This document shows positions 1 through 59,739 of a stretch of DNA of 59,739 bases, one piece after another. The notes beneath the pieces were generated by a model, which saw only the letters and a program-made list of their open reading frames with translations, was not told where the DNA came from and did not search any database. Position 1 is the first letter of the stretch; every line of letters starts with the position of its first letter. The DNA is from an uncultured Oscillospiraceae bacterium (GTDB lineage Bacteria; Bacillota; Clostridia; Acetivibrionales; DTU013), in the NCBI GenBank assembly GCA_964587755.1, contig CAZPMC010000009.1, forward strand, positions 259 to 59,997, given 5' to 3'. The position numbers and the translations under genes were made by a program.

Positions 1-22
1 CTAGCGTTTCCATCTTCTTTAA

Positions 23-248
23 GTTGAACCTTAACATGAGATGTATTGAAATGTGTCATAACTGCTGCAGTCAAGTCCAAAATTCTGTTGAACCTTAACA
101 TGAGATGTATTGAAATCAGATTACACAATTACGGCAGACGGCTCCGCTAGCGGTTGAACCTTAACATGAGATGTATTGAAATCCGTATAAGCCGGGGTTT
201 TCAGTAGAACCTCCACAAACACAACCTTAACATTAGATGTATAGAATC
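23..248 (+). CRISPR. CRISPR array, trailer-proximal end (3 intact repeats + 1 degenerate terminal repeat); array continues off the left edge
   Basis: 30-bp repeat GTTGAACCTTAACATGAGATGTATTGAAAT at 23-52, 87-116, 153-182. Degenerate copy ACACAACCTTAACATTAGATGTATAGAATC at 219-248. Unique spacers 53-86 (34 bp), 117-152 (36 bp), 183-218 (36 bp); 1-22 is the end of another spacer. The repeat ends in ATTGAAAT (8-nt crRNA handle type), which sets + orientation. Confidence 0.93.
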
Positions 249-433
249 CACTGGTAATATAACTAATACTCTTAATGCTCTTCAAAAAATTACCATAGCG
301 GACAAAATTGCAATCCAATGCTACACCCTTCATGGGTGCGTGGGTTGAAATATTAATAAACTGTTCACAATTTAATCACATCTTCTGGGTATTATGTAAG
401 TACTAGCGAACTTTTCATAACAATCTCCTTATA

Positions 434-463
434 AAAGCTCCGGTAATGCCCCGGGGCTTTTTT
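434..463 (+). terminator. Rho-independent terminator downstream of the CRISPR array
   Basis: AAAGCTCCGG (434-443) pairs with CCGGGGCTTT (451-460) with one U-G pair, a 7-nt loop and a T-run to 463. Confidence 0.6.
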
Positions 464-503
464 AATGCCTGAAAATTATCTAGAAATATTATGAAAATTT
501 GTA

Positions 504-532
504 TTGACAAAAGGAACATTGCTCCATATAAT
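504..532 (+). promoter_or_regulatory. sigma-A type promoter of the PadR operon
   Basis: TTGACA at 504-509, 17-nt spacer, TATAAT at 527-532. Confidence 0.6.
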
Positions 533-542
533 ATAACGTAAG

Positions 543-569
543 ACGATATATCGAGTAACGATATATCGT
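543..569 (+). promoter_or_regulatory. Two identical palindromic operator-like sites (putative PadR autoregulation sites)
   Basis: CGATATATCG at 544-553 and 559-568. The second extends to the 12-bp perfect palindrome ACGATATATCGT (558-569). The sites lie between the -10 box and the PadR start codon, with centres 15 bp apart. Confidence 0.5.
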
Positions 570-613
570 GAAGGGATATAACGTCAGCCGTTATTTAGGA
601 AGGGGGCAGCATA

Positions 614-940
614 ATGGAGGAGAAATCTTCAATAGCACTTACAGAAGCTGTATATTATATTTTGCTATCACTTTACCAGCCTTTGCATGGATACGGCATT
701 ATTCAGAATGTTGCTGCATTGAGCGACAACAGGCTGAATCTTGCGCCAGGAACACTATATGGTGCAATCAGTTCTCTTTTGGAGAAGAACTGGATTAGGG
801 CACTTCCCGGAGAGAAAAACTCAAGGAAAAAGGAATATATCATTACCAACACAGGGAAATTCGTATTGGAAGAAGAGCTGAAAAGGTTGGAGGAGCTCAT
901 ACGAAATGGAAAAAGGATAGTTAAGGGGGAGAATCCATGA
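614..940 (+). CDS. PadR family transcriptional regulator
   Basis: 108 aa. Winged-helix motif YYILLSLYQPLHGYGIIQNV...LAPGTLYGAISSLLEKNWI is typical of PadR. RBS GGAAGGGGG lies upstream. Confidence 0.9.
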   Translation: MEEKSSIALTEAVYYILLSLYQPLHGYGIIQNVAALSDNRLNLAPGTLYGAISSLLEKNWIRALPGEKNSRKKEYIITNTGKFVLEEELKRLEELIRNGKRIVKGENP

Positions 941-1482
941 GGACTATTGAGAGGAAATTGTTTTTTGTCAACCAGCATGAGAAGGAAGAGGAATGGCTGA
1001 ATTACATGTCCTCAAAGGGTAAAGCCATGCTTTGTTATAGGTTTCCCTGTTATTATGAATTTGAGGATTGTGAGCCCGGAGAGTATATTTACAGGATTGA
1101 ACTGCTGGACAATTGGCCTAGTAGTACAGAGAGCAGGAAGTACATTGAGTTTTTAGAGGATACGGGAATAGAGATTGTTGGATCTTATTTGAGATGGTGC
1201 TATTTTAGGAAAAAAGCAAAGGACGGCTCCTTTGACTTATTCTCCGATTTGGAATCAAAGATTAAGCATTATAAGAGAATATTCAGATTTTTATTTCCTG
1301 TTTTTATATTAGAGTTTATACTTGCTGCCACGAACTTAATTTCGGGATTTGCGACTGGTTACAGCTATACATGGAGCACCACTTTTTTGCTTATATTTTT
1401 TGCAGTAGTGATAGGATATTTTGAAATATCATTGCTTCGAAAGATTACTAAGCTGAAAAAAGAACACCTGATAAGAGAATGA
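937..1482 (+). CDS. DUF2812 domain membrane protein (usual PadR partner)
   Basis: 4-bp overlap with the PadR gene. EKEEEWLNYMSSKG...GEYIYRIELL...YIEFLEDTGIEIVGSYLRWCYFRKK matches the DUF2812 pattern. Two C-terminal TM helices. Confidence 0.85.
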   Translation: MRTIERKLFFVNQHEKEEEWLNYMSSKGKAMLCYRFPCYYEFEDCEPGEYIYRIELLDNWPSSTESRKYIEFLEDTGIEIVGSYLRWCYFRKKAKDGSFDLFSDLESKIKHYKRIFRFLFPVFILEFILAATNLISGFATGYSYTWSTTFLLIFFAVVIGYFEISLLRKITKLKKEHLIRE

Positions 1483-1509
1483 TAATATAATAGATACTAC
1501 TGACATCAA

Positions 1510-1543
1510 AAAAGCTTGGCCTCGATATAAGGGTCAAGCTTTT
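1510..1543. terminator. Bidirectional terminator between convergent genes
   Basis: AAAAGCTTGGCC / GGGTCAAGCTTTT stem flanked by an A-run and a T-run. It overlaps the stop codon of the minus-strand flavodoxin fragment. Confidence 0.6.
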
Positions 1544-2033
1544 GTGCCGGTATGATTTCCCACCCAATTAATGAGAGAATCACCTAAATCCTCAGGTGTG
1601 ATGACACTATTCATAACGGTTCTTATTGTAATGCTGTCTATCAGCTTGCCTCCGCGCTTTTCAATGCTTTTGCCGATTATGTCAATAGCCATTTGGGGAA
1701 TCTTGTCATCTGCCAGAGTAATAAACAAATATACATTCTTCCCTTTAAAGTCCCCGCTGTCAATATATGAGTTGATTGCAGGCGAGGGCTTTGATGCCCA
1801 GACCTGTGCTCCGAGGTAAATGTTGTCATAGTTATTCAAAGGGAAATTTGATGCTTTATCTTACTCTTTAAGCCGAACAAGGCTTCAAATGCTCCTGTGA
1901 TAAACCCTATCTTGCCTTTGCGGGGCTTAACCTCTACGATTCTATCCAAGTCGCCGCCGATGAGACGGTGAAGCTCTTTTGCTGCTACTTCGGTGTTGCC
2001 TGTCCAGGAATAATAGACAATAAGATTTTTCAT
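1534..2033 (-). pseudogene. Flavodoxin-like protein split by a frameshift (two overlapping ORFs 1836-2033 and 1534-1839)
   Basis: The N-terminal part MKNLIVYYSWTGNTE... has the flavodoxin FMN loop. The C-terminal part ...YDNIYLGAQVWASKPSPAINSYI... continues the same fold in another frame. The junction lies in the A-rich run AAGATAAAGCATCAAATTTCCCTTTGAATAAC. RBS GAGGTG lies 6 nt upstream of the ATG at 2033. Confidence 0.7.
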
Positions 2034-2198
2034 GTTTAACACCTCGTTTTTTCCAATCCAATTAATTTCATTATATAAAAAATGAAATATCTGTCAATCA
2101 ATTTATTCATGCAAATTTGGTTTTTGATTTTAGTGTATAATAATAGAGTAAACACCGAACCGAGAAGAATAAAGAAGAATAAAAAAGAGAGATGGCTA

Positions 2199-4007
2199 AT
2201 GGAAGGTTTTTTTGAAAATGCCAGGAAGTTTTGGGATTGGATTTCGTCAGTATCCGGCGAATTAACAGAGGGTATGGAAGGCTTGTCCTTGCCGGCTGTT
2301 GGAATAGCGGGCTACTATACTTTTGCGGTCAGATTGCTATTGCCGGTATTGGCGGCAGTCATATTTATCCGTTGTATACTGCCATTACTGCGCGGCAGGG
2401 GCTCAAAGCGGCCGTGGGCATACCTTATTATGCCTGACGGTTCAAAGGTTCCACTAAAGCACTGGGAAAATTCCATTGGAAGAAGCAAGCTATCAGATAT
2501 TGTGGTGGATTTCGCCTTCTTATCAAGAAGCCATGCAGTTCTTTCGTTTTGTAATAAAAAATGGACAATCTCAGATTTGGGCTCAAAGGGCGGTATCAAG
2601 GTTAATGGTGAAAAGATTGAGGAGCCAGCAAAGGTAGAGTATGGAGATGTAATTTCCCTTGCCGGATTTGAAATAACGCTATGTGCACCTGATAGCGAGC
2701 CAAAGGACACTATGCAGCTTGATGAAAACGAAGACATTTTGTCAAGAGTGGAGTCAATAGGAAATAGTATCAAACCGGGGCTAACGCTGCTTATGATCTT
2801 GATTTTCCAAGCTCTCGGCGCTATTCAGATTATTTTGGCAATGGGCAGCGATTTGAAGACGTCTGTTCCTATTTCGTTTTTAGCTTTTTTTGCGATGGAG
2901 ATCCTTTACTATATTTTTATGGGTAAACGGGGGAGGAAGCATTTTGAGACTGAAATGCTGGCATATTTCCTGTGTGGCTTAAATCTGATGGTTGTTGCTT
3001 CGGCAGCTTCCGGTTCTATTTATAAGCAGCTTGTTGCAACCGCTGCGGGAATGGCTGTTTATATTATGTTGAGCTTTTTGATACGGGACTTGGGAAGAGC
3101 GCGCAAATTAAAATATGTTCTTGCCGCGGGAGCTATCTTGCTTCTTGTTTTAAATCTTGCTATCGGAGAAACCCGGTTCGGCGCTAAAAACTGGATTAAT
3201 CTAGGCTTTATAACATTTCAGCCTCTTGAGTTTGTGAAGGTAGCCTTTGTAATTGCAGGTACTGCGACATTGGACAGACTGCTTACGCGGCAGAATATGA
3301 CTGCATTTATAGGGTTTTCCGCAGCATGCATCTGCGCACTTGTGCTTATAAGAGATTTAGGCACGGCGGTGGTCTTTTTCGGTACTTTTATTGTTATAGC
3401 ATTTATGCGCTCGGGGGATGTGAGGACAATTGCATTGATATCCTCGGGAGCCGTATTGGGAGCCATAGGTGCAATAGCCTTTTTGCCCTACATTGCTTCG
3501 CGTTTTGCAACCTGGGGGAATGCTTGGGAATATGCAAACAGCTCAGGATACCAGCAAACTCGGACTATGATCGCTGCCGCTAACGGAGGGCTTTTTGGAG
3601 TAGGGGGAAGAAACGGATATTTATCAAATGTTGCTGCAGCCGATACAGACCTTGTATTTGGGCTTATATGCGAGGAGTGGGGTCTTGTGATTGCGCTGAC
3701 AGTGGTTTTTATTGTAATATTTTTTGCAGTGTATGCACTGCTGCTGACAAAAAGCTGTCGTTCATCCTTTTATGCGATTGCGGCGTGCGGAGCGGCGTCT
3801 ATTTTTCTTATACAGACAGGATTAAATGTTTTCGGATCCCTGGATATTTTGCCTCTAACGGGGGTGACTATACCTTTTGTGTCAAACGGGGGCTCTTCGA
3901 TGATAGCTTCATGGGGACTTCTGGCATTCATTAAAGCCGCTGACGATCGTACTGACAGCCGTACGTCGACTGCTAAGGGTATCGTTATGAAAGGAGCAGT
4001 TGAATGA
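2199..4007 (+). CDS. FHA domain-containing FtsW/RodA/SpoVE (SEDS) family peptidoglycan polymerase
   Basis: N-terminal TM helix. FHA signature GRSKLSDIVVDFAFLSRSHAVLSF...WTISDLGSKGGIKVNGEKI (about 2415-2681). Then a 9-10 TM SEDS core (GAKNWINLGFITFQPLEFVKV, GLFGVGG, PFVSNGGSS). The start is placed at ATG 2199; the ORF is open from 2082. Confidence 0.88.
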   Translation: MEGFFENARKFWDWISSVSGELTEGMEGLSLPAVGIAGYYTFAVRLLLPVLAAVIFIRCILPLLRGRGSKRPWAYLIMPDGSKVPLKHWENSIGRSKLSDIVVDFAFLSRSHAVLSFCNKKWTISDLGSKGGIKVNGEKIEEPAKVEYGDVISLAGFEITLCAPDSEPKDTMQLDENEDILSRVESIGNSIKPGLTLLMILIFQALGAIQIILAMGSDLKTSVPISFLAFFAMEILYYIFMGKRGRKHFETEMLAYFLCGLNLMVVASAASGSIYKQLVATAAGMAVYIMLSFLIRDLGRARKLKYVLAAGAILLLVLNLAIGETRFGAKNWINLGFITFQPLEFVKVAFVIAGTATLDRLLTRQNMTAFIGFSAACICALVLIRDLGTAVVFFGTFIVIAFMRSGDVRTIALISSGAVLGAIGAIAFLPYIASRFATWGNAWEYANSSGYQQTRTMIAAANGGLFGVGGRNGYLSNVAAADTDLVFGLICEEWGLVIALTVVFIVIFFAVYALLLTKSCRSSFYAIAACGAASIFLIQTGLNVFGSLDILPLTGVTIPFVSNGGSSMIASWGLLAFIKAADDRTDSRTSTAKGIVMKGAVE

Positions 4008-5365
4008 GACTTATACTTAAACGGGCTATTGCTCTTTTAGTGCTTATATCTTTACTTGTTTGCGGTCTTATGTTCTTTTTAACAAAGTATTTTTTCAATG
4101 CGCCTAAATGGGCAAGTCACCCTGCAAACAAGCATTTATATAAAAACGGGCGGATCATTTCATCCGGAAGTATTTTTGACCGTTCAGGCAAAATGCTTTT
4201 TATGATGGATGGGGGCATCGCAAGGTACAATGACAATAAAACGATACGAACTGCCGTAATGCATGCCGTAGGGGATATGGAGGGCTATGTAGCTACTGGT
4301 GCCAGGACCGTTTTTAAGGATAAGCTCATGGGCTGGAATTTTATTAACGGGGCGTATCATTTTGATAAATCAGACTTTGGAAGTGATATAACCCTGACAC
4401 TGGATTCTGATTTGTGTGCTGTGGCTTATAATGCATTAAGCGGCCGGAAGGGGACAGTGGGAGTCTACAATTATAAGAGCGGAGAAATAATATGTATGGT
4501 CAGCTCCCCTTCCTATGATCCGCAAAATCCGCCTAATGTGAAGGATAACCCTGAAAAGTACGAGGGTGTTTATATGAACCGGTTTCTTTCCTCGGCATAT
4601 ACACCGGGCTCTATATTTAAGCTGGTGACGGCTGCTGCGGCAATCGATACTCTTGATGAAGCTGAAAGCAGGGTTTACAGATGTGATGGAAAGAAGGTTA
4701 TAGACGGTAAAGCTGTAACATGCCTGTCAGCTCATGGAGATGTTACACTGGAGAAGGCACTTGCGGAGTCCTGCAATATAGCATTTGCTGAAATATCTCT
4801 TGAGCTTGGTGCTGAAAAGCTGCAGGAATATGCAAATTTGACTGGCTTTAATTCAAGCCTGAAGGTTGACGGGATAAATACCTCAAAAGGTACAGTGGAC
4901 CTTACGAAAGCCGATGGGGGAGATCTCGCCTGGGCGGGAATAGGGCAATACACAAATACGGCAAACCCTCTCAACTTTATGGTTTATATGGGGGCTATTG
5001 CTAATGACGGCATTGCTGTAAGGCCGCGAATACTTGCCGGTAGCGGGATATTTGCAGAAGCCTCTGCCGTTTCAGGTAAAAATGATAGAATATTGGAAGA
5101 GGATACTGCAAGAGCACTGGGAAGTATGATGAGGAATAACGTCTTAAGCAAATACGGAGAAAAGAATTTTAAAAACCTTGAAATGTGTGCTAAGACAGGT
5201 ACGGCCGAGGTAGGCGAGGGTATCAGGCCTCATGCATGGTTTGCAGGATTCTTGGACAGAGAGGATGCACCTTATGCATTTGTAGTCATTGTAGAAAATG
5301 GCGGCTCAGGCAGCCAGGTGGCGGGCGCAGTTGCCGCAAAGGTCTTGAAGGCAGCAGTAGAATAA
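4004..5365 (+). CDS. Class B penicillin-binding protein (D,D-transpeptidase), cognate partner of the SEDS protein
   Basis: 4-bp overlap with the SEDS gene. N-terminal TM anchor. SxxK (TPGSIFK), SxN (AESCNIAF) and KTG (AKTGTAE) motifs. Confidence 0.9.
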   Translation: MRLILKRAIALLVLISLLVCGLMFFLTKYFFNAPKWASHPANKHLYKNGRIISSGSIFDRSGKMLFMMDGGIARYNDNKTIRTAVMHAVGDMEGYVATGARTVFKDKLMGWNFINGAYHFDKSDFGSDITLTLDSDLCAVAYNALSGRKGTVGVYNYKSGEIICMVSSPSYDPQNPPNVKDNPEKYEGVYMNRFLSSAYTPGSIFKLVTAAAAIDTLDEAESRVYRCDGKKVIDGKAVTCLSAHGDVTLEKALAESCNIAFAEISLELGAEKLQEYANLTGFNSSLKVDGINTSKGTVDLTKADGGDLAWAGIGQYTNTANPLNFMVYMGAIANDGIAVRPRILAGSGIFAEASAVSGKNDRILEEDTARALGSMMRNNVLSKYGEKNFKNLEMCAKTGTAEVGEGIRPHAWFAGFLDREDAPYAFVVIVENGGSGSQVAGAVAAKVLKAAVE

Positions 5366-5425
5366 TGGTGCCAGGCACTGAAGTGGCATCAAGAAGTGGC
5401 ACCCAGAAAAGTGTGGAGGTGTTTG
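5361..5425. repeat. Short copy of the GC-rich repeat family between the PBP and C11 genes
   Basis: GGTGCCAGGCACTGAAG (5367-5383) is the reverse complement of the CTTCAGTGCCTGGCRCC motif at 26539-26555 and 40109-40124. It is followed by GTGTGGAGGTG, resembling the inverted AACCTCCACAAAC motif. Confidence 0.55.
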
Positions 5426-5431
5426 GCAGAA

Positions 5432-7720
5432 ATGTATGAGAGAAAAAGACCGGATGTCTTGGGGCGTGATAAAAGAACAGGAAGAAAAGGTGTTTTGGGC
5501 AAACCAAGAGCCTCACAGCGTGCAAAAAGCACCGGAGCCCAGAGGCACTCCGGCGGAGCAGGATATCCGGGGGGCGCAGGCCGGTCTAACAGGGGTGCAA
5601 CATTTTTCATGACCTCATTATTTACCGGTAAAGGCAGATACCCTAAGTTAATAACGATTTTACTAATTATGGTTGTTACATTTTCCGTATTCGCCAAGCT
5701 TGGAGGCAAAAGCCTTTTTAGAACACAGACTTCTACCTGGCGGACAGGCCAGACTTCCACAGATAATGGAGCATATACGCCGGACATGTCTGTTTCGGAG
5801 CTTTCAAGAAGCAAGCGCACTGTTCTTTTGGGAGACGGAAAGGATATTGTCACGGTTATGGTGTATATGTGCGGGGCAGACCTGGAAGCAAATTATCAGA
5901 TGGCTTCCTCTGATATCCAAGAAATGATTGCATCAGATATAGGAGACAATGTGAACATTATCATTGAGACAGGGGGAGTCCTATACTGGAAAAACAATAA
6001 TATAAGCAATAAGACAAACCAGCGCTATAAGGTGACTTCCGACGGGCTTAAGCTTCTTCAGGACGGACCTGGCGAAAGGTCCATGGTAGAGGCGTCAACC
6101 CTTTCTGATTTCATTGAATACTGTAAAGATACATACCCTGCCGACAGATATGCCCTTATTTTTTGGGGCCATGGCGGCGGCTCAGTAGGCGGTTATGGCT
6201 ACGACCAGCACTTTCCAGGTAATAGTATGACACTGGATGAAATGGGGGCGGCATTAAAAAAAGGAAATTGCGAATTTGATTTTATAGGCTTTGATGCCTC
6301 CTTAATGGCTACTCTTGAGACGGCACTTGTATTGGAACCGTATGCTGATTATATGATCGCATCACAGGAGGTTGAACCGGGTATAGGTTGGTATTATACG
6401 GGGTGGATAAGCGCTCTTTCAGATAACACATCCATTTCAACTGTTGAGCTAGGCAAAAAGCTGATCGACGACTATATAAATGAAGTCAAAGAAAAAGCAC
6501 CATCAATTCAGGCGACTCTTTCCCTTATTGATTTAGCAGAGTTGAAGGGGACTGTTCCTTCGACATTTTCGGCTTTTGCGAAATCGACAGGTGAGCTTAT
6601 TGATAATGGTGAGTACAAATATATTTCTAATGCTCGTGCAAGCACCAAGGAGTTTTCACCGCAAGCCAAGCTTCATCTAATTGACCTTATACACTTTACT
6701 GAAAATATGGGTACAGCAGAGGCTGAAGCTTTGTCTGAGGCATTGAGAGGATGCATAAAGTATAACAGAAGTTCAATTAATATTACGAATTCAAACGGGA
6801 TATCCTTATTTTTCCCATACGGAGCTACACTTAGGATGAACTCTGTGCTTAGTACATATGACAAGATTGGCATAGACAAAGAATTCAGTCGGTGTATAAA
6901 AATCTTCTCAAGTATGGCTGTGGGTGGACAGGTTAACTCATGGGACAGCAACAATTTGCTCTCACCGCTGTCAGGCGGACTTACCGGGGGGAATCAGGCG
7001 CCAGTTAACCTGGGCTCACTAGGCTACAGCTGGCTTGACAAAGAGCGTATAAAGGCTTCGCAGGACTATTATGAGCAAAACCGGATAGACAGGTCTGCCC
7101 TTGTTATAACACAAAAGAACGGGCAGCGGGTTCTGGCATTGCCCGACAATCAGCGGGAGCTTATTCAGGAAATGGAGATGAATGTGTTTCTCGATGACAC
7201 AGAAGGCTTTATTGAATTAGGTCTCAATAATGTATACGAATACAAGGATGATGGTGACCTTATTATGGAATACGACGGAAAATGGCTTGGGATAAACGGT
7301 CAAATAGTCAGCTACTACATGATATCTGAAGATCGCGATGCACAAGGCAATTATTCTATAAGAGGCCGTGTACCTGCATTTTTAAATGACCGGCTTGTTG
7401 ATATAATTGTCGTTTTTGACAATGAAAACCCTGATGGCACAGTGCTAGGAGCCCAGATAAAATACGAGCCTGAAACCGAGACGGGAACCCTGCATAAGGG
7501 CTTGATTGACATAGAGGCAGGGGATAAAATTGATTTTCTTTGCGGTTATTATACATATGATGGGGAATATATTGATAGATGTATTTTAGGAGAGCAGTAT
7601 ACGGCTACTGGTGATTGGAAGGTTGAAAAACTGTCAATTGCCGGCATGAAATATAAGATGGCGTACAGAATAACTGATATTTATGGTAATTATTACTGGA
7701 CTCAATCAATAAGTGGTTGA
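5432..7720 (+). CDS. Clostripain-like (peptidase C11 family) membrane-anchored protein with Ser in place of the catalytic Cys
   Basis: VMVYMCGADLE, YALIFWGHGGG (His codon 6170-6172) and FIGFDASLMATLE (Ser codon TCC 6299-6301 where C11 enzymes have FDAC). Basic Gly/Arg-rich cytoplasmic tail followed by a TM helix. The ORF is open from 5396; ATG 5432 follows GGAGG. Confidence 0.8.
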   Translation: MYERKRPDVLGRDKRTGRKGVLGKPRASQRAKSTGAQRHSGGAGYPGGAGRSNRGATFFMTSLFTGKGRYPKLITILLIMVVTFSVFAKLGGKSLFRTQTSTWRTGQTSTDNGAYTPDMSVSELSRSKRTVLLGDGKDIVTVMVYMCGADLEANYQMASSDIQEMIASDIGDNVNIIIETGGVLYWKNNNISNKTNQRYKVTSDGLKLLQDGPGERSMVEASTLSDFIEYCKDTYPADRYALIFWGHGGGSVGGYGYDQHFPGNSMTLDEMGAALKKGNCEFDFIGFDASLMATLETALVLEPYADYMIASQEVEPGIGWYYTGWISALSDNTSISTVELGKKLIDDYINEVKEKAPSIQATLSLIDLAELKGTVPSTFSAFAKSTGELIDNGEYKYISNARASTKEFSPQAKLHLIDLIHFTENMGTAEAEALSEALRGCIKYNRSSINITNSNGISLFFPYGATLRMNSVLSTYDKIGIDKEFSRCIKIFSSMAVGGQVNSWDSNNLLSPLSGGLTGGNQAPVNLGSLGYSWLDKERIKASQDYYEQNRIDRSALVITQKNGQRVLALPDNQRELIQEMEMNVFLDDTEGFIELGLNNVYEYKDDGDLIMEYDGKWLGINGQIVSYYMISEDRDAQGNYSIRGRVPAFLNDRLVDIIVVFDNENPDGTVLGAQIKYEPETETGTLHKGLIDIEAGDKIDFLCGYYTYDGEYIDRCILGEQYTATGDWKVEKLSIAGMKYKMAYRITDIYGNYYWTQSISG

Positions 7721-7762
7721 CTCAGGATATAACTATATTTATCATAAGACGGGAGGATATGT

Positions 7763-9442
7763 ATGGAATATAAAAGCGATATTGAAATTGCCCAGGCTAC
7801 TTTGATGAAGCCAATCAAAGTAGTGGCTGAAGATTTGGGTATTGACGAAAAGTATATTGAATTACACGGCAATTATAAAGCGAAAATTGACTACAGCCTC
7901 TTAAACCAAATGGAAGGTAAAGAGGATGGCAAGCTGATACTTGTGACGGCTATTACTCCTACCACAGCAGGGGAAGGGAAAACGACCACTACTGTGGGAC
8001 TGGGAGATGCACTGAAAAAGCTCGGCAAAAGAGTAATGATTGCATTACGGGAGCCTTCTTTGGGGCCTGTATTCGGAATGAAGGGCGGTGCCGCAGGAGG
8101 CGGATATGCACAGGTGGTGCCGATGGAGGATATAAACCTGCATTTTACAGGGGATTTTCACGCTATCGGAGCTGCAAACAACCTTTTGGCAGCATTAGTT
8201 GACAACCACATCCATCATGGAAACCAGCTTGGCATAGACACCCGCAGAATAACATGGAAAAGATGCGTTGATATGAATGACAGGCAGTTGAGATTTGTCG
8301 TTGACGGACTCGGCGGCAAACCAAACGGAGTGCCCCGGGAAGACGGCTTTGACATTACCGTGGCATCAGAGGTTATGGCTGTTCTTTGTCTGTCCAGGGA
8401 TATTGACCATCTGAAAGAAAATCTAGGCAATATTATAGTAGGGTATACAAGGGATGATACTCCTGTAAGGGCTTCACAGTTAAAGGCTGAAGGTGCCATG
8501 GCGGCTCTTTTAAAGGATGCCCTAAAGCCAAACCTGGTACAAACACTTGAGCACACGCCTGCATTTGTTCATGGCGGGCCATTCGCAAATATTGCTCATG
8601 GATGTAACAGTATTATGGCTACGAAGATGGCCTTAAAGCTGGCAGATTATGTTATAACCGAGGCAGGCTTTGGTGCGGATCTGGGTGCTGAAAAATTTAT
8701 TGACATCAAATGCAGGCTAGCCGGTATAAAGCCGTCGACAGTTGTCATTGTGGCAACGGTAAGAGCTTTAAAAATGCATGGCGGCGTACAGAAATCTGAG
8801 CTGGGAGTGGAGAATATCGAGGCACTTGAAAGAGGAATGCCAAATCTAATAAAGCATATAGAAAATATCAGCGAAAGGTTCGGACTTCCGGCTGTGGTGG
8901 CAATAAACAGATTTCCCACGGATACGGAGACTGAATTAGCCATTGTAAGGGAAAAGTGTAAGGAATACGGAGCAAATGTAGCGCTCTCTGAGGTTTGGGG
9001 GAAAGGCGGCGACGGCGGAGTTGACCTTGCAAAGGAAGTAATCAGGCTGGCAGACTTACATAATGGTGAATTGCGCTATGCATACGGAAGTGAGCTTCCA
9101 ATAAAAGAAAAAATAGAAGCTATTGTAAAAGATATTTACGGCGGAGATGGTGTGGAGTTTTCTCCGGCAGCAATCAAAGAAATGAAAAAACTTGAGGAGC
9201 TTGGGTTTGGGAAATTACCGGTATGTATGGCTAAAACACAATATTCATTGTCTGATGATCCAAAGAAAACCGGCCGGCCGGAAGGCTTCAAGATTAGTGT
9301 AAAAAGCTTAAAGGTCTCTGCCGGCGCGGGGTTTATTGTGGTTCTCACTGGCGATATAATGACTATGCCGGGGCTTCCGAGGGTGCCGGCTGCAGAGAAA
9401 ATAGATGTTGACTCAACCGGGAAGATTTCCGGATTATTCTAA
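7763..9442 (+). CDS. fhs: Formate--tetrahydrofolate ligase
   Basis: 559 aa. The [16 protein letters not shown]-loop and full-length colinearity are typical of FTHFS. Confidence 0.96.
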
Positions 9443-9456
9443 GGGAGGATAAACAA

Positions 9457-10083
9457 ATGATTATAAACAGAGATTGTAATGAGTTTCTTGAAATTCTTTC
9501 GTCTTCGGCTCCGGTGCCGGGAGGAGGCGGTGCTTCAGCGTTTGTTGGAGCAATAGGAATGGCTCTGGGAAGCATGGTCGGGAATCTTACACTTGGTAAG
9601 AAAAAGTATGAAGATGTCCAAGATGATATAAAAGTCATACTGAATAAGGCTGAAAAGCTAAGAGATGAGCTTGTCTCCTTGGTTGATAAGGATGCTGAGG
9701 TCTTTGAACCCCTCTCAAGAGCTTATGGAATGCCAAAAGAAACTGAGGAGGAAAAGCGAATCAAGGAAGAAGTAATGGAGAAGGCATTAAAGCAGGCTGC
9801 CAGCGTGCCTCTTGAAACCATGGAAAAGTCTCTTGAGGCGATTGCCCTGCATGAAGAGCTGGCAGATAAGGGCACCAGGATTGCTGTAAGTGATGTGGGA
9901 GTTGGCGTGCTGTTTTGCAAATCAGCTCTTTTAGGTGCCAGCCTGAATGTATATATTAATACAAAATTCATGAAAAACAGACAGCACGCGCAAGAATTGA
10001 ATGAAATGACTGAAAAGTTGATTGCCGAAGGTGTTGCCAAGGCTGACGAAGTATACAGGAAGGTGGAGGGGATGTTAAAATGA
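9457..10083 (+). CDS. fchA: Cyclodeaminase/cyclohydrolase family protein (methenyl-THF cyclohydrolase FchA-like)
   Basis: 208 aa. The FLEILSSSAPVPGGGGASAFVGAIGMAL motif belongs to the FTCD C-terminal domain family. The gene sits between fhs and folD. Confidence 0.85.
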   Translation: MIINRDCNEFLEILSSSAPVPGGGGASAFVGAIGMALGSMVGNLTLGKKKYEDVQDDIKVILNKAEKLRDELVSLVDKDAEVFEPLSRAYGMPKETEEEKRIKEEVMEKALKQAASVPLETMEKSLEAIALHEELADKGTRIAVSDVGVGVLFCKSALLGASLNVYINTKFMKNRQHAQELNEMTEKLIAEGVAKADEVYRKVEGMLK

Positions 10084-10928
10084 CGACATTGATGAAGGGT
10101 TCTGAGGTTGCTGCGGCAATGAAGGAGAAAATGCTTAAGAAAATCTCAAATCTTAAAGAGGAAGGCATTTTCCCCAAGCTTGCTATTGTGAGAGTGGGTG
10201 CCAGGCAGGATGATTTATCGTATGAGAGAAGCGCCACTAAAAAAATGGGGAGTTTAGGCATCGGATGTAAGGTCTATGAGTTTCCCGAATGCATCACTCA
10301 GGAAGCTTTTGAGCAGGAGTTTATTAAAATAAACAATGACCATGAGGTCCACGGTATATTAGTCTTCAGGCCGTTACCGAAGCATCTTACCGAGGAGCCT
10401 ATCAAAAAGATCATTAACCCCCTAAAGGACGTTGACTGTATGAGTCCGATTAACATTGCCAAAGTATTTTCAGGAGATGATACAGGCTTCGCCCCTTGCA
10501 CCTCAGAGGCTGTAATGGTGATACTTGACCACTACTCCGTAGGTATTGAGGGCAAAAGAGTTGCTGTGGTGGGAAGGAGTATGGTGGTGGGAAAACCGCT
10601 ATCGATGCTGCTTTTAAAGAGGAACGCCACAGTCACAATATGCCATACCAGAACTAAGGATATCCAGGCTGAATGCAGAAATGCCGAAATACTGATAGCG
10701 GCTGCCGGGAAAGCTAAAATGATAGGTGCTGAATATGTAGGAGAAAACAGTGTAGTTGTCGATGTAGGAATAAACGTGGATGAATCCGGTAAATTATGTG
10801 GTGATGTGGATTTTGAAAGTGTATCACCCCTGACGTCTTTTATAACTCCTGTACCCGGGGGAGTAGGCACAGTCACCACCTCAGTTTTAGCAAAGCATAT
10901 AATAAGAGCGGCAGGTTATTTGAAATGA
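10080..10928 (+). CDS. folD: Bifunctional methylene-THF dehydrogenase / methenyl-THF cyclohydrolase
   Basis: 282 aa. VGRSMVVGKPLSMLL, ATVTICHTRTKD and ITPVPGGVGTVTT motifs. Confidence 0.95.
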   Translation: MTTLMKGSEVAAAMKEKMLKKISNLKEEGIFPKLAIVRVGARQDDLSYERSATKKMGSLGIGCKVYEFPECITQEAFEQEFIKINNDHEVHGILVFRPLPKHLTEEPIKKIINPLKDVDCMSPINIAKVFSGDDTGFAPCTSEAVMVILDHYSVGIEGKRVAVVGRSMVVGKPLSMLLLKRNATVTICHTRTKDIQAECRNAEILIAAAGKAKMIGAEYVGENSVVVDVGINVDESGKLCGDVDFESVSPLTSFITPVPGGVGTVTTSVLAKHIIRAAGYLK

Positions 10929-10968
10929 TAAAAATAGAAAAGTATCAGGAAATGGGGAAATATTACTG

Positions 10969-11229
10969 ATGGCAAAAGCAGCCGTTGCCAATATAAAGAA
11001 TGAGGGTCTGTATTTTGAAGGTGTGGATGATTTTTCATTTAATGCTTTTCATTATACATCCCATGATTTGACAAATGCAAGCCGCCCTTATAAACTAAAA
11101 AAGAGGAAGGAAACAATAATTCATATCGATTATAAAATGAGCGGAGTAGGCACTAATAGCTGCGGGCCGGAGTTGCTGCCCAAATACAGGCTGTCTGTAA
11201 GTAAAATAAATTTCAGTATAAAATTTTGA
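10969..11229 (+). pseudogene. Relic of the extreme C-terminus of a GH2 beta-galactosidase
   Basis: The 86-aa ORF FNAFHYTSHDLTNASRPYKLKKRKETIIHIDYKMSGVGTNSCGPELLPKYRL resembles the last roughly 85 residues (small-chain/domain 5) of roughly 1000-aa LacZ-type enzymes. The frame is closed by a TAG only 11 codons upstream (10936-10938), so no catalytic domain is present. Confidence 0.7.
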
Positions 11230-11470
11230 CCGACTACGAAGGTTTGAGCCTTATAATGAATAAAAATACATTTTATGTAACCCATTGAAAACGGCTAAAA
11301 ATATTGATAATATATACATACTGTAATTAGGCAGTAGGGACTATTTTAGATGTTAGCCATATGCCAAGGGGGGCTTTTATACATCTGAATGAAACTGATG
11401 CCTTTTTTAGTATATATTGAGTTTATATTTATTAGCATAACCGGGGCTGATTAACTAATGAGGTGTTTTG

Positions 11471-12388
11471 ATGGGGAAATATATTTTTAAAAGAATTATA
11501 TTGTCGGTTGTAACATTGTGGCTTATTGCTACTTTGACATTTTTATTAATGTTTTTAGTGCCGGGCGGGCCGTTTATGTCTGAGAAAGCCCCTTCGGAGT
11601 CGACAATAAAAGCATTAAATGAGAAATATGGCTTGGACAAGCCAAAGATTGTGCAGTATAAAAATTATATAGTTAAGTTTTTACAGGGTGATATGGGTCT
11701 TTCGATAAAGCAGAGGGGGCGCACTGTAAAGCAGATTATTACAAACGGATTTAAGGTTTCAGCCCGTGTCGGCGGATTGGCAATATTAGTGGCTATATGC
11801 ATCGGTATACCACTGGGGAGTATTGCGGCGCTAAACCGGGGCAAATGGCTGGATCAGGTAATAATTGTTATTTCGACATGCGGCATAGCGGTACCCAGCT
11901 TCGTTGTATCTACAGTGCTTTTGATTATTTTTAGCCTGAAGCTGAATTTGCTTCCTACTTATGGGCTGGCAACCCCGCTTCATTACATTATGCCCGTTAT
12001 TGCGCTGTCCTTTTACCCTACTGCATATATATCCAGGCTTATGCGCTCGAGTATGCTTGATGTACTGGGACAGGATTATATGAGAACTGCAAAGGCAAAA
12101 GGCTTGTCACAGTTTATAATGCTCTTTAAGCATGCTTTACGTAATGCGGTTCTTCCAGTTGTGACTTACTTGGGGCCGCTTCTTGCATATACCTTGACGG
12201 GCAGCTTTGTAGTTGAAAAAATATTTACGATACCGGGTTTGGGCAATGAGTTTATAAGTTCAATTATAAACAGGGACTATCCTATGATTATGGGAACGAC
12301 AATCTTCCTGGCGGCATTGCTCATTACAATGAATTTGATTGTTGACATAACGTATAAGCTGATTGACCCGAGAATTAATCTAAAGTAA
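11471..12388 (+). CDS. oppB: Opp/Dpp-type ABC transporter permease
   Basis: 6-TM BPD_transp_1 permease with the motif YMRTAKAKGLS. RBS GAGGTG lies 5 nt before ATG 11471. Confidence 0.92.
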   Translation: MGKYIFKRIILSVVTLWLIATLTFLLMFLVPGGPFMSEKAPSESTIKALNEKYGLDKPKIVQYKNYIVKFLQGDMGLSIKQRGRTVKQIITNGFKVSARVGGLAILVAICIGIPLGSIAALNRGKWLDQVIIVISTCGIAVPSFVVSTVLLIIFSLKLNLLPTYGLATPLHYIMPVIALSFYPTAYISRLMRSSMLDVLGQDYMRTAKAKGLSQFIMLFKHALRNAVLPVVTYLGPLLAYTLTGSFVVEKIFTIPGLGNEFISSIINRDYPMIMGTTIFLAALLITMNLIVDITYKLIDPRINLK

Positions 12389-12404
12389 GGAGCGATGAAG
12401 ACTG

Positions 12405-13454
12405 ATGGGAGATACAAACAAAAAACTAAGCTTTCAGCTTGACGTATCCGATTTTTTACCTGCAGATAAGGATGAGAAGCAGAGTCTCGTAATTATGAGG
12501 GATTCTGTGAGCTTCTGGAAGGACGGCTTAAACAGGTTTAGAAAAAACAAAGTGGCAATGGTAAGTCTTGTGGTTATTATTGCTGTTATGATATTTGCTT
12601 TTGTTATACCTGAATTTTACCCATATGCTTATGAGGAGCAAATAAGAGGAAGCGAGAATTTATTCCCATTGCAATACTCAGAAACCGAGTTAGAACGGAA
12701 AGCACAAGGAGAAGCTGTGTTCCCGCATTTTTTAGGCACTGATACACATGGACGTGATATTATGGTCCGTCTTATGATAGGCAGCCGTGTTTCATTACTT
12801 GTAGGTATAGTTGCAAGCTTTCTGATATTGCTGATAGGGTCGACTTATGGTTCAATAGCCGGTTATTTCGGTGGCAAGGTGGACCTTATCATGATGCGTA
12901 TTGTTGACATTATTTATACAGTACCTGATATATTGATTATTATTCTGCTGATGGTTACCCTCAAATATCCTTTGCAGAATTTAGCCGATACGGTGCCGGG
13001 ATTTGAGTGGATCAATACTGTCGGAGTAGGACTTATTTGTATATTTATAGTTTTTGCACTGCTTTATTGGGTAGGAATGGCCAGAATAGTCAGAAGTCAG
13101 ATTCTCACGCTGAAGGAACAGGAGTATGTCACAGCGGCCCGTGCGCTTGGTGCAAGCCACGGAAGGATTATCAAGAAGCATTTGCTTACAAACTCCATGG
13201 GAACTCTGATTGTTACAACAACGCTGCAGATTCCGTCATCCATTTTTACAGAAAGCTTTTTGAGCTTTATCGGAATTGGTGTTGCAGCACCTCTGCCAAG
13301 CCTCGGGTCTATGGCTTCACAGGCAGTTGGCGGGATTACAACTTACACGTACAGACTGCTGGCACCTGCAATAATGATAAGTTTAATCATTTTGTCGTTC
13401 AATCTCCTGGGTGACGGATTGCGCGACGCATTTGATCCAAAACTTAAGAACTGA
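12405..13454 (+). CDS. oppC: Opp/Dpp-type ABC transporter permease
   Basis: OppC-type permease with the motifs EYVTAARALGASHGRII and LGDGLRDAFDPK. Confidence 0.92.
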   Translation: MGDTNKKLSFQLDVSDFLPADKDEKQSLVIMRDSVSFWKDGLNRFRKNKVAMVSLVVIIAVMIFAFVIPEFYPYAYEEQIRGSENLFPLQYSETELERKAQGEAVFPHFLGTDTHGRDIMVRLMIGSRVSLLVGIVASFLILLIGSTYGSIAGYFGGKVDLIMMRIVDIIYTVPDILIIILLMVTLKYPLQNLADTVPGFEWINTVGVGLICIFIVFALLYWVGMARIVRSQILTLKEQEYVTAARALGASHGRIIKKHLLTNSMGTLIVTTTLQIPSSIFTESFLSFIGIGVAAPLPSLGSMASQAVGGITTYTYRLLAPAIMISLIILSFNLLGDGLRDAFDPKLKN

Positions 13455-13465
13455 GGTTGAAAATT

Positions 13466-14464
13466 ATGAGCGATATTTTACTTGATATTAAAAATGAACG
13501 GCTCTCCTTCTTCACACCTGCGGGTGAAGTTAAGGCATTAAATGATGTGTCTATAAGCATGAATGAGGGGGATGTATTAGGGATAGTCGGTGAGAGCGGA
13601 AGCGGTAAAAGCGTAACTGCATACTCCATAATGGGTCTTACTGCTTACCCGGGGCGATTGATAGGTGGTACGATTGAATTTAACGGTCACAGGATAGATC
13701 AACTGTCAGAGAAGGAAATGCGTGATATTCGCGGTAATGAGGTAAGTATAATTTTCCAGGACCCGATGACAAGTCTAAATCCTGTTTTTACTATAGGGGA
13801 TCAGATAAAAGAGGTTATTTTACTGCATACGGATAAAACGAAGGAAGAGGCTAATCAACGTGTTATTGAGCTTCTGAATCTGGTTGGTATAAATGAACCG
13901 GAAAAACGGATAAAGCAGTATCCTCACCAACTGTCGGGTGGCATGAGGCAAAGAGTAATGATAGCTATTGCCCTGGCTTGTGAACCTAAGCTTTTGATTG
14001 CCGATGAACCTACTACTGCATTAGACGTTACAATTCAGGCTCAGATACTGGAGCTGATGATAGAGCTGAAAGAAAAAATCGGCATGTCTATTATTATGAT
14101 TACCCATGACTTGGGCATAGTTGCGAGCATGTGCCAGAAAATTGCGGTAATGTATGCAGGTAAAATCGTAGAGTATGGAACGGTTGATGAAATATTCTAC
14201 AATCCTAAGCATGAATATACAAAAGGGTTGCTCAGGAGCATCCCGAAGCTGAACGAGAAAGAGCATAAAAGGCTGGTGCCGATTGAGGGTACCCCTGTGG
14301 ATATGCTCAATCCGCCTGCAGGATGTCCCTTTGCTCCACGTTGTGACAGCTGCATGAAGATTTGCCTGTCAAGAATGCCAGAGTATACTGTTATTTCTGA
14401 TACTCACTACAGTGCTTGCTGGCTTTTGCAAAAGGAAGCTTTTGAGCAGGGGGGGAAATTATAA
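13466..14464 (+). CDS. oppD: Opp/Dpp-type ABC transporter ATP-binding protein
   Basis: Walker A GESGSGKS, signature LSGGMRQR, Walker B LLIADEPT, and the C-terminal oligopeptide-type Cys motif. Confidence 0.93.
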
Positions 14465-15432
14465 TGAGTAAGCTTGTTGAAGTTCAGAATCTGAAGCAAT
14501 ATTTTAAAGTCGGGGGCAGCTTTATAAAGCCCCAGTATGTTAAAGCGGTAGATGATGTGAGCTTTCATATAGATAAGGGCGAGACTTTGGGCCTCGTCGG
14601 AGAGAGCGGTTGCGGAAAGACGACAACAGGACGGACCATATTAAGATTGTACGAGCCCACAAGCGGCAGGATTATTTATGATGGCGAGGATATAACAAAG
14701 GTTGATATGATGCCTTACCGCCGCAAAATGCAGATTGTTTTCCAAGACCCCTATGCAAGTCTTGACCCTCGAATGACCGTCGGAGACATTGTTGGCGAAG
14801 CCATTGATATTCATAAGCTGGCATCAAGCAAGAGTGAGCGCAAGGATAAAATAATTTCAATGCTTGAGCGGGTCGGCTTGAACAGTGAGCATGCAAACCG
14901 TTATCCTCACGAGTTTTCCGGCGGACAACGCCAGCGTATTGGCATTGCCCGGGCTTTGGCTGTTGATCCTGAATTTATTGTGTGTGATGAGCCGATTTCT
15001 GCTTTGGATGTTTCAATTCAGGCTCAGGTGGTAAATATGTTTGAAGATTTACAAGAGGAGCTTGGACTGGCATATTTGTTTATTGCGCATGATCTCAGTG
15101 TTGTAAAGCATATCAGCAACCGTATAGGTGTTATGTACCTTGGGAAGCTGGTTGAGCTGGCGGACAGCTATGAGCTGACATTCCATAGCGTACATCCATA
15201 CACCAAGTCTTTGATTTCGGCTATTCCGATTGCAGACCCCATCGCAAGCCGCAGTCAAAAGAGAATTATTCTTGAAGGTGATGTACCAAGCCCGCTAAAT
15301 CCGCCATCAGGGTGCAGGTTCCGCACAAGGTGCCCATATGCTACTGAGATTTGTGCCCAGCAGGAGCCTGAATTTAAGGAAGTTTCAAAAGGGCATTTTG
15401 CTGCTTGTCATCATCTTGACAAGGTTAATTAA
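14464..15432 (+). CDS. oppF: Opp/Dpp-type ABC transporter ATP-binding protein
   Basis: Walker [10 protein letters not shown], signature FSGGQRQR, Walker [10 protein letters not shown]. Start overlaps the oppD stop. Confidence 0.93.
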
Positions 15433-15449
15433 CGGTTATTATATGTTTG

Positions 15450-15509
15450 ACCCGTAATATAGCTGCTGAAAGAGAAATATACCGGCAGCCGGTAATAAAT
15501 ATTACGGGT
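15450..15509 (+). promoter_or_regulatory. Intercistronic stem-loop between oppF and the binding-protein gene
   Basis: ACCCGTAATAT (15450-15460) pairs with ATATTACGGGT (15499-15509). An inner helix GCTGCTG/CGGCAGC is also possible. No T-run follows. Confidence 0.5.
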
Positions 15510-15565
15510 ACGAACATTATAATAAATACAGTACTTTGTACTAAAAAATCTGGGGAGGATTGTTT

Positions 15566-17194
15566 ATGAAGAGAAAAATTTCTATTATTCTCGCATTTGT
15601 GTTAGTTATCAGTATGATGCTAACCGCTTGCGCTGGTGTATCAGGAAAATCTGACACACTCAATGTCTGTGCAGGACCTGATCCTGACACGATTGACCCT
15701 GCACTCAACTCTGCAGTTGATGGTGCAACAATGATTATCCATGCTTTCGAGGGATTGTATACCCTTGACAAGGATGGCGTGCCTGTACCTGGTCAGGCCG
15801 AATCTTACGATGTAAGCGATGACGGAAAGGTTTATACCTTTAAGCTTCGTGACGGTCTTAAATGGAGCGATGGTGAGCCTTTGAAAGCTAGCGACTTCGT
15901 TTACTCATGGAAGCGTGCTGTTGATCCTGCTACAGCTGCTGACTACGAGTACATGTTTGACGTAATCGATGGGTATGTCTATGATGACCCTGCCACTGAA
16001 GAGGATGAGCGTGAGCAAACAAATCTCAATGTAGTTGCACCTGATGACAAAACACTTGTTGTTACTTTGAAGACAGCTACACCTTATTTCCTTGAGCTTA
16101 CTGCATTCCCGACATTTTCACCTGTCCGTCAGGACATGATTGAATCCAAGGGAGACGCATGGGCTACAGAAGTTGACAGCTATATCGGAAATGGCCCTTA
16201 CAAGATGGTAGAATGGGTTCCGGGCTCTCACATTTTGTTTGAAAAGAATAAGAACTACTGGAATTACAAAAAACTTGGAACAGATAAAATTAAATTCGTA
16301 CTTATGGAAGATGATGTGGCAATATCAACTGCCTTCAAGCAGGAAGAGATTCTGTTTGCAGACTCTGTGCCAAATGATGAAATAGACGCTTGGAAAGACA
16401 AGCCAGAGTTTAATCTCCAAGGCCAGTTGGGAACATATTATATTTCCTTTAACACTCAAAAGGCTCCTTTGGACAATCCTCTTGTCCGTCAAGCTTTGAC
16501 ACTTGCTGTTGACCGTGAATGGATCTGTGTAAATATCGGCAAGTCAGGTCAGCAGCCGGCAGGTGCATTTGTTGCTACAGGGCTCAGAGATGCTGATCCT
16601 ACAAAGGAATTCCGTGAAGTGGGCGGAGACTATTATGATCCTTCTGGTGCAGCATATGAAGATAATCTGGCAAAGGCAAAAGAGCTTCTTGCACAGGCAG
16701 GATATCCTGATGGAAAAGGCTTGCCGACTATGGAGTACCTCTATAACGAAAGCACCGGGCACCAGGCAATCGGTGAGGCATTACAGGATATGTGGAAGAA
16801 GATCGGCGTTAACATCACTCTTGTTTCACAGGAGTGGGGTACATTCCTGAATACCCGTAAGAACGGTGATTATTACATCGCTCGTAACGGATGGCTCAGT
16901 GACTACAACGATCCTATTTCAATGCTTGACATGTGGATAACAGGCGGCGGAAACAATGACGCTCAGTGGAGCAACGCAGAATATGATGCTCTTATCGCAC
17001 AGGTAAAAGCTTCAGACGACCCGGCAGAGCGCTTTGAGCTGATGCATAAAGCAGAGGATATTATATTTGCTGAAAGCATGCTTTGCCCGATATACTACTA
17101 TGTTGACCTGTATCTCCTGAATCAAAAGGTTGAAGGCTTCTGGTCCTCACCTCTCGGATACAAGTACTTCATGTTTGCAACAGTAAAAGACTAA
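15566..17194 (+). CDS. oppA: ABC transporter substrate-binding lipoprotein, family 5 (peptide/oligosaccharide type)
   Basis: Lipobox LTACAG; family-5 SBP length and motifs. GGAGG lies 7 nt before ATG 15566. Confidence 0.9.
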   Translation: MKRKISIILAFVLVISMMLTACAGVSGKSDTLNVCAGPDPDTIDPALNSAVDGATMIIHAFEGLYTLDKDGVPVPGQAESYDVSDDGKVYTFKLRDGLKWSDGEPLKASDFVYSWKRAVDPATAADYEYMFDVIDGYVYDDPATEEDEREQTNLNVVAPDDKTLVVTLKTATPYFLELTAFPTFSPVRQDMIESKGDAWATEVDSYIGNGPYKMVEWVPGSHILFEKNKNYWNYKKLGTDKIKFVLMEDDVAISTAFKQEEILFADSVPNDEIDAWKDKPEFNLQGQLGTYYISFNTQKAPLDNPLVRQALTLAVDREWICVNIGKSGQQPAGAFVATGLRDADPTKEFREVGGDYYDPSGAAYEDNLAKAKELLAQAGYPDGKGLPTMEYLYNESTGHQAIGEALQDMWKKIGVNITLVSQEWGTFLNTRKNGDYYIARNGWLSDYNDPISMLDMWITGGGNNDAQWSNAEYDALIAQVKASDDPAERFELMHKAEDIIFAESMLCPIYYYVDLYLLNQKVEGFWSSPLGYKYFMFATVKD

Positions 17195-17279
17195 TAACTT
17201 TTATGCAATAAATTGTTTCATTATTTTGGCTCTATGTCAATTGTTGGGGTGGGGCTCAAGCAAAATGAAGTTTAGCTTA

Positions 17280-17325
17280 ATCTAGTGGATGGCCTTAAAG
17301 GGGTTGTCCACTGGATTTTATTTTG
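17280..17325 (+). terminator. Terminator hairpin, member of a repeated hairpin family (copy H2)
   Basis: AGTGGA (17284-17289) / TCCACT (17307-17312) stem, loop TGGCCTTAAAGGGGTTG, then ATTTTATTTTG. Confidence 0.65.
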
Positions 17326-17449
17326 CAGGGAGCTGCTGAGAGCAGTCAGATTCAGGTGACGATTTGCTATTTCAACCGATTTAAATGGCGTTGGCGGTCT
17401 GTGTTATGATATAATTTTCAAAAAAGTGAAAGGATGTATATGAATAATT

Positions 17450-19300
17450 ATGTATAAGAAGGCTGCTTTATTTCTTACCTGTATACTGCTTATTTTTACT
17501 GTGGCGTGTACCGCTGCCGATGACAACAAAGGTGTCGAACCATTTGCCTTAAATGAAGTATCACTTAGTCCAAGTGAGTTTACAACAAACAGAGATAGAA
17601 TGCATAGCTATTTAGAATCAGTGAATGATGACTCTATGCTGTATGTTTTCCGGGAAGCAGCGGGGCTTGACACAACGGGGACTTATCCTCTTGGAGGATG
17701 GGACTCACCTGATGTTAAGCTCAGAGGACATACTACAGGACACTATATGACTGCTTTGGCACAGGCTTATGCTGAAAGCAAAGATGAAACATTTAAAGAA
17801 AAGCTTGATTATATTGTTGAGGAATTAGGCAAATGTCAGGATGCACTGCCGAGCCAAAGCAATGATATGGGAGGCAAAAACAGTGAAGGATATCTTGCAG
17901 GTTATCCTGAAAAGCAGTTTATTCTTTTGGAATCCTTTGCTACATATGGAACCGATGACGACCAAATATGGGCGCCTTATTACACAAACCACAAAATCAT
18001 GACAGGGCTAATAGATGCGTATAAGCTGGCAGGAAACGAAAAAGCCTTAGATATAGTTACGAAAATGGGTGACTGGGTATACGGGAGGCTCAGCAAATGT
18101 ACAAGGGGGCAACTGGACAAGATGTGGAGCATTTATATAGCTGGAGAATTTGGCGGAATGAATGAGACAATGGCTGAGCTCTACAATATCACAGGTAAGG
18201 AAGAATATATTATTGCAGCCAAATATTTTGACAATACAACATTATTTAATGCATGCGCTTCAGGAGAAGACATATTGGAGGATATGCATGCAAATCAGCA
18301 TATTCCGCAGATTACGGGCAGCCTTAGAATATATGACCAAACCGATGAGCAGTTTTATTATGATGTGGCAGAAAACTTCTGGGATATGGTGGTCAACCAC
18401 CGTCAATATTGCAATGGCGGGACAGGCCAAAAGGAGAGATTCAAAGGAAGGGATAAAATCGCAGAGAATCTTGAGGGCAGGGAGGCGGAGACATGCGCGA
18501 CCTACAATATGCTGAAGCTTTCAAGAAACCTGTTCTTCCATGACCCTGATGCAAAGTATATGGATTATTATGAAAGAGGCCTGTACAATGGCATACTTGC
18601 TTCATTGCTGACGGTGAGGTCAGGGAACAATGTTACTTATTTTATGCCGTTGGCGCCCGGTTCCCGGAAGGAATTTGGGAATGGGTACACCTGCTGTGCC
18701 GGAACGGGAATGGAAAACCACACTAAATATCAGGATTCAATTTATTTTAAGGCTAAAGACAACTCGGCTCTTTATGTAAATCTGTACATTCCCTCAGAGT
18801 TGAACTGGGAGGATAAAAAATTCAAATTGAGACAGGAAACAAGCTGGCCGAATCAGCAATCTTCGACATTTACTGTGGAAAATGGTGGACGGATGGATAT
18901 AAAGTTCAGGGTGCCTTACTGGGCGGAAAATGGGTTTTCGATTGAGGTAAATGGGAAAATTCAGGAGGTGGAAGCTAAGTCAGGCAGTTATGCTACTGTC
19001 AGCAGGAGATGGAAGGCAGGAGATGTGATTAAGGTAATATATCCGTACAGCTTAAGACTTGAAAGAACACCTGACGACAGTACTGTCGGGTCTATATTCT
19101 TTGGACCGATTCTGCTTGTCGGAAAGGATAGAAGGGCGGACTTTATCGAGCTTGAACTAAATACCGAGGATTTATCCCAATCTATTACAATAGTTGACGA
19201 AGAGGCAATGACATTTGAAGCAGATTCGGTGACTCTAGTGCCTATGTACACAGCTTATAACTTTAGATATCATGCATATTTCAAGATATCTGACAAATAA
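17450..19300 (+). CDS. GH127/GH146-type beta-L-arabinofuranosidase (DUF1680) lipoprotein
   Basis: Lipobox FTVAC. The Glu-x-Cys (ETC, 18488-18496) and Cys-Cys (YTCCAGTGMENH, 18692-18697) pattern corresponds to the Zn/nucleophile residues described for HypBA1-type GH127. Confidence 0.85.
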   Translation: MYKKAALFLTCILLIFTVACTAADDNKGVEPFALNEVSLSPSEFTTNRDRMHSYLESVNDDSMLYVFREAAGLDTTGTYPLGGWDSPDVKLRGHTTGHYMTALAQAYAESKDETFKEKLDYIVEELGKCQDALPSQSNDMGGKNSEGYLAGYPEKQFILLESFATYGTDDDQIWAPYYTNHKIMTGLIDAYKLAGNEKALDIVTKMGDWVYGRLSKCTRGQLDKMWSIYIAGEFGGMNETMAELYNITGKEEYIIAAKYFDNTTLFNACASGEDILEDMHANQHIPQITGSLRIYDQTDEQFYYDVAENFWDMVVNHRQYCNGGTGQKERFKGRDKIAENLEGREAETCATYNMLKLSRNLFFHDPDAKYMDYYERGLYNGILASLLTVRSGNNVTYFMPLAPGSRKEFGNGYTCCAGTGMENHTKYQDSIYFKAKDNSALYVNLYIPSELNWEDKKFKLRQETSWPNQQSSTFTVENGGRMDIKFRVPYWAENGFSIEVNGKIQEVEAKSGSYATVSRRWKAGDVIKVIYPYSLRLERTPDDSTVGSIFFGPILLVGKDRRADFIELELNTEDLSQSITIVDEEAMTFEADSVTLVPMYTAYNFRYHAYFKISDK

Positions 19301-19332
19301 TTTGGAATACCATGAGATAAGAGGGTGTAAAA

Positions 19333-20016
19333 ATGAAGAATAAAATTTTATTAGTAATATGTTGTATGCTGATGTTTTTTGCAGTATCATGCGGAGGTGC
19401 GAAAATCCCGGATACAGAAACACCTCAGCTTGAACCTCCCACAAAGGGCGAAACAATTGCAATCATGAAGACGGATATGGGTGATATCAAGATAAAGTTT
19501 TTCCCTTTGGAAGCTCCAAAGGCTGTGGAGAATTTTATAGGACTTGCTAAAAAGGGTTATTATGACGGGATTATTTTTCACAGAGTGATAAAGGACTTTA
19601 TGATACAGGGAGGTGACCCCACCGGGACTGGTACCGGTGGAGAAAGCATATGGGGAAAGCCCTTTGAGGATGAATTCAGCGATAAGCTGTGCAACTACAG
19701 GGGAGCTTTATCCATGGCGAATTCAGGTCCAAATACAAACGGAAGCCAGTTCTTTATAGTCCAGGTGAACCATTTGCCGGAGGAACTGGAAGAGCAGATG
19801 ATCGTGTATGGCTTTGACCCTGAGGTGATTGAGAAGTACAAGGAATACGGCGGGACTCCTTGGCTTGATAACCGGCATACCGTATTCGGGGAAGTGTTCG
19901 AAGGCATGGAGGTTGTTGATAAAATAGCGGCAGTAAAGGTTGACAGTAAAAGCAGCAAACCGCTGGAGGATGTTAAAGTTATTTCTGTTGAGATTACGAC
20001 CTATGATGGCAACTAA
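19333..20016 (+). CDS. Cyclophilin-type peptidyl-prolyl cis-trans isomerase, lipoprotein
   Basis: Lipobox AVSCGG; [27 protein letters not shown] and [16 protein letters not shown] motifs. It starts 32 nt after the GH127 gene. Confidence 0.93.
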
Positions 20017-20043
20017 AATTAAATGATAAAGCGAACTTGCTTT

Positions 20044-20092
20044 AACCCCTTGAGAAGGACTTTACAAGTCCTTCTCAAGGGGTTTTTTTTAA
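20044..20092 (+). terminator. Strong Rho-independent terminator
   Basis: Perfect 19-bp stem AACCCCTTGAGAAGGACTT / AAGTCCTTCTCAAGGGGTT followed by T8. Confidence 0.85.
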
Positions 20093-20236
20093 TATACTTA
20101 ACATATAAGTGGGGAAATATGGTAATGTTAAAATATGGGATAGGTGTATTTATATGTTTGATGTAGTGGAGGTGGTTTTGGGAATGAGATAGATGTTTGG
20201 AATTTATTATTAAAAATATTATTTGTAGGGGGAAAT

Positions 20237-21319
20237 ATGAGAAAGACAAGTTTTTATTTTATTGGAGTATTGATTATTGCTATTGTTTTTACCTGTTTAC
20301 CGGTTATAGCACATGCCCAGCAGGAGACCAGCTTTACTTTAATAAAAAACACTGACCAGGCAGCTGCCGGGCAACGCATTGAGCTTACTCTTCAGGGCAA
20401 CAACATGAAGGATTTATATGCGTACGAAGCAACAGTGTCATTTAATTCGTCAGCTGTTGAGTTTGAAAAAGCCGAATCAAAGCTTGAAGGTTATTTCATA
20501 AAGCCAATAGTAAAAGGCAACAAAATCACCCTTGCCTACACAAAAGTAGGGGACAAAGCGGGTGAACAAGGAACAAAGGAGTTATGCAAAATAATACTCA
20601 AGGGTAAGGCCCAAGGCAGTTCACAGGTTAAATTGGAGCAGGTAAAGGCGGTAAATCCCGACCTTAAAGTAAAAAGCTATTCAAAGCTGTCTGAAGAGAC
20701 AGAAGGAGCGGGAGGCACAGTTTATCAAATCGTTACCTTGGATGAAGAGTCTGTACCGAAAGGAGAGGTAAAGAAATTCCTTGATCTTGATGGTTACGAA
20801 TGGGCAAGAATGGAAATTGAGGCTCTGGCTTCCGAAGAGATTATAAGAGGCACGTCAGATACCACATTTAGTCCGGGAGCAAAAATAAAAAGGGCTGATT
20901 TTGTATGTCTGCTTGTCAGGGCATTTAAGTTTGCCGCAGAAGTGGACAGCAACTTTGATGATGTGGAGCCGGGGAAATATTATTACCAGGAAGTAGGCAT
21001 AGCCAAAAAGCTGGGAATTATCCTTGGGACAGGAGGAAACAAATTCAGACCCACCGACAATATTTCAAGACAGGACATGATGGTTATTGTGGCAAGGGCT
21101 ATGAAATTAGCTGAAATGGAGCCAAAGAACGCCCCTTCAGATTTGTCCGGGTTCAAGGATGCCAATGAAGTTGCACCCTATGCGAGAGAAGCCGTAGCCA
21201 TGCTGGTAGGTGAAAAGATTATCCAGGGAAGCAATGGCAAAATCAATCCGATAGGTACAGCGACAAGAGCCGAAACGGCTGTTATTCTGTACAGAGTTTT
21301 ACAATTATACAGGCAATAA
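20237..21319 (+). CDS. Cell-surface anchoring protein: cohesin-like module + three SLH repeats
   Basis: Signal peptide. Cohesin-like beta-sandwich at aa about 30-145 (IELTLQGNNMKDLYAYEATVSFNSSAVEFEKAES). SLH repeats begin at FLDLDGYEWARMEIEAL, FDDVEPGKYYYQEVGIA and FKDANEVAPYAREAVAML. Confidence 0.8.
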   Translation: MRKTSFYFIGVLIIAIVFTCLPVIAHAQQETSFTLIKNTDQAAAGQRIELTLQGNNMKDLYAYEATVSFNSSAVEFEKAESKLEGYFIKPIVKGNKITLAYTKVGDKAGEQGTKELCKIILKGKAQGSSQVKLEQVKAVNPDLKVKSYSKLSEETEGAGGTVYQIVTLDEESVPKGEVKKFLDLDGYEWARMEIEALASEEIIRGTSDTTFSPGAKIKRADFVCLLVRAFKFAAEVDSNFDDVEPGKYYYQEVGIAKKLGIILGTGGNKFRPTDNISRQDMMVIVARAMKLAEMEPKNAPSDLSGFKDANEVAPYAREAVAMLVGEKIIQGSNGKINPIGTATRAETAVILYRVLQLYRQ

Positions 21320-21336
21320 AATTTGGAGGTGGAAGA

Positions 21337-24300
21337 ATGTTAAAAAAGCGAATAGCAGCTTTCATGGTGTTGGCCATGTTAGTTAGCATGTTCTCAGGAC
21401 TTGCTTTAATTGCCAGGGCGGATGAAGAATCAAGTGATGAGGACTTGGTTGTTTGGTACAAATTTGATCAGGTTGACGGGACTGTGATTGCCGACGCGTC
21501 AGGCAATGGAAAAAATGCAACGATGGTCGGCGGCGTCAGTATCGGTGACCGGGGGAACGAAAAGGCAGCAGTACTTGACGGTTCAAACGGTTATTTGCAG
21601 CTTCCTCAGGGAATTGTAAGCGGACTTACTGATATGACTGTTACTGCCTGGGTTTATATAAATGATACCCAGGGTTATCAAAGAATATTTGACTTTGGAA
21701 ACAATACCTCAAGATACATGTATCTTTTGTCGTCTGGAAGAAATGATAGTGCTTACGGTTTTTCTGCCGGCATTACCACAAGCGGCTGGACAAATGAGAG
21801 GACTACAGCCACAGGAGTAGATTTGCCTGAGGGGGAATGGATTCATGTGGCATTCGTGCAGTCAGGCACTACGGTTAGATTATACCAAAACGGTGCAAAT
21901 GTAGCTGAGAACACCTCAGTTGACCTTAACGCTTCAAGTCTTGGCAGCACTTCGAATAATTATATAGGCAAATCACAGTTTTCAGGCGATGCCACTTTCG
22001 ATGGAAGCGTCAGTGATTTCAGAATATATAAAAGAGCGTTAACAGACGCAGAGATTGGCGCTATAGCAGGAATTACCGATGAATACTGCGTCCAAATGGA
22101 CAAAGAGGCTATATACATCGGAAACATATTCACAATAGAATCAGATTTGGTTCTGCCCACTCAAGGCGCAATGGGTTCGACCATTACATGGTCATCAAGC
22201 AACCCTGAAATAATTTCTAACGATGGAAAGGTCACACGTCCCGCAGCCGGAGAGCCAAATGCGGAAGTCATACTGATAGCAACCATTACAAAAGGCGAGG
22301 CATTCGATACAAGGGAGTTCGTATGCACCGTACTGGCAGAGCTGACAGATCAGGCAAAGGCTGAGGCTGATGCCTCTGCGATTAACCTTGGAGATACAAG
22401 CAGTGTTGTATCCGACCTTACACTGCCAACGGTTGGTACAACTTACGGATCGGCAATTTCATGGGAATCAAGTGATCCAAGCATAATAGCAGCAGACGGA
22501 AGGGTGACAAGACCAGAGTATGGGCAAGGTGACGCGACTGTTACATTGACGGCTACTGTTATAAACGGCACTACGGGAGAATCTGTCAGGAACTTTACCG
22601 TAACAGTGCTGCAAAAAGAGTTCGTCCTGATGATATCAGAAATCAGTGAAGTAAATGTATCGACTATCGTAGGAAACGCACCTTCACTTCCTGAAGCGGT
22701 AGTCGCGATATATAACGACAACAGCAGAAGAATGCTGCCGGTTGTATGGGACAGCATTGATGAATCAAAATATGCCAGAGCAGGATTCTTCAAGGTAGAG
22801 GGTACTGTTAGCTCTACCAACATAAAAGCTGTTGCTAATGTTACTGTAAATACTTTTGATATAAGCACTTCCTTCAATATGAGTCAATTGACTCCCGGAA
22901 GCGAGCTTGTCGCTACTGTCAATGCCACAAACAGAGGCAGCGAAAGTGCATCACTCCTTGAGATTGTCGTACTGTATGACGCTGCCGGTAGAATGAGGAA
23001 TGTGGTATATTCATCCAAGGAAATACAGCCGGGAGAAACGGAAGAATTAAACGGAAGTATAACACTGCCAGGTGATGTTGCAGGCTGGAAGGCTAAAGTT
23101 TTTGTCTGGTCAGGCCCCGGTATAACTACATCGTCCCTGCAGCCTCAGGCAAAGGTTGCAGAGCTTTTATCCGAACCTCAGGAAGAGGTGAGGAGACCGG
23201 ATGTACCCGGTGGCCTTACAGCTGAAGCAGATATTTCTTCAGTAACAATCTCATGGGATGAGGTTCTCGGTGCAGAAGGGTATGACATTGAGGTTGACGG
23301 CACAGTAATAACTGACGTTACAAGTCCGTATGAGCATACAGGACTGGTATACAATTCTACTCACACCTATTCCGTCAGGGCAAAGAACAGTGCCGGAGCC
23401 AGCCCGTGGAGCTTGCCGCTAACAGTGACGCTGGAAACGGGCGGATTTGGCGATGAGAGCTTAGTAGTCAAACCTTTTAATTTAAGTGAAGTTACGCTTT
23501 TAACTAGCCCGTTTACTGCAAACAGGGATAGAACGGTGAATTACCTTAAGTCCTGCAATGATGATTCAATGCTTTATGTATTCAGAGTAACTGCAGGTCT
23601 TGATACGAAAGGCGCATCGCCCATAGGCGGCTGGGACGCCCCCGATAGCAAATTGAGAGGACACACCACTGGACATTACCTATTAGCGCTTTCTCAGGCT
23701 TATGCGGAAAGCCAGGACACTGAACTGAAGGCCAAGATCGACTATCTGGTAGCAGAGCTGGCCAAATGCCAGGAAGCACTGCCAAGCCAGAGCAATGATA
23801 TGGGAGGCTTCAATAACGAAGGTTATCTGGCCGGATATCCCGAAAAGCAATTTATTAGATTAGAAGCTTTTGCAACATACGGCTCTGGGCCGGATCAAGT
23901 CTGGGCGCCTTATTATACAAACCACAAAATCATGTCAGGTTTAATTGCTGCATATAAGCTGGCAGGCAATACACAGGCTCTGGACATTGTTACAAAAATG
24001 GGAGACTGGGTATACGGGAGGCTTAGCAAGTGCACAAGAGAACAGCTTGATAGAATGTGGGGCATATACATTGCAGGCGAATATGGCGGAATGAACGAGG
24101 TAATGGCGGAGCTTTACAGCTTGACAGGTGATTCGAAATACATTGCAACAGCCAAATATTTTGACAACACAACACTCTTTGATGCCTGTGCTCAGAATAA
24201 TGATATTTTAACCGGAAAACATGCAAACCAGCATATACCTCAAATAACGGGTAGCTTGAGGGTGTTCGACGTGACAAATGAACAGTCCTATTATGATACA

Positions 24301-25230
24301 GCGAAAAATTTCTGGGATATGGTAGCAGAGCATCGCATATACTGTACCGGCGGTACAAGCCAAGGCGAGATGTTCAGGCAAAGGGACAGGATAGCCCAAT
24401 ACATTTCAAGTGACACAACAGAAACCTGTTGCACATATAATATGCTGAAATTGACAAGGAATCTTTTCTTCCATGACTCTCAGCCCAAATACATGGATTA
24501 TTATGAGAGAGCCCTTTATAATAATATCCTAGCTTCTCAGCGGCAGTCAGGCAGCGGACATAATATAACATATTTCATGCCGTTAAATCCTGGAGCACAA
24601 AAAGGGTTCGGAAATGGCTATACTTGCTGCGCAGGCACCGGTATGGAGAACCATACAAAGTACCAGGATTCAATTTATTTCAAATCTGCTGATGAGACTG
24701 CTCTTTATATTAATCTCTATATTCCTTCAGCCTTAAATTGGGCAAAGAAAGGGTTCAAAATCACTCAGCAGACAAATTGGCCAAGTCAACAATCCTCAAC
24801 ATTTACAGTAAATGAAGGCGGACAGCTGGGTATTAATTTCAGGGTACCTTACTGGTCAGGAAGCGATTTCTCAATCAAAATAAACGGAGTTGACCAGGAA
24901 GTGGAGGCGACTGCGGGAAGCTATGTCACAATCAGCAGAACATGGGCAGCGGGTGATGAGATAGTTGTTTCCTTCCCCTATAGCTTCAGAGTAGAGCCGA
25001 CACCTGACGACAGCTCTGTTATTGCATTGTTCTACGGCCCCATATTGCTTGTAGGAAAGGATAACAGTACCAGTTATATAAACCTTTCACTTAATACAGA
25101 AAATCTTTCCGAGTCAATTACACCGGTCGATGGGCAGCCGATGAACTTCATAACAAACGGTGTTACGCTTGTACCCATGTATACTGCATCCGGTTTTAGG
25201 TATCATGCGTATTTCAAGCTAGCCCAATAA
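21337..25230 (+). CDS. 1297-aa secreted multidomain GH127-type beta-L-arabinofuranosidase
   Basis: Signal peptide, then LamG/ConA-like domain (aa about 35-245). Two Ig-like repeats carry ITWSSSNPEIISNDGKVTRP and ISWESSDPSIIAADGRVTRP. Then a Big_4-like domain (VVWDSIDESKYARAGFFKVEGTV), an unassigned beta-sandwich and an FN3 domain (VTISWDEVLGAEGYDIEVDG). The GH127 core from about 23458 is colinear with the product of 17450-19300 (TETC and YTCCAGTGMENH retained). Confidence 0.85.
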   Translation: MLKKRIAAFMVLAMLVSMFSGLALIARADEESSDEDLVVWYKFDQVDGTVIADASGNGKNATMVGGVSIGDRGNEKAAVLDGSNGYLQLPQGIVSGLTDMTVTAWVYINDTQGYQRIFDFGNNTSRYMYLLSSGRNDSAYGFSAGITTSGWTNERTTATGVDLPEGEWIHVAFVQSGTTVRLYQNGANVAENTSVDLNASSLGSTSNNYIGKSQFSGDATFDGSVSDFRIYKRALTDAEIGAIAGITDEYCVQMDKEAIYIGNIFTIESDLVLPTQGAMGSTITWSSSNPEIISNDGKVTRPAAGEPNAEVILIATITKGEAFDTREFVCTVLAELTDQAKAEADASAINLGDTSSVVSDLTLPTVGTTYGSAISWESSDPSIIAADGRVTRPEYGQGDATVTLTATVINGTTGESVRNFTVTVLQKEFVLMISEISEVNVSTIVGNAPSLPEAVVAIYNDNSRRMLPVVWDSIDESKYARAGFFKVEGTVSSTNIKAVANVTVNTFDISTSFNMSQLTPGSELVATVNATNRGSESASLLEIVVLYDAAGRMRNVVYSSKEIQPGETEELNGSITLPGDVAGWKAKVFVWSGPGITTSSLQPQAKVAELLSEPQEEVRRPDVPGGLTAEADISSVTISWDEVLGAEGYDIEVDGTVITDVTSPYEHTGLVYNSTHTYSVRAKNSAGASPWSLPLTVTLETGGFGDESLVVKPFNLSEVTLLTSPFTANRDRTVNYLKSCNDDSMLYVFRVTAGLDTKGASPIGGWDAPDSKLRGHTTGHYLLALSQAYAESQDTELKAKIDYLVAELAKCQEALPSQSNDMGGFNNEGYLAGYPEKQFIRLEAFATYGSGPDQVWAPYYTNHKIMSGLIAAYKLAGNTQALDIVTKMGDWVYGRLSKCTREQLDRMWGIYIAGEYGGMNEVMAELYSLTGDSKYIATAKYFDNTTLFDACAQNNDILTGKHANQHIPQITGSLRVFDVTNEQSYYDTAKNFWDMVAEHRIYCTGGTSQGEMFRQRDRIAQYISSDTTETCCTYNMLKLTRNLFFHDSQPKYMDYYERALYNNILASQRQSGSGHNITYFMPLNPGAQKGFGNGYTCCAGTGMENHTKYQDSIYFKSADETALYINLYIPSALNWAKKGFKITQQTNWPSQQSSTFTVNEGGQLGINFRVPYWSGSDFSIKINGVDQEVEATAGSYVTISRTWAAGDEIVVSFPYSFRVEPTPDDSSVIALFYGPILLVGKDNSTSYINLSLNTENLSESITPVDGQPMNFITNGVTLVPMYTASGFRYHAYFKLAQ

Positions 25231-25256
25231 GAATTTGATAATAAGGAGGAGATTGT

Positions 25257-26222
25257 GTGAAGCATCGTTTTATTTCGAAAATTTTAATATTCGCAATTGT
25301 AGCAATTATGCTCAATATATTTTGCATCCAGGGTTTTGCTGCACAGACCGGTGCAACGATTTCAAACGTTAGCATAAGTCATGATTCACAAAACAGCAAA
25401 CTGATAATTACCGGCGCCATAAGCTCCGGAAGCGGATGCGAGGTCACTGTTACCGTGACCACACCAACAGGCGTGATAGACTTTATTGACCAGGTAACAA
25501 GCGGGTCTGGTGGAAGTTTCACATTTGAGTATGTATATGATGAGCTTCTTGACGGACAGTATTTAATCAGTATAGGCGGCATAGGAGTTGACTTGCCTTA
25601 TTCAGGCACCTGGCAGAAGGATGGAGGACAGACAGGTCAAAACTTGATGGTAATAACCGCACCTGACAGAGTATACTCACATGATACATTTGAAGCAGGT
25701 ATCGGCATATCGGACATAAGTCCAAATATTTACGCTATGATTATCACATTAAACTACAATGCGCAACATCTTGAATATATTAAGACTGAAAAAGTCGATG
25801 AAAGCGATGAGAATATTATGGTCTTGAGTACATTGAATACTCCGGGGTTATTGAAAATAGTAAAAACGGATACGACCAGCTTCTCTGATATTGAGCAGGC
25901 GGCTAAAGTCACCTTTAGGGTAAGAAGTGGAATAAGCAACGTGACAAGCAATATACAAATTACAAGTGCAGAGCTCGGTGTTGCTCCGGGAGGAGAAGTA
26001 ATCTTTGCTGAGTTGGCCGATAAAACCATTTCAGTATTAATGCCGGGAGATGTAAGCGGAGATGGCGATGTAGACGTGGGTGACCTTGCTATTGTCGCAT
26101 ACTATTATGGAAAGACATCGGAGGATGAGGATTGGCATTTGGCTCGAGTTGCAGACTTCAATGGTGACAATAGGGTAGACTTTATTGATCTCGCATTTGT
26201 AGCACAAAAAATGTTGGATTAA
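25257..26222 (+). CDS. Adaptor scaffoldin-like protein: Ig-like module + cohesin-like module + dockerin
   Basis: Signal peptide. Cohesin-like module at aa about 128-260 (YAMIITLNYNAQHLEYIKTEK). Dockerin with two Ca-binding loops, DVSGDGDVDVGDL and DFNGDNRVDFIDL (about 26043-26216). GTG start follows AGGAGG. Confidence 0.8.
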   Translation: MKHRFISKILIFAIVAIMLNIFCIQGFAAQTGATISNVSISHDSQNSKLIITGAISSGSGCEVTVTVTTPTGVIDFIDQVTSGSGGSFTFEYVYDELLDGQYLISIGGIGVDLPYSGTWQKDGGQTGQNLMVITAPDRVYSHDTFEAGIGISDISPNIYAMIITLNYNAQHLEYIKTEKVDESDENIMVLSTLNTPGLLKIVKTDTTSFSDIEQAAKVTFRVRSGISNVTSNIQITSAELGVAPGGEVIFAELADKTISVLMPGDVSGDGDVDVGDLAIVAYYYGKTSEDEDWHLARVADFNGDNRVDFIDLAFVAQKMLD

Positions 26223-26236
26223 TTAGACTCATTTAT

Positions 26237-26289
26237 ATTGGTTTGTTTTCCCAGTGGATGACTTTGGTTGTCCACTGGGATTTATTTTG
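26237..26289 (+). terminator. Terminator hairpin, member of the repeated hairpin family (copy H3)
   Basis: CCCAGTGGA (26250-26258) / TCCACTGGG (26271-26279), loop TGACTTTGGTTG, then ATTTATTTTG. The 5' flank ATTGGTTT is shared with copy H4. Confidence 0.7.
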
Positions 26290-26294
26290 GCATA

Positions 26295-26580
26295 ACGGCA
26301 GGCTGTAAGAAATAAGTCTCGCTGAAATGCGGCGGCTGGTCGCATACTTCGTATGCTGCTCGCCCATGCAACCTGGCTGACGATTCGGCGTCCGTGCCTC
26401 AATGCCAGCGGGTTTGCCGTCCATGGCAAACTTTAGCGTTCCTGATACCACATTCCAACTTCACCACATTTCACAGCCTGTAAAGACTTCATTACATGGT
26501 GCCTGAAGCTAACCTCCACAAACGGCACTGCCGGTCAGCTTCAGTGCCTGGCGCCAAATAATGGCACTAAATAATGCACC
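26295..26580. repeat. GC-rich composite non-coding repeat element (copy B)
   Basis: Contains CAGGCTGTAAGAAAT (26299-26313), inverted relative to ATTTCACAGCCTGTA (26468-26482). Also GCTGAAATGCGGCGG (26321-26335), AACCTCCACAAACGGCACTGCCGGTC (26511-26536) and CTTCAGTGCCTGGCGCC (26539-26555). All of these recur at 39950-40126. Confidence 0.7.
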
Positions 26581-26590
26581 AAATAAATGT

Positions 26591-26619
26591 TTAAGCTAAA
26601 TGCCCTTTCTGTCCGATAT
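26591..26619 (+). promoter_or_regulatory. Possible sigma-D (sigma-28) type promoter for motAB
   Basis: CCGATAT at 26613-26619 matches the sigma-D -10 core, about 90 nt upstream of motA. Candidate -35 elements (TTAAG 26591-26595, CTAAA 26596-26600) are at non-ideal spacing. Confidence 0.3.
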
Positions 26620-26711
26620 AGTCATAGAGGTATTTATTGAAATAAAATGTACATTATGCTAGTATTATGTCAGACAAATGGATAAAGATGCTGATTTTAG
26701 GGGGAAAAGGC

Positions 26712-27524
26712 ATGGATTTTGCAACGATTATCGGTGTTGTGTTTGGAATAGTCTGTATAGTTGTCTCAATTTTAATTAGCGGCGACTTGATGTCATTCTA
26801 TAATCTACCATCGATATTTATTACTGTGGGCGGCGGGCTTGCATCTTCAATTATTTCCTACAGACTATCAGAATTTAAGCATATTTTTAAATTAATGGGC
26901 ATGGCTTTTGTAAACAAAAGATCTGATGCTAATGATACTATAAAGCTAATGGTAAGACTTTCAGAGAAAACAAGGCGTGAAGGACTTCTTGCAATAGAAT
27001 CAGAGCTCGAAGAGATAGATGATCCCTTTATCAGGCGCTCGCTGCAGCTTGTTGTTGACGGTATTGAATCTGAGACAATTAAGGACTACATGAACATGGA
27101 AATTGATAATATGGAAGCCCGTCATGCAACAGGCATCGCAATGTTTAGGACAATGGGTGCTGAATTTCCCGCCTGGGGTATGATAGGAACCTTGGTAGGC
27201 CTTATTTTGATGCTTCAAACCCTGGACGACCCATCCTCAATTGGACCTCAAATGGCCGTTTCACTCATTACAACATTTTATGGATGTGTTTTGTCAAACT
27301 TTATTTGCCTTCCGATAGCGGACAAGCTTCAGAAGAATAATGATGAAGAGGTTCATGTAAAGGAGCTTATTGCAGAAGCTGTAATTTCAATACAAGCCGG
27401 TGAAAACCCCAAAATGATGGAGCATAAGCTGAAGGTATTCCTTTCACCTAATGAGCGGGAGATATTTGAAAGAAAGGATGCTGACAGGGCTAGAGATAAA
27501 GAGGAAGCTGTTAGTCAAAATTAG
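26712..27524 (+). CDS. motA: Flagellar motor stator protein MotA (MotA/TolQ/ExbB channel family)
   Basis: 4-TM MotA architecture with FPAWGMIGTLVGLILML and TTFYGCVLSNFICLPIADKL. ATG 26712 follows GGGGGA; the ORF is open from 26667. Confidence 0.88.
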   Translation: MDFATIIGVVFGIVCIVVSILISGDLMSFYNLPSIFITVGGGLASSIISYRLSEFKHIFKLMGMAFVNKRSDANDTIKLMVRLSEKTRREGLLAIESELEEIDDPFIRRSLQLVVDGIESETIKDYMNMEIDNMEARHATGIAMFRTMGAEFPAWGMIGTLVGLILMLQTLDDPSSIGPQMAVSLITTFYGCVLSNFICLPIADKLQKNNDEEVHVKELIAEAVISIQAGENPKMMEHKLKVFLSPNEREIFERKDADRARDKEEAVSQN

Positions 27525-27535
27525 GAGAGATAACT

Positions 27536-28294
27536 ATGAATAGCAGACCCAAAAAGGAGAAAGTGCCTGAAGCAGGTGCACCTGCATGGATGACCAGCTA
27601 CGGTGATCTAATGACAAACCTCTTATGCTGCTTTGTATTACTTTTTTCCATGGCAATTGTAGACCAGCAAAAGTTTGAAGCAGTAGCTTCTTCTTTGCGT
27701 GCAGCCTTTTCAAATCAAAGTATAAGTACATTTGAAGAAGAAAAAAAGGATAGTATTATAAATCTCTTACCGGATGTCCAACCGGGCAATCAGCCGGACG
27801 AAACAGACGATATTGACGGGGAAAAGCCTGATGCAGTATCTGAGAAAATGACTGTTGCAGAAGCTAAAGCAGAGATAGAACAGCTCATAGAAGGAATGGG
27901 TCTAAACGAAAACATAAAGGTTATTGAGGAAAAGGATATTGTTATTTTCAGAGTTGACTCACTTATTTTATTTGACTCCGGAAAGGCAGATTTGAAGGAA
28001 TCAGGCAAGCCGGTTATTGAACAAATAGGAAAGGTGATGAAGAAACTGAATATTGATATTTTAGTTCAAGGTCATGCTGATGACCGTCCAATAAGCACTT
28101 CAATTTTCCCTTCAAACTGGGAATTATCGACAAAAAGAGCGACCAATGTAGTAAAATATTTAATGTCTAAATGCGGTATTGAAGGCAAGTATCTTACTGC
28201 AACAGGAAATGCAGAATATAAGCCTATCGCGCCAAATGATACTGAATATAACAGACAAAAGAATAGAAGAATAGATATTGTTGTTGCAAAGTAA
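27536..28294 (+). CDS. motB: Flagellar motor protein MotB (OmpA/MotB peptidoglycan-binding domain)
   Basis: APAWMTSYGDLMTNLLCCFVLLF plug/TM segment with the conserved Asp. C-terminal OmpA-like domain (GHADDRPI...NWELSTKRA...NRRIDIVV). Confidence 0.9.
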   Translation: MNSRPKKEKVPEAGAPAWMTSYGDLMTNLLCCFVLLFSMAIVDQQKFEAVASSLRAAFSNQSISTFEEEKKDSIINLLPDVQPGNQPDETDDIDGEKPDAVSEKMTVAEAKAEIEQLIEGMGLNENIKVIEEKDIVIFRVDSLILFDSGKADLKESGKPVIEQIGKVMKKLNIDILVQGHADDRPISTSIFPSNWELSTKRATNVVKYLMSKCGIEGKYLTATGNAEYKPIAPNDTEYNRQKNRRIDIVVAK

Positions 28295-28322
28295 ATTTTC
28301 TGTCTGAAATTATTATCTATAG

Positions 28323-29831
<1,509 letters not shown>

Positions 29832-29869
29832 AGGCAATTTGCTGTCAGACTTAAAATATCTTTAGGAAT

Positions 29870-30694
29870 TTAAAAGATTTGTGCTGGAGTGAAATCGTTT
29901 CTGTGAGAGAGCAGCTTGTATGCGTTTTCATATAGGATACAAGCTCTCTCTTCTTCATTTAAATCAAGCCTCAAAAACCTCTCAAACTCTTCTTTATGAT
30001 TCCACATGGGATAATCCGAGCCAAAAAGCATTTTGTTGATACCGTGCTCCCTGATCATGTATGTGGCCCTGGACGGCTCTAAAAAGTACAGGGAGCTGGA
30101 TGTATCCATGTAAACATCTCTTCCAACCAGATACTTCAACGCTTCGTCCCATGCTCTGTAGCCTCCGAAATGAGCGGCTATGACCACTAAGTCAGGAAAC
30201 ATATCCAGTACCCGTGCAAGTCTTACAGGACTGGATGAATCCGTATTTTCATCACCCATATGAATCAATAGCGGCAATCTGCCTTCAATAGCCTTATACA
30301 CAGGCATCATTTCTTCTGCGTCAATAACAAAGTGCTGAAATTCAGGGTGAAGCTTGATTCCGTGCAAGCCAAGGGAGATTATCCTTTCAACCTCCTTCAA
30401 CGGTTCTGGAAGACCAGGGTGAAGTGTTCCGAAGCCAATAAGCTGGCTGTAGCTGTTTTGAACTTCAGACACATAATCATTTATTGCAGAAACCTGATGG
30501 ACGTCTGTGGCAGAAGAGTGTACAACATATTTGCTCACACCTATAGCGCTTCCGTTTTCGAGCAGACCATCAACCGTACCGGACCCTTCCATAGATACTC
30601 CATAGTAATTACCTATTGCTTTAACAGCTTTTGAGGCAACCTTATCCGGAAAAATATGTGCATGTATATCAATTATTTTATATTTATTAGTCAT
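29870..30694 (-). CDS. Amidohydrolase-2 family metal-dependent TIM-barrel hydrolase
   Basis: IIDIHAHIFPDKV N-terminal HxH motif; 274 aa, typical length. Confidence 0.8.
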   Translation of the reverse strand: MTNKYKIIDIHAHIFPDKVASKAVKAIGNYYGVSMEGSGTVDGLLENGSAIGVSKYVVHSSATDVHQVSAINDYVSEVQNSYSQLIGFGTLHPGLPEPLKEVERIISLGLHGIKLHPEFQHFVIDAEEMMPVYKAIEGRLPLLIHMGDENTDSSSPVRLARVLDMFPDLVVIAAHFGGYRAWDEALKYLVGRDVYMDTSSSLYFLEPSRATYMIREHGINKMLFGSDYPMWNHKEEFERFLRLDLNEEERACILYENAYKLLSHRNDFTPAQIF

Positions 30695-30881
30695 TACAAA
30701 AAAACCTCGGTTAATATATCTTTGAACTGAAAAATCTCTTTATATAATACCATCTGTTCAAGAAAAAATCATTAATAAGCAAAGCAAATTATATTCCCAA
30801 AAGGTATAGACTATTAGTGAGGTTTTGTGTTAATGTTTAATAGCTGCATATTATTAATAAATACACTAGGGGACTGAAAAC

Positions 30882-31397
30882 ATGACAGAACTAATTAAAT
30901 TGAAGATTAATATGCTTGTTAAATCAAGCAACTTAAAGGAATATACAGATTGCGTAAAGGACCTTCTTGAAAATAAAATCACTCATTCTTTGGACGACTT
31001 TATACAGCATGGCTCTGTAACAAGCCTTGACCATGGACTTTCTGTATCGTACTACAGCTTTCTCGTATGTAAGCTTTTGCGTCTTGATTATTGCTCTGCT
31101 GCAAGGGGAGGGCTGCTCCATGACCTTTTCCTTTACGATTGGCATAAAAGTAAGGTTCTTTCAGGCATGCATACATTTAATCATCCTCATAAAGCTTTGG
31201 AAAATGCAAATAAGCATTTTGACCTGAACAAGGTCGAAAAGGACATAATAGTCAAGCATATGTGGCCTGTTACCATTAGACCGCCAAAATACAAGGAATC
31301 TTTTATTGTTTCATGTATTGATAAATACTGTGCAATCTTGGAGGTTGCTAAATATTTTAAGATTAAGATGGCCTCAATGATTACAGCAGAGGCTTAG
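30882..31397 (+). CDS. HD domain-containing phosphohydrolase
   Basis: SLDHGLSVSYYS...GGLLHDLFLYDWH supplies the H...HD metal motif; 171 aa. Confidence 0.8.
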   Translation: MTELIKLKINMLVKSSNLKEYTDCVKDLLENKITHSLDDFIQHGSVTSLDHGLSVSYYSFLVCKLLRLDYCSAARGGLLHDLFLYDWHKSKVLSGMHTFNHPHKALENANKHFDLNKVEKDIIVKHMWPVTIRPPKYKESFIVSCIDKYCAILEVAKYFKIKMASMITAEA

Positions 31398-31407
31398 AAA
31401 CAGACAA

Positions 31408-31444
31408 AAACACCTGACCAATTTTTAGTGTCAGGTGTTTTTGC
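31408..31444. terminator. Bidirectional terminator between convergent genes
   Basis: AAACACCTGAC (31408-31418) / GTCAGGTGTTT (31430-31440), flanked by an A-run and a T-run. Confidence 0.8.
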
Positions 31445-31480
31445 GCTTGCAATATATTGCGGGCGGATTTGAGAAGATGC

Positions 31481-33253
31481 TTACTGTTCAGTTTCGACAA
31501 GATATAGCTTCTTTACTGCGTTTCCTGCTACATACTTGTCATGTGCATAAACCGCTGTTACGCTGAAATAGTACTCTTCTCCGAATGTTAAAGCTGTAAA
31601 ATCACCTGATGTATAGGGCTTTGATGCATCTATCACCACAGAGGTGGTATCCTTGTCATAGGCCACATCGTAATAACCGTTTGCAGGATATGCCGGTGCC
31701 TCTGTATTTTTTGAAATAACCACACGGTATCCCAATAAATGTTCAGAGTCGATTTTGTCCCAAGATACCATTAATTTGCCATCGACATATTCGGCGCTAA
31801 CTTTAGGAGCCGGGAACAGTTTGGGATTATCCGCACCTTTATAGCGGACTTTGATTGTATTACCAACTACAGTTCTATCCTTATATTCTGCAGTTATGTT
31901 AAAGTAATAAGCCTCTCCCTTTATGAAATAGCCTCCAAAATCACCGTTTGTGTAAGCGGTGGAGTTGTCAATAACCGCATAGTTTTTGTTACGGTCAGTT
32001 ATTGTGAACAAATAACCGTTTTCAGGATAGCTTGGAGATGAATCATTTTTGGAAGCTACAACCCTGTAGCTTACAAAATTTGACGATTCAATCTTATTCC
32101 AGCGGAGAACCAACTTTCCGTTTTCCTCAGAAGCAGTTACTACAGGCATAACATACAGCTCAGGATTTTCTGTGCCGTTATATTGCATCCTGACGGTATT
32201 TCCGTATGCTCTTCCGTCATCGTATACTGCTGTCACACTAAAGTAGTATTTTTCACCCTTTGTAAGGTATTTCCCGAAATCGCCGCTGTTGTATTCGTCA
32301 TTGTTATTTATTACAGCAATTGTTCTGTTTGGGTCGGTAATTGTATAAAGGTACCCGTTTTCAGGGTATCTGGGTGTAGAATCATTTTTTGAAATAACTA
32401 CTCTATATTCTTTGAATTTAGGTGAGTCTATTTTGCTCCACTTCAGGATCAGAATCCCATTTTCAACAGAGGCAGAAACAACAGGAGCTACGTATGCTTC
32501 CTCATCCTCATTATCCTCATCTTCGTCATCATCAAAGGGAATCTTATCCTCGTCGAATGGGATTTTTTCTTCTTTTACTTTAAAAGCTCTGTAAAGCAAT
32601 GCAGAAGCCTGAGCCCTTGTTAAATTGTCCTGGGCACCAAAGTATAGCTTGCCGTTTTTTGTGTAGCCTTGCATAAGCCCATACTTTACCGAAAGCGCAG
32701 CATGCCTTCTTAGTTTTGGGTTAATTTCACTGCTATCCGCAAATTGGTTTAAAATGCTTTCATCTATACTTTCATTCTGGTATCCGAGAGCCTTAACCAA
32801 TGCAACAGCCATATCCTCTCTGACAGCCGGTTCATCGGGCTTGAATTTCAAACCGCCGCCCGGGTTTGTGTAGGCTGTTAAATACTTCAATGATGACTCA
32901 ACGAAGGAGTACTCCCAATCCTTTTTCGCTACATCAATGAATGTAGGGTTTTTGGGGGTAACCAGTTCAAGGTCCAGAGTATTTACCATCATCTTTGCAA
33001 ATTGGGCTCTTGTCAAAGTGCCGTTGGGATTAAACTTTTCATTACCTATACCGCTTATGAAATTATTTTGATACATCCACATAATATAATCATAAGCCCA
33101 GTGGCTTTTAGGAACATCCTTGAAGCCTTTTGCAGAAATTAGATGGTTAATTTTGTTGTCGTTTTTCTTTGATGCAAAGGTCGGAACTGCTAAAGAGAAT
33201 ATCAGTACGAAGCATAAAAAAACTGATATAAAACCTTTGATTTTTTTACTCAT
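31481..33253 (-). CDS. S-layer homology (SLH) domain surface protein with three tandem ~113-aa beta-sandwich modules
   Basis: Signal peptide. Three SLH repeats (FKDVPKSHWAYDYIMWM, FIDVAKKDWEYSFVES, FADSSEINPKLRRHAALSV). Acidic linker KIPFDEDKIPFDDDEDEDNEDEE. Then three paralogous modules. Confidence 0.88.
   Translation of the reverse strand: MSKKIKGFISVFLCFVLIFSLAVPTFASKKNDNKINHLISAKGFKDVPKSHWAYDYIMWMYQNNFISGIGNEKFNPNGTLTRAQFAKMMVNTLDLELVTPKNPTFIDVAKKDWEYSFVESSLKYLTAYTNPGGGLKFKPDEPAVREDMAVALVKALGYQNESIDESILNQFADSSEINPKLRRHAALSVKYGLMQGYTKNGKLYFGAQDNLTRAQASALLYRAFKVKEEKIPFDEDKIPFDDDEDEDNEDEEAYVAPVVSASVENGILILKWSKIDSPKFKEYRVVISKNDSTPRYPENGYLYTITDPNRTIAVINNNDEYNSGDFGKYLTKGEKYYFSVTAVYDDGRAYGNTVRMQYNGTENPELYVMPVVTASEENGKLVLRWNKIESSNFVSYRVVASKNDSSPSYPENGYLFTITDRNKNYAVIDNSTAYTNGDFGGYFIKGEAYYFNITAEYKDRTVVGNTIKVRYKGADNPKLFPAPKVSAEYVDGKLMVSWDKIDSEHLLGYRVVISKNTEAPAYPANGYYDVAYDKDTTSVVIDASKPYTSGDFTALTFGEEYYFSVTAVYAHDKYVAGNAVKKLYLVETEQ
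31499..32494 (-). repeat. Three tandem in-frame repeats (~339 nt each) inside the SLH protein gene
   Basis: Modules at about 32156-32494, 31817-32155 and 31499-31816 share W.KI...YRVV.SKN...P.YP.NGY...I....Y..GDF......YYF..TA.Y. Confidence 0.8.
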
Positions 33254-33410
33254 AAATTATTCTCCTTTCGGTATTTTATATTATAACCATTCGATACCTC
33301 TGGAGGGTTTTTTAGGGCAGTTTGCCAAAGTAATATAAACGTAATATTGCTCAAAACAGCTAATACTGATAAAATGAATAAATGAGCAATTTGAATAATA
33401 CTGGAGTGAT

Positions 33411-35477
33411 ATGACAGTGGATGGCGCACCAAGAAGGGAAACACTGCAAGAGAAGGCGACAACATTTTTTTTAGAATACTGGTTCTTGTTTTATTGCATA
33501 CTACTTTTTATATATCTTGAGTTATTGTACCATACCTGGATCTTCGAAAGCATAGGCTTTGATTTTATTTTCCCGGTCTTGTTTTCCCTGTCTGCCGGGA
33601 GCGTGCTTTATCTTTTAATTAGCCTTATAAATGTTGAGGCTCGCAGGATTTTGTCTATTGTAGTAATATTGATAATAATTCTTGTCTACGGGACTCAGCT
33701 TATTTATTTTTGTATATTTCAACAGCCTCTATCATTGATTTCTGTCGGTGGTGCAGGTGATGCGTTTCAATTTTGGGATGTAATCATCGAAGCTATTATT
33801 AAGAATTGGATTGCTGTTATTCTGTGCTTTGTGCCGTTGATTGTGTTCATTGTTATAAGCAAAAACAGGGTGCTGACCAAGGAAGGACCCAAGTCGACAT
33901 CGTTTTCCTTACTTTTTTCCGTCATAAGCTTTTCCTTTGCGATTATTTGTGTCAATCTTACAGGTGATAGTCCTGTATCTCAAAACACACTCTATTATAA
34001 GATTTCTTCTCCCGAGCTGTCATTTAACAGGCTGGGAGTTCTGACATCAATGCGCCTGGATTTTCAAAGGCTTGCTGTGAGTCAAATCCAGAGAAAAAAG
34101 CTGGATTTGGTATATGAGGATGATAATCCCGAGACAACAACACCTGTCGAGACTACCCAAGGGACAATTGAAAATACTACAACAAACACCGATACTCTTA
34201 CAGAAGATGAGCCTGACGTGGAAGAGCCCATTGTCACCAGGAAACCTTATAACATCATGGATATAGACTTTGAAGCCTTAATCGAAGCCGATGCAGGCAA
34301 CGAAAACCTTGTAGCGATGCATAAGTATTTTTCAAGCGTTACGCCTACGGCTACAAATGAGTATACGGGGATGTTTGAAGGGTGCAACTTAGTACTGTTT
34401 ACAGCAGAAGGCTTTTCTCACTATGTAATCGACCCGGAGCTGACCCCGACCCTTTATATGATGGCAAATGAAGGCTTTGTATTTAAAAACTTTTACAATC
34501 CTGTTTGGTGGGTGAGTACATCCGACGGTGAATATGTTGCATGTACCGGCTTGATACCTAAAAGCGGTGTGTGGAGCATGGCTCACTCGGGTAAAAACTA
34601 TATGCCCTTTACCATGGGCAACCAGTTTAGAGAACTGGGATATATTACAAAGGCATATCATAACCATACCTATACTTATTATAAGAGGGATGTTTCCCAT
34701 CCAAATCTGGGATATGATTATAAAGGTGTAGGGAATGGTTTAGAGATCACAAAGACATGGCCGGGCTCTGACCTTGAAATGATTGATGTTACAGCGGGAG
34801 AATATATTGGAGATGCGCCTTTCCACGCTTATTACATGACGGTTAGCGGCCACATGAATTATAATTTCAGCGGAAATCAGATGGCGGCTAAAAACAGAAA
34901 ATATGTGGAGCATTTACCGTACTCCGATGCATCAAAGGCTTACTTAGCCTGCAATCTGGAGCTAGAATTTGCCCTTGCCTCACTTCTTGAGAAGCTTGAG
35001 GCTGCCGGTGTTGCCGAAAATACTGTAATTGCCCTCAGTGCTGACCACTACCCTTACGGACTTGATAAGGAAAACATTGACGAGCTTGCAGGTCATGTTG
35101 TTGAAAAGAATTTTGAACTGTACAAAAGCAGCCTCATTTTATGGAAAAAGGGAATGGAGCCGGTCGTTATAGAAAAGCCTTGTGCCAGTCTTGATATCAT
35201 ACCTACCCTGTCAAACCTATTTGGACTGGAGTATGATTCCAGACTACTTATGGGTTCGGATATCCTGTCCAACTCACCTACACTTGTAATATTCTCAAAT
35301 CGCAGTTGGATAACAGACAGAGCTATTTACAACTCGTCTACGGACAAGGTGACATTTCTTGACGGGACAGAGTCGGATAAGGAGTATGTTAGGAAAATAA
35401 ATAAAATTGTGGCTGATAAATTCAAGTATTCAGCAAAGATACTTGAGACGGATTATTATGCAAAAGTGTTGAAATGA
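33411..35477 (+). CDS. LTA synthase family protein (membrane sulfatase-like phosphoglycerol transferase)
   Basis: Five N-terminal TM helices, a Thr/Glu-rich linker, and an extracellular alkaline-phosphatase-superfamily domain (LVLFTAEGFS, LSADHYPYGL). Confidence 0.85.
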   Translation: MTVDGAPRRETLQEKATTFFLEYWFLFYCILLFIYLELLYHTWIFESIGFDFIFPVLFSLSAGSVLYLLISLINVEARRILSIVVILIIILVYGTQLIYFCIFQQPLSLISVGGAGDAFQFWDVIIEAIIKNWIAVILCFVPLIVFIVISKNRVLTKEGPKSTSFSLLFSVISFSFAIICVNLTGDSPVSQNTLYYKISSPELSFNRLGVLTSMRLDFQRLAVSQIQRKKLDLVYEDDNPETTTPVETTQGTIENTTTNTDTLTEDEPDVEEPIVTRKPYNIMDIDFEALIEADAGNENLVAMHKYFSSVTPTATNEYTGMFEGCNLVLFTAEGFSHYVIDPELTPTLYMMANEGFVFKNFYNPVWWVSTSDGEYVACTGLIPKSGVWSMAHSGKNYMPFTMGNQFRELGYITKAYHNHTYTYYKRDVSHPNLGYDYKGVGNGLEITKTWPGSDLEMIDVTAGEYIGDAPFHAYYMTVSGHMNYNFSGNQMAAKNRKYVEHLPYSDASKAYLACNLELEFALASLLEKLEAAGVAENTVIALSADHYPYGLDKENIDELAGHVVEKNFELYKSSLILWKKGMEPVVIEKPCASLDIIPTLSNLFGLEYDSRLLMGSDILSNSPTLVIFSNRSWITDRAIYNSSTDKVTFLDGTESDKEYVRKINKIVADKFKYSAKILETDYYAKVLK

Positions 35478-35717
35478 TTAAACGAAAAATTCTTTTAACT
35501 CTTCAAGAAGCTGGTCCAAAAGCTCATCGCCTTCGGCATGACTGGGTATGACTAATGTGAGCGGCTCATCAAGCTTCAGCACAAACATGCCAAGGATAGA
35601 TTTTGCATCTGCCATGCCGCTTTTACCGTGTATCCAAATATCGTAAGGGTATTTGGATACAATGGCACTTATATTTTCCATGTCCTGAATATTCCGTAGT
35701 CGTATTGCTTTTGTCAT
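35478..35717 (-). CDS. HPr-like protein lacking the His15 site (paralog 1)
   Basis: 79 aa. IWIHGKSGMADAKSILGMFVLKLDEPLTLVI aligns with the HPr/Crh segment around Ser46 (..KS[IV].[GS][LM]). There is no GIHARPA-type His15 loop. Confidence 0.7.
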   Translation of the reverse strand: MTKAIRLRNIQDMENISAIVSKYPYDIWIHGKSGMADAKSILGMFVLKLDEPLTLVIPSHAEGDELLDQLLEELKEFFV

Positions 35718-35857
35718 TTGGTGTCCTCTGTTATATAATGATGAATTATAATGCTATTAAATAGCGTTTGATGTTATTTAATATATTAACATAAGAAAGC
35801 AACCTTTCCAACTCCCTTTTAGCAGTATAATAAAGGGCAGGAGATGGTAAAATTAAC

Positions 35858-35886
35858 TTGAACTTTACTAGTCAATATACTAAAAT
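35858..35886 (+). promoter_or_regulatory. Candidate sigma-A promoter for the ATP-grasp/FemAB/flippase genes
   Basis: TTGAAC 35858-35863, 17-nt spacer, TAAAAT 35881-35886. Confidence 0.35.
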
Positions 35887-35949
35887 TAACGTGATATATG
35901 CTTAAAAACAGTAGTATTTAAGCGTATTTACGGCAAACAGATTGCGAGG

Positions 35950-37170
35950 GTGCGGATTTTGAACATAGTTGTCAGAGAGTTTATCCCTTTAATTTTAGGT
36001 AGTGATATAAATACATACAGCATGTCCAGAGCGTTTTATGAAGAATACGGAGTAAAGTCCATAGTTATCGGCAAATCCAATACAGGTCCAAGCTGCCATA
36101 GCAGGATTATAGACTTTCGCTTTGTTCCGGATTTGGACAAGCAGGAGGTATTTATTAATGCAATCAACAGTACGGCTTTGGAGCATCAGGACAAAAAAAT
36201 TATATTAATTGGCTGTGGTGACAACTACGTAGAGCTGATAATAAAGAACAAGGCACTGCTTTTGGAAAATATAATCGCCCCATATGTTGATGAAGAGCTA
36301 ATGCATAAGCTTCTGACGAAGCTTGAGTTTTACAAGATGTGCGACCGCCATGGAATTGATTACCCCGCTACATTTATATATGACAAGCAGGTGGGTGATA
36401 GCTTTGAGCTGCCCTTTGGGTTTCCGGTCATCGTTAAGCCTTCAAACGGTATCAAATATTGGGAGCATGCATTTGACACTCAAAAGAAGGTATATAAGCT
36501 TGGAAGCATGGGAGAGCTCATAAAAGTGCTGAGGCAGATATACGAAGCCGGCTATGATGATCAAATGATAATACAGGATTTTATCCCCGGAGACGACTCT
36601 TATCTAAGGGTTATGATCTGCTACAGCGGCAAGGACAAGAAGGTTAAGCTAATGTCTTTAGGCCATGTGATGCTGGAGGAGCATACCCCCCACGGTTTGG
36701 GAAATACTGCGGTGATGATAAATGAATACAACCCGGAGCTTTCCGAAACACTCAGGTGCTTTCTTGACGGTATAGGGTATACAGGCTACTCCACCTTCGA
36801 TATAAAGTATGATAAGAGAGACGGAAAATTCAAAATACTTGAGATGAATCTCAGGCAAGGCAGAAGTAATTATTATGTCACTGCCGCAGGTCACAATCTC
36901 GCAAAATATGTGGCTGAGGATTACATTTACAATAAGGAGCTTAAGACCGAAATAGCAAACTCCATAAACCTGTGGACCGTTATTCCCCATAATGTAACTT
37001 TGAAGCATGTAAGGGGAGAGGAGAATATTAATATGATAAAGGAGCTCATTAAGCAGGGAAGGGTTAGTAACTCGTTGCTTTTGAAAGGTGACAACAAGCT
37101 TAAGCGCATGTTGTATTTGTATAAATCCCAATTGAGTCACTATTTTAAATTCAGAAAGTATTTGAGTTAA
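35950..37170 (+). CDS. ATP-grasp domain carboxylate-amine ligase
   Basis: 406 aa. It has the pre-ATP-grasp and ATP-grasp layout (FPVIVKPSNG, MIIQDFIPGDD, FKILEMNLRQGRSNYY). The start could instead be the in-frame TTG at 35959. Confidence 0.75.
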   Translation: MRILNIVVREFIPLILGSDINTYSMSRAFYEEYGVKSIVIGKSNTGPSCHSRIIDFRFVPDLDKQEVFINAINSTALEHQDKKIILIGCGDNYVELIIKNKALLLENIIAPYVDEELMHKLLTKLEFYKMCDRHGIDYPATFIYDKQVGDSFELPFGFPVIVKPSNGIKYWEHAFDTQKKVYKLGSMGELIKVLRQIYEAGYDDQMIIQDFIPGDDSYLRVMICYSGKDKKVKLMSLGHVMLEEHTPHGLGNTAVMINEYNPELSETLRCFLDGIGYTGYSTFDIKYDKRDGKFKILEMNLRQGRSNYYVTAAGHNLAKYVAEDYIYNKELKTEIANSINLWTVIPHNVTLKHVRGEENINMIKELIKQGRVSNSLLLKGDNKLKRMLYLYKSQLSHYFKFRKYLS

Positions 37171-37200
37171 TCTAAAGACAAATTTTTAAGAGGTGAAAAG

Positions 37201-38241
37201 TTGGATATTAATTTTAAAAAGAAGTATGAGCAGTTTTTACAAAAAAGTCCTAAAGGGCATTTTATGCAATCGCCTCAATGGGCACAGGTAAAATCATTTT
37301 GGAAAAATGAAGTAGTTACAGTGGAGGACGAGAAGGGCAATATCAAGGGTTCCATGAGCCTGTTGATCAGGAAAATCCCGGTATTGCCATTTACTATAAT
37401 GTATTCCCCCAGAGGTCCTGTCTGCGATTCCCACAATGCAGAAACAATTAAACAACTGCTGCAAAAATGCAAGCTTATTGCAAAGAAGCACAGAAGCTAT
37501 GTCCTAAAGATGGACCCTGACATTGAGATAGAGGATACACAGTTTGAGCGGATTGTAAGGGACATGGGCTTTAAGGTAAGCAGAGGTCTGAAAAACTATG
37601 AGGGCATCCAGCCAAGATTTGTATTCAGACTGGATTTGAGGAACAAAACTGAAGAGCAGATTATGAAGGACTTTCACCATAAAGTCAGATATAATATCAG
37701 GCTTTCTGAAAGAAGGGGCGTTGTAATTAAGACAGGTACAAGAGAAGATGTGGAAATATTCCACAGGATGATTGTGGAAACAGGTATTCGCGACAATTTT
37801 GTAGTCCGGAGCAAGGAATATTACCAGCAGGTATTTGACGCTTTTGCACCGGACCATGTAAGAGTGTTTTTGGCGTATTATGAAGACAAGCCTATAGCCG
37901 GAACAATAGCCATTTTATACGGCAACAAATGCTGGTATTTATATGGTGCCAGTATAAATGAGCACAGAAATCTCATGCCCAATTATCTTCTGCAGTGGAA
38001 TATGATTAAATGGGCACTTGAATCAGGCTGTGATATTTATGACTTTAGAGGTGTCCCTGGCGATTTGGATGAGAACAATCCAATGTACGGGCTTTATAAG
38101 TTTAAGGTAGGCTTTAAGGGGAAATTTACTGAGTTTATCGGAATGCTGGACTATGTTTTCAACCCCTTTGTGTATTTTTGTGCTGAAAAAGGCATTACCG
38201 CATTTAGGGAACTAAGAAGAAAAATATATAAGAGAAAGTAA
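37201..38241 (+). CDS. FemAB family peptidoglycan bridge-forming aminoacyltransferase
   Basis: 346 aa. FMQSPQWAQVK, the GNAT-like duplicated fold, and YLYGASINEHRNLMPNYLLQWNMIKWA...YDFRGV are typical of FemX/MurM-type enzymes. Confidence 0.85.
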   Translation: MDINFKKKYEQFLQKSPKGHFMQSPQWAQVKSFWKNEVVTVEDEKGNIKGSMSLLIRKIPVLPFTIMYSPRGPVCDSHNAETIKQLLQKCKLIAKKHRSYVLKMDPDIEIEDTQFERIVRDMGFKVSRGLKNYEGIQPRFVFRLDLRNKTEEQIMKDFHHKVRYNIRLSERRGVVIKTGTREDVEIFHRMIVETGIRDNFVVRSKEYYQQVFDAFAPDHVRVFLAYYEDKPIAGTIAILYGNKCWYLYGASINEHRNLMPNYLLQWNMIKWALESGCDIYDFRGVPGDLDENNPMYGLYKFKVGFKGKFTEFIGMLDYVFNPFVYFCAEKGITAFRELRRKIYKRK

Positions 38242-38248
38242 GATAAAA

Positions 38249-39943
38249 GTGGACAGACAATCTAATGCAAAAGGGTTTACAATATTAAGTGCTGCCAGCA
38301 TCATCAATAAGCTGCTGGGTGTATTGTATGTACCCATTTTGACGCTTATACTAGGAAATGTGGGAAATGGTATTTATAATGCAGGCTATACTATTTATCA
38401 GCTTGTGTTTATGATAACAAATGCAGGTATACCTGTAGCAATCTCAAAGCTTATTTCAGAGCAGGTGGCAGCCGGCAAATATGATGTTTCATACCGGACA
38501 CTAAAAATATCAGGTATACTGCTTGTTTCAATTGGCGCGGTTACAAGCATTTTAACAGGTGTTTTTGCAAAGCCGCTGTCCCAATTAATCGGATGGCCGG
38601 AGTCTTTTATGACAATATTGGCATTGTCACCTACGATGCTATTTACTGCTATTTCCTGCACCTTCAGAGGATATTTTCAGGGGCGTTCAAATATGGTACC
38701 CACAGGAATTTCTCAAATTATAGAACAGGCCTTAAACACCACTTTAACAATACTTTTTGCATGGCTTATGTACCGTTACGGATATAACTATGCAATTGCT
38801 CAAGGGATAACAGGTGAAGCCGAAATAAACCTGGAGGCAGTGAAATTTGCAGCAGCAGGTGGAACGGTAGGTACCTCCTTAGGCGCTCTGGGAAGCGCAT
38901 TGTACTTATATAGGCGGTATATAAAAAGCAAAGCCGATATTCTAAAGGAAATAGCTCAATCTATAGTAGATGAGGAATTTGTATACTCTGCAAAAAAGAT
39001 ACTAAAAAAGATATTCCAATATTCAATACCTATTACATTAGGCTCTGTAGCTATTTACACAGCTAACCTTATCGACCTGAGCTTCACAAAAACAAGGCTG
39101 ATAAAAAGTGGCTTTACTACCACCGAGGCAAGCGCTCTTTATGGAATATTTTCAACACAGTATCTAAAGGTGCTTTTCATACCTGTTACAATTGCAACAG
39201 CGCTGGCCACAACTATACTCCCGTCAATTTCTGCCGCTTCGGCAGTTGGCAACATCGGACTTTTAAGAAGAAGAATATCCAAAAGTATTAAAACAATTCT
39301 TATGATATCCATACCTGCGGCTGCAGGAATGGCTTTAATGGCACAGCCGATAATAAATATCCTGTTTCCTACTGCCCCCGACGGGGCGGACCTTTTGATG
39401 ATGGGCTCGTGGACACTGATTCTCATATCTATGGTATCTATTCAGACGGCTATCCTGCAGGGAATCGGAAAGACATATATCCCTACCATACATCTGGTGA
39501 CGGGGCTTGTTGTAAAGCTTATTGTTAATTATAATTTAATTGCAATTAGGGCTATTAATATAAAAGGAGCATTGATAGGCAGTGCAGCCTGTTACATATT
39601 AGCATTTTATTTAAATTACAGATCAATCAAAAAGCACACAGGTGTCAGACTGGATGTCAAGAAGCTTTTTAACAGGCCTCTTAGCGTATCAATTATCATG
39701 GGGATTTTGGTTAAGTTAATCTATGAGGGATTTACATTTATGACAGACTGGCTTATTAAATCGGTATTCATCCAGAGTGTAATCTGCGGAGGATTGGCGA
39801 TTTTAGCCGGCTGCTTCATCTACTATCTTCTTATGATTGTCGCAAGGGGAATTACAGCGGATGATATTAAGAGCCTGCCAATGGGGAATAAAATATTGGC
39901 GGCAACTAAAAAGATAAGCTTTGTAGAGAAGTATCTGGATTAA
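38249..39943 (+). CDS. MurJ/SpoVB-type (MOP superfamily) polysaccharide/lipid II flippase
   Basis: 564 aa, about 14 TM helices. The N-terminus GFTILSAASIINKLLGVLYVPIL is typical of the SpoVB/polysaccharide biosynthesis protein family. Confidence 0.82.
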   Translation: MDRQSNAKGFTILSAASIINKLLGVLYVPILTLILGNVGNGIYNAGYTIYQLVFMITNAGIPVAISKLISEQVAAGKYDVSYRTLKISGILLVSIGAVTSILTGVFAKPLSQLIGWPESFMTILALSPTMLFTAISCTFRGYFQGRSNMVPTGISQIIEQALNTTLTILFAWLMYRYGYNYAIAQGITGEAEINLEAVKFAAAGGTVGTSLGALGSALYLYRRYIKSKADILKEIAQSIVDEEFVYSAKKILKKIFQYSIPITLGSVAIYTANLIDLSFTKTRLIKSGFTTTEASALYGIFSTQYLKVLFIPVTIATALATTILPSISAASAVGNIGLLRRRISKSIKTILMISIPAAAGMALMAQPIINILFPTAPDGADLLMMGSWTLILISMVSIQTAILQGIGKTYIPTIHLVTGLVVKLIVNYNLIAIRAINIKGALIGSAACYILAFYLNYRSIKKHTGVRLDVKKLFNRPLSVSIIMGILVKLIYEGFTFMTDWLIKSVFIQSVICGGLAILAGCFIYYLLMIVARGITADDIKSLPMGNKILAATKKISFVEKYLD

Positions 39944-39949
39944 CAGGTT

Positions 39950-40126
39950 GTAGCCGTTACTGCGCAGATGTTGGTATTGCAGCCGTGTTGACCCATCATG
40001 CTTCGAAGCAGGAAACAGTAACCTCCATAAACGGCACTGCCGGTCCATGATTGTGAAGCAGCTATCAACCGCCGCATTTCAGCTTCGACATTATTTCACA
40101 GTCTGTAGCTTCAGTGCCTGGCACTG
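39950..40126. repeat. GC-rich composite non-coding repeat element (copy C), overlapping the 3' end of the carboxypeptidase gene
   Basis: AACCTCCATAAACGGCACTGCCGGTC 40020-40045; CCGCCGCATTTCAGC 40069-40083 (inverted relative to copy B); ATTTCACAGTCTGTA 40093-40107; perfect 15-bp palindrome CAGTGCCTGGCACTG 40112-40126. Confidence 0.7.
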
Positions 40127-41448
40127 TAAATGTTTCTTCTCTTAACTCTTCTTGATATTCTTTTAAGAATTGTCCTAAGTATGACCAGCCCGCAGGAGGC
40201 TAATAAAATATAGAGCAGGATGAAGGAGTAGGATGAGTCCTTTGCAGCAGTTTGATCGGCTTGACTGGTTAACTGAGCAGGTAATGCCGGAACAGATTTG
40301 GCTGCAACTATATCCACATATCCTAGAAGTGAATCATTGTAGTAGTACTCTGCCTTACCAAGAATGTCACCCTTTTCTATGGGAGCTTTTATTGAATTGT
40401 CTATTGTAAAATTTGTTTTTACATCCTGAGCACTTGCATCTATTGGAAGCACAGCTTTCATGTCAGAGTTTAGCACCAGCTCAAGAACCGAGTCGTGAGC
40501 TTCGGCATTTTCAACGTATACAGTAGTGATATGCTTGCCCTTTTTGGCAATCTCATTAAAGGAGAAGTTTTCAAATCCGTATCTAAGCAGTTCTTTTGAA
40601 TAGCCGTATATTTTGTTTGGCTGGGTAACATGCATTATCACCGATATAAGCTCCATGCCGTCCTCGCCGGTTGCGGCTGAAACCAGGTTGTTCCCGGCGG
40701 CAGCAGTGTAGCCTGTTTTCACACCTATTACTGTGTACTTATGGTCCGTATCACCTATTTTGTATGGGTATGTGTTATCATACCAAAGCAGTTGGTTGGT
40801 ATTCCTAAGGATTCCCCAATCATCGTGCTTATTTGTTTGTGGCATATCATTGTAATATTCTGTGGAGACGATTTGTCTAAACTTGGGGATTAACATGGCA
40901 TAACGGGCGAAGGCAGCCATATCCCTGGCAGTAGTCAGGTGATCGGCATCTTCCTTTTCCGTATCCTTGCCGCTTGCGTTGACAAAATTGGTATTGAAAG
41001 CACCAAGCTCGAGAGCTTTCTGATTCATCATTTCAATAAATTCTTTTCTTGATGGGGCAACATTTTCCGCAATTATATTTGCAGCCTCATTTGCAGATTT
41101 TATTAAAAGAAGGTTTAACATATTGTCAAGGGTCAGGCCTTCTTCACCTGCCATGATTCCAACGTTCATACCGCCTTTACCTATATCAAAAACAGCGCTT
41201 TGAGAAACACTCATCTCCTGCTTTAGGTCGCCATTTTCAAGGGCTACTATTGCAGTCATTATCTTTGTGGTGCTGGCAGGGCGGAGTCTTTGGTCTGCAT
41301 TTTGCTCTGCAAGAACCTGACCTGTCTTTATATCAATAAGTATATAGGGAATATCGCTGGGGATATTAATGGCTTGGGCCCATGATATGCATGGATAAAG
41401 CAGTATAAATAAAAGCATCAGTAAAAACATTAAACGAATTTTCATCAT
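40111..41448 (-). CDS. D-alanyl-D-alanine carboxypeptidase (peptidase S11, PBP5-like)
   Basis: Signal peptide; SxxK (PASTTKIMT), SxN (IKSANEAAN) and KTG (GVKTGYT) motifs; C-terminal TM anchor. Confidence 0.9.
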   Translation of the reverse strand: MMKIRLMFLLMLLFILLYPCISWAQAINIPSDIPYILIDIKTGQVLAEQNADQRLRPASTTKIMTAIVALENGDLKQEMSVSQSAVFDIGKGGMNVGIMAGEEGLTLDNMLNLLLIKSANEAANIIAENVAPSRKEFIEMMNQKALELGAFNTNFVNASGKDTEKEDADHLTTARDMAAFARYAMLIPKFRQIVSTEYYNDMPQTNKHDDWGILRNTNQLLWYDNTYPYKIGDTDHKYTVIGVKTGYTAAAGNNLVSAATGEDGMELISVIMHVTQPNKIYGYSKELLRYGFENFSFNEIAKKGKHITTVYVENAEAHDSVLELVLNSDMKAVLPIDASAQDVKTNFTIDNSIKAPIEKGDILGKAEYYYNDSLLGYVDIVAAKSVPALPAQLTSQADQTAAKDSSYSFILLYILLASCGLVILRTILKRISRRVKRRNIYSARH

Positions 41449-41521
41449 TTGTTCTCCGTAAGGTGTGTTTTTATTGGTGTGTTTTTTTTATTTTAACATT
41501 TATCAAAGGAACCTTCAACGC

Positions 41522-41546
41522 TAAACGCAGGACTATTGCCCGATAT
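41522..41546 (+). promoter_or_regulatory. Possible sigma-D-like promoter upstream of the CapA::VanX gene
   Basis: TAAA 41522-41525, 14 nt, CCGATAT 41540-41546. The spacing is slightly short of the B. subtilis consensus. Confidence 0.2.
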
Positions 41547-41661
41547 AACGAATTTGCTTGAAATTTAATCTTAATATATGGTAAAAAAGATGTGTAGGTG
41601 CAAAGAATATAGTACAATATACACAACATAACAATTTGAATGTCAGGAGGAAAATTTCTAA

Positions 41662-43377
41662 ATGAATCCCCGCGTTTTTTTTAGGACAGTATTTTTAGTA
41701 GTGCTTATCTCAGCTGTGGCGTTTGCAGTGTATGCAAACATTGCCGGCAAGGATGATACTAAAATAGTGCTGCCAAATGACACCTTATCTACAGGTGCAT
41801 TAAATGCTGATGTTAACAAGGACAATGAGGGCGATAAGGAGATTTTAGAGCCTGTTTACATAAAGGAAAATGTAATTATAAAAATAAGCGCATTAGGAGA
41901 TGTTGCGCTGGGGCAGGATCTACGCTTTAATTACACTGACTCCTTTGATTACGTCTTTGAAAAGCAGGAGGGTAATTATGAGTATTTCTTTTCGAATGTT
42001 GCAGACGTGTTGTCCCAAGATGATCTGACCATTGCAAATCTTGAGACAACTCTTAGCGTTGAGACCGAGAAGGCTGAGAAATATGATTATGGGAACAATT
42101 ACTGGTTCCTTGGCAAGCCCGAATATGCAAACATACTCAGGGCAGGAAGCGTTGAGGCGGTAAACTTAGCCAACAATCATACATACGATTATGGACAAGC
42201 AGGATATGATTCTACCAGGGAAGCGCTAAAGGCGGCAGGTGTAGAATATTTCGGATATAATGATGTTTTAGTTAAGGAGATAAAAGGAATAAAGATTGGA
42301 ATGATTGGCTTCAATCAGCTTGGCAGATATGAAGAAGGTCTTGATATGGACGTCTTCAAAAAGGAAGTGAAGGAGCTGACTGAGAAGCTAAGAGACCAGT
42401 GTGACCTTTTAATAGCAAACTTCCATTGGGGAGAAGAGTATAAATACATCCAAAATGCTCTCCAGCAGGAGCTGGCTTATCTGGCAATTGACTCCGGGGC
42501 TGATTTGGTAATAGGGCACCATCCTCATTTTCTCCAACCGATAGAAAAATATAAAGGCAAATACATTTGTTACAGCCTGGGGAATTTTTGCTACGGAGGG
42601 GTTAAAAAGCCTAAAGACGGAGATTATGACACGGTTATTTACCAGCAGAATTTTGTGTTTGACTCAGACAATGTCTTACAGCCATTGGATGAACCTTTTA
42701 TCTATCCATGCTCTATATCTTCGTCCAAGGGCTTCAATGACTACAGGCCAAAACTGGCGGTAGAACCGCAGTTTAGCAAAGTATGTGAAAAAATGAATTT
42801 CACACCAACACTAACAGATGAGCAAATTGCAGCGAAAGCAGCCAAAACAGATATGGTAAAGCTTGCGGCTGCAGTTAAGAATGTAGAGATCGAACTAAAA
42901 TACTACACAACTGATAATGTTGCAGGGAAAAGAGTCTATGAATCGGACGTGGCCTATATAAGAAAGGGTACTGCAGATAAGCTTGATAAAGCCAACAAAA
43001 TCCTTATGAAGCAGGGCTACAGGTTAAAGGTGTGGGATGCCTACAGGCCCCAGAAGGCTCAGGAGATTTTATATGAATTCGCCAAAAACGTATTCCTGGA
43101 CCCAAAGATAGGTTCGGTGCATACAAGAGGCGGGGCTGTGGATGTCACCCTTGTTGATGCTGACGGAAATGAATTGGACATGCCAAGCGGGCATGACGAT
43201 CCCACAAGAAAGGCTTACAGGACATACGAAGAAGCTACACCGGAGCAGAAGAGGAACGCGCTTATACTTGAAAACGCCATGAAGGAAAGTGGATTTATAC
43301 CACTTAAAACAGAGTGGTGGCATTTTGACGACTCAGACTACAAAAGTTATAAGCTTCTGCCCGATTATAAAGAATAA
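41662..43377 (+). CDS. Fusion protein: CapA-like metallophosphoesterase domain + VanX-type D-Ala-D-Ala dipeptidase (peptidase M15D) domain
   Basis: N-terminal TM anchor. CapA/PGA_cap motifs (ISALGDVALG, NLANNHTYDYG, NFHWGEEY, VIGHHPH). The C-terminal roughly 175 aa carry AYRPQKAQ, SVHTRGGAVD (43114-43143) and EWWHFD (43312-43329). Confidence 0.8.
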   Translation: MNPRVFFRTVFLVVLISAVAFAVYANIAGKDDTKIVLPNDTLSTGALNADVNKDNEGDKEILEPVYIKENVIIKISALGDVALGQDLRFNYTDSFDYVFEKQEGNYEYFFSNVADVLSQDDLTIANLETTLSVETEKAEKYDYGNNYWFLGKPEYANILRAGSVEAVNLANNHTYDYGQAGYDSTREALKAAGVEYFGYNDVLVKEIKGIKIGMIGFNQLGRYEEGLDMDVFKKEVKELTEKLRDQCDLLIANFHWGEEYKYIQNALQQELAYLAIDSGADLVIGHHPHFLQPIEKYKGKYICYSLGNFCYGGVKKPKDGDYDTVIYQQNFVFDSDNVLQPLDEPFIYPCSISSSKGFNDYRPKLAVEPQFSKVCEKMNFTPTLTDEQIAAKAAKTDMVKLAAAVKNVEIELKYYTTDNVAGKRVYESDVAYIRKGTADKLDKANKILMKQGYRLKVWDAYRPQKAQEILYEFAKNVFLDPKIGSVHTRGGAVDVTLVDADGNELDMPSGHDDPTRKAYRTYEEATPEQKRNALILENAMKESGFIPLKTEWWHFDDSDYKSYKLLPDYKE

Positions 43378-43398
43378 GAAAAGAACGCGAGGACAAAC

Positions 43399-44907
43399 AT
43401 GCAAAAATATTTACTTGAAGAATATATTGAGAGGCTTCATGGGAGCGGTCTGCTGCTTGAGCACAACTGCACCCTGGAGACAGTTAAGAGTACAATTGAA
43501 AATGTAGCATACGATTCAAGACAAACCAGCCGCGATACGCTGTTTATATGCAAGGGAGCAAATTTTAAGGAAGAATATCTGGAACAGGCGATCTCAAAGG
43601 GAGCTGTTGCCTATATCAGCCTTACTGACTACAATAAAAACATTCCGTGCATTTTGGTAAACGACATCAAGGCGGCATTGTCCCTTGCAGCAATTATTTT
43701 TTACAACAATCCTGGTGAAAAGCTCAAGCTTGTAGGAATTACAGGGACTAAAGGCAAATCCACAACAGCATATTATGTCAAATATATTTTAGATGAATAT
43801 TTGAAAAGCAGCCAATTACCCGAAGCAGGAATTATATCCTCGATCGACACATTTGATGGGATTATTAATCAGGAATCCCGCCTAACAACTCCCGAATCAC
43901 TGGAGCTGCAGATGCATTTTGGGAATGCAGTAAAAAGCGGACTCAAATACATGGTTATGGAGGCCTCAAGCCAGGCATTAAAATATGGCAGGCTCCATGA
44001 CGTTGACTTTGACGTGAGTGTTTTTCTAAATATATCGGAGGATCATATAAGCCCCATAGAGCATAGTGACATGGAGGATTATTTATCCTCTAAGCTCAAG
44101 ATATTCAACCATTCCAAGGTGACTTGCATAAATATTAATTCGGACAAGCTTAACAGGATAATGGAAGCCTCCGCTGCTTCAGGCAAGGTTTTGACCTTTG
44201 GGACAAAAGAGTCTGCAGATATATACGGCTACAACATCAACAAGGAAGGATTTGATACGGTTTTTAATGTCAGGTGCGACAGATTTGACAGGCAGTTTGT
44301 TCTTACAATGCCGGGTTTGTTTAATGTGGAAAATGCATTAGCTGCCATATCTGTGGCATATATATTACAAATACCTGAAGAATATATCTATACAGGTCTT
44401 AGAAAAGCCAGATCAAGCGGGCGGATGGAAATTTACTCAAATGAAAATAAGGACAGGATCGTAATAGTGGATTACGCACACAACAAGCTCAGCTTTACTA
44501 AGCTCTATGAAACAGTAAAGGCTGAGTTCCCAGGTAGAAAAATCTTTACTGTTTTCGGATGTCCCGGAGGCAAGGCACTTCTTAGGAGAAAGGACTTAGG
44601 GATATTAGCAGGGCTTCATTCCGACAAGGTGTTTCTCACAGCAGAGGACCCGGGACCGGAGAAGGCTCGTGAGATCAGCGAGGATATTGCCAGATATGTT
44701 AAGGAAAACAATAAAAGCTACGAAATCATTGACGACAGAGGAGAGGCTATAAGAAAGGCTATTTTATCTTCGGAACCAAACACTGTTATACTGATAACCG
44801 GCAAAGGAAATGAAACAAGACAGAAAATAGGAAGCCAGTATATTCCTGTCCCAAGTGATGTGGAGTATACCAAGATGTACTTGAGGGAGTTAGAACAAAC
44901 TCAATAG
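43399..44907 (+). CDS. murE: UDP-N-acetylmuramoyl-L-alanyl-D-glutamate--(diamino acid) ligase
   Basis: 502 aa Mur ligase with GITGTKGKSTT P-loop, MEASSQAL and DYAHN motifs. Confidence 0.88.
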   Translation: MQKYLLEEYIERLHGSGLLLEHNCTLETVKSTIENVAYDSRQTSRDTLFICKGANFKEEYLEQAISKGAVAYISLTDYNKNIPCILVNDIKAALSLAAIIFYNNPGEKLKLVGITGTKGKSTTAYYVKYILDEYLKSSQLPEAGIISSIDTFDGIINQESRLTTPESLELQMHFGNAVKSGLKYMVMEASSQALKYGRLHDVDFDVSVFLNISEDHISPIEHSDMEDYLSSKLKIFNHSKVTCININSDKLNRIMEASAASGKVLTFGTKESADIYGYNINKEGFDTVFNVRCDRFDRQFVLTMPGLFNVENALAAISVAYILQIPEEYIYTGLRKARSSGRMEIYSNENKDRIVIVDYAHNKLSFTKLYETVKAEFPGRKIFTVFGCPGGKALLRRKDLGILAGLHSDKVFLTAEDPGPEKAREISEDIARYVKENNKSYEIIDDRGEAIRKAILSSEPNTVILITGKGNETRQKIGSQYIPVPSDVEYTKMYLRELEQTQ

Positions 44908-44921
44908 ATGAGGTGTTATAT

Positions 44922-45599
44922 ATGAGTGAATTTATTCCTGAAATCAACGGCATCCTAAGAAGACATATGATCCGTGTACCTGAGGTGATATCTCAAGCCA
45001 GCGGAATCAGAATACTGGGCAGACTGATTAAATCTCTTTTGTTTTCAACTGATGTTGCAATTATCAAAAACTGCAACGCAAATGCAATTATCGCTGTTTA
45101 TCCCTTCACCCCACAACCGTCTATTACTCATTCCATTATTTCCGTGTCAGATGTACCTGTCTTTTGTGGAGTCGGAGGCGGTACAACTATGGGACAAAGA
45201 GTAATAAACCTGGCATTAGATGCTGAGTTCCAAGGGGCATTAGGGGTTGTTGTAAATGCACCGACAGCCAATGATATTATTACCCAGATCAGGGAAAAGA
45301 TTGACATACCTATAGTGGTAACAGTGGTTACAGAAAAAACGGATATAGCTGCAAGGCTTGAAGCCGGAGCATCAATAATAAATGTATCCGGAGCGGCTAA
45401 GACAGCCGGGATTGTCAGAAAGATCAGAGAACAGTTCCCTGAGGTACCTATAATTGCTACAGGCGGACCAACAGAGGAGACTATAATTGAAACAATCCGC
45501 GCGGGAGCTAATGCCATTACATACACTCCTCCGACAACTGCCGAGGTTTTTAAAAAGCTCATGGTGAAATACAGGTCTGATGAAAGCAATTTGCTGTAA
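44922..45599 (+). CDS. Conserved TIM-barrel-like protein of unknown function
   Basis: 225 aa with alternating beta/alpha pattern and Gly-rich phosphate-binding-like loops (CGVGGGTT, IIATGGPT). ATG 44922 lies 6 nt after AGGTG. I recognise no specific family. Confidence 0.6.
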   Translation: MSEFIPEINGILRRHMIRVPEVISQASGIRILGRLIKSLLFSTDVAIIKNCNANAIIAVYPFTPQPSITHSIISVSDVPVFCGVGGGTTMGQRVINLALDAEFQGALGVVVNAPTANDIITQIREKIDIPIVVTVVTEKTDIAARLEAGASIINVSGAAKTAGIVRKIREQFPEVPIIATGGPTEETIIETIRAGANAITYTPPTTAEVFKKLMVKYRSDESNLL

Positions 45600-45725
45600 A
45601 TGGTCGATACCGGATACTAGGACTTGTTATTTGATTAGAAAGAGCATATATTGTATAATAACGGTAGAAATTTATCGGATTTAGGTCAAAAAGGATTTTA
45701 ATTTATTGTGAAGGGAGAACTCCAT

Positions 45726-46268
45726 ATGATATGTGAGAAATGCGGACAGCAATTAAATGACGAATCGAAATTCTGCACAGCCTGCGGAGCAAAAATAGAA
45801 ACTGTGCAAGCGGTTCAGGAAACTGCAGCAGTTTCGGAAAGCACAGTTACCCCGGTGCAGGAAGAGGTTCCTGAGGTTTTGCAGGAGGCCGTAGTTGAAC
45901 CAATTCAGGCCAGCCCAAGCCCGGTTCTGCCTGAACAGCCACAAGCAGCAACGGAGCCTCAAACGCCAACAACAACTGTGCCTCAAGCACAAGCAGCAAC
46001 TGTGCAACAACCGGCAAAAACCACTCCGTTACCTGTGTGGAAGTACATAGGGATATTCCTGTTGACCAGCATTCCTATTGTAGGAGCAATAATGATACTT
46101 GTCTGGAGCTTCGGAAGTTCATTTAACAAGAACACTCAAAACTATGCAAGAGCGGTCTTTATCTTGTTCGTTATCTCCTTTATTCTTTCAATAGTCGGAG
46201 TAGTATTGTACTGGGAGGCAGTGAAATATCTTATTGACAGCTTAAGCGGCTTTCAGATGTATTATTAG
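45726..46268 (+). CDS. Zinc-ribbon domain membrane protein with Pro/Gln/Thr-rich linker
   Basis: CEKCG...CTACG zinc ribbon at the N-terminus, a low-complexity linker, and two C-terminal TM helices. ATG 45726 lies 8 nt after AGGGAG. Confidence 0.75.
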   Translation: MICEKCGQQLNDESKFCTACGAKIETVQAVQETAAVSESTVTPVQEEVPEVLQEAVVEPIQASPSPVLPEQPQAATEPQTPTTTVPQAQAATVQQPAKTTPLPVWKYIGIFLLTSIPIVGAIMILVWSFGSSFNKNTQNYARAVFILFVISFILSIVGVVLYWEAVKYLIDSLSGFQMYY

Positions 46269-46312
46269 AAGAGCATTTTTGTTTTGAACCTGGATTTTTA
46301 AGATTAAAATGA

Positions 46313-46355
46313 AAAGAGACAACCATTCTTTATCGTACTGGATTGTCTCTTTTTA
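46313..46355 (+). terminator. Rho-independent terminator
   Basis: AAAGAGACAACCA / TGGATTGTCTCTTT stem followed by a T-run. It overlaps the most upstream possible start of the next ORF. Confidence 0.7.
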
Positions 46356-46375
46356 TAACAGTGGAGGCAGTAATT

Positions 46376-47755
46376 TTGGATAATAATAAGACAATATATG
46401 ACTTAATAGTGATAGGAGGAGGACCCGCCGGATATCTGGCAGCAGAAAGGGCGGGAAATTCAGGATTGAGCACGCTGCTCTTTGAAAAGGGCTCTCTGGG
46501 CGGAGTATGCCTTAATGAGGGGTGTATACCGTCAAAGGCGCTCCTTTATTCCGCAAAGCTTTATGACGGAGCTGTCCACAGCGAAAAATTCGGTGTGACG
46601 GTCGATAAGGCAGTGCTTAATCATGAGGTAGTAATAAACAGAAAAAATAAGATCGTCAGGGTTCTGACTGCAGGAGTGAAGGGTAAGTTAAAAAGAAGCA
46701 ATGTGACCGTTATTGGAGAGCTTGCCCAGATAGCCGGTAAAAATGCAGGAGGATTTAATGTAAAGGCCGGTGATATACTATATACGGGAAAGAATTTGCT
46801 TATCGCAACAGGTTCTGTTCCTGTTATACCGCAAATTAAGGGTATAGGCGAAGCTATAGAGAAGGGATTTGTGTTAACAAACCGTGAAATCCTTAATTTA
46901 AAAGAGGTATCTAAGTCTCTTGTGGTCGTAGGCGGGGGAATTATAGGTATGGAGATGGCTTCCTATTTTAATTCAGCCGGCAGTAAGGTTACAGTCATTG
47001 AGATGCTCGGCCATATTGCAGGAAATGCGGACAGGGAAATATCGGACAGGCTTATGAAGAATTATCAGAAAAAAGGTATTGAGTTTTTACTTGAAGCAAA
47101 GGTAACGGAAGTCAAAGATACAGAAGTTATCTTTGGGTACAATGGCAAGACCTCTTCAATACCGGCTGACAAGGTGCTGGTTAGTGTTGGAAGAAGAGCC
47201 GCAACACAGGGGCTTGGACTTGAAAGCCTTGGAATTGAGACTGACAAGGGGGCAATTATAACGAATGAGCATGGAATGACAAATGTGCCGGGAGTATATG
47301 CAGCAGGCGATGTTAACGGCAAATCAATGCTTGCCCATACAGCATACCGTGAAGCAGAGGTGTGCATAGACAATATTCTAGGTAAAAAATCAGTTATGAA
47401 ATACGATTCCATTGCGTCGGTCATATACACAAACCCCGAGGTTGCTTGTGTAGGAGAAACAGAAGTGACGGCAGGGGAGAAAGGGATTAATTTTGAAGTT
47501 GTCAAGCTGCCCATGACATACAGCGGAAGATATGTTGCTGAAAATGAAGGCGGGGACGGATTTTGCAAGGTGATTGCAGACAAAGACAGCAAGAGTATTA
47601 TTGGTGTACACATGATAGGCAGCTATTCATCCGAAATCATTTATGGCGCAGCTATGATGGTGGAGAAAAAAATGTCTATTGACGATATAAAAGAGTTTAT
47701 ATTTCCTCATCCTACTGTAAGTGAGATTATCAAAGAGACAATATTTATGTTGTAA
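46376..47755 (+). CDS. lpdA: Dihydrolipoyl dehydrogenase
   Basis: GGGPAGY FAD motif, redox-active GGVCLNEGCIPSK, NAD motif VVGGGIIGMEMA, and the C-terminal interface domain. The start is set at TTG 46376 (GGAGG 8 nt upstream), because the ORF start at 46343 lies inside the terminator. Confidence 0.88.
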   Translation: MDNNKTIYDLIVIGGGPAGYLAAERAGNSGLSTLLFEKGSLGGVCLNEGCIPSKALLYSAKLYDGAVHSEKFGVTVDKAVLNHEVVINRKNKIVRVLTAGVKGKLKRSNVTVIGELAQIAGKNAGGFNVKAGDILYTGKNLLIATGSVPVIPQIKGIGEAIEKGFVLTNREILNLKEVSKSLVVVGGGIIGMEMASYFNSAGSKVTVIEMLGHIAGNADREISDRLMKNYQKKGIEFLLEAKVTEVKDTEVIFGYNGKTSSIPADKVLVSVGRRAATQGLGLESLGIETDKGAIITNEHGMTNVPGVYAAGDVNGKSMLAHTAYREAEVCIDNILGKKSVMKYDSIASVIYTNPEVACVGETEVTAGEKGINFEVVKLPMTYSGRYVAENEGGDGFCKVIADKDSKSIIGVHMIGSYSSEIIYGAAMMVEKKMSIDDIKEFIFPHPTVSEIIKETIFML

Positions 47756-47767
47756 AAGGAGAATGAT

Positions 47768-48970
47768 ATGAAGTACCGTGAAATGACGAAAACAGGAGAC
47801 AAATTATCTATATTGGGATATGGAGCAATGCGATTTCCTCAAAAGAATGGAAAAATCGATGTGGCAAGAACAGAAAGGCAGATTGTTCAGGCAATTGAGA
47901 GCGGTATAAATTACTTTGACACTGCCTATTTCTATCAAGGAGGAAAAAGCGAAGGGATTCTAGGAGATGTATTGGCAAGAGGTTACAGGGATAAGGTAAA
48001 AGTGGCTACGAAGCTACCGCTTTTCCTGGTTCATAAGACAAAGGACATCAGCAATCTATTTGAGACTCAACTTAAGAGGCTAAAAACGGATCGCATAGAT
48101 TATTATCTTATGCACGGTCTTGCCGACATGAAGGGCTGGAACAGGCTCAAGGACTTGGGTGTTTTGGAATTTATAGAGAAGGAGAAAAAAAGAGGCAGAA
48201 TTATTAATATAGGCTTCTCTTTCCATGGGGACAAGGAAGAATTTAAAGCCATAGTTGACGATTACGACTGGGATTTTTGTCAAATACAGTACAATTACCT
48301 TGACGAGAACTTCCAGGCGGGGAAGGAAGGCCTTGAGTATGCGGCTTCCAAGGGTTTGGGAATTATAATTATGGAGCCTTTAAGAGGTGGCTCTCTTGTA
48401 GGAAGAATTCCAAAAGAAGTTCAAAACATATGGGATTCTGCAAGTATAAAAAGGTCTCCCGCCGAATGGGGCTTGAGGTGGATTTGGAATCATCCCCAGG
48501 TTCATGTTGTGCTTTCGGGTATGAGCCGGGAGAGCGACATTGAAGAAAATGCCAGAGTTGCTAACGAGGCGGAGCCAAACAGCCTCACAGACGAGGAATT
48601 AGAAATAATTGAAAGAGTCAAGGCTACATATAAAAGCCTGATGAGAGTCGGATGCACAGAGTGCAGATACTGCATGCCCTGTCCTTTCGGGGTTGATATT
48701 CCGATGTCCTTTAAATATTATAACAACAAGCACATGTTTAATTTAAAGCATGCAAATTATCAGTATCTGGCATTTGCGGGAGGCTCCTCCGGAGGAAAGG
48801 TATCCTATGCATGGCTTTGTAAGGAATGCGGGAAATGTGAGCCCAAATGTCCGCAGAACATTGAGATAAGGGAAAGACTCAAAGACGTAACAAAGGATAT
48901 GGACAACAAATTGATCAGGGTAGGTCTTTGGGTACTCAGAAAGGTTATGAAAAAGAAAGAAAAGAAGTAG
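47768..48970 (+). CDS. Aldo/keto reductase with C-terminal 2x[4Fe-4S]-type Cys clusters
   Basis: AKR N-terminal barrel (LGYGAMRFP, DYYLMHG), then CTECRYCMPCP and CKECGKCEPKCP motifs. Confidence 0.85.
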   Translation: MKYREMTKTGDKLSILGYGAMRFPQKNGKIDVARTERQIVQAIESGINYFDTAYFYQGGKSEGILGDVLARGYRDKVKVATKLPLFLVHKTKDISNLFETQLKRLKTDRIDYYLMHGLADMKGWNRLKDLGVLEFIEKEKKRGRIINIGFSFHGDKEEFKAIVDDYDWDFCQIQYNYLDENFQAGKEGLEYAASKGLGIIIMEPLRGGSLVGRIPKEVQNIWDSASIKRSPAEWGLRWIWNHPQVHVVLSGMSRESDIEENARVANEAEPNSLTDEELEIIERVKATYKSLMRVGCTECRYCMPCPFGVDIPMSFKYYNNKHMFNLKHANYQYLAFAGGSSGGKVSYAWLCKECGKCEPKCPQNIEIRERLKDVTKDMDNKLIRVGLWVLRKVMKKKEKK

Positions 48971-48980
48971 AATAAGTTTT

Positions 48981-49012
48981 CGGCAGGCATTCAAGGGAGA
49001 GAATGCCTGCCG
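48981..49012. terminator. Bidirectional terminator between convergent genes
   Basis: Perfect 12-bp stem CGGCAGGCATTC / GAATGCCTGCCG with an 8-nt loop. Confidence 0.7.
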
Positions 49013-49019
49013 GTGCAAA

Positions 49020-49253
49020 TTAATAAAACTGGATATAGTCTTCCAGCTCATTAAAAAGCTTGTCATATTCAACATTGTCAGGAACAACTAATGTTAATGG
49101 TTCATCAAGCTTCATTAAGAACATTCCAAGAATTGATTTAGCATCTGCCATACCGCTCTTTCCGTGAATCCAAATATCAAAAGGATATTTGGAGACAATA
49201 TTATTGATGTTTTGGATATCTTGTACATTTCTAATTTTAATTGGCTTTACCAT
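49020..49253 (-). CDS. HPr-like protein lacking the His15 site (paralog 2)
   Basis: 77 aa, colinear with the product of 35478-35717. The stretch DIWIHGKSGMADAKSILGMF is identical in both, as is KLDEPLTLV shortly after. Confidence 0.7.
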   Translation of the reverse strand: MVKPIKIRNVQDIQNINNIVSKYPFDIWIHGKSGMADAKSILGMFLMKLDEPLTLVVPDNVEYDKLFNELEDYIQFY

Positions 49254-49541
49254 TGGTACGCCTCCTGTTTTAATATATAGTTTATGTTATATACTTACCC
49301 AAAAAAGCGCAAGTTAACATAATAAGCGAAATATAAATGCTAAACAATTTATACTTTAATAATATAACCTTCTATGATAAAATACATTGGATCACTTTCT
49401 GATGTTAGTGATGGGAAAGCATAGTAAAAGTATTATATAAAATCTATTGAGACAGAATATGTGAAAGAGACAGTTTTAATGGTTGATAGGGATTGAGAGT
49501 TTAATATTATAGATTTAATTTTAATTTATCAGGAGGTAGTT

Positions 49542-51527
49542 ATGAGCAAAATTGATCATTTAACAGTCAACACAATACGGCTTTTGTCGGCAGAGGCAGT
49601 TCAAAAAGCCAATTCTGGACATCCTGGAATGCCTATGGGAGCTGCCCCTATGGCATATACACTTTGGGCAAAAAATCTTAAGCACAACCCTGCAAATCCG
49701 GATTGGAGGGACCGTGACAGGTTCATTTTGTCAGCCGGACATGGTTCGATGCTTATATATTCCTTACTCCATCTTTTTGGATATGGTCTGACATTGGAGG
49801 ATCTGAAAAACTTCAGGCAGCTTGACAGCTTAACCCCGGGACATCCTGAGTATGGTCATACAAAGGGTGTGGAGGTTACTACCGGGCCCCTTGGACAGGG
49901 GATAGCCAACGGAGTGGGTATGGCAATAGCGGAAGCCTATCTGGCAAAGAAATTCAACCGCCCGGGATACCCAATAGTAGACCATTATACTTATGCTCTG
50001 TGCGGTGACGGCTGTCTGATGGAAGGCGTAGCATCAGAAGCTGCTTCTCTGGCAGGAACTCTTGGATTGGGCAAGCTTATTGTACTGTACGATTCAAATA
50101 AAATTACTATCGAGGGTGACACTGATATAGCATTCCGTGAGGATGTGGCCAAGAGGTTTGAAGCATATGGATGGCAGACATTGACGGTTGAAGACGGAAC
50201 AAGTGTAGAAGATATAGATGCTGCTATAAAAGCTGCCAAGGAAGAAAAAACAAAACCTACCCTGATTGTTATCAAGACGGAGATAGGATATGGATGTCCT
50301 GCTAAGCAAGGGTCTGCATCCTCCCACGGTGAGCCTTTGGGAGACGAGAACATCAAGCTGACAAAGCAGAACCTGTGCTGGGATTATGAAGAAGATTTCC
50401 ATGTGCCTCACGAGGTCAAAGAGCGCATAAAAGAAATTAACAAAGCTGGGGCGGAGAAGGAAAAGGCATGGAACCAGCTTATGGATGGGTACAAAAAGGA
50501 ATATCCTGAGCTTGCAAAGGAATGGGAAGCGTGGGGAAAGAGCGACTTCGGAAAGGATTTACCGGACAATGAAGCTTACTGGAGCTTTGACAGCAAAGCA
50601 AACGCTACCAGGTCTTCTTCAGGCGAGGTACTGAACAGGCTTACAGCCATAGTTCCAAATCTTATAGGGGGTTCTGCGGATCTTGCCCCGTCAAATAAGA
50701 GCTATATGAAGGGCAGAGGGGATTTCACACCTGAGGACCACAGCGGTTCAAATCTTCACTTCGGTGTCCGTGAGCATGCAATGGCAGCTATAGCAAATGG
50801 AATAGCCGTACATGGAATGCTTGTACCCTATGTGTCTACATTCTTTGTATTCTCTGATTATATGAAGCCTTCCATGAGGTTATCGGCTTTAATGAAAATA
50901 CCTGTCATATATGTTCTGACTCATGACAGTATAGGAGTGGGCGAAGACGGACCTACACACCAGCCAATTGAACATCTGGCGGCCCTAAGGAGCGTTCCGA
51001 ATTTTACGGTAATTCGTCCCTGCGATTCAAAAGAAACTGCTGCAGCTTGGTACGCAGCACTTACAAGAAAGACTTCACCGACAGCGCTGGTGCTGACAAG
51101 GCAAAACCTTCCCCAGTTTGAGATGACCGGGATGGATGCATTGAAGGGAGCCTATGTAATACTTGATTCAGGTAAGGAGCCTGAAATAATCTTAATGGCT
51201 TCGGGTTCAGAAGTGCAGCTTGTATACGAGGCAGGTAAGCAGCTCATAAGCCGCGGTGTGGCAGCAAGAGTAGTCAGCATGCCTTCATTCGAGATGTTTG
51301 AGGAGCAAGATGAAGAATATAAAGAAGCTGTGCTGCCTAAAAAGGTAACTAAGAGAATCGCTGTTGAAGCGGCAACCTCCTTTGGATGGCATAAATATGC
51401 AGGCCTTGACGGTGTGACTATTACTATGGACAGCTTCGGCGAATCCGCACCTGCGGGACTATTATTCAAAAAGTATGGCTTTACTGTGGAAAATGTTCTT
51501 GAGAAGGCTGAAAAGCTGCTGAAATAG
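49542..51527 (+). CDS. tkt: Transketolase
   Basis: 661 aa. [18 protein letters not shown] (ThDP motif) and [16 protein letters not shown]. Confidence 0.96.
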
Positions 51528-51538
51528 ACTCCAGGTTA

Positions 51539-51593
51539 ATTGGTTTATTATCCAGCGAATGACCTTGACAGGTTGTTCGCTGGATTTATTTTG
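51539..51593 (+). terminator. Terminator hairpin, member of the repeated hairpin family (copy H4)
   Basis: ATCCAGCGAA (51550-51559) / TTCGCTGGAT (51576-51585), loop TGACCTTGACAGGTTG, then TTATTTTG. The 5' flank ATTGGTTT matches copy H3. Confidence 0.75.
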
Positions 51594-51617
51594 AGTTATG
51601 GGTGCCGTTTTGATTAA

Positions 51618-51815
51618 TTATACTGAAATATCAATATTTCTGCCTTTGTGTGGTACTACGGACATTTCCATAGTCTTTGCATTTGCTTTATGCATACCTT
51701 GAAGAAGGGCAGAAATTGTCTGGGCATCCTGACCTAATGATTTTTTGAGGACATGAATTCCCAATGCATGCCTTATGCTTGATATATTGCCCTGCAGAGC
51801 CCGGTTTATTTCCAT
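51618..51815 (-). CDS. YjfB-like putative motility protein (small)
   Basis: 65 aa. GIHVLKKSLGQDAQTISALLQGM...HKGRNIDISV matches the YjfB_motility pattern. AGGAGG lies upstream of ATG 51815; the longer 107-aa ORF call has no RBS. Confidence 0.7.
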   Translation of the reverse strand: MEINRALQGNISSIRHALGIHVLKKSLGQDAQTISALLQGMHKANAKTMEMSVVPHKGRNIDISV

Positions 51816-51983
51816 AGAACCACCTCCTTGAGTAATATTATACCATGTATTGGGACAAACTAATATAGAAATCATAATGATTTGACAACCACTACATTCT
51901 TGTGCATACATGTTGTGTGTGCTATAATTATTCCATAACAAGGTTAACGTTTAACTACTAATAAAACAAGGGAGGCTTATGAA

Positions 51984-53480
51984 ATGATTGATTTGAAAAA
52001 TTATGAATTTTGGCTGATCACAGGAAGCCAGCATCTGTATGGCCCTGAGACACTAAAAGAGGTAGATAAGCATTCAAAAATAATAGCAGAAGGATTGGAC
52101 AGCGATTCAGCTATCCCGGGAAGGGTCGTTTTTAAACCGGTTGTAACCACTCCCGATGAGATAAAAAAAGTAATGGAGGATGCTAATACAGATAAAAAAT
52201 GTGCAGGTGTTATTACCTGGATGCACACCTTCTCTCCGTCAAAAATGTGGATAGCAGGCTTTTCTATACTTCGTAAGCCTTTACTGCACCTACATACACA
52301 ATTCAACAGAGAGATACCCTGGGACGGCATCGATATGGATTTCATGAACCTTAACCAGTCGGCGCACGGAGATCGTGAGCACGGCTTTATCGGTGCACGC
52401 ATGAGATTAAAACGTAAGGTCGTTGTCGGTTACTGGGAAGACAGCGATGTAAGAGCAGGTATTGGTTCGTGGATGCGCTCTGCAATAGGATATCAAGAAT
52501 CAATGAACCTTAAGATTGCACGTTTTGGTGACAACATGCGTGAGGTTGCCGTTACAGAAGGCGACAAGGTAGAAGCTCAGATTAAGCTTGGCTGGTCTAT
52601 TAACGGTTATGGTATAGGCGATCTTGTAAAGCTGGTAAATCAAGTATCGGATGCAGAAGCAAACGAGCTTTTAAAGGAATATGACAGGCTCTATGAGATG
52701 GCACCTGAGGCTCGTGAAGGCGGCCCGGCAAGGGATTCAGTCAGGGAACAGGCAAGAATAGAGATAGCTATGAGACGTTTCCTGGAAGAGGGCGGCTTTG
52801 GTGCATTTACAACGACATTTGAGGATTTGCACGGACTCAAACAGCTTCCTGGCTTGGCAGTACAACGTTTAATGGAATCAGGCTATGGATTTGGAGCCGA
52901 AGGTGACTGGAAGACGGCTGCTCTGGTCAGAATCATGAAGGTCATGAGTGCTGGAATGCCTAAGGGAACATCGTTTATGGAAGACTATACTTATCATTTG
53001 GTGCCAGGGCAGGAGACGATACTCGGAGCACATATGCTGGAGGTATGTCCGACAATATCCGCATCCAAGCCCAGAATTGAAGTACATCCACTTGGCATAG
53101 GAAATAAAGAAGACCCTGCAAGATTTGTATTTGATGGCAAGGTTGGACCTGCTATTGCTGTTACACTTGTAGACATGGGCGGAAGAATGAGGCTTATAAT
53201 TAATGATGTTGAGTCTGTGAAACAGCCTCACGACATGCCAAAGTTACCTGTTGCAAGAACATTGTGGAAGCCGTTGCCTTCGTTGAAGGTAGCTGCCGAG
53301 GCATGGATACTTGCCGGCGGGGCCCATCATACTTCCTTCAGCTTTGACCTGACGTCAGAGCATATGGAGGATTTGGCAGAGATGCTTGATATCGAATGCC
53401 TGCTTATAAACAAGGATACAAATATCCATGCATTCCGTAATGAGCTTAGGTGGAATGATATTATCTGGTATAGACGTTAA
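51984..53480 (+). CDS. araA: L-arabinose isomerase
   Basis: 498 aa. FWLITGSQHLYG, FGAEGDWKTA and AHMLEVCP motifs. Confidence 0.95.
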   Translation: MIDLKNYEFWLITGSQHLYGPETLKEVDKHSKIIAEGLDSDSAIPGRVVFKPVVTTPDEIKKVMEDANTDKKCAGVITWMHTFSPSKMWIAGFSILRKPLLHLHTQFNREIPWDGIDMDFMNLNQSAHGDREHGFIGARMRLKRKVVVGYWEDSDVRAGIGSWMRSAIGYQESMNLKIARFGDNMREVAVTEGDKVEAQIKLGWSINGYGIGDLVKLVNQVSDAEANELLKEYDRLYEMAPEAREGGPARDSVREQARIEIAMRRFLEEGGFGAFTTTFEDLHGLKQLPGLAVQRLMESGYGFGAEGDWKTAALVRIMKVMSAGMPKGTSFMEDYTYHLVPGQETILGAHMLEVCPTISASKPRIEVHPLGIGNKEDPARFVFDGKVGPAIAVTLVDMGGRMRLIINDVESVKQPHDMPKLPVARTLWKPLPSLKVAAEAWILAGGAHHTSFSFDLTSEHMEDLAEMLDIECLLINKDTNIHAFRNELRWNDIIWYRR

Positions 53481-53494
53481 TTAACATTCATTAA

Positions 53495-53534
53495 AAATCC
53501 AGCTGATGGCCTTATGGTTATCAGCTGGATTTTG
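53495..53534 (+). terminator. Terminator hairpin, member of the repeated hairpin family (copy H5)
   Basis: AAATCCAGCTGAT (53495-53507) / ATCAGCTGGATTT (53520-53532), loop GGCCTTATGGTT. Confidence 0.75.
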
Positions 53535-53564
53535 CTTTACTGGCACTTACTTTACTGGTACTTA
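53535..53564. repeat. Tandem 15-bp duplication
   Basis: CTTTACTGGCACTTA (53535-53549) followed by CTTTACTGGTACTTA (53550-53564). The second unit overlaps the stop codon of the minus-strand gene. Confidence 0.8.
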
Positions 53565-54686
53565 TTTGTATGCCGCGATGTCTTCGGTGTCGACCTTGAT
53601 GGATTCGCCCTCTTTCATGAGGATATGACCTGATTCATAGGGCTTTCCGTCTATTAGAATAATAACATTGCCTTTTTGGTAATAACCTCCGAAGGTATAG
53701 GCAACACATTTAAGGAGCATGGCTTCAAGGGAGGAGCCTGCATTCATTTCCTTAATAAAATCCGACGACAAATCTACTGTAACCGTATCCTTATCTTCAT
53801 CTACGCTAATGGAGAGAACTTGAGTATTTTTTGTCAGGACTTTTGCCAAGTCGCTGCCGTCAGGTATTACCTTGAGCTCCTTTTGGAATTTATACTTCAT
53901 GCTTTCATTTGTCTTTATTTCAAATTCACGATCAATATATACAATACGGTCGCTGTTGAACTGTGGGAAATAAACCCTCATCATTTCTTTAAAGGGAACA
54001 TCTTTCCCGATTGACTCAAGCTCGCTAATTACATGCATTGTCTTATCTTTAGAAATATATTCGCTCTTTATAAGCCCCATACCCTTGACGTAATATTGCA
54101 TGTCGGTGGAGTCTTCTCTGTAGGTTGTCACTTCGACAGCGCTGAATATGCCTGCAGGGACTTGGATTGATTTGTTAACAGCAGTTATTTTCCTTGTAAG
54201 TCCTTCCTCTGTAGTCCATGAAGTGCCTTCCTTTATGGGCTCTTTGAGCAATACATCATTGATTTCGGAAGCTGCTGATGAAAATTCATGCTTGTATTCA
54301 ATCCCTCCGCGCCGGAGCGTACGCACCAGCTCTCCGTCCCTAATCGTATATACGGATACCACTCCTGTGCCACCGTTGAATTCCCGGGTTTGCATTTTAT
54401 TATCTCTAATATAATCTACATATGATATATATGGTGCATATTCATTACCGCTTCCTGCATATTCTGTGAACACATTCGCCTCGAAGGGGAAATAGTCAGA
54501 AACTGACCCCGCAACGATACCGGTATCAGGCTCCGTAGTTTCGTCGGCGGTTGTGAAGGGCGCGGTTGTATCATCCTGCACTGTTGTCGGTTCAGCCGTA
54601 CCGGGATTTTGTCCCGTCAAGTCCTGTATACCGCATGAAGACAAAAGAAGCGCGGATAAAACAAGAATAATAATTGTATTTTTCAT
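53562..54686 (-). CDS. GerMN domain-containing lipoprotein
   Basis: Lipobox LSSCG. The C-terminal GerMN-like segment VTVDLSSDFIKEMNAGSSLEAMLLKCVAYTFGGYYQKGNVIILIDGKPYESGH. Confidence 0.7.
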   Translation of the reverse strand: MKNTIIILVLSALLLSSCGIQDLTGQNPGTAEPTTVQDDTTAPFTTADETTEPDTGIVAGSVSDYFPFEANVFTEYAGSGNEYAPYISYVDYIRDNKMQTREFNGGTGVVSVYTIRDGELVRTLRRGGIEYKHEFSSAASEINDVLLKEPIKEGTSWTTEEGLTRKITAVNKSIQVPAGIFSAVEVTTYREDSTDMQYYVKGMGLIKSEYISKDKTMHVISELESIGKDVPFKEMMRVYFPQFNSDRIVYIDREFEIKTNESMKYKFQKELKVIPDGSDLAKVLTKNTQVLSISVDEDKDTVTVDLSSDFIKEMNAGSSLEAMLLKCVAYTFGGYYQKGNVIILIDGKPYESGHILMKEGESIKVDTEDIAAYK

Positions 54687-54793
54687 AAAAATCCTCCTAA
54701 AAAATTTCTATCAAGAAGTTTTGAGTCTGGCTATAATTTAGACATTATTTTTTATTATATGTTCCGTTATTCTAAAAATATATCGGCTCGTAA

Positions 54794-54807
54794 CGAACAA
54801 ACGTTTG
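54794..54807 (+). promoter_or_regulatory. Candidate LexA (Cheo/SOS) box upstream of pcrA
   Basis: CGAACAAACGTTTG matches the Gram-positive consensus CGAACRNRYGTTYC at 13 of 14 positions. It lies just upstream of a TTGCGC (54815-54820) N18 TATAAT (54839-54844) promoter. Confidence 0.4.
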
Positions 54808-54898
54808 ATTCGTGTTGCGCCGGACCATGACTGTGGGATATAATATATTGTGCTTTATAAAGGAAGCAATATGTTTGTTTATAAAAAATAATGATTGG

Positions 54899-57391
54899 AT
54901 GTATATGATGATAACAGATAGGGATAAAAAAGAATTTATTCAGCTGCGAAAAAAACTTTTGGAAAATGAATTCAAAATGCTAAATGCTCCCCAGAAGCAA
55001 GCCGTGTTTCATATTAACGGCCCCTTATTGGTTTTAGCAGGAGCCGGTTCGGGCAAAACATCAGTGCTTGTCAATAGGATTGCATACATGATCAAATACG
55101 GAAATGCATACCACAGTGATTATATTCCCAAAAACCTTACCCAAGACGACTTAAAAATTATGATAGAATTGGCTGAGGGTTGTAAGGCTTTGCCCGAAAG
55201 AACTTCAGAGCTATTAAAGGAAAGGCCTGTTCACCCAGCATCTATACTGGCTATTACATTTACAAATAAAGCGGCAAGAGAGATGAAGCAAAGACTTGAG
55301 GCAATTGTCGGGGAAGCTGTAGGGGCTGCATGGGTAAGCACGTTTCACGCTGCATGCGTCAGAATATTAAGACGTGATATAGAAAGACTCGGATTTGGCA
55401 GTAACTTTGTCATATATGACACATCCGACCAGCAAACCCTCATAAAGGATTGCATAAAGGAGTTAAACCTTAACGATAAGAACTTCCCTGTCAGGGAGGT
55501 GCTCTCCCACATAGGCAAGGCAAAGGATGTGTTGATTGAGCCCCAAAGATATGCCGGTATGTATGGTTCGGATTTTAGGCTGGGAAAGATTGCCCGCATA
55601 TACGAGCTGTACCAAAAGAAGCTTAAAAACAATAATGCATTGGACTTTGATGATATTATCATGATGACAATAAAGCTTTTTATGGACTATCCTGAGGTCT
55701 TGGAAATTTACCGCAGAAAGTTTAAGTATATACTGGTTGATGAGTACCAGGATACAAACAAAGCCCAATACACCCTCATTAGTCTTCTTGCAGGGTATTA
55801 CAGGAACCTTTGTGTTGTAGGGGACGACGACCAGTCCATCTACGGCTGGAGAGGTGCCGATATCACGAATATTCTTGACTTTGAGAAGGAGTTTAAAGAC
55901 AGCACTGTTATTAAGCTTGAGCAAAACTACCGTTCCACAAAGACCATACTGGACGCAGCAAATCATGTAATAAAGAATAATGGAGGCAGAAAAAGCAAAA
56001 GCCTTTGGACTGAGAATGACCAAGGTGACATGATACAGATATTTGAAGCAGAAAACGAACGCAATGAAGCTAATTTTATTGCTGGTGAGATAGAGAGGAT
56101 TAAAGAGGATGATGGCAGGAGCTATAATGATTTCGCGGTGCTCTACAGAATAAATGCCCAGTCCCGTGTGCTTGAGGACGCATTAATGAAGGCAGGGATA
56201 CCTTACCGTATTTTCGGGGGTCTAAGGTTCTATGACAGGAAGGAAATAAAAGACATTATTGCGTATTTGAGACTTATTCAAAATCCTACAGATGATATTG
56301 CACTAAAAAGAATAATTAATGTTCCCAAGAGAGGTATAGGGAATGCGACAGTTGAAGCGGCTGAAGCTATTGCGGTTAATAGAAGTGAAAGTATTTTTTC
56401 TACAGTTTCTAAAGCCCCGGAAATTCCGGAGCTTAAAAGGGCGGTTTCAAAGCTTCAGGATTTTGTGTCCATGATAAATGGCTTTAGAGCAAAGACTGAG
56501 CAGTTGAGCATTTCGGAACTAATAGGAGTGGTTATTGAGCAGTCCGGGATATTGCAGGAGCTAAAAGCGGAGGATACTGTGGAAGCACAGTCGCGGATAG
56601 AAAACATTAAAGAGCTTATTTCAGGGGCTATCGAATTTGAAGAGAATTATGAGGACTTACTTATTGAGCAGCGCGCCCAAATGGGTGATGACTTTGAGGC
56701 GGGAAGCATGCTGGAGAGCTATCTTGCGAATATTTCTCTTGTATCTGACATAGACAATCTGGAGGAAGATAAGGACCATGTTGCGCTGATGACACTGCAT
56801 AGTGCCAAAGGACTCGAATTCCCCGTTGTATTCATACCAGGATTTGAAGACGGGGTTTTCCCGGGACATCATTCCCAGGTAAATGATCAAGAGCTTGAAG
56901 AGGAGAGAAGACTTTGTTATGTGGGAATTACCCGGGCAAAGGAAAAATTATTCTTAACACATTCCCACTGCAGGATGCTTTTTGGGAACACTACATATAA
57001 TAAGTGCTCTATGTTTTTAGATGAGATACCGTCAGAGCTTGTGGAGATAAAAAACGAAGGGGCAAACAGACCAAGGGGCTTTTCATATATGCAAGGCGGC
57101 AGCGGGACATATTCAAAAGGAGTATCCGGAGGTTTTGGAGCAGGGGCACAGTTTGGAGCAGGGACACAGTTGAAGCCTTTTGGGGGCCGGGCTATGGGGA
57201 GCACACAAAAAAAAGCGGGAGCCGGACCTATTGAGTTTAAGGCAGGAGAAAATGTGGTACATAAGAAGTTCGGAGTAGGTAAGATTTTATCTGTTACACT
57301 GGATGACGGAGATCAGATTCTTGAAATTGATTTCAGGAATGTTGGCATGAAAAGATTAATAGGAGCATATGCAAACCTGGTGAAGCTATAA
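54899..57391 (+). CDS. pcrA: ATP-dependent DNA helicase PcrA (UvrD/Rep superfamily 1)
   Basis: LNAPQKQAV, AGAGSGKTS, VDEYQDTN, YRS, LMTLHSAKGLEFP and VGITRAKE helicase motifs. Gly-rich linker and C-terminal Tudor-like domain. The start is uncertain (ATGs at 54899, 54905, 54908); the ORF start at 54812 lies upstream of the predicted promoter. Confidence 0.9.
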   Translation: MYMMITDRDKKEFIQLRKKLLENEFKMLNAPQKQAVFHINGPLLVLAGAGSGKTSVLVNRIAYMIKYGNAYHSDYIPKNLTQDDLKIMIELAEGCKALPERTSELLKERPVHPASILAITFTNKAAREMKQRLEAIVGEAVGAAWVSTFHAACVRILRRDIERLGFGSNFVIYDTSDQQTLIKDCIKELNLNDKNFPVREVLSHIGKAKDVLIEPQRYAGMYGSDFRLGKIARIYELYQKKLKNNNALDFDDIIMMTIKLFMDYPEVLEIYRRKFKYILVDEYQDTNKAQYTLISLLAGYYRNLCVVGDDDQSIYGWRGADITNILDFEKEFKDSTVIKLEQNYRSTKTILDAANHVIKNNGGRKSKSLWTENDQGDMIQIFEAENERNEANFIAGEIERIKEDDGRSYNDFAVLYRINAQSRVLEDALMKAGIPYRIFGGLRFYDRKEIKDIIAYLRLIQNPTDDIALKRIINVPKRGIGNATVEAAEAIAVNRSESIFSTVSKAPEIPELKRAVSKLQDFVSMINGFRAKTEQLSISELIGVVIEQSGILQELKAEDTVEAQSRIENIKELISGAIEFEENYEDLLIEQRAQMGDDFEAGSMLESYLANISLVSDIDNLEEDKDHVALMTLHSAKGLEFPVVFIPGFEDGVFPGHHSQVNDQELEEERRLCYVGITRAKEKLFLTHSHCRMLFGNTTYNKCSMFLDEIPSELVEIKNEGANRPRGFSYMQGGSGTYSKGVSGGFGAGAQFGAGTQLKPFGGRAMGSTQKKAGAGPIEFKAGENVVHKKFGVGKILSVTLDDGDQILEIDFRNVGMKRLIGAYANLVKL

Positions 57392-57445
57392 TATAGAGTG
57401 GAGCTACAATATAGAATATAGATAGTAAATAAATGGAGCAAATAT

Positions 57446-58105
57446 ATGAATGTATTTGATATTATCGGGCCTGTGATGGTGGGGCCGTCCAGTTCCCATA
57501 CGGCAGGAGCCGCAAGGATTGGAAAGATTGTAAGGGACATATTGGGCGAGAGACCTGTGAAGGCTGACATACTTCTACATGGCTCCTTTGCAAAGACTTA
57601 TAAGGGTCATGGTACAGATAAAGCTATTGTCGGCGGGCTTTTAGGAATGACTCCCGAAGATGAACAGATAAGCAGAAGCATGGAGCTTGCTAAAGACGCA
57701 GGAATGGAAGTCAGCATTTCAACGGGTATTATTAAGGATGCCCATCCGAATACGGCTGAAATAAGTGCTAAAGGTGAAAAAGGGAATAAGGTTATAGTCA
57801 GAGGCGCATCGGTTGGCGGAGGAAATATTGTTATTAACAAAATAAACGGTATGGATGTTGAATTGACGGCTCAATACAATGCAATTATTATTTCGCACAG
57901 TGACGCTCCGGGAGTGATTGCATCTATTACAGGCATTATTGCCCAAGGCGGAATCAACATTGCAAATCTCAAAGGTTACCGCTCGACAAAGGGCGGGGAT
58001 TCCGTTATGATAATTGAAACAGATCAGGAGATAACAGCCCAGACGGAGAATTTAATCAGACAGCTTCCAAAGATACATAATACTGCGCTGATAAAACCGA
58101 TCTGA
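57446..58105 (+). CDS. sdaAB: L-serine ammonia-lyase, iron-sulfur-dependent, beta subunit
   Basis: VFDIIGPVMVGPSSSHTAGA N-terminus and a C-terminal ACT domain. Confidence 0.93.
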   Translation: MNVFDIIGPVMVGPSSSHTAGAARIGKIVRDILGERPVKADILLHGSFAKTYKGHGTDKAIVGGLLGMTPEDEQISRSMELAKDAGMEVSISTGIIKDAHPNTAEISAKGEKGNKVIVRGASVGGGNIVINKINGMDVELTAQYNAIIISHSDAPGVIASITGIIAQGGINIANLKGYRSTKGGDSVMIIETDQEITAQTENLIRQLPKIHNTALIKPI

Positions 58106-58116
58106 CGGAGGGAATT

Positions 58117-59001
58117 ATGATATATTATGATTCTATTCAAAGATTAGTCGATATAGCAGAAAAGGAAGGCAAGAATATATCGGATATTGTCATGGAAGAT
58201 CAGGCTTATCAGATGGAGAAGGACCCTGCCCAATTGTTTGAAGAGATGGCAAGACAGTTTAAAGTGATGGAGGAGTCTGTATCCAACGGTCTGATGTTGA
58301 AAAGGAAATCGGCCAGTGGTTTAAGTGGTATAGATGCAGCTAAAATGAAAAAGGCTGTGGACGAAGGCAAAACCATTAGCGGAAGATTAGTCGCAGGAGC
58401 CTTGGCGAAGGCTCTTGCAGTTGCCGAATCAAATGCCTGTATGGGAAGGATTGTGGCTGCACCTACAGCAGGGTCCTGTGGTATTTTGCCTGCTGTGCTG
58501 ATTGCATTGAAGGAAGAGAAGCAAATACAGGAGAGTAAAATTGTTATGGGCTTATTTACAGCGGCAGCAGTAGGAATGGTTGTCGCAAAAAGAGCCAGTG
58601 TTGCAGGCGCGGAAGGAGGATGCCAGGCAGAGTGCGGAAGCGCATCTGCAATGGCGGCAGCAGCTGCCGTTGAGATAATGGGGGGTACACCCCGTATGGT
58701 TTCAAGCTCATGTGCAATATCATTAAAAAGTGTTTTGGGCTTAGTATGTGACCCTGTGGCCGGTCTTGTGGAAGTGCCGTGCATTAAGCGTAATGCAATC
58801 GGAGTTGCAAACGCTATTGCTTCGGCAGATATGGCCTTAGCCGGGGTTGATAGTGTTATTCCCGCAGATGAGGTAATTGACGCAATGAAAGCAATAGGGG
58901 CCCATATGCCCCAATCCCTCAGAGAAACCTCCGAGGGCGGGCTGGCTATTACACCTACAGGAATCAAAATTGCTGAAAGAATATATAAACAACAGGTTTA
59001 A
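58117..59001 (+). CDS. sdaAA: L-serine ammonia-lyase, iron-sulfur-dependent, alpha subunit
   Basis: AAPTAGSCGILPA, GGCQAECGSA and VCDPVAGLVEVPCIKRN Cys-ligand motifs. Confidence 0.93.
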   Translation: MIYYDSIQRLVDIAEKEGKNISDIVMEDQAYQMEKDPAQLFEEMARQFKVMEESVSNGLMLKRKSASGLSGIDAAKMKKAVDEGKTISGRLVAGALAKALAVAESNACMGRIVAAPTAGSCGILPAVLIALKEEKQIQESKIVMGLFTAAAVGMVVAKRASVAGAEGGCQAECGSASAMAAAAAVEIMGGTPRMVSSSCAISLKSVLGLVCDPVAGLVEVPCIKRNAIGVANAIASADMALAGVDSVIPADEVIDAMKAIGAHMPQSLRETSEGGLAITPTGIKIAERIYKQQV

Positions 59002-59016
59002 GAGTAAGCTTTATAC

Positions 59017-59664
59017 TCAAAGCAAATCGAGAGCTTCGGCGGGGCGGGATATTAGTATCTTAGCACCGCCTTCTTTAATTTCGTCTGCCTTTCGAAAGCC
59101 CCATAGAACACCGACAGCATACATGCCTGCAGCTACTGCGGTCTTCATATCTACAGCTGTGTCTCCAAGATACAGACATTCCGAAGCTTCCACATCAAGC
59201 ATTTTGACAATCTCCAATGCTCCTGCCGGGTTTGGCTTAACAGGCAAGCCTTTGCGTTCACCAAGTATCACATCAAATTTCCAATTTTTTAACAGCTTTT
59301 CGACTACTAATTTAGCAAATTCATGGGTTTTATTTGTTAGCACCGCAATCTTAATGCCTTTCATTAAAAGGGCATCCAATAATTCAGGGATTCCGTTATA
59401 GGGCTTAGTTTTGTTGTCCCATCGTTTGTTGTATTCCTCTAAAAGTGCGGTGTGCCCCCGGCTTATATTCTCATCGGAGCGTTCAGATTCAGGTAATGCT
59501 CTCTCAACCAGTTTTCGCATACCGTTTCCTACGAAATATTTATAAGCCTCCACATCATGAAGGGGGTAGTTAAACTGCTTAAGCACACTATTCATAGAAT
59601 CAGCAAGATCATCAATGGTATCAAGAAGGGTCCCGTCCAAATCAAATATTACAGCTTTAAACAT
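59017..59664 (-). CDS. HAD-IA family hydrolase (phosphoglycolate phosphatase-like)
   Basis: VIFDLDGTLLDT motif I, LTNK motif II, YLGDTAVDM motif IV. Confidence 0.88.
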   Translation of the reverse strand: MFKAVIFDLDGTLLDTIDDLADSMNSVLKQFNYPLHDVEAYKYFVGNGMRKLVERALPESERSDENISRGHTALLEEYNKRWDNKTKPYNGIPELLDALLMKGIKIAVLTNKTHEFAKLVVEKLLKNWKFDVILGERKGLPVKPNPAGALEIVKMLDVEASECLYLGDTAVDMKTAVAAGMYAVGVLWGFRKADEIKEGGAKILISRPAEALDLL

Positions 59665-59739
59665 AAATTATTCTCCTTTTAGTGCTGCATTTATGTGTTA
59701 CAATCAAATTATACATATATTATTTACCTCATTCAATAT

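Follow-up and report, generated by a model that had tools for sequence, protein, structure and literature searches.

Gene content and transcriptional layout

The stretch of DNA analyzed here (the window, 59.7 kb from an uncultured Clostridia lineage) carries three open reading frames on the forward strand that encode an SLH-bearing cohesin protein (the anchor), a GH146-like enzyme, and a small protein with both a cohesin and a dockerin (the adaptor). Signal peptides of all three proteins were called by direct reading of the sequence. The features of the locus are as follows:

17450-20016, + strand: separate upstream unit, with a GH146 paralog (616 aa, probable lipoprotein) and a PPIase lipoprotein of the cyclophilin type
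20044-20084, + strand: intrinsic terminator (19-bp stem and T-run) ending the upstream GH146-lipoprotein/PPIase unit; 5' operon boundary
20237-21319, + strand: anchor gene, 360 aa, with signal peptide, cohesin, and three SLH repeats (Pfam, AF2, Foldseek)
20324-20686, + strand: anchor-type cohesin, aa 30-150 (Pfam 22.9 bits; Foldseek 2vo8, 2jh2)
20771-21304, + strand: three SLH repeats, aa 179-356 (Pfam E = 1.3e-29), a predicted secondary cell-wall polymer binding module
21337-25230, + strand: secreted multidomain GH146-like beta-L-arabinofuranosidase, 1297 aa (Pfam, solved-relative matches)
21577-22812, + strand: N-terminal non-catalytic modules of the enzyme (LamG, aa 81-240; two aBig_2, aa 252-433; Big_4, aa 436-492)
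22849-23427, + strand: beta-rich module without annotation, aa 505-620, then fn3, aa 624-697 (fn3 by Pfam)
23488-24978, + strand: clan GH-P catalytic (aa 718-1111) and middle (aa 1123-1214) domains (Pfam E = 1e-104)
25257-26222, + strand: adaptor gene, 321 aa, with signal peptide, Ig-like module, cohesin, and dockerin (Pfam, AF2, Foldseek)
25353-25616, + strand: Ig-like beta-sandwich module, aa 33-120 (AF2 strands, pLDDT about 80)
25647-26042, + strand: cassette-type cohesin, aa 131-262 (Pfam 37.5 bits, above cutoff)
26043-26216, + strand: dockerin with two Ca-binding loops, aa 263-320 (Dockerin_1 37.2 bits, above cutoff; 57/57 profile positions)
26249-26280, + strand: intrinsic terminator (14-bp stem and T-run); 3' operon end

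The coordinates of the three co-directional genes and the intergenic gaps of 17 and 26 nt were verified as first described. We predict that they are co-transcribed as one operon, because strong terminators lie on either side, none was found between the three genes, and an SD sequence precedes the start of each; for the adaptor, which starts with GTG, this is AGGAGG located 7 nt upstream. The same layout occurs in the metagenomes L001, L006, and L210, the last two of which also keep the 3' terminator, and at least four independent metagenomes show it maintained by purifying selection (dN/dS 0.23 for the anchor, 0.15 for the enzyme, and 0.22 for the adaptor).

Domain assignments

The anchor (signal peptide cleavage read as IAHA/QQ) was originally described as a signal peptide, a cohesin-like module, and three SLH repeats, and this reading holds. 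Its SLH region matches that of B. anthracis Sap (E = 4e-11) and, by Foldseek, the SLH trimers 3pyw/6bt4 (TM 0.84). The Pfam score of the cohesin is slightly under the gathering score of 24.1 bits, a threshold that many relatives of the anchor pass, and a profile match links it to the cohesin of C. perfringens NagJ (E = 0.004). The AF2 model (pLDDT 82.7) aligns with 2vo8 and 2jh2 (TM 0.67-0.69, E about 1e-6) as well as with the solved cohesins of OlpC and OlpA, so that the sub-threshold assignment is confirmed by the predicted fold. At E <= 1e-10, public data contain 338 clusters of this cohesin when grouped at 50% identity. The architecture matches that of an SLH-anchoring single-cohesin scaffoldin.

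The adaptor (cleavage read as GFA/AQ) likewise has the modules initially attributed to it, with a predicted N-terminal beta-sandwich followed by a cohesin and a dockerin, and its architecture matches that of a monovalent adaptor scaffoldin. The Ig-like module gives generic Ig/MG-like matches in Foldseek and shows no similarity to any module of the GH146-like enzyme. The cohesin aligns with 2vo8/2jh2 (TM 0.80-0.82, E = 1e-10) and is only 24% identical to that of the anchor. It directly adjoins the dockerin, with no FIVAR spacer between them. Both Ca loops of the reported two-loop dockerin were located (26049-26084 and 26154-26189), and these are the only such motifs in the six frames of the window. 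All three modules appear to be under purifying selection (dN/dS 0.30 for the Ig-like module, 0.22 for the cohesin, and 0.18 for the dockerin). The HMM searches suggested in the preliminary description called the adaptor cohesin, the dockerin, the SLH repeats, and PF07944, but left the anchor cohesin below its cutoff.

The enzyme (cleavage read as IARA/DE) comprises LamG, two aBig_2, Big_4, fn3, and the PF07944/PF20736 catalytic and middle domains; its module at aa 505-620 gave no match in Pfam and PDB sequence searches. The earlier label of "GH127-type" is right at the level of the clan but not of the family, since the best solved relatives of the catalytic region are GH146 BT0349 (5opj, E = 1e-90) and Bll3HypBA1 (8k7x/8k7y), while GH127 HypBA1 (3wkw) matches with only E = 1e-9. 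Candidate Zn ligands are E1029, C1031, C1097, and C1098; the ETC and CC motifs are retained in alignment to BT0349, corresponding to the Glu-Cys and Cys-Cys motifs of BT0349 and Bll3HypBA1 and to the Cys3-Glu Zn site described in PMC10850190. LamG and Ig-like accessory modules are also common to the window enzyme and Bll3HypBA1 (PMC10850190). SLH repeats are absent from the enzyme, and no dockerin or cohesin was found in it by Pfam (E <= 0.01), family-specific HMMs, or motif scan. Without these modules the enzyme cannot be loaded via the canonical route, and it is not a canonical component of the display system.

Related systems

About 27 reference loci contain a full-length anchor homolog (in Paenibacillus, Cohnella, Anaerovoracaceae, and others), and in every one of them it is adjoined by 1-5 proteins ending in a cohesin-spacer-dockerin cassette. 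The pairing is thus not accidental and, as the architectures also match known scaffoldin types, the anchor-plus-adaptor logic first proposed for this locus is well supported by comparative genomics. Among 56 cassette proteins there are 22 GH43, 6 GH10, 4 GH127-type, and 4-5 GH3 enzymes (N-terminal GH3 domain matched in 4, C-terminal in 5). In Clostridia-type loci, a small non-catalytic cassette protein lies directly 3' of the anchor, and these proteins are the best distant homologs of the adaptor. Identity to the window across lineages is about 53% for the dockerin and about 49% for the anchor cohesin but only about 31% for the cassette cohesin, a pattern that fits a conserved contact between the first two; taken alone it carries little weight, since dockerin conservation partly reflects Ca binding.

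The system type was noted in Paenibacillus guangzhouensis by a 2024 genomic survey and is known only from sequence: each GH enzyme has a single cohesin and a single dockerin, and nearly all dockerins reside on cohesin-bearing proteins beside five SLH anchors (PMC11557425). Paenibacillus anchors share the architecture of the window anchor with about 50% identity over the full length, the cassettes are homologous, and the shared theme is hemicellulose or arabinan breakdown. In the window, by contrast, the host is a clostridial lineage, the enzyme has no cassette, and the sole cassette is that of the small, non-catalytic adaptor, where the FIVAR/DUF4972 spacer of 80-160 aa is missing. We found no characterized GH127/GH146 cohesin-dockerin assembly; the system type itself had been noted bioinformatically in the 2024 survey, and GH127-type cassette fusions lie beside the anchor in four Paenibacillus species.

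The modules themselves most resemble those of the non-cellulosomal Clostridium perfringens type. Among solved structures, both window cohesins are most closely related to those of the C. perfringens glycosidase complexes (NagJ and NanJ cohesins with the NagH FIVAR-dockerin; 2jh2, 2vo8, 2ozn; TM 0.67-0.82), which also rank among the top sequence matches for the window dockerin. FIVAR precedes the dockerin in NagH and in relatives of the window cassette but is missing from the adaptor; the C. perfringens system, for its part, has no SLH anchor and is made up of toxins that degrade mucin and host glycans. Cellulosomal SLH anchors (A. thermocellus OlpA, OlpC, SdbA) and the monovalent adaptor ScaC of R. 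flavefaciens, with one cohesin and one dockerin, follow the same domain logic as the window anchor and adaptor, respectively, and cellulosomal cohesins are among the structural matches of the anchor (3ul4, 4dh2, 2bm3, 5lxv). However, the window contains no multi-cohesin primary scaffoldin, CBM3, or dockerin-bearing cellulase, and sequence relatedness to cellulosomes is at superfamily level only. ClcC/ClcD of Cellulosilyticum lentocellum offer a similarly reduced system, with neighboring genes transcribed together and one cohesin-dockerin contact being enough (PMC13487519), although there the dockerin is on a GH5 enzyme and the cohesin protein has CBM3 and no SLH.

Proposed mechanism and alternatives

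Based on domain architecture and gene neighborhood, the three-gene operon is best read as a reduced form of a surface-display system, widespread in bacteria, that joins cohesin and dockerin modules on an SLH anchor; here the adaptor would dock on the anchor and the enzyme would be co-expressed but is not a canonical part. We assign this reading a probability of roughly 0.55. The secreted anchor would be held on the wall through binding of its SLH triplet to secondary cell-wall polymer. The C-terminal dockerin of the adaptor would probably plug, with Ca2+, into the N-terminal cohesin of the anchor, exposing the Ig-like module and a second, different cohesin that could take another dockerin of the same family. 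Because the dockerin of the adaptor is the only one known in the lineage, the default expectation is short chains of adaptors joined head to tail, with dockerin proteins encoded elsewhere in the genome as possible alternative ligands. There is experimental precedent in the R. bromii amylosome, where the dockerin of Amy4 (GH13-cohesin-dockerin) binds both the wall anchor Sca2 and Amy4's own cohesin to give surface multimers (PMC4611034), although Sca2 is sortase-anchored, the modules are of ruminococcal type, and Amy4 is an enzyme.

The free adaptor cohesin could instead load enzymes encoded at other genomic loci whose dockerins differ in type from that of the adaptor, a two-tier arrangement with type switching comparable to that of R. 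flavefaciens ScaC. The adaptor has the exact architecture of the monovalent adaptor defined in PMC11557425, its cohesin is selectively maintained while divergent from that of the anchor, and the L186 metagenome encodes a dockerin-only protein, without cohesin, whose dockerin is very similar. We nevertheless regard this as a tentative possibility, given that no second dockerin occurs in the window or in sister contigs of 41-55 kb, that searches of 5.8 billion proteins and of metagenome contigs returned no enzyme with a close copy of the adaptor dockerin, and that related systems place virtually every dockerin on a cohesin-bearing protein. Degeneration of a larger cassette system, leaving a functionless adaptor, might account for the single remaining cassette and for the loss of the FIVAR spacer and CBM-like N-terminal region found in relatives, but it is very hard to reconcile with dN/dS of 0.18-0.30 across all adaptor modules and with the fact that at least four lineages, whose proteins diverge by up to 36%, keep intact reading frames, RBS, signal peptide, and Ca ligands.

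The relationship of the enzyme to the scaffold is a separate matter. The preliminary description saw the assembly as organized around the enzyme, and both the operon linkage kept in four metagenomes and the Paenibacillus LamG-aBig_2-GH127-type enzyme that bears a cassette beside an anchor homolog would suit a scaffold built to carry it by cohesin-dockerin docking. Canonical docking of the window enzyme is refuted by its lack of either module, which makes such a purpose exceedingly improbable. The gene seems to have been inserted, in this lineage specifically, between conserved anchor and small cassette-protein genes that would have been ancestrally adjacent, and it is probably a modular derivative of the neighboring lipoprotein paralog, which is 69% identical to its catalytic part. 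A non-canonical tether, in which the Ig-like module or cohesin of the adaptor binds a beta-sandwich module of the dockerin-less enzyme and displays it on the wall, would agree with the conserved linkage, with the enzyme module at aa 505-620, and with the non-canonical cohesin partner reported for ClcC (PMC13487519). This remains improbable and purely speculative, as sequence evidence for such contact is absent and no part of the enzyme is related to the Ig-like module.

Under the favored reading of a reduced display system, the GH146-like enzyme would be co-transcribed and secreted without a dockerin, and its insertion would couple it to the display machinery by co-expression within an L-arabinose-utilization neighborhood. 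What a homopolymer of a non-catalytic adaptor would gain the cell is not obvious, unless its Ig-like module has a ligand, and dockerin-bearing enzymes outside the window may load the adaptor cohesin. The tight, conserved linkage between scaffold genes and an enzyme that has no dockerin could reflect an unseen physical link. The window operon would be of use as a minimal test system.

The probable operon and its products

The three genes singled out in the preliminary description are co-directional and separated by gaps of 17 and 26 nt, exactly as it had claimed, and they lie among the following features.

11468-17194: Opp-type ABC importer with family-5 lipoprotein binding protein (L-arabinose neighbourhood)
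20044-20084: terminator, 19-bp stem, closing the upstream unit (GH146 lipoprotein and cyclophilin lipoprotein)
20237-21319 (+): anchor, ORF1, 360 aa
21337-25230 (+): enzyme, ORF2, 1297 aa
25257-26222 (+): adaptor, ORF3, 321 aa
26249-26280: terminator, 14-bp stem, after the adaptor
28335-29831: cytoplasmic GH51 alpha-L-arabinofuranosidase (L-arabinose neighbourhood)
49542-51527: transketolase (L-arabinose neighbourhood)
51984-53480: araA (L-arabinose neighbourhood)

Typical Sec signal peptides can be read at the start of all three proteins, and a Shine-Dalgarno sequence precedes each start (for the adaptor GTG, AGGAGG at 7 nt). No terminator comparable to the flanking ones was found between the genes; with terminators at both ends, none within and a Shine-Dalgarno sequence for each gene, the three very probably form one transcript. 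A search for structured RNA in or around the operon gave no Rfam match. The surrounding gene set fits a role in taking up and breaking down arabino-oligosaccharides.

Several other features of the window were recorded. A MotA/MotB stator pair (26667-28294) separates the operon from the GH51 gene and holds the same position in two metagenomic loci of the same layout (L006 and L210), a conserved placement although stator genes are odd company for glycan-utilisation genes. A GC-rich insertion follows the operon terminator and precedes the conserved motA promoter (window 26281-26600; L006 15973-16754); it is absent in L210 (9303-9527) and longer in L006, with repeated units and a called 75-aa minus-strand ORF. 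It has no Rfam match and could be a small element, either mobile or repetitive. A second SLH protein of 590 aa (31481-33253, minus strand) carries SLH repeats at its N-terminus and an fn3-like region at its C-terminus, with neither cohesin nor dockerin. At the extreme left end, three CRISPR direct repeats (23-182, minus strand; Rfam CRISPR-DR3, 48.6 bits each) belong to an array that probably continues off the contig.

The anchor was said to comprise a signal peptide, a cohesin-like module and three SLH repeats, and this composition holds, although the proposed Pfam check called only the SLH repeats: the cohesin scores 22.9 bits with PF00963, slightly below the gathering score of 24.1. The first match of the anchor-cohesin family profile is the NagJ cohesin, weakly (E = 0.004 only), and precomputed PF00963 matches are present in many anchor orthologs. 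The sub-threshold module is settled by its predicted fold. In an AF2 model built from 34 homologs (pLDDT 82.7, about 90 over aa 30-150), the best non-SLH Foldseek matches of the N-terminal part are all cohesins (2vo8, 2jh2, 1g1k, 4dh2, 2xdh; E = 2e-6 to 1e-4), in the order C. perfringens GH33 and NagJ, then OlpC, OlpA and an archaeal non-cellulosomal cohesin; the module is thus modeled as a nine-strand jelly-roll cohesin fold. The SLH triplet (PF00395) is called as three stretches (E = 1.3e-29), and the C-terminal part superimposes on the SLH trimers of B. anthracis Sap and P. alvei SpaA with TM 0.76-0.85 by Foldseek (Sap 0.84), so that the three tandem repeats are predicted to form a pseudo-trimer. 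The triplet would be expected to bind pyruvylated secondary cell-wall polymer; among the window ORFs scanned, from an incomplete genome, no pyruvyl-transferase gene was seen. A protein that combines an SLH domain with one or more cohesins counts as an SLH-anchoring scaffoldin (PMC11557425), and ORF1 is one by this definition.

The adaptor bears out its earlier description as a cohesin-like module with a two-loop dockerin, both modules being called by Pfam above cutoff: the cohesin (PF00963) at 37.5 bits and the dockerin (PF00404) at 37.2 bits over 57/57 profile positions. A type I dockerin has two duplicated segments, each an EF-hand-like calcium loop (D-x-[DNS]-x-[DN]...D) that leads into a helix; ORF3 carries such loops, DVSGDGDVDVGD and DFNGDNRVDFID, at 26049-26084 and 26154-26189, and a six-frame motif scan found no further dockerin loops elsewhere in the window. 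Its AF2 model (pLDDT 78) consists of a beta-sandwich (aa 33-120), a cohesin (TM 0.80-0.82 by Foldseek to C. perfringens 2vo8/2jh2) and a three-helix dockerin (helices at pLDDT about 90). With one dockerin and a single cohesin on one polypeptide, ORF3 fits the definition of a monovalent adaptor scaffoldin (PMC11557425). The two cohesins of the operon share only 24% identity and belong to separate subfamilies. A Ser/Thr pair at positions 10-11 of both dockerin repeats marks the symmetrical dual binding mode (PMC13487519); here the first repeat has V-G and the second F-I at those positions, and in the absence of the recognition pair the interface is expected to be divergent and probably single-mode.

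We considered and rejected the adaptor as an enzyme fragment split off by a stop or frameshift. It has its own Shine-Dalgarno sequence, GTG start, signal peptide and Ig-like module, and origin by fission is also contradicted by related loci, in which small cassette proteins that stand alone and have signal peptides of their own are ancestral.

The enzyme had been described as GH127-type. ORF2 does have the PF07944/PF20736 beta-L-arabinofuranosidase domains, together with LamG, two aBig_2, Big_4 and fn3, but its catalytic region is closest to GH146 structures: E = 9.5e-91 to BT0349 (5opj) and about 1e-52 to Bll3HypBA1 (8k7x/8k7y; GH146 assignments from PMC10850190), against 1.9e-9 to GH127 HypBA1 (3wkw). 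ORF2 is therefore classed by similarity as GH146-like (clan GH-P) rather than GH127. BT0349 founded GH146, and a zinc Cys3-Glu site is common to both families (PMC10850190); the ETC and CC motifs of BT0349 have aligned counterparts in E1029-T-C1031 and C1097-C1098 of ORF2, so the zinc-binding site with its cysteine nucleophile is predicted to be kept. The LamG and Ig-like modules would, by analogy, target plant glycans, as has been proposed for the accessory modules of Bll3HypBA1 (PMC10850190). The upstream 616-aa probable lipoprotein (17450-19300) is 69% identical across the entire catalytic part of ORF2. Pfam (E <= 0.01), the family-module HMMs and the motif scan all found no dockerin, cohesin or SLH in ORF2, and the idea of a scaffold organised around this enzyme falls with that result. 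Most simply, ORF2 is a co-expressed, freely secreted, predicted beta-L-arabinofuranosidase and not a canonical scaffold component.

The anchor and cassette family

Paenibacillus, Cohnella, Gorillibacterium, Anaerovoracaceae and other Bacillota encode homologs of the anchor, which together make up a large and tightly conserved family; its members have ~330 aa and share about 50% identity from end to end. An exhaustive profile search (E <= 1e-10) collected 338 clusters of the anchor-type cohesin at 50% identity. Every fetched locus was scanned with HMMs that we built for four modules, namely anchor cohesin, cassette cohesin, dockerin and SLH triplet. Each of the ~27 reference loci in which the anchor homolog is full-length also encodes, next to the anchor and in the same direction, between one and five proteins of 800-2250 aa, all ending in a cassette of cohesin, an 80-250 aa FIVAR/DUF4972 spacer and dockerin. 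Wherever the full-length anchor is close (>=44% identical), every dockerin protein also bears a cohesin. The sole exception among the fetched loci (L073) has a divergent anchor (33% identical) and a 2478-aa neighbour with a dockerin and no cohesin match.

By Pfam, 56 cassette proteins include GH43 (22), GH10 (6), GH3 (4-5), GH9 (3) and GH30 (3), and four of them, all from Paenibacillus, are LamG-aBig_2-GH127-type enzymes. Small non-catalytic cassette proteins are regular members of the loci: a 427-430-aa Big_2-cohesin-FIVAR-dockerin protein directly follows the GH127-type enzyme in Paenibacillus, and a 546-623-aa cassette protein directly follows the anchor in Clostridia-type loci. The latter proteins are the best distant homologs of the adaptor, and the nearest outgroups of the window anchor (about 55% identity) are among the loci that encode them. 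Because the cohesin and dockerin of a cassette share one polypeptide and show concerted evolution inside a genome, a mirror-tree comparison of the dockerin with each cohesin would be confounded. Concerted evolution is suggested by the 77-99% identity among the cassettes of a single Paenibacillus locus (L007, L011, L030); within Clostridia-type loci (L009, L012, L013, L034) the mutual identity is only 43-68%.

Other arrangements of these modules were also seen. Nine Paenibacillus loci (L011, L017, L023, L027-L031, L059) encode a second, longer anchor of 560-610 aa (at ~14600-16700), two genes downstream of the short one, with an anchor-type cohesin, a ~240-aa insert and an SLH triplet. Database proteins P0201, P0139, P0143 and P0153 carry 4-14 tandem anchor-type cohesins, so true multi-cohesin scaffoldins of this subfamily exist elsewhere. 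In the metagenomic locus L201 (1-9838), three consecutive dockerin-only proteins are followed by small anchor-type-cohesin proteins, a more classical arrangement.

The same layout as in the window recurs on contigs of three other metagenomes (L001, L006, L210), with partial copies in L002 and L169, and the conserved order is lipoprotein GH146, PPIase, anchor, 1297-aa enzyme, 317-324-aa adaptor, MotAB, GH51. The host is an uncultured Clostridia lineage whose formate-tetrahydrofolate ligase is at most ~75% identical to that of any species representative. The only cassette of this lineage sits on the small adaptor, which has a shortened N-terminal region. The adaptor is rare, with two close relatives and then <=39% identity, and as a query on its own it found no matches in reference genomes. 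Its cohesin-to-dockerin spacer is ~0-3 aa; it is 79-163 aa in all other metagenomic matches, and a few cassettes elsewhere also have none (for example, Gorillibacterium locus L024). As the simplest history, an ancestral adjacent pair of anchor and small cassette protein would have acquired, within the L-arabinose neighbourhood, a GH146 gene between its members, related to the neighbouring lipoprotein paralog.

Relation to described systems

A cellulosome combines a multi-cohesin primary scaffoldin with dockerin-bearing (hemi)cellulases. The window has neither: it encodes two single-cohesin proteins, one dockerin and no dockerin-bearing enzyme, and its system is not a cellulosome. Among described types, the non-cellulosomal one of C. 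perfringens is nearest to these modules; its FIVAR directly before the dockerin is kept in relatives but absent from the window adaptor. The closest described system is the set of Paenibacillus guangzhouensis, known from a genome survey alone, in which 28 GH-cohesin-dockerin proteins accompany five SLH anchors, dockerins are nearly all on cohesin-bearing proteins, and the whole was termed "architecturally distinct from conventional cellulosomes" (PMC11557425). That minimal cohesin-dockerin systems can function is shown by the ClcC/ClcD pair of C. lentocellum (PMC13487519).

Literature searches on cohesin with dockerin, FIVAR and SLH, on GH146 with dockerin, and on GH127 with cohesin and dockerin found no characterised system, in agreement with the earlier statement on GH127 assemblies; the system type does appear in a 2024 survey, and a 2025 cellulosome review does not cover it. 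The parts and the logic are of known kinds, and the family has already been noticed in one genome survey. New here is that the anchor defines a family that is large, conserved, taxonomically broad and always linked to cassette proteins, that predicted GH127-type enzymes are regular cassette carriers in Paenibacillus, and that the window lineage is, by its gene content, a reduced version of the display system, its enzyme lacking a cassette and not being a canonical component.

Proposed dockerin partners and the minimal system

In the binding model that we prefer, the SLH triplet would fix the anchor to a wall polymer, the adaptor dockerin would then bind the anchor cohesin, and the adaptor's own cohesin would stay free for another dockerin. 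We favor this model because anchor and cassette proteins co-occur invariably and because experiments on Amy4 from R. bromii show that its dockerin recognises the cohesin of a wall anchor as well as the one on its own polypeptide, so that multimers form (PMC4611034). Identity to the window across lineages is about 53% for the dockerin and about 49% for the anchor cohesin but falls to about 31% for the cassette cohesin, as expected if dockerin and anchor cohesin form the conserved contact; the argument is soft because calcium binding also constrains dockerins. Since nearly all dockerins are on cohesin-bearing proteins, cassette dockerins are the only obvious ligand of the constrained cassette cohesins. 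The cohesin and dockerin of the adaptor are joined almost without a linker, which would make contact in cis sterically unlikely and favor binding in trans.

The free cohesin may instead be that of a classical adaptor, loading dockerin enzymes encoded elsewhere in the genome. Scans for further proteins of the lineage that share a close copy of the adaptor dockerin turned up none, and no enzyme with such a copy emerged from the searches, negatives of little weight because most contigs are short and the partner dockerins could be of another type. A dockerin-only protein is on record in the bioreactor metagenome assembly that also yielded the adaptor ortholog P0003: at L186 3442-4245, a 267-aa protein has an N-terminal transmembrane helix, an FG-GAP/VCBS-like stretch and, with no cohesin, a C-terminal dockerin whose first repeat (VDVGDLAIVAYYYGK) is nearly identical to that of the window adaptor. 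This membrane-anchored protein is a possible example of non-enzyme cargo for the adaptor-type dockerin family, and its existence speaks for classical loading. A non-canonical contact between adaptor and enzyme is also possible, with operon linkage as its one argument; the adaptor's Ig-like module is unrelated to all enzyme modules, and the unannotated enzyme module at aa 505-620 has no solved relative by sequence search. Every module of the adaptor is under purifying selection (dN/dS against L006 and L001: Ig 0.30, cohesin 0.22, dockerin 0.18), which contradicts the idea of a relic with no function; the values are 0.22 for the whole adaptor, 0.23 for the anchor and 0.15 for the enzyme. The most far-reaching reading couples two proposals: an anchor-docked adaptor, possibly chained head-to-tail, would hold the dockerin-less GH146 enzyme via its Ig-like module or cohesin, and the family at large would form scaffoldin-free daisy chains in which each enzyme is its own scaffoldin. 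We regard the two jointly as improbable, at roughly one chance in eight. Were the tether real, a cohesin-dockerin scaffold would display an enzyme that has no dockerin.

For annotation, ORF2 becomes GH146-like rather than GH127 and is placed in the L-arabinose-utilisation neighbourhood of an uncultured anaerobe, and hundreds of database entries named "S-layer homology domain-containing protein" belong to the anchor family. These proteins appear to be the anchoring scaffoldins of a hemicellulose- and arabinan-directed surface display system that, known from sequence alone, appears to span Paenibacillus, Cohnella and several Clostridia lineages. The window lineage has its smallest version. Since it has just a single dockerin and a single cohesin each of the anchor and the cassette type, it offers a clean minimal system for partner specificity, suited to asking which cohesin the dockerin chooses, whether cassettes polymerise as in Amy4, and whether an enzyme can be retained without a dockerin.

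Follow-up and report, generated by a model that had tools for sequence, protein, structure and literature searches.

The TwoAYGGAY motif (RF01731), defined by Weinberg et al. 2010 (PMC2864571), consists of two adjacent hairpins with AYGGAY terminal loops on a shared basal stem, and is a multi-copy motif of Clostridia whose copies are at times tandem or nested. These properties are found again in a GC-rich block upstream of motA in the stretch of DNA analysed here (the window, 59,739 nt of contig CAZPMC010000009.1 from an uncultured Oscillospiraceae bacterium), and we regard it as secure that positions 26298-26483, read on the minus strand, are a copy of this structured-RNA repeat, belonging to a conserved three-hairpin subtype. 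The block is a known kind of element and not a new class. It differs from the RF01731 model in the conserved third hairpin and sub-threshold Rfam score of the window copy, in the much longer basal stems and outer arms found in this bacterial family, and in the mosaic of other repeat modules that surrounds the copies. An elongated basal stem has been noted for Bacillota copies in a study of extended TwoAYGGAY loci of Pseudomonas (bioRxiv 10.64898/2026.09.22.753630). With those loci the copies described here share a variable copy number, flanking repeats, extra-hairpin variants and a mobile-element-like spread, whereas the 3' pseudoknot or 5' GMTBT repeat array was not seen here, REP arrays and RAYT are absent, and recursive nesting at ACAGNCTGT junctions is found rather than divergent doublets.

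Three other described systems bear comparison with these copies. REP/BIME and REPIN-RAYT elements are likewise short, GC-rich and extragenic, form palindromic mosaics behind genes and are non-randomly oriented, although the TwoAYGGAY unit, at 145-250 nt, is much bigger, has a branched form and conserved loops, and, unlike the REPIN-RAYT system, resides in a genome without a RAYT/Y1 gene. The MITEs and foldback elements (Correia, RUP, ERIC) resemble it in being non-coding and multi-copy, with long terminal inverted repeats, filled and empty sites and nested insertions; unlike them, for the copies studied here neither a target-site duplication nor a parent insertion sequence (IS) sharing their ends was found, and divergent copies keep their pairing by compensatory change, in a strand-specific manner. 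Finally, the CsrB/RsmY/RsmZ small RNAs also present GGA in hairpin loops within a CANGGANG context, and csrA is found in the genome under study, but there are two sites per TwoAYGGAY unit, the copies are many and dispersed and have no defined promoter, and the motif is also kept by relatives with neither csrA nor fliW.

The assembly holding the window (2.27 Mb in 84 contigs, 97% complete) has a GC content of 0.407, compared with 0.51-0.56 for the block (26300-26524, in 150-nt windows) and 0.35-0.41 for its flanks. A preliminary description, made from the letters alone, had singled out this block as clearly richer in GC than its surroundings and as lying between a terminator and motA, and both observations are borne out, the terminator being that of a cohesin-dockerin gene (Table 1). 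The inverted arms that it listed, CAGGCTGTAAGAAAT (26299-26313) and ATTTCACAGCCTGTA (26468-26482), are both present, as are the local hairpins GCATAC-TTC-GTATGC (26342-26356) and TTTGCC-GTCCAT-GGCAAA (26413-26430), and the overlapping open reading frames are indeed negligible (66 and 72 aa, nothing longer). It had hesitated between nested MITE remnants and a structured RNA, and both readings hold, since the core of the block is a member of RF01731 with strong covariation and the block is also built of modular nested repeats; the term composite was equally apt, as one complete unit is accompanied by fragments of other repeat modules over 26484-26585. The block is thus a real element, but the relevant strand is the minus strand, which had been missed. 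A blastn search of the block against the whole assembly located over 20 copies, full or partial, on its other contigs; Rfam gave nothing on the block itself at the gathering threshold, and the family was recognised through shorter sister copies elsewhere in the genome.

The 3' end of the unit is 8 nt from the terminator of the cohesin-dockerin gene and 76 nt past the stop of that gene at 26222. A putative sigma-D-type motA promoter lies about 110 nt downstream of the unit in the plus-strand sense; this sigma-D (sigma-28)-like sequence (CTAAA-N13/14-CCGATAT, 26595-26620) is outside the repeat block. Two other identities were considered and ruled out: a decayed coding sequence, given the short overlapping reading frames and a variation that tracks base pairs and not codons, and a motA riboswitch or leader, given the antisense position of the conserved strand relative to motA and the dispersed-repeat nature of the element. 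The sole matches at the Rfam gathering threshold in the window are CRISPR repeats at 23-182, in the end of a CRISPR array (23-249) of which three repeats match CRISPR-DR3 on the minus strand and the fourth is degenerate.

Table 1. Features of the repeat block, its neighbours and the second mosaic locus (coordinates of the window).
Feature	Position	Strand	Basis or remark
Complete TwoAYGGAY-class unit, three-hairpin subtype, 186 nt	26298-26483	-	covariance model R1, fold
Basal stem, 5' strand UUACAGGCUGUGAAAUGUGGUGAAGUUGGAAUGUGG	26447-26483	-	pairs with 26298-26332
Hairpin 1, hexaloop AUGGAC (reverse complement of 26419-26424), C-G closed	26412-26431	-	stem covaries
Hairpin 2, hexaloop ACGGAC (reverse complement of 26390-26395)	26377-26409	-	family alignment
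Third hairpin module, between hairpin 2 and basal-stem 3' strand	26333-26376	-	absent from short copies
Basal stem, 3' strand CCGCAUUUCAGCGAGACUUAUUUCUUACAGCCUGC	26298-26332	-	alignment, fold
5' outer-arm fragment (layer 2, cf. CACCGTGTAATGGAGCGA), 3' partner missing here	26484-26512	-	arm shared with other copies
Low-copy hairpin module AACCTCCACAAAC-GGCACTG-CCGGTCAGCTT-CAGTGCC	26513-26548		96% identity to 40019-40045
GTGCCWGGCAC palindrome variant, then TGGCAC/TGCACC repeats	26544-26585		separate dispersed short-repeat family
Cohesin-dockerin gene, convergent with the unit on the minus strand	25257-26222		identity by Pfam
Intrinsic terminator of the cohesin-dockerin gene	26237-26290	+	14-pair stem (26249-26280), then T-tail TTTATTTTGG
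motA/motB	start 26667 and onward		identity by Pfam
Second mosaic locus	39943-40127		parts listed below
Second mosaic locus, outer-arm module	39943-39993		
Second mosaic locus, module shared with the window block	40019-40045		
Second mosaic locus, 5' basal-stem half-unit	40046-40107	-	
Second mosaic locus, GTGCCTGGCAC palindrome	within 39943-40127		

Against the RF01731 model the window copy gives only a partial match (22.6 bits, E = 0.58, 26376-26432 on the minus strand, below the 43-bit gathering threshold), because the third hairpin is inserted. A sister copy on contig C31, with 44.5 bits, exceeds the gathering score of 43, another on C39 reaches 39.4 bits, and three further matches in the genome have E < 0.01. 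The window copy is linked to these Rfam-matching sisters by end-to-end alignment and by its score with covariance model R1, built from 11 copies of the same genome, which it matches over the full model length with 127.2 bits (E = 6e-29). The short sister copies, of about 146 nt, form a long stem with two hairpins (one of them folds at -72.1 kcal/mol, z ~ -10), and the window copy aligns with them from end to end save for the 41-44-nt extra hairpin. The orientation of the Rfam model assigns the window copy to the minus strand. In both the minimum free energy (MFE) and the centroid fold of its minus strand, two hairpins stand on a common basal stem, a layout that the family alignment and the pair counts also support, and both terminal loops have the AYGGAY form. 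The basal stem contains several G.U pairs that are possible on the minus strand only, the stem of hairpin 1 covaries between copies (GGCUUUGCC, CCUGCGGC, ACUUCGGC and CCGGCAGC) with swaps visible by eye, and a conserved UGAGGC/GCCGAAU internal motif with tandem G.A lies below the hexaloop of hairpin 2. The third hairpin is itself conserved in the copies on C58 and C77 of the same genome and in the relatives G001, G008 and G015; its tip covaries (CAUAC/GUAUG versus CAAGC/GCUUG) and its flanks are conserved (GCWUGGGCGAGCAG ... CGACCAGCCG).

For the minus strand of the window copy the folding energy is -76.2 kcal/mol (z = -4.9; none of 200 shuffles does as well), compared with -62.1 kcal/mol (z = -2.5) for the plus strand, which is 14 kcal/mol worse. 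Across an alignment of 69 distinct copies, 85.6% of cells were paired versus 68.6% in shuffles, 44 of the 49 pairs showed compensatory change on both sides, and the covariation score was 0.419, as opposed to 0.148 in shuffles and at most 0.08 in slid-partner controls; these counts are not independent events, since the copies are related and the alignment was made to fit the model, and compensatory change could be imitated by correction between the arms of DNA palindromes. In regards to the strand, G.U exceeds A.C among the AYGGAY-strand pairs that are at least 70% Watson-Crick (104 vs 46; 20 vs 6 when columns favouring one or the other are counted, p = 0.009), and the folded strand is therefore the minus strand of the window. 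The AYGGAY strand is also the more stable one in 47 of 67 copies, with a mean difference of -3.4 kcal/mol, and the outer arms, which lie outside the model, lean in the same direction (51 vs 35, not significant). Since a C-to-T mutation bias on the G-rich strand would give the opposite asymmetry, the G.U bias looks selected. Copies within the genome are old and divergent (62% mean column identity) yet still paired, and the stems vary freely, unlike the hexaloop sequence and the A-rich junction, which are conserved. The conserved product would be a folded single strand, most likely RNA.

The mosaic extends beyond the unit. The layer-2 arm listed in Table 1 also flanks copies on C31, C39, C11, C50, C13, C2, C16 and C1. 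The recurrence of parts of the block at 39950-40126, reported in the preliminary description, is real and consists of a direct match (26510-26536 with 40019-40045, 96%) and an inverted one (26321-26343 with 40061-40083, 87%), and the profile search places a 5' basal-stem half at 40071-40107. In the paralogue of the hairpin module at 40032-40119, a 62-nt half-unit is inserted between GGTC and AGCT, and the corresponding 26524-26548 is without insert, so that the window copy of this module is the 'empty' form. The short form claimed for 5361-5425 does exist as a 14-18-nt match, but it belongs to the separate GTGCCWGGCAC/TGGCAC-type short-repeat family, whereas the weaker echoes after hairpins H2 (17326-17410) and H4 (51603-51613) dissolve, as blastn found no similarity there beyond the terminator hairpin itself. 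The 11-nt palindrome GTGCCWGGCAC is present at about 18 loci of the genome, including 5368-5378 and 40114-40124 of the window. It is often followed by TGAAG and by two or three spaced TGGCAC/TGGCAT repeats, and it usually lies just past stop codons or beside GGGGACGG...CCGTCCCC terminator hairpins.

On C39, C31, C11 and C50 the unit is enclosed within three further inverted-repeat layers, and every layer junction is ACAG(N)CTGT. In the relatives G018 and G008, outer arms that covary and are about 45 nt long lengthen the basal stem, and some units in that comparison replace the second hairpin of another unit. At the empty sites on C13 and at C2:52244, the layer-2 arms have TTACAGGCTGT alone between them, while at the filled sites on C39 and C31 a unit of 146-147 nt lies between the same arms; filled and empty paralogous sites differ by exactly one unit, at ACAGNCTGT palindromes. 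The unit ends with ACAGRCTGT and ACAGYCTGT, in which the central base of the 5' end (G/A) pairs with that of the 3' end (C/T), and these ends are therefore inverted repeats and not a target-site duplication. The apparent 11-nt direct repeat TTACAGSCTGT was rejected as a duplication for being the inverted-repeat end of the stem, and no target-site duplication was found at the copies. Given its modular and nested construction, its filled and empty sites and its truncated pieces, the family behaves like a small mobile repeat, and the nesting of modules, with ACAGNCTGT palindromes as the exact point of difference between filled and empty versions, may be a new point.

The R1 search found 16 matches in the genome, and an nhmmer profile search 24. 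Several contigs of the assembly (C58, C74, C77, C67 and C32) end inside repeats of this family, and the k-mer depth of the element in metagenome contigs is 5-14x that of its flanks, so that the true copy number is probably above the 16 assembled matches. Among genomes of the same family, R1 gave 2-19 matches in 20 of 24 (the range across the family being 0-19), while of 16 genomes belonging to other families of the order, only 2 had matches. One copy lies about 2 kb from a c-di-AMP riboswitch of the ydaO/yuaA type (68.5 bits; L009:5429-5599, that is C16 at ~14430-14600), a proximity that is probably coincidental.

An association with a mobile element comes from the complete genome of a relative, G001, where 8 of the 13 matches are near-identical. 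Each of these eight is a complete unit in the 3' non-coding part of an ISL3 insertion sequence, with about 50-60 nt separating it from the stop of the transposase gene and about 190 nt from the end of the IS. The element (L034-L037, L039, L041, L042 and L040:2918-4480) was recognised by Pfam DDE_Tnp_ISL3 (E = 2e-74), and its transposase gene and unit are on the lagging-sense strand in all seven assignable IS copies. An ISL3 element with an internal TwoAYGGAY copy, seen in this one relative, may also be a new point. Behind an orthologous ABC-transporter gene of two genera (L020:1400-1700 in G020 and L024:1400-1700 in G017, 82% identical), units of different subtypes are found in opposite orientations, which suggests independent landings at one spot, or an inversion. 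An all-against-all blastp of 507 flanking ORFs revealed no recurrent protein neighbour, its sole matches being the ISL3 transposase of G001 and one syntenic ABC transporter. No parent autonomous element with the same ends was found, the ISL3 of G001 carrying the unit internally and not as its ends, and no match to a Y1/RAYT gene (PF01797) was obtained in the 97%-complete genome holding the window, so that a RAYT/IS200 association was ruled out. The contigs of four independent bioreactor or digester metagenomes yielded no empty allele of the window locus, and they keep the same junctions.

The copies are strongly oriented. When copies are read as in Rfam, 50 of 66 have a convergent gene on their 3' side (median distance about 100 nt), an arrangement that the window fits; both neighbours are antisense in 32 cases and sense in 10. 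As judged from GC skew on a large scale, the C-rich strand is the one with the AYGGAY sense for 38 of 44 assignable copies (p ~1e-6 against 0.5), with 15/15 in the genome studied here, 11/12 in G001 (7/7 for the ISL3-borne units) and 12/17 in G018. However, 81% of the long ORFs of the genome share the orientation of the skew and the few loci that could discriminate are divided three against three; a polarity relative to replication is therefore not separable from one that is antisense to genes. This strong polarity, with copies usually behind a convergent gene, may again be a new point. As for expression, a single 266-nt contig of an ambiguous 'metagenomic RNA-Seq' run (X23), unstranded, covers 26114-26379, and the same run gave nothing at the C31 copy; a search for RNA runs of G001 returned none. 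The promoter scan of the window copy produced no convincing promoter or terminator on the minus strand, and one weak 9/12 match to a minus-strand promoter 165 nt upstream.

In 97 of 137 loop instances the hexaloop is ANGGAN with a closing C..G pair, the commonest loops across the family being ATGGAC, ACGGAT, ATGGAT and ACGGAC, and the median loop-to-loop spacing is 29 nt. The GGA thus lies in hairpin loops with the context of a CsrA site (C-ANGGAN-G), as it does in the sequestering small RNAs. The consensus for CsrA/RsmE, reportedly described by Schubert and colleagues in 2007, is (A/U)CANGGANG(U/A), and a site spacing of about 29 nt is within the reach of one CsrA dimer reportedly established by Mercante and colleagues in 2009. 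In this genome csrA adjoins fliW at C2:78157-78709. Both csrA and fliW are missing from 5 of the 21 TwoAYGGAY-positive genomes (G003, G011, G012, G019 and G022, which are 87-99% complete), and these five keep high-scoring copies with ANGGAN loops; csrA does not co-occur consistently with the element across genomes.

Our preferred explanation, to which we assign a probability of roughly 60%, is that the block holds a three-hairpin TwoAYGGAY copy of a mobile-like repeat, the folded AYGGAY-sense strand of which is selected. The element would spread or rearrange like a small non-autonomous mobile repeat, with palindromic junctions and gene ends as its likely targets, and the folded strand, probably as RNA, would be under selection, its two GGA hexaloops possibly offering two sites to be clamped by a dimeric protein that binds nucleic acid. 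That protein could be CsrA, as PMC4333381 proposes for TwoAYGGAY and as the 2026 preprint (bioRxiv 10.64898/2026.09.22.753630) repeats, in which case transcribed copies would act as a Clostridial equivalent of CsrB/RsmZ, each holding one CsrA dimer with its two hexaloops. By analogy, the loops of fitting consensus and dimer-bridgeable spacing, together with the csrA and fliW genes of the organism, speak for such a titrating small RNA, and the position next to motAB would fit a tuning of flagellar and other CsrA targets. We nevertheless consider this role unlikely, given that the relatives without csrA and fliW retain the copies and their ANGGAN loops, that neither promoter nor expression support was found, that most copies face against the neighbouring genes, and that the window element is antisense to motA and not in its leader. 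CsrA may be a partner in this genome, but since the element is kept without csrA/fliW in five relatives, CsrA is not the general reason for its conservation and cannot be the universal partner; this presence in csrA- and fliW-less relatives, which weakens the published sponge idea, may be a new point as well. Far less probable still is a REP-like 3'-UTR element on the plus strand, co-transcribed with the upstream gene, its long hairpin protecting the mRNA from 3' exonucleases or backing up termination. Genes do point into the Rfam-3' side of most copies and the RNA-labelled contig spans the 3' end of the gene, the terminator and the start of the element, but a strong terminator lies between gene and element, the window copy folds less stably on the plus strand, the G.U and stability biases favour the other strand, and a plain stabilising hairpin needs no conserved hexaloops.

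The copies could also be purely selfish or structural DNA, of the foldback type or a MITE-like palindrome, with no role as RNA, the pairing being kept by template switching or arm-to-arm correction and the orientation bias resulting from replication-linked insertion or selective loss. The nested mosaic architecture, the truncated pieces and the filled and empty sites at ACAGNCTGT palindromes agree with this, as do the widely varying copy number among relatives and the shared polarity of 38 of 44 copies, including all 15 of this genome and the seven recent ISL3-borne ones. It is nonetheless rather improbable in our view, because the G.U excess would be on the strand opposite to the leading-strand C-to-T bias, the stems vary around conserved hexaloops and a conserved A-rich junction, old divergent copies stay paired, the genome has no Y1 transposase, and the polarity is inseparable from an antisense position relative to genes. 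A final proposal, which we hold to be about equally improbable, is that TwoAYGGAY is a distinct class of non-autonomous mobile element, inserted with a fixed polarity as a folded strand and mobilised in trans. Insertion, by a folded single strand or with one as an intermediate, would be into the apical ACAGNCTGT palindromes of other hairpins and behind gene ends, which would build the recursive nested hairpins, and their polarity would be fixed relative to replication or transcription; a candidate host enzyme would act on them in trans, with the GGA hexaloops as its handle and not as a CsrA decoy.

In an annotation of this window, the appropriate label for the block is a minus-strand repeat of the TwoAYGGAY class, and not a motA leader or riboswitch. 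TwoAYGGAY is among the most widespread bacterial structured-RNA motifs that are still without a known function, and the intact GGA loops in lineages without csrA and fliW argue against CsrA titration as its general role. The exact palindrome difference between filled and empty sites and the recursive nesting point to a site-specific insertion or excision process.
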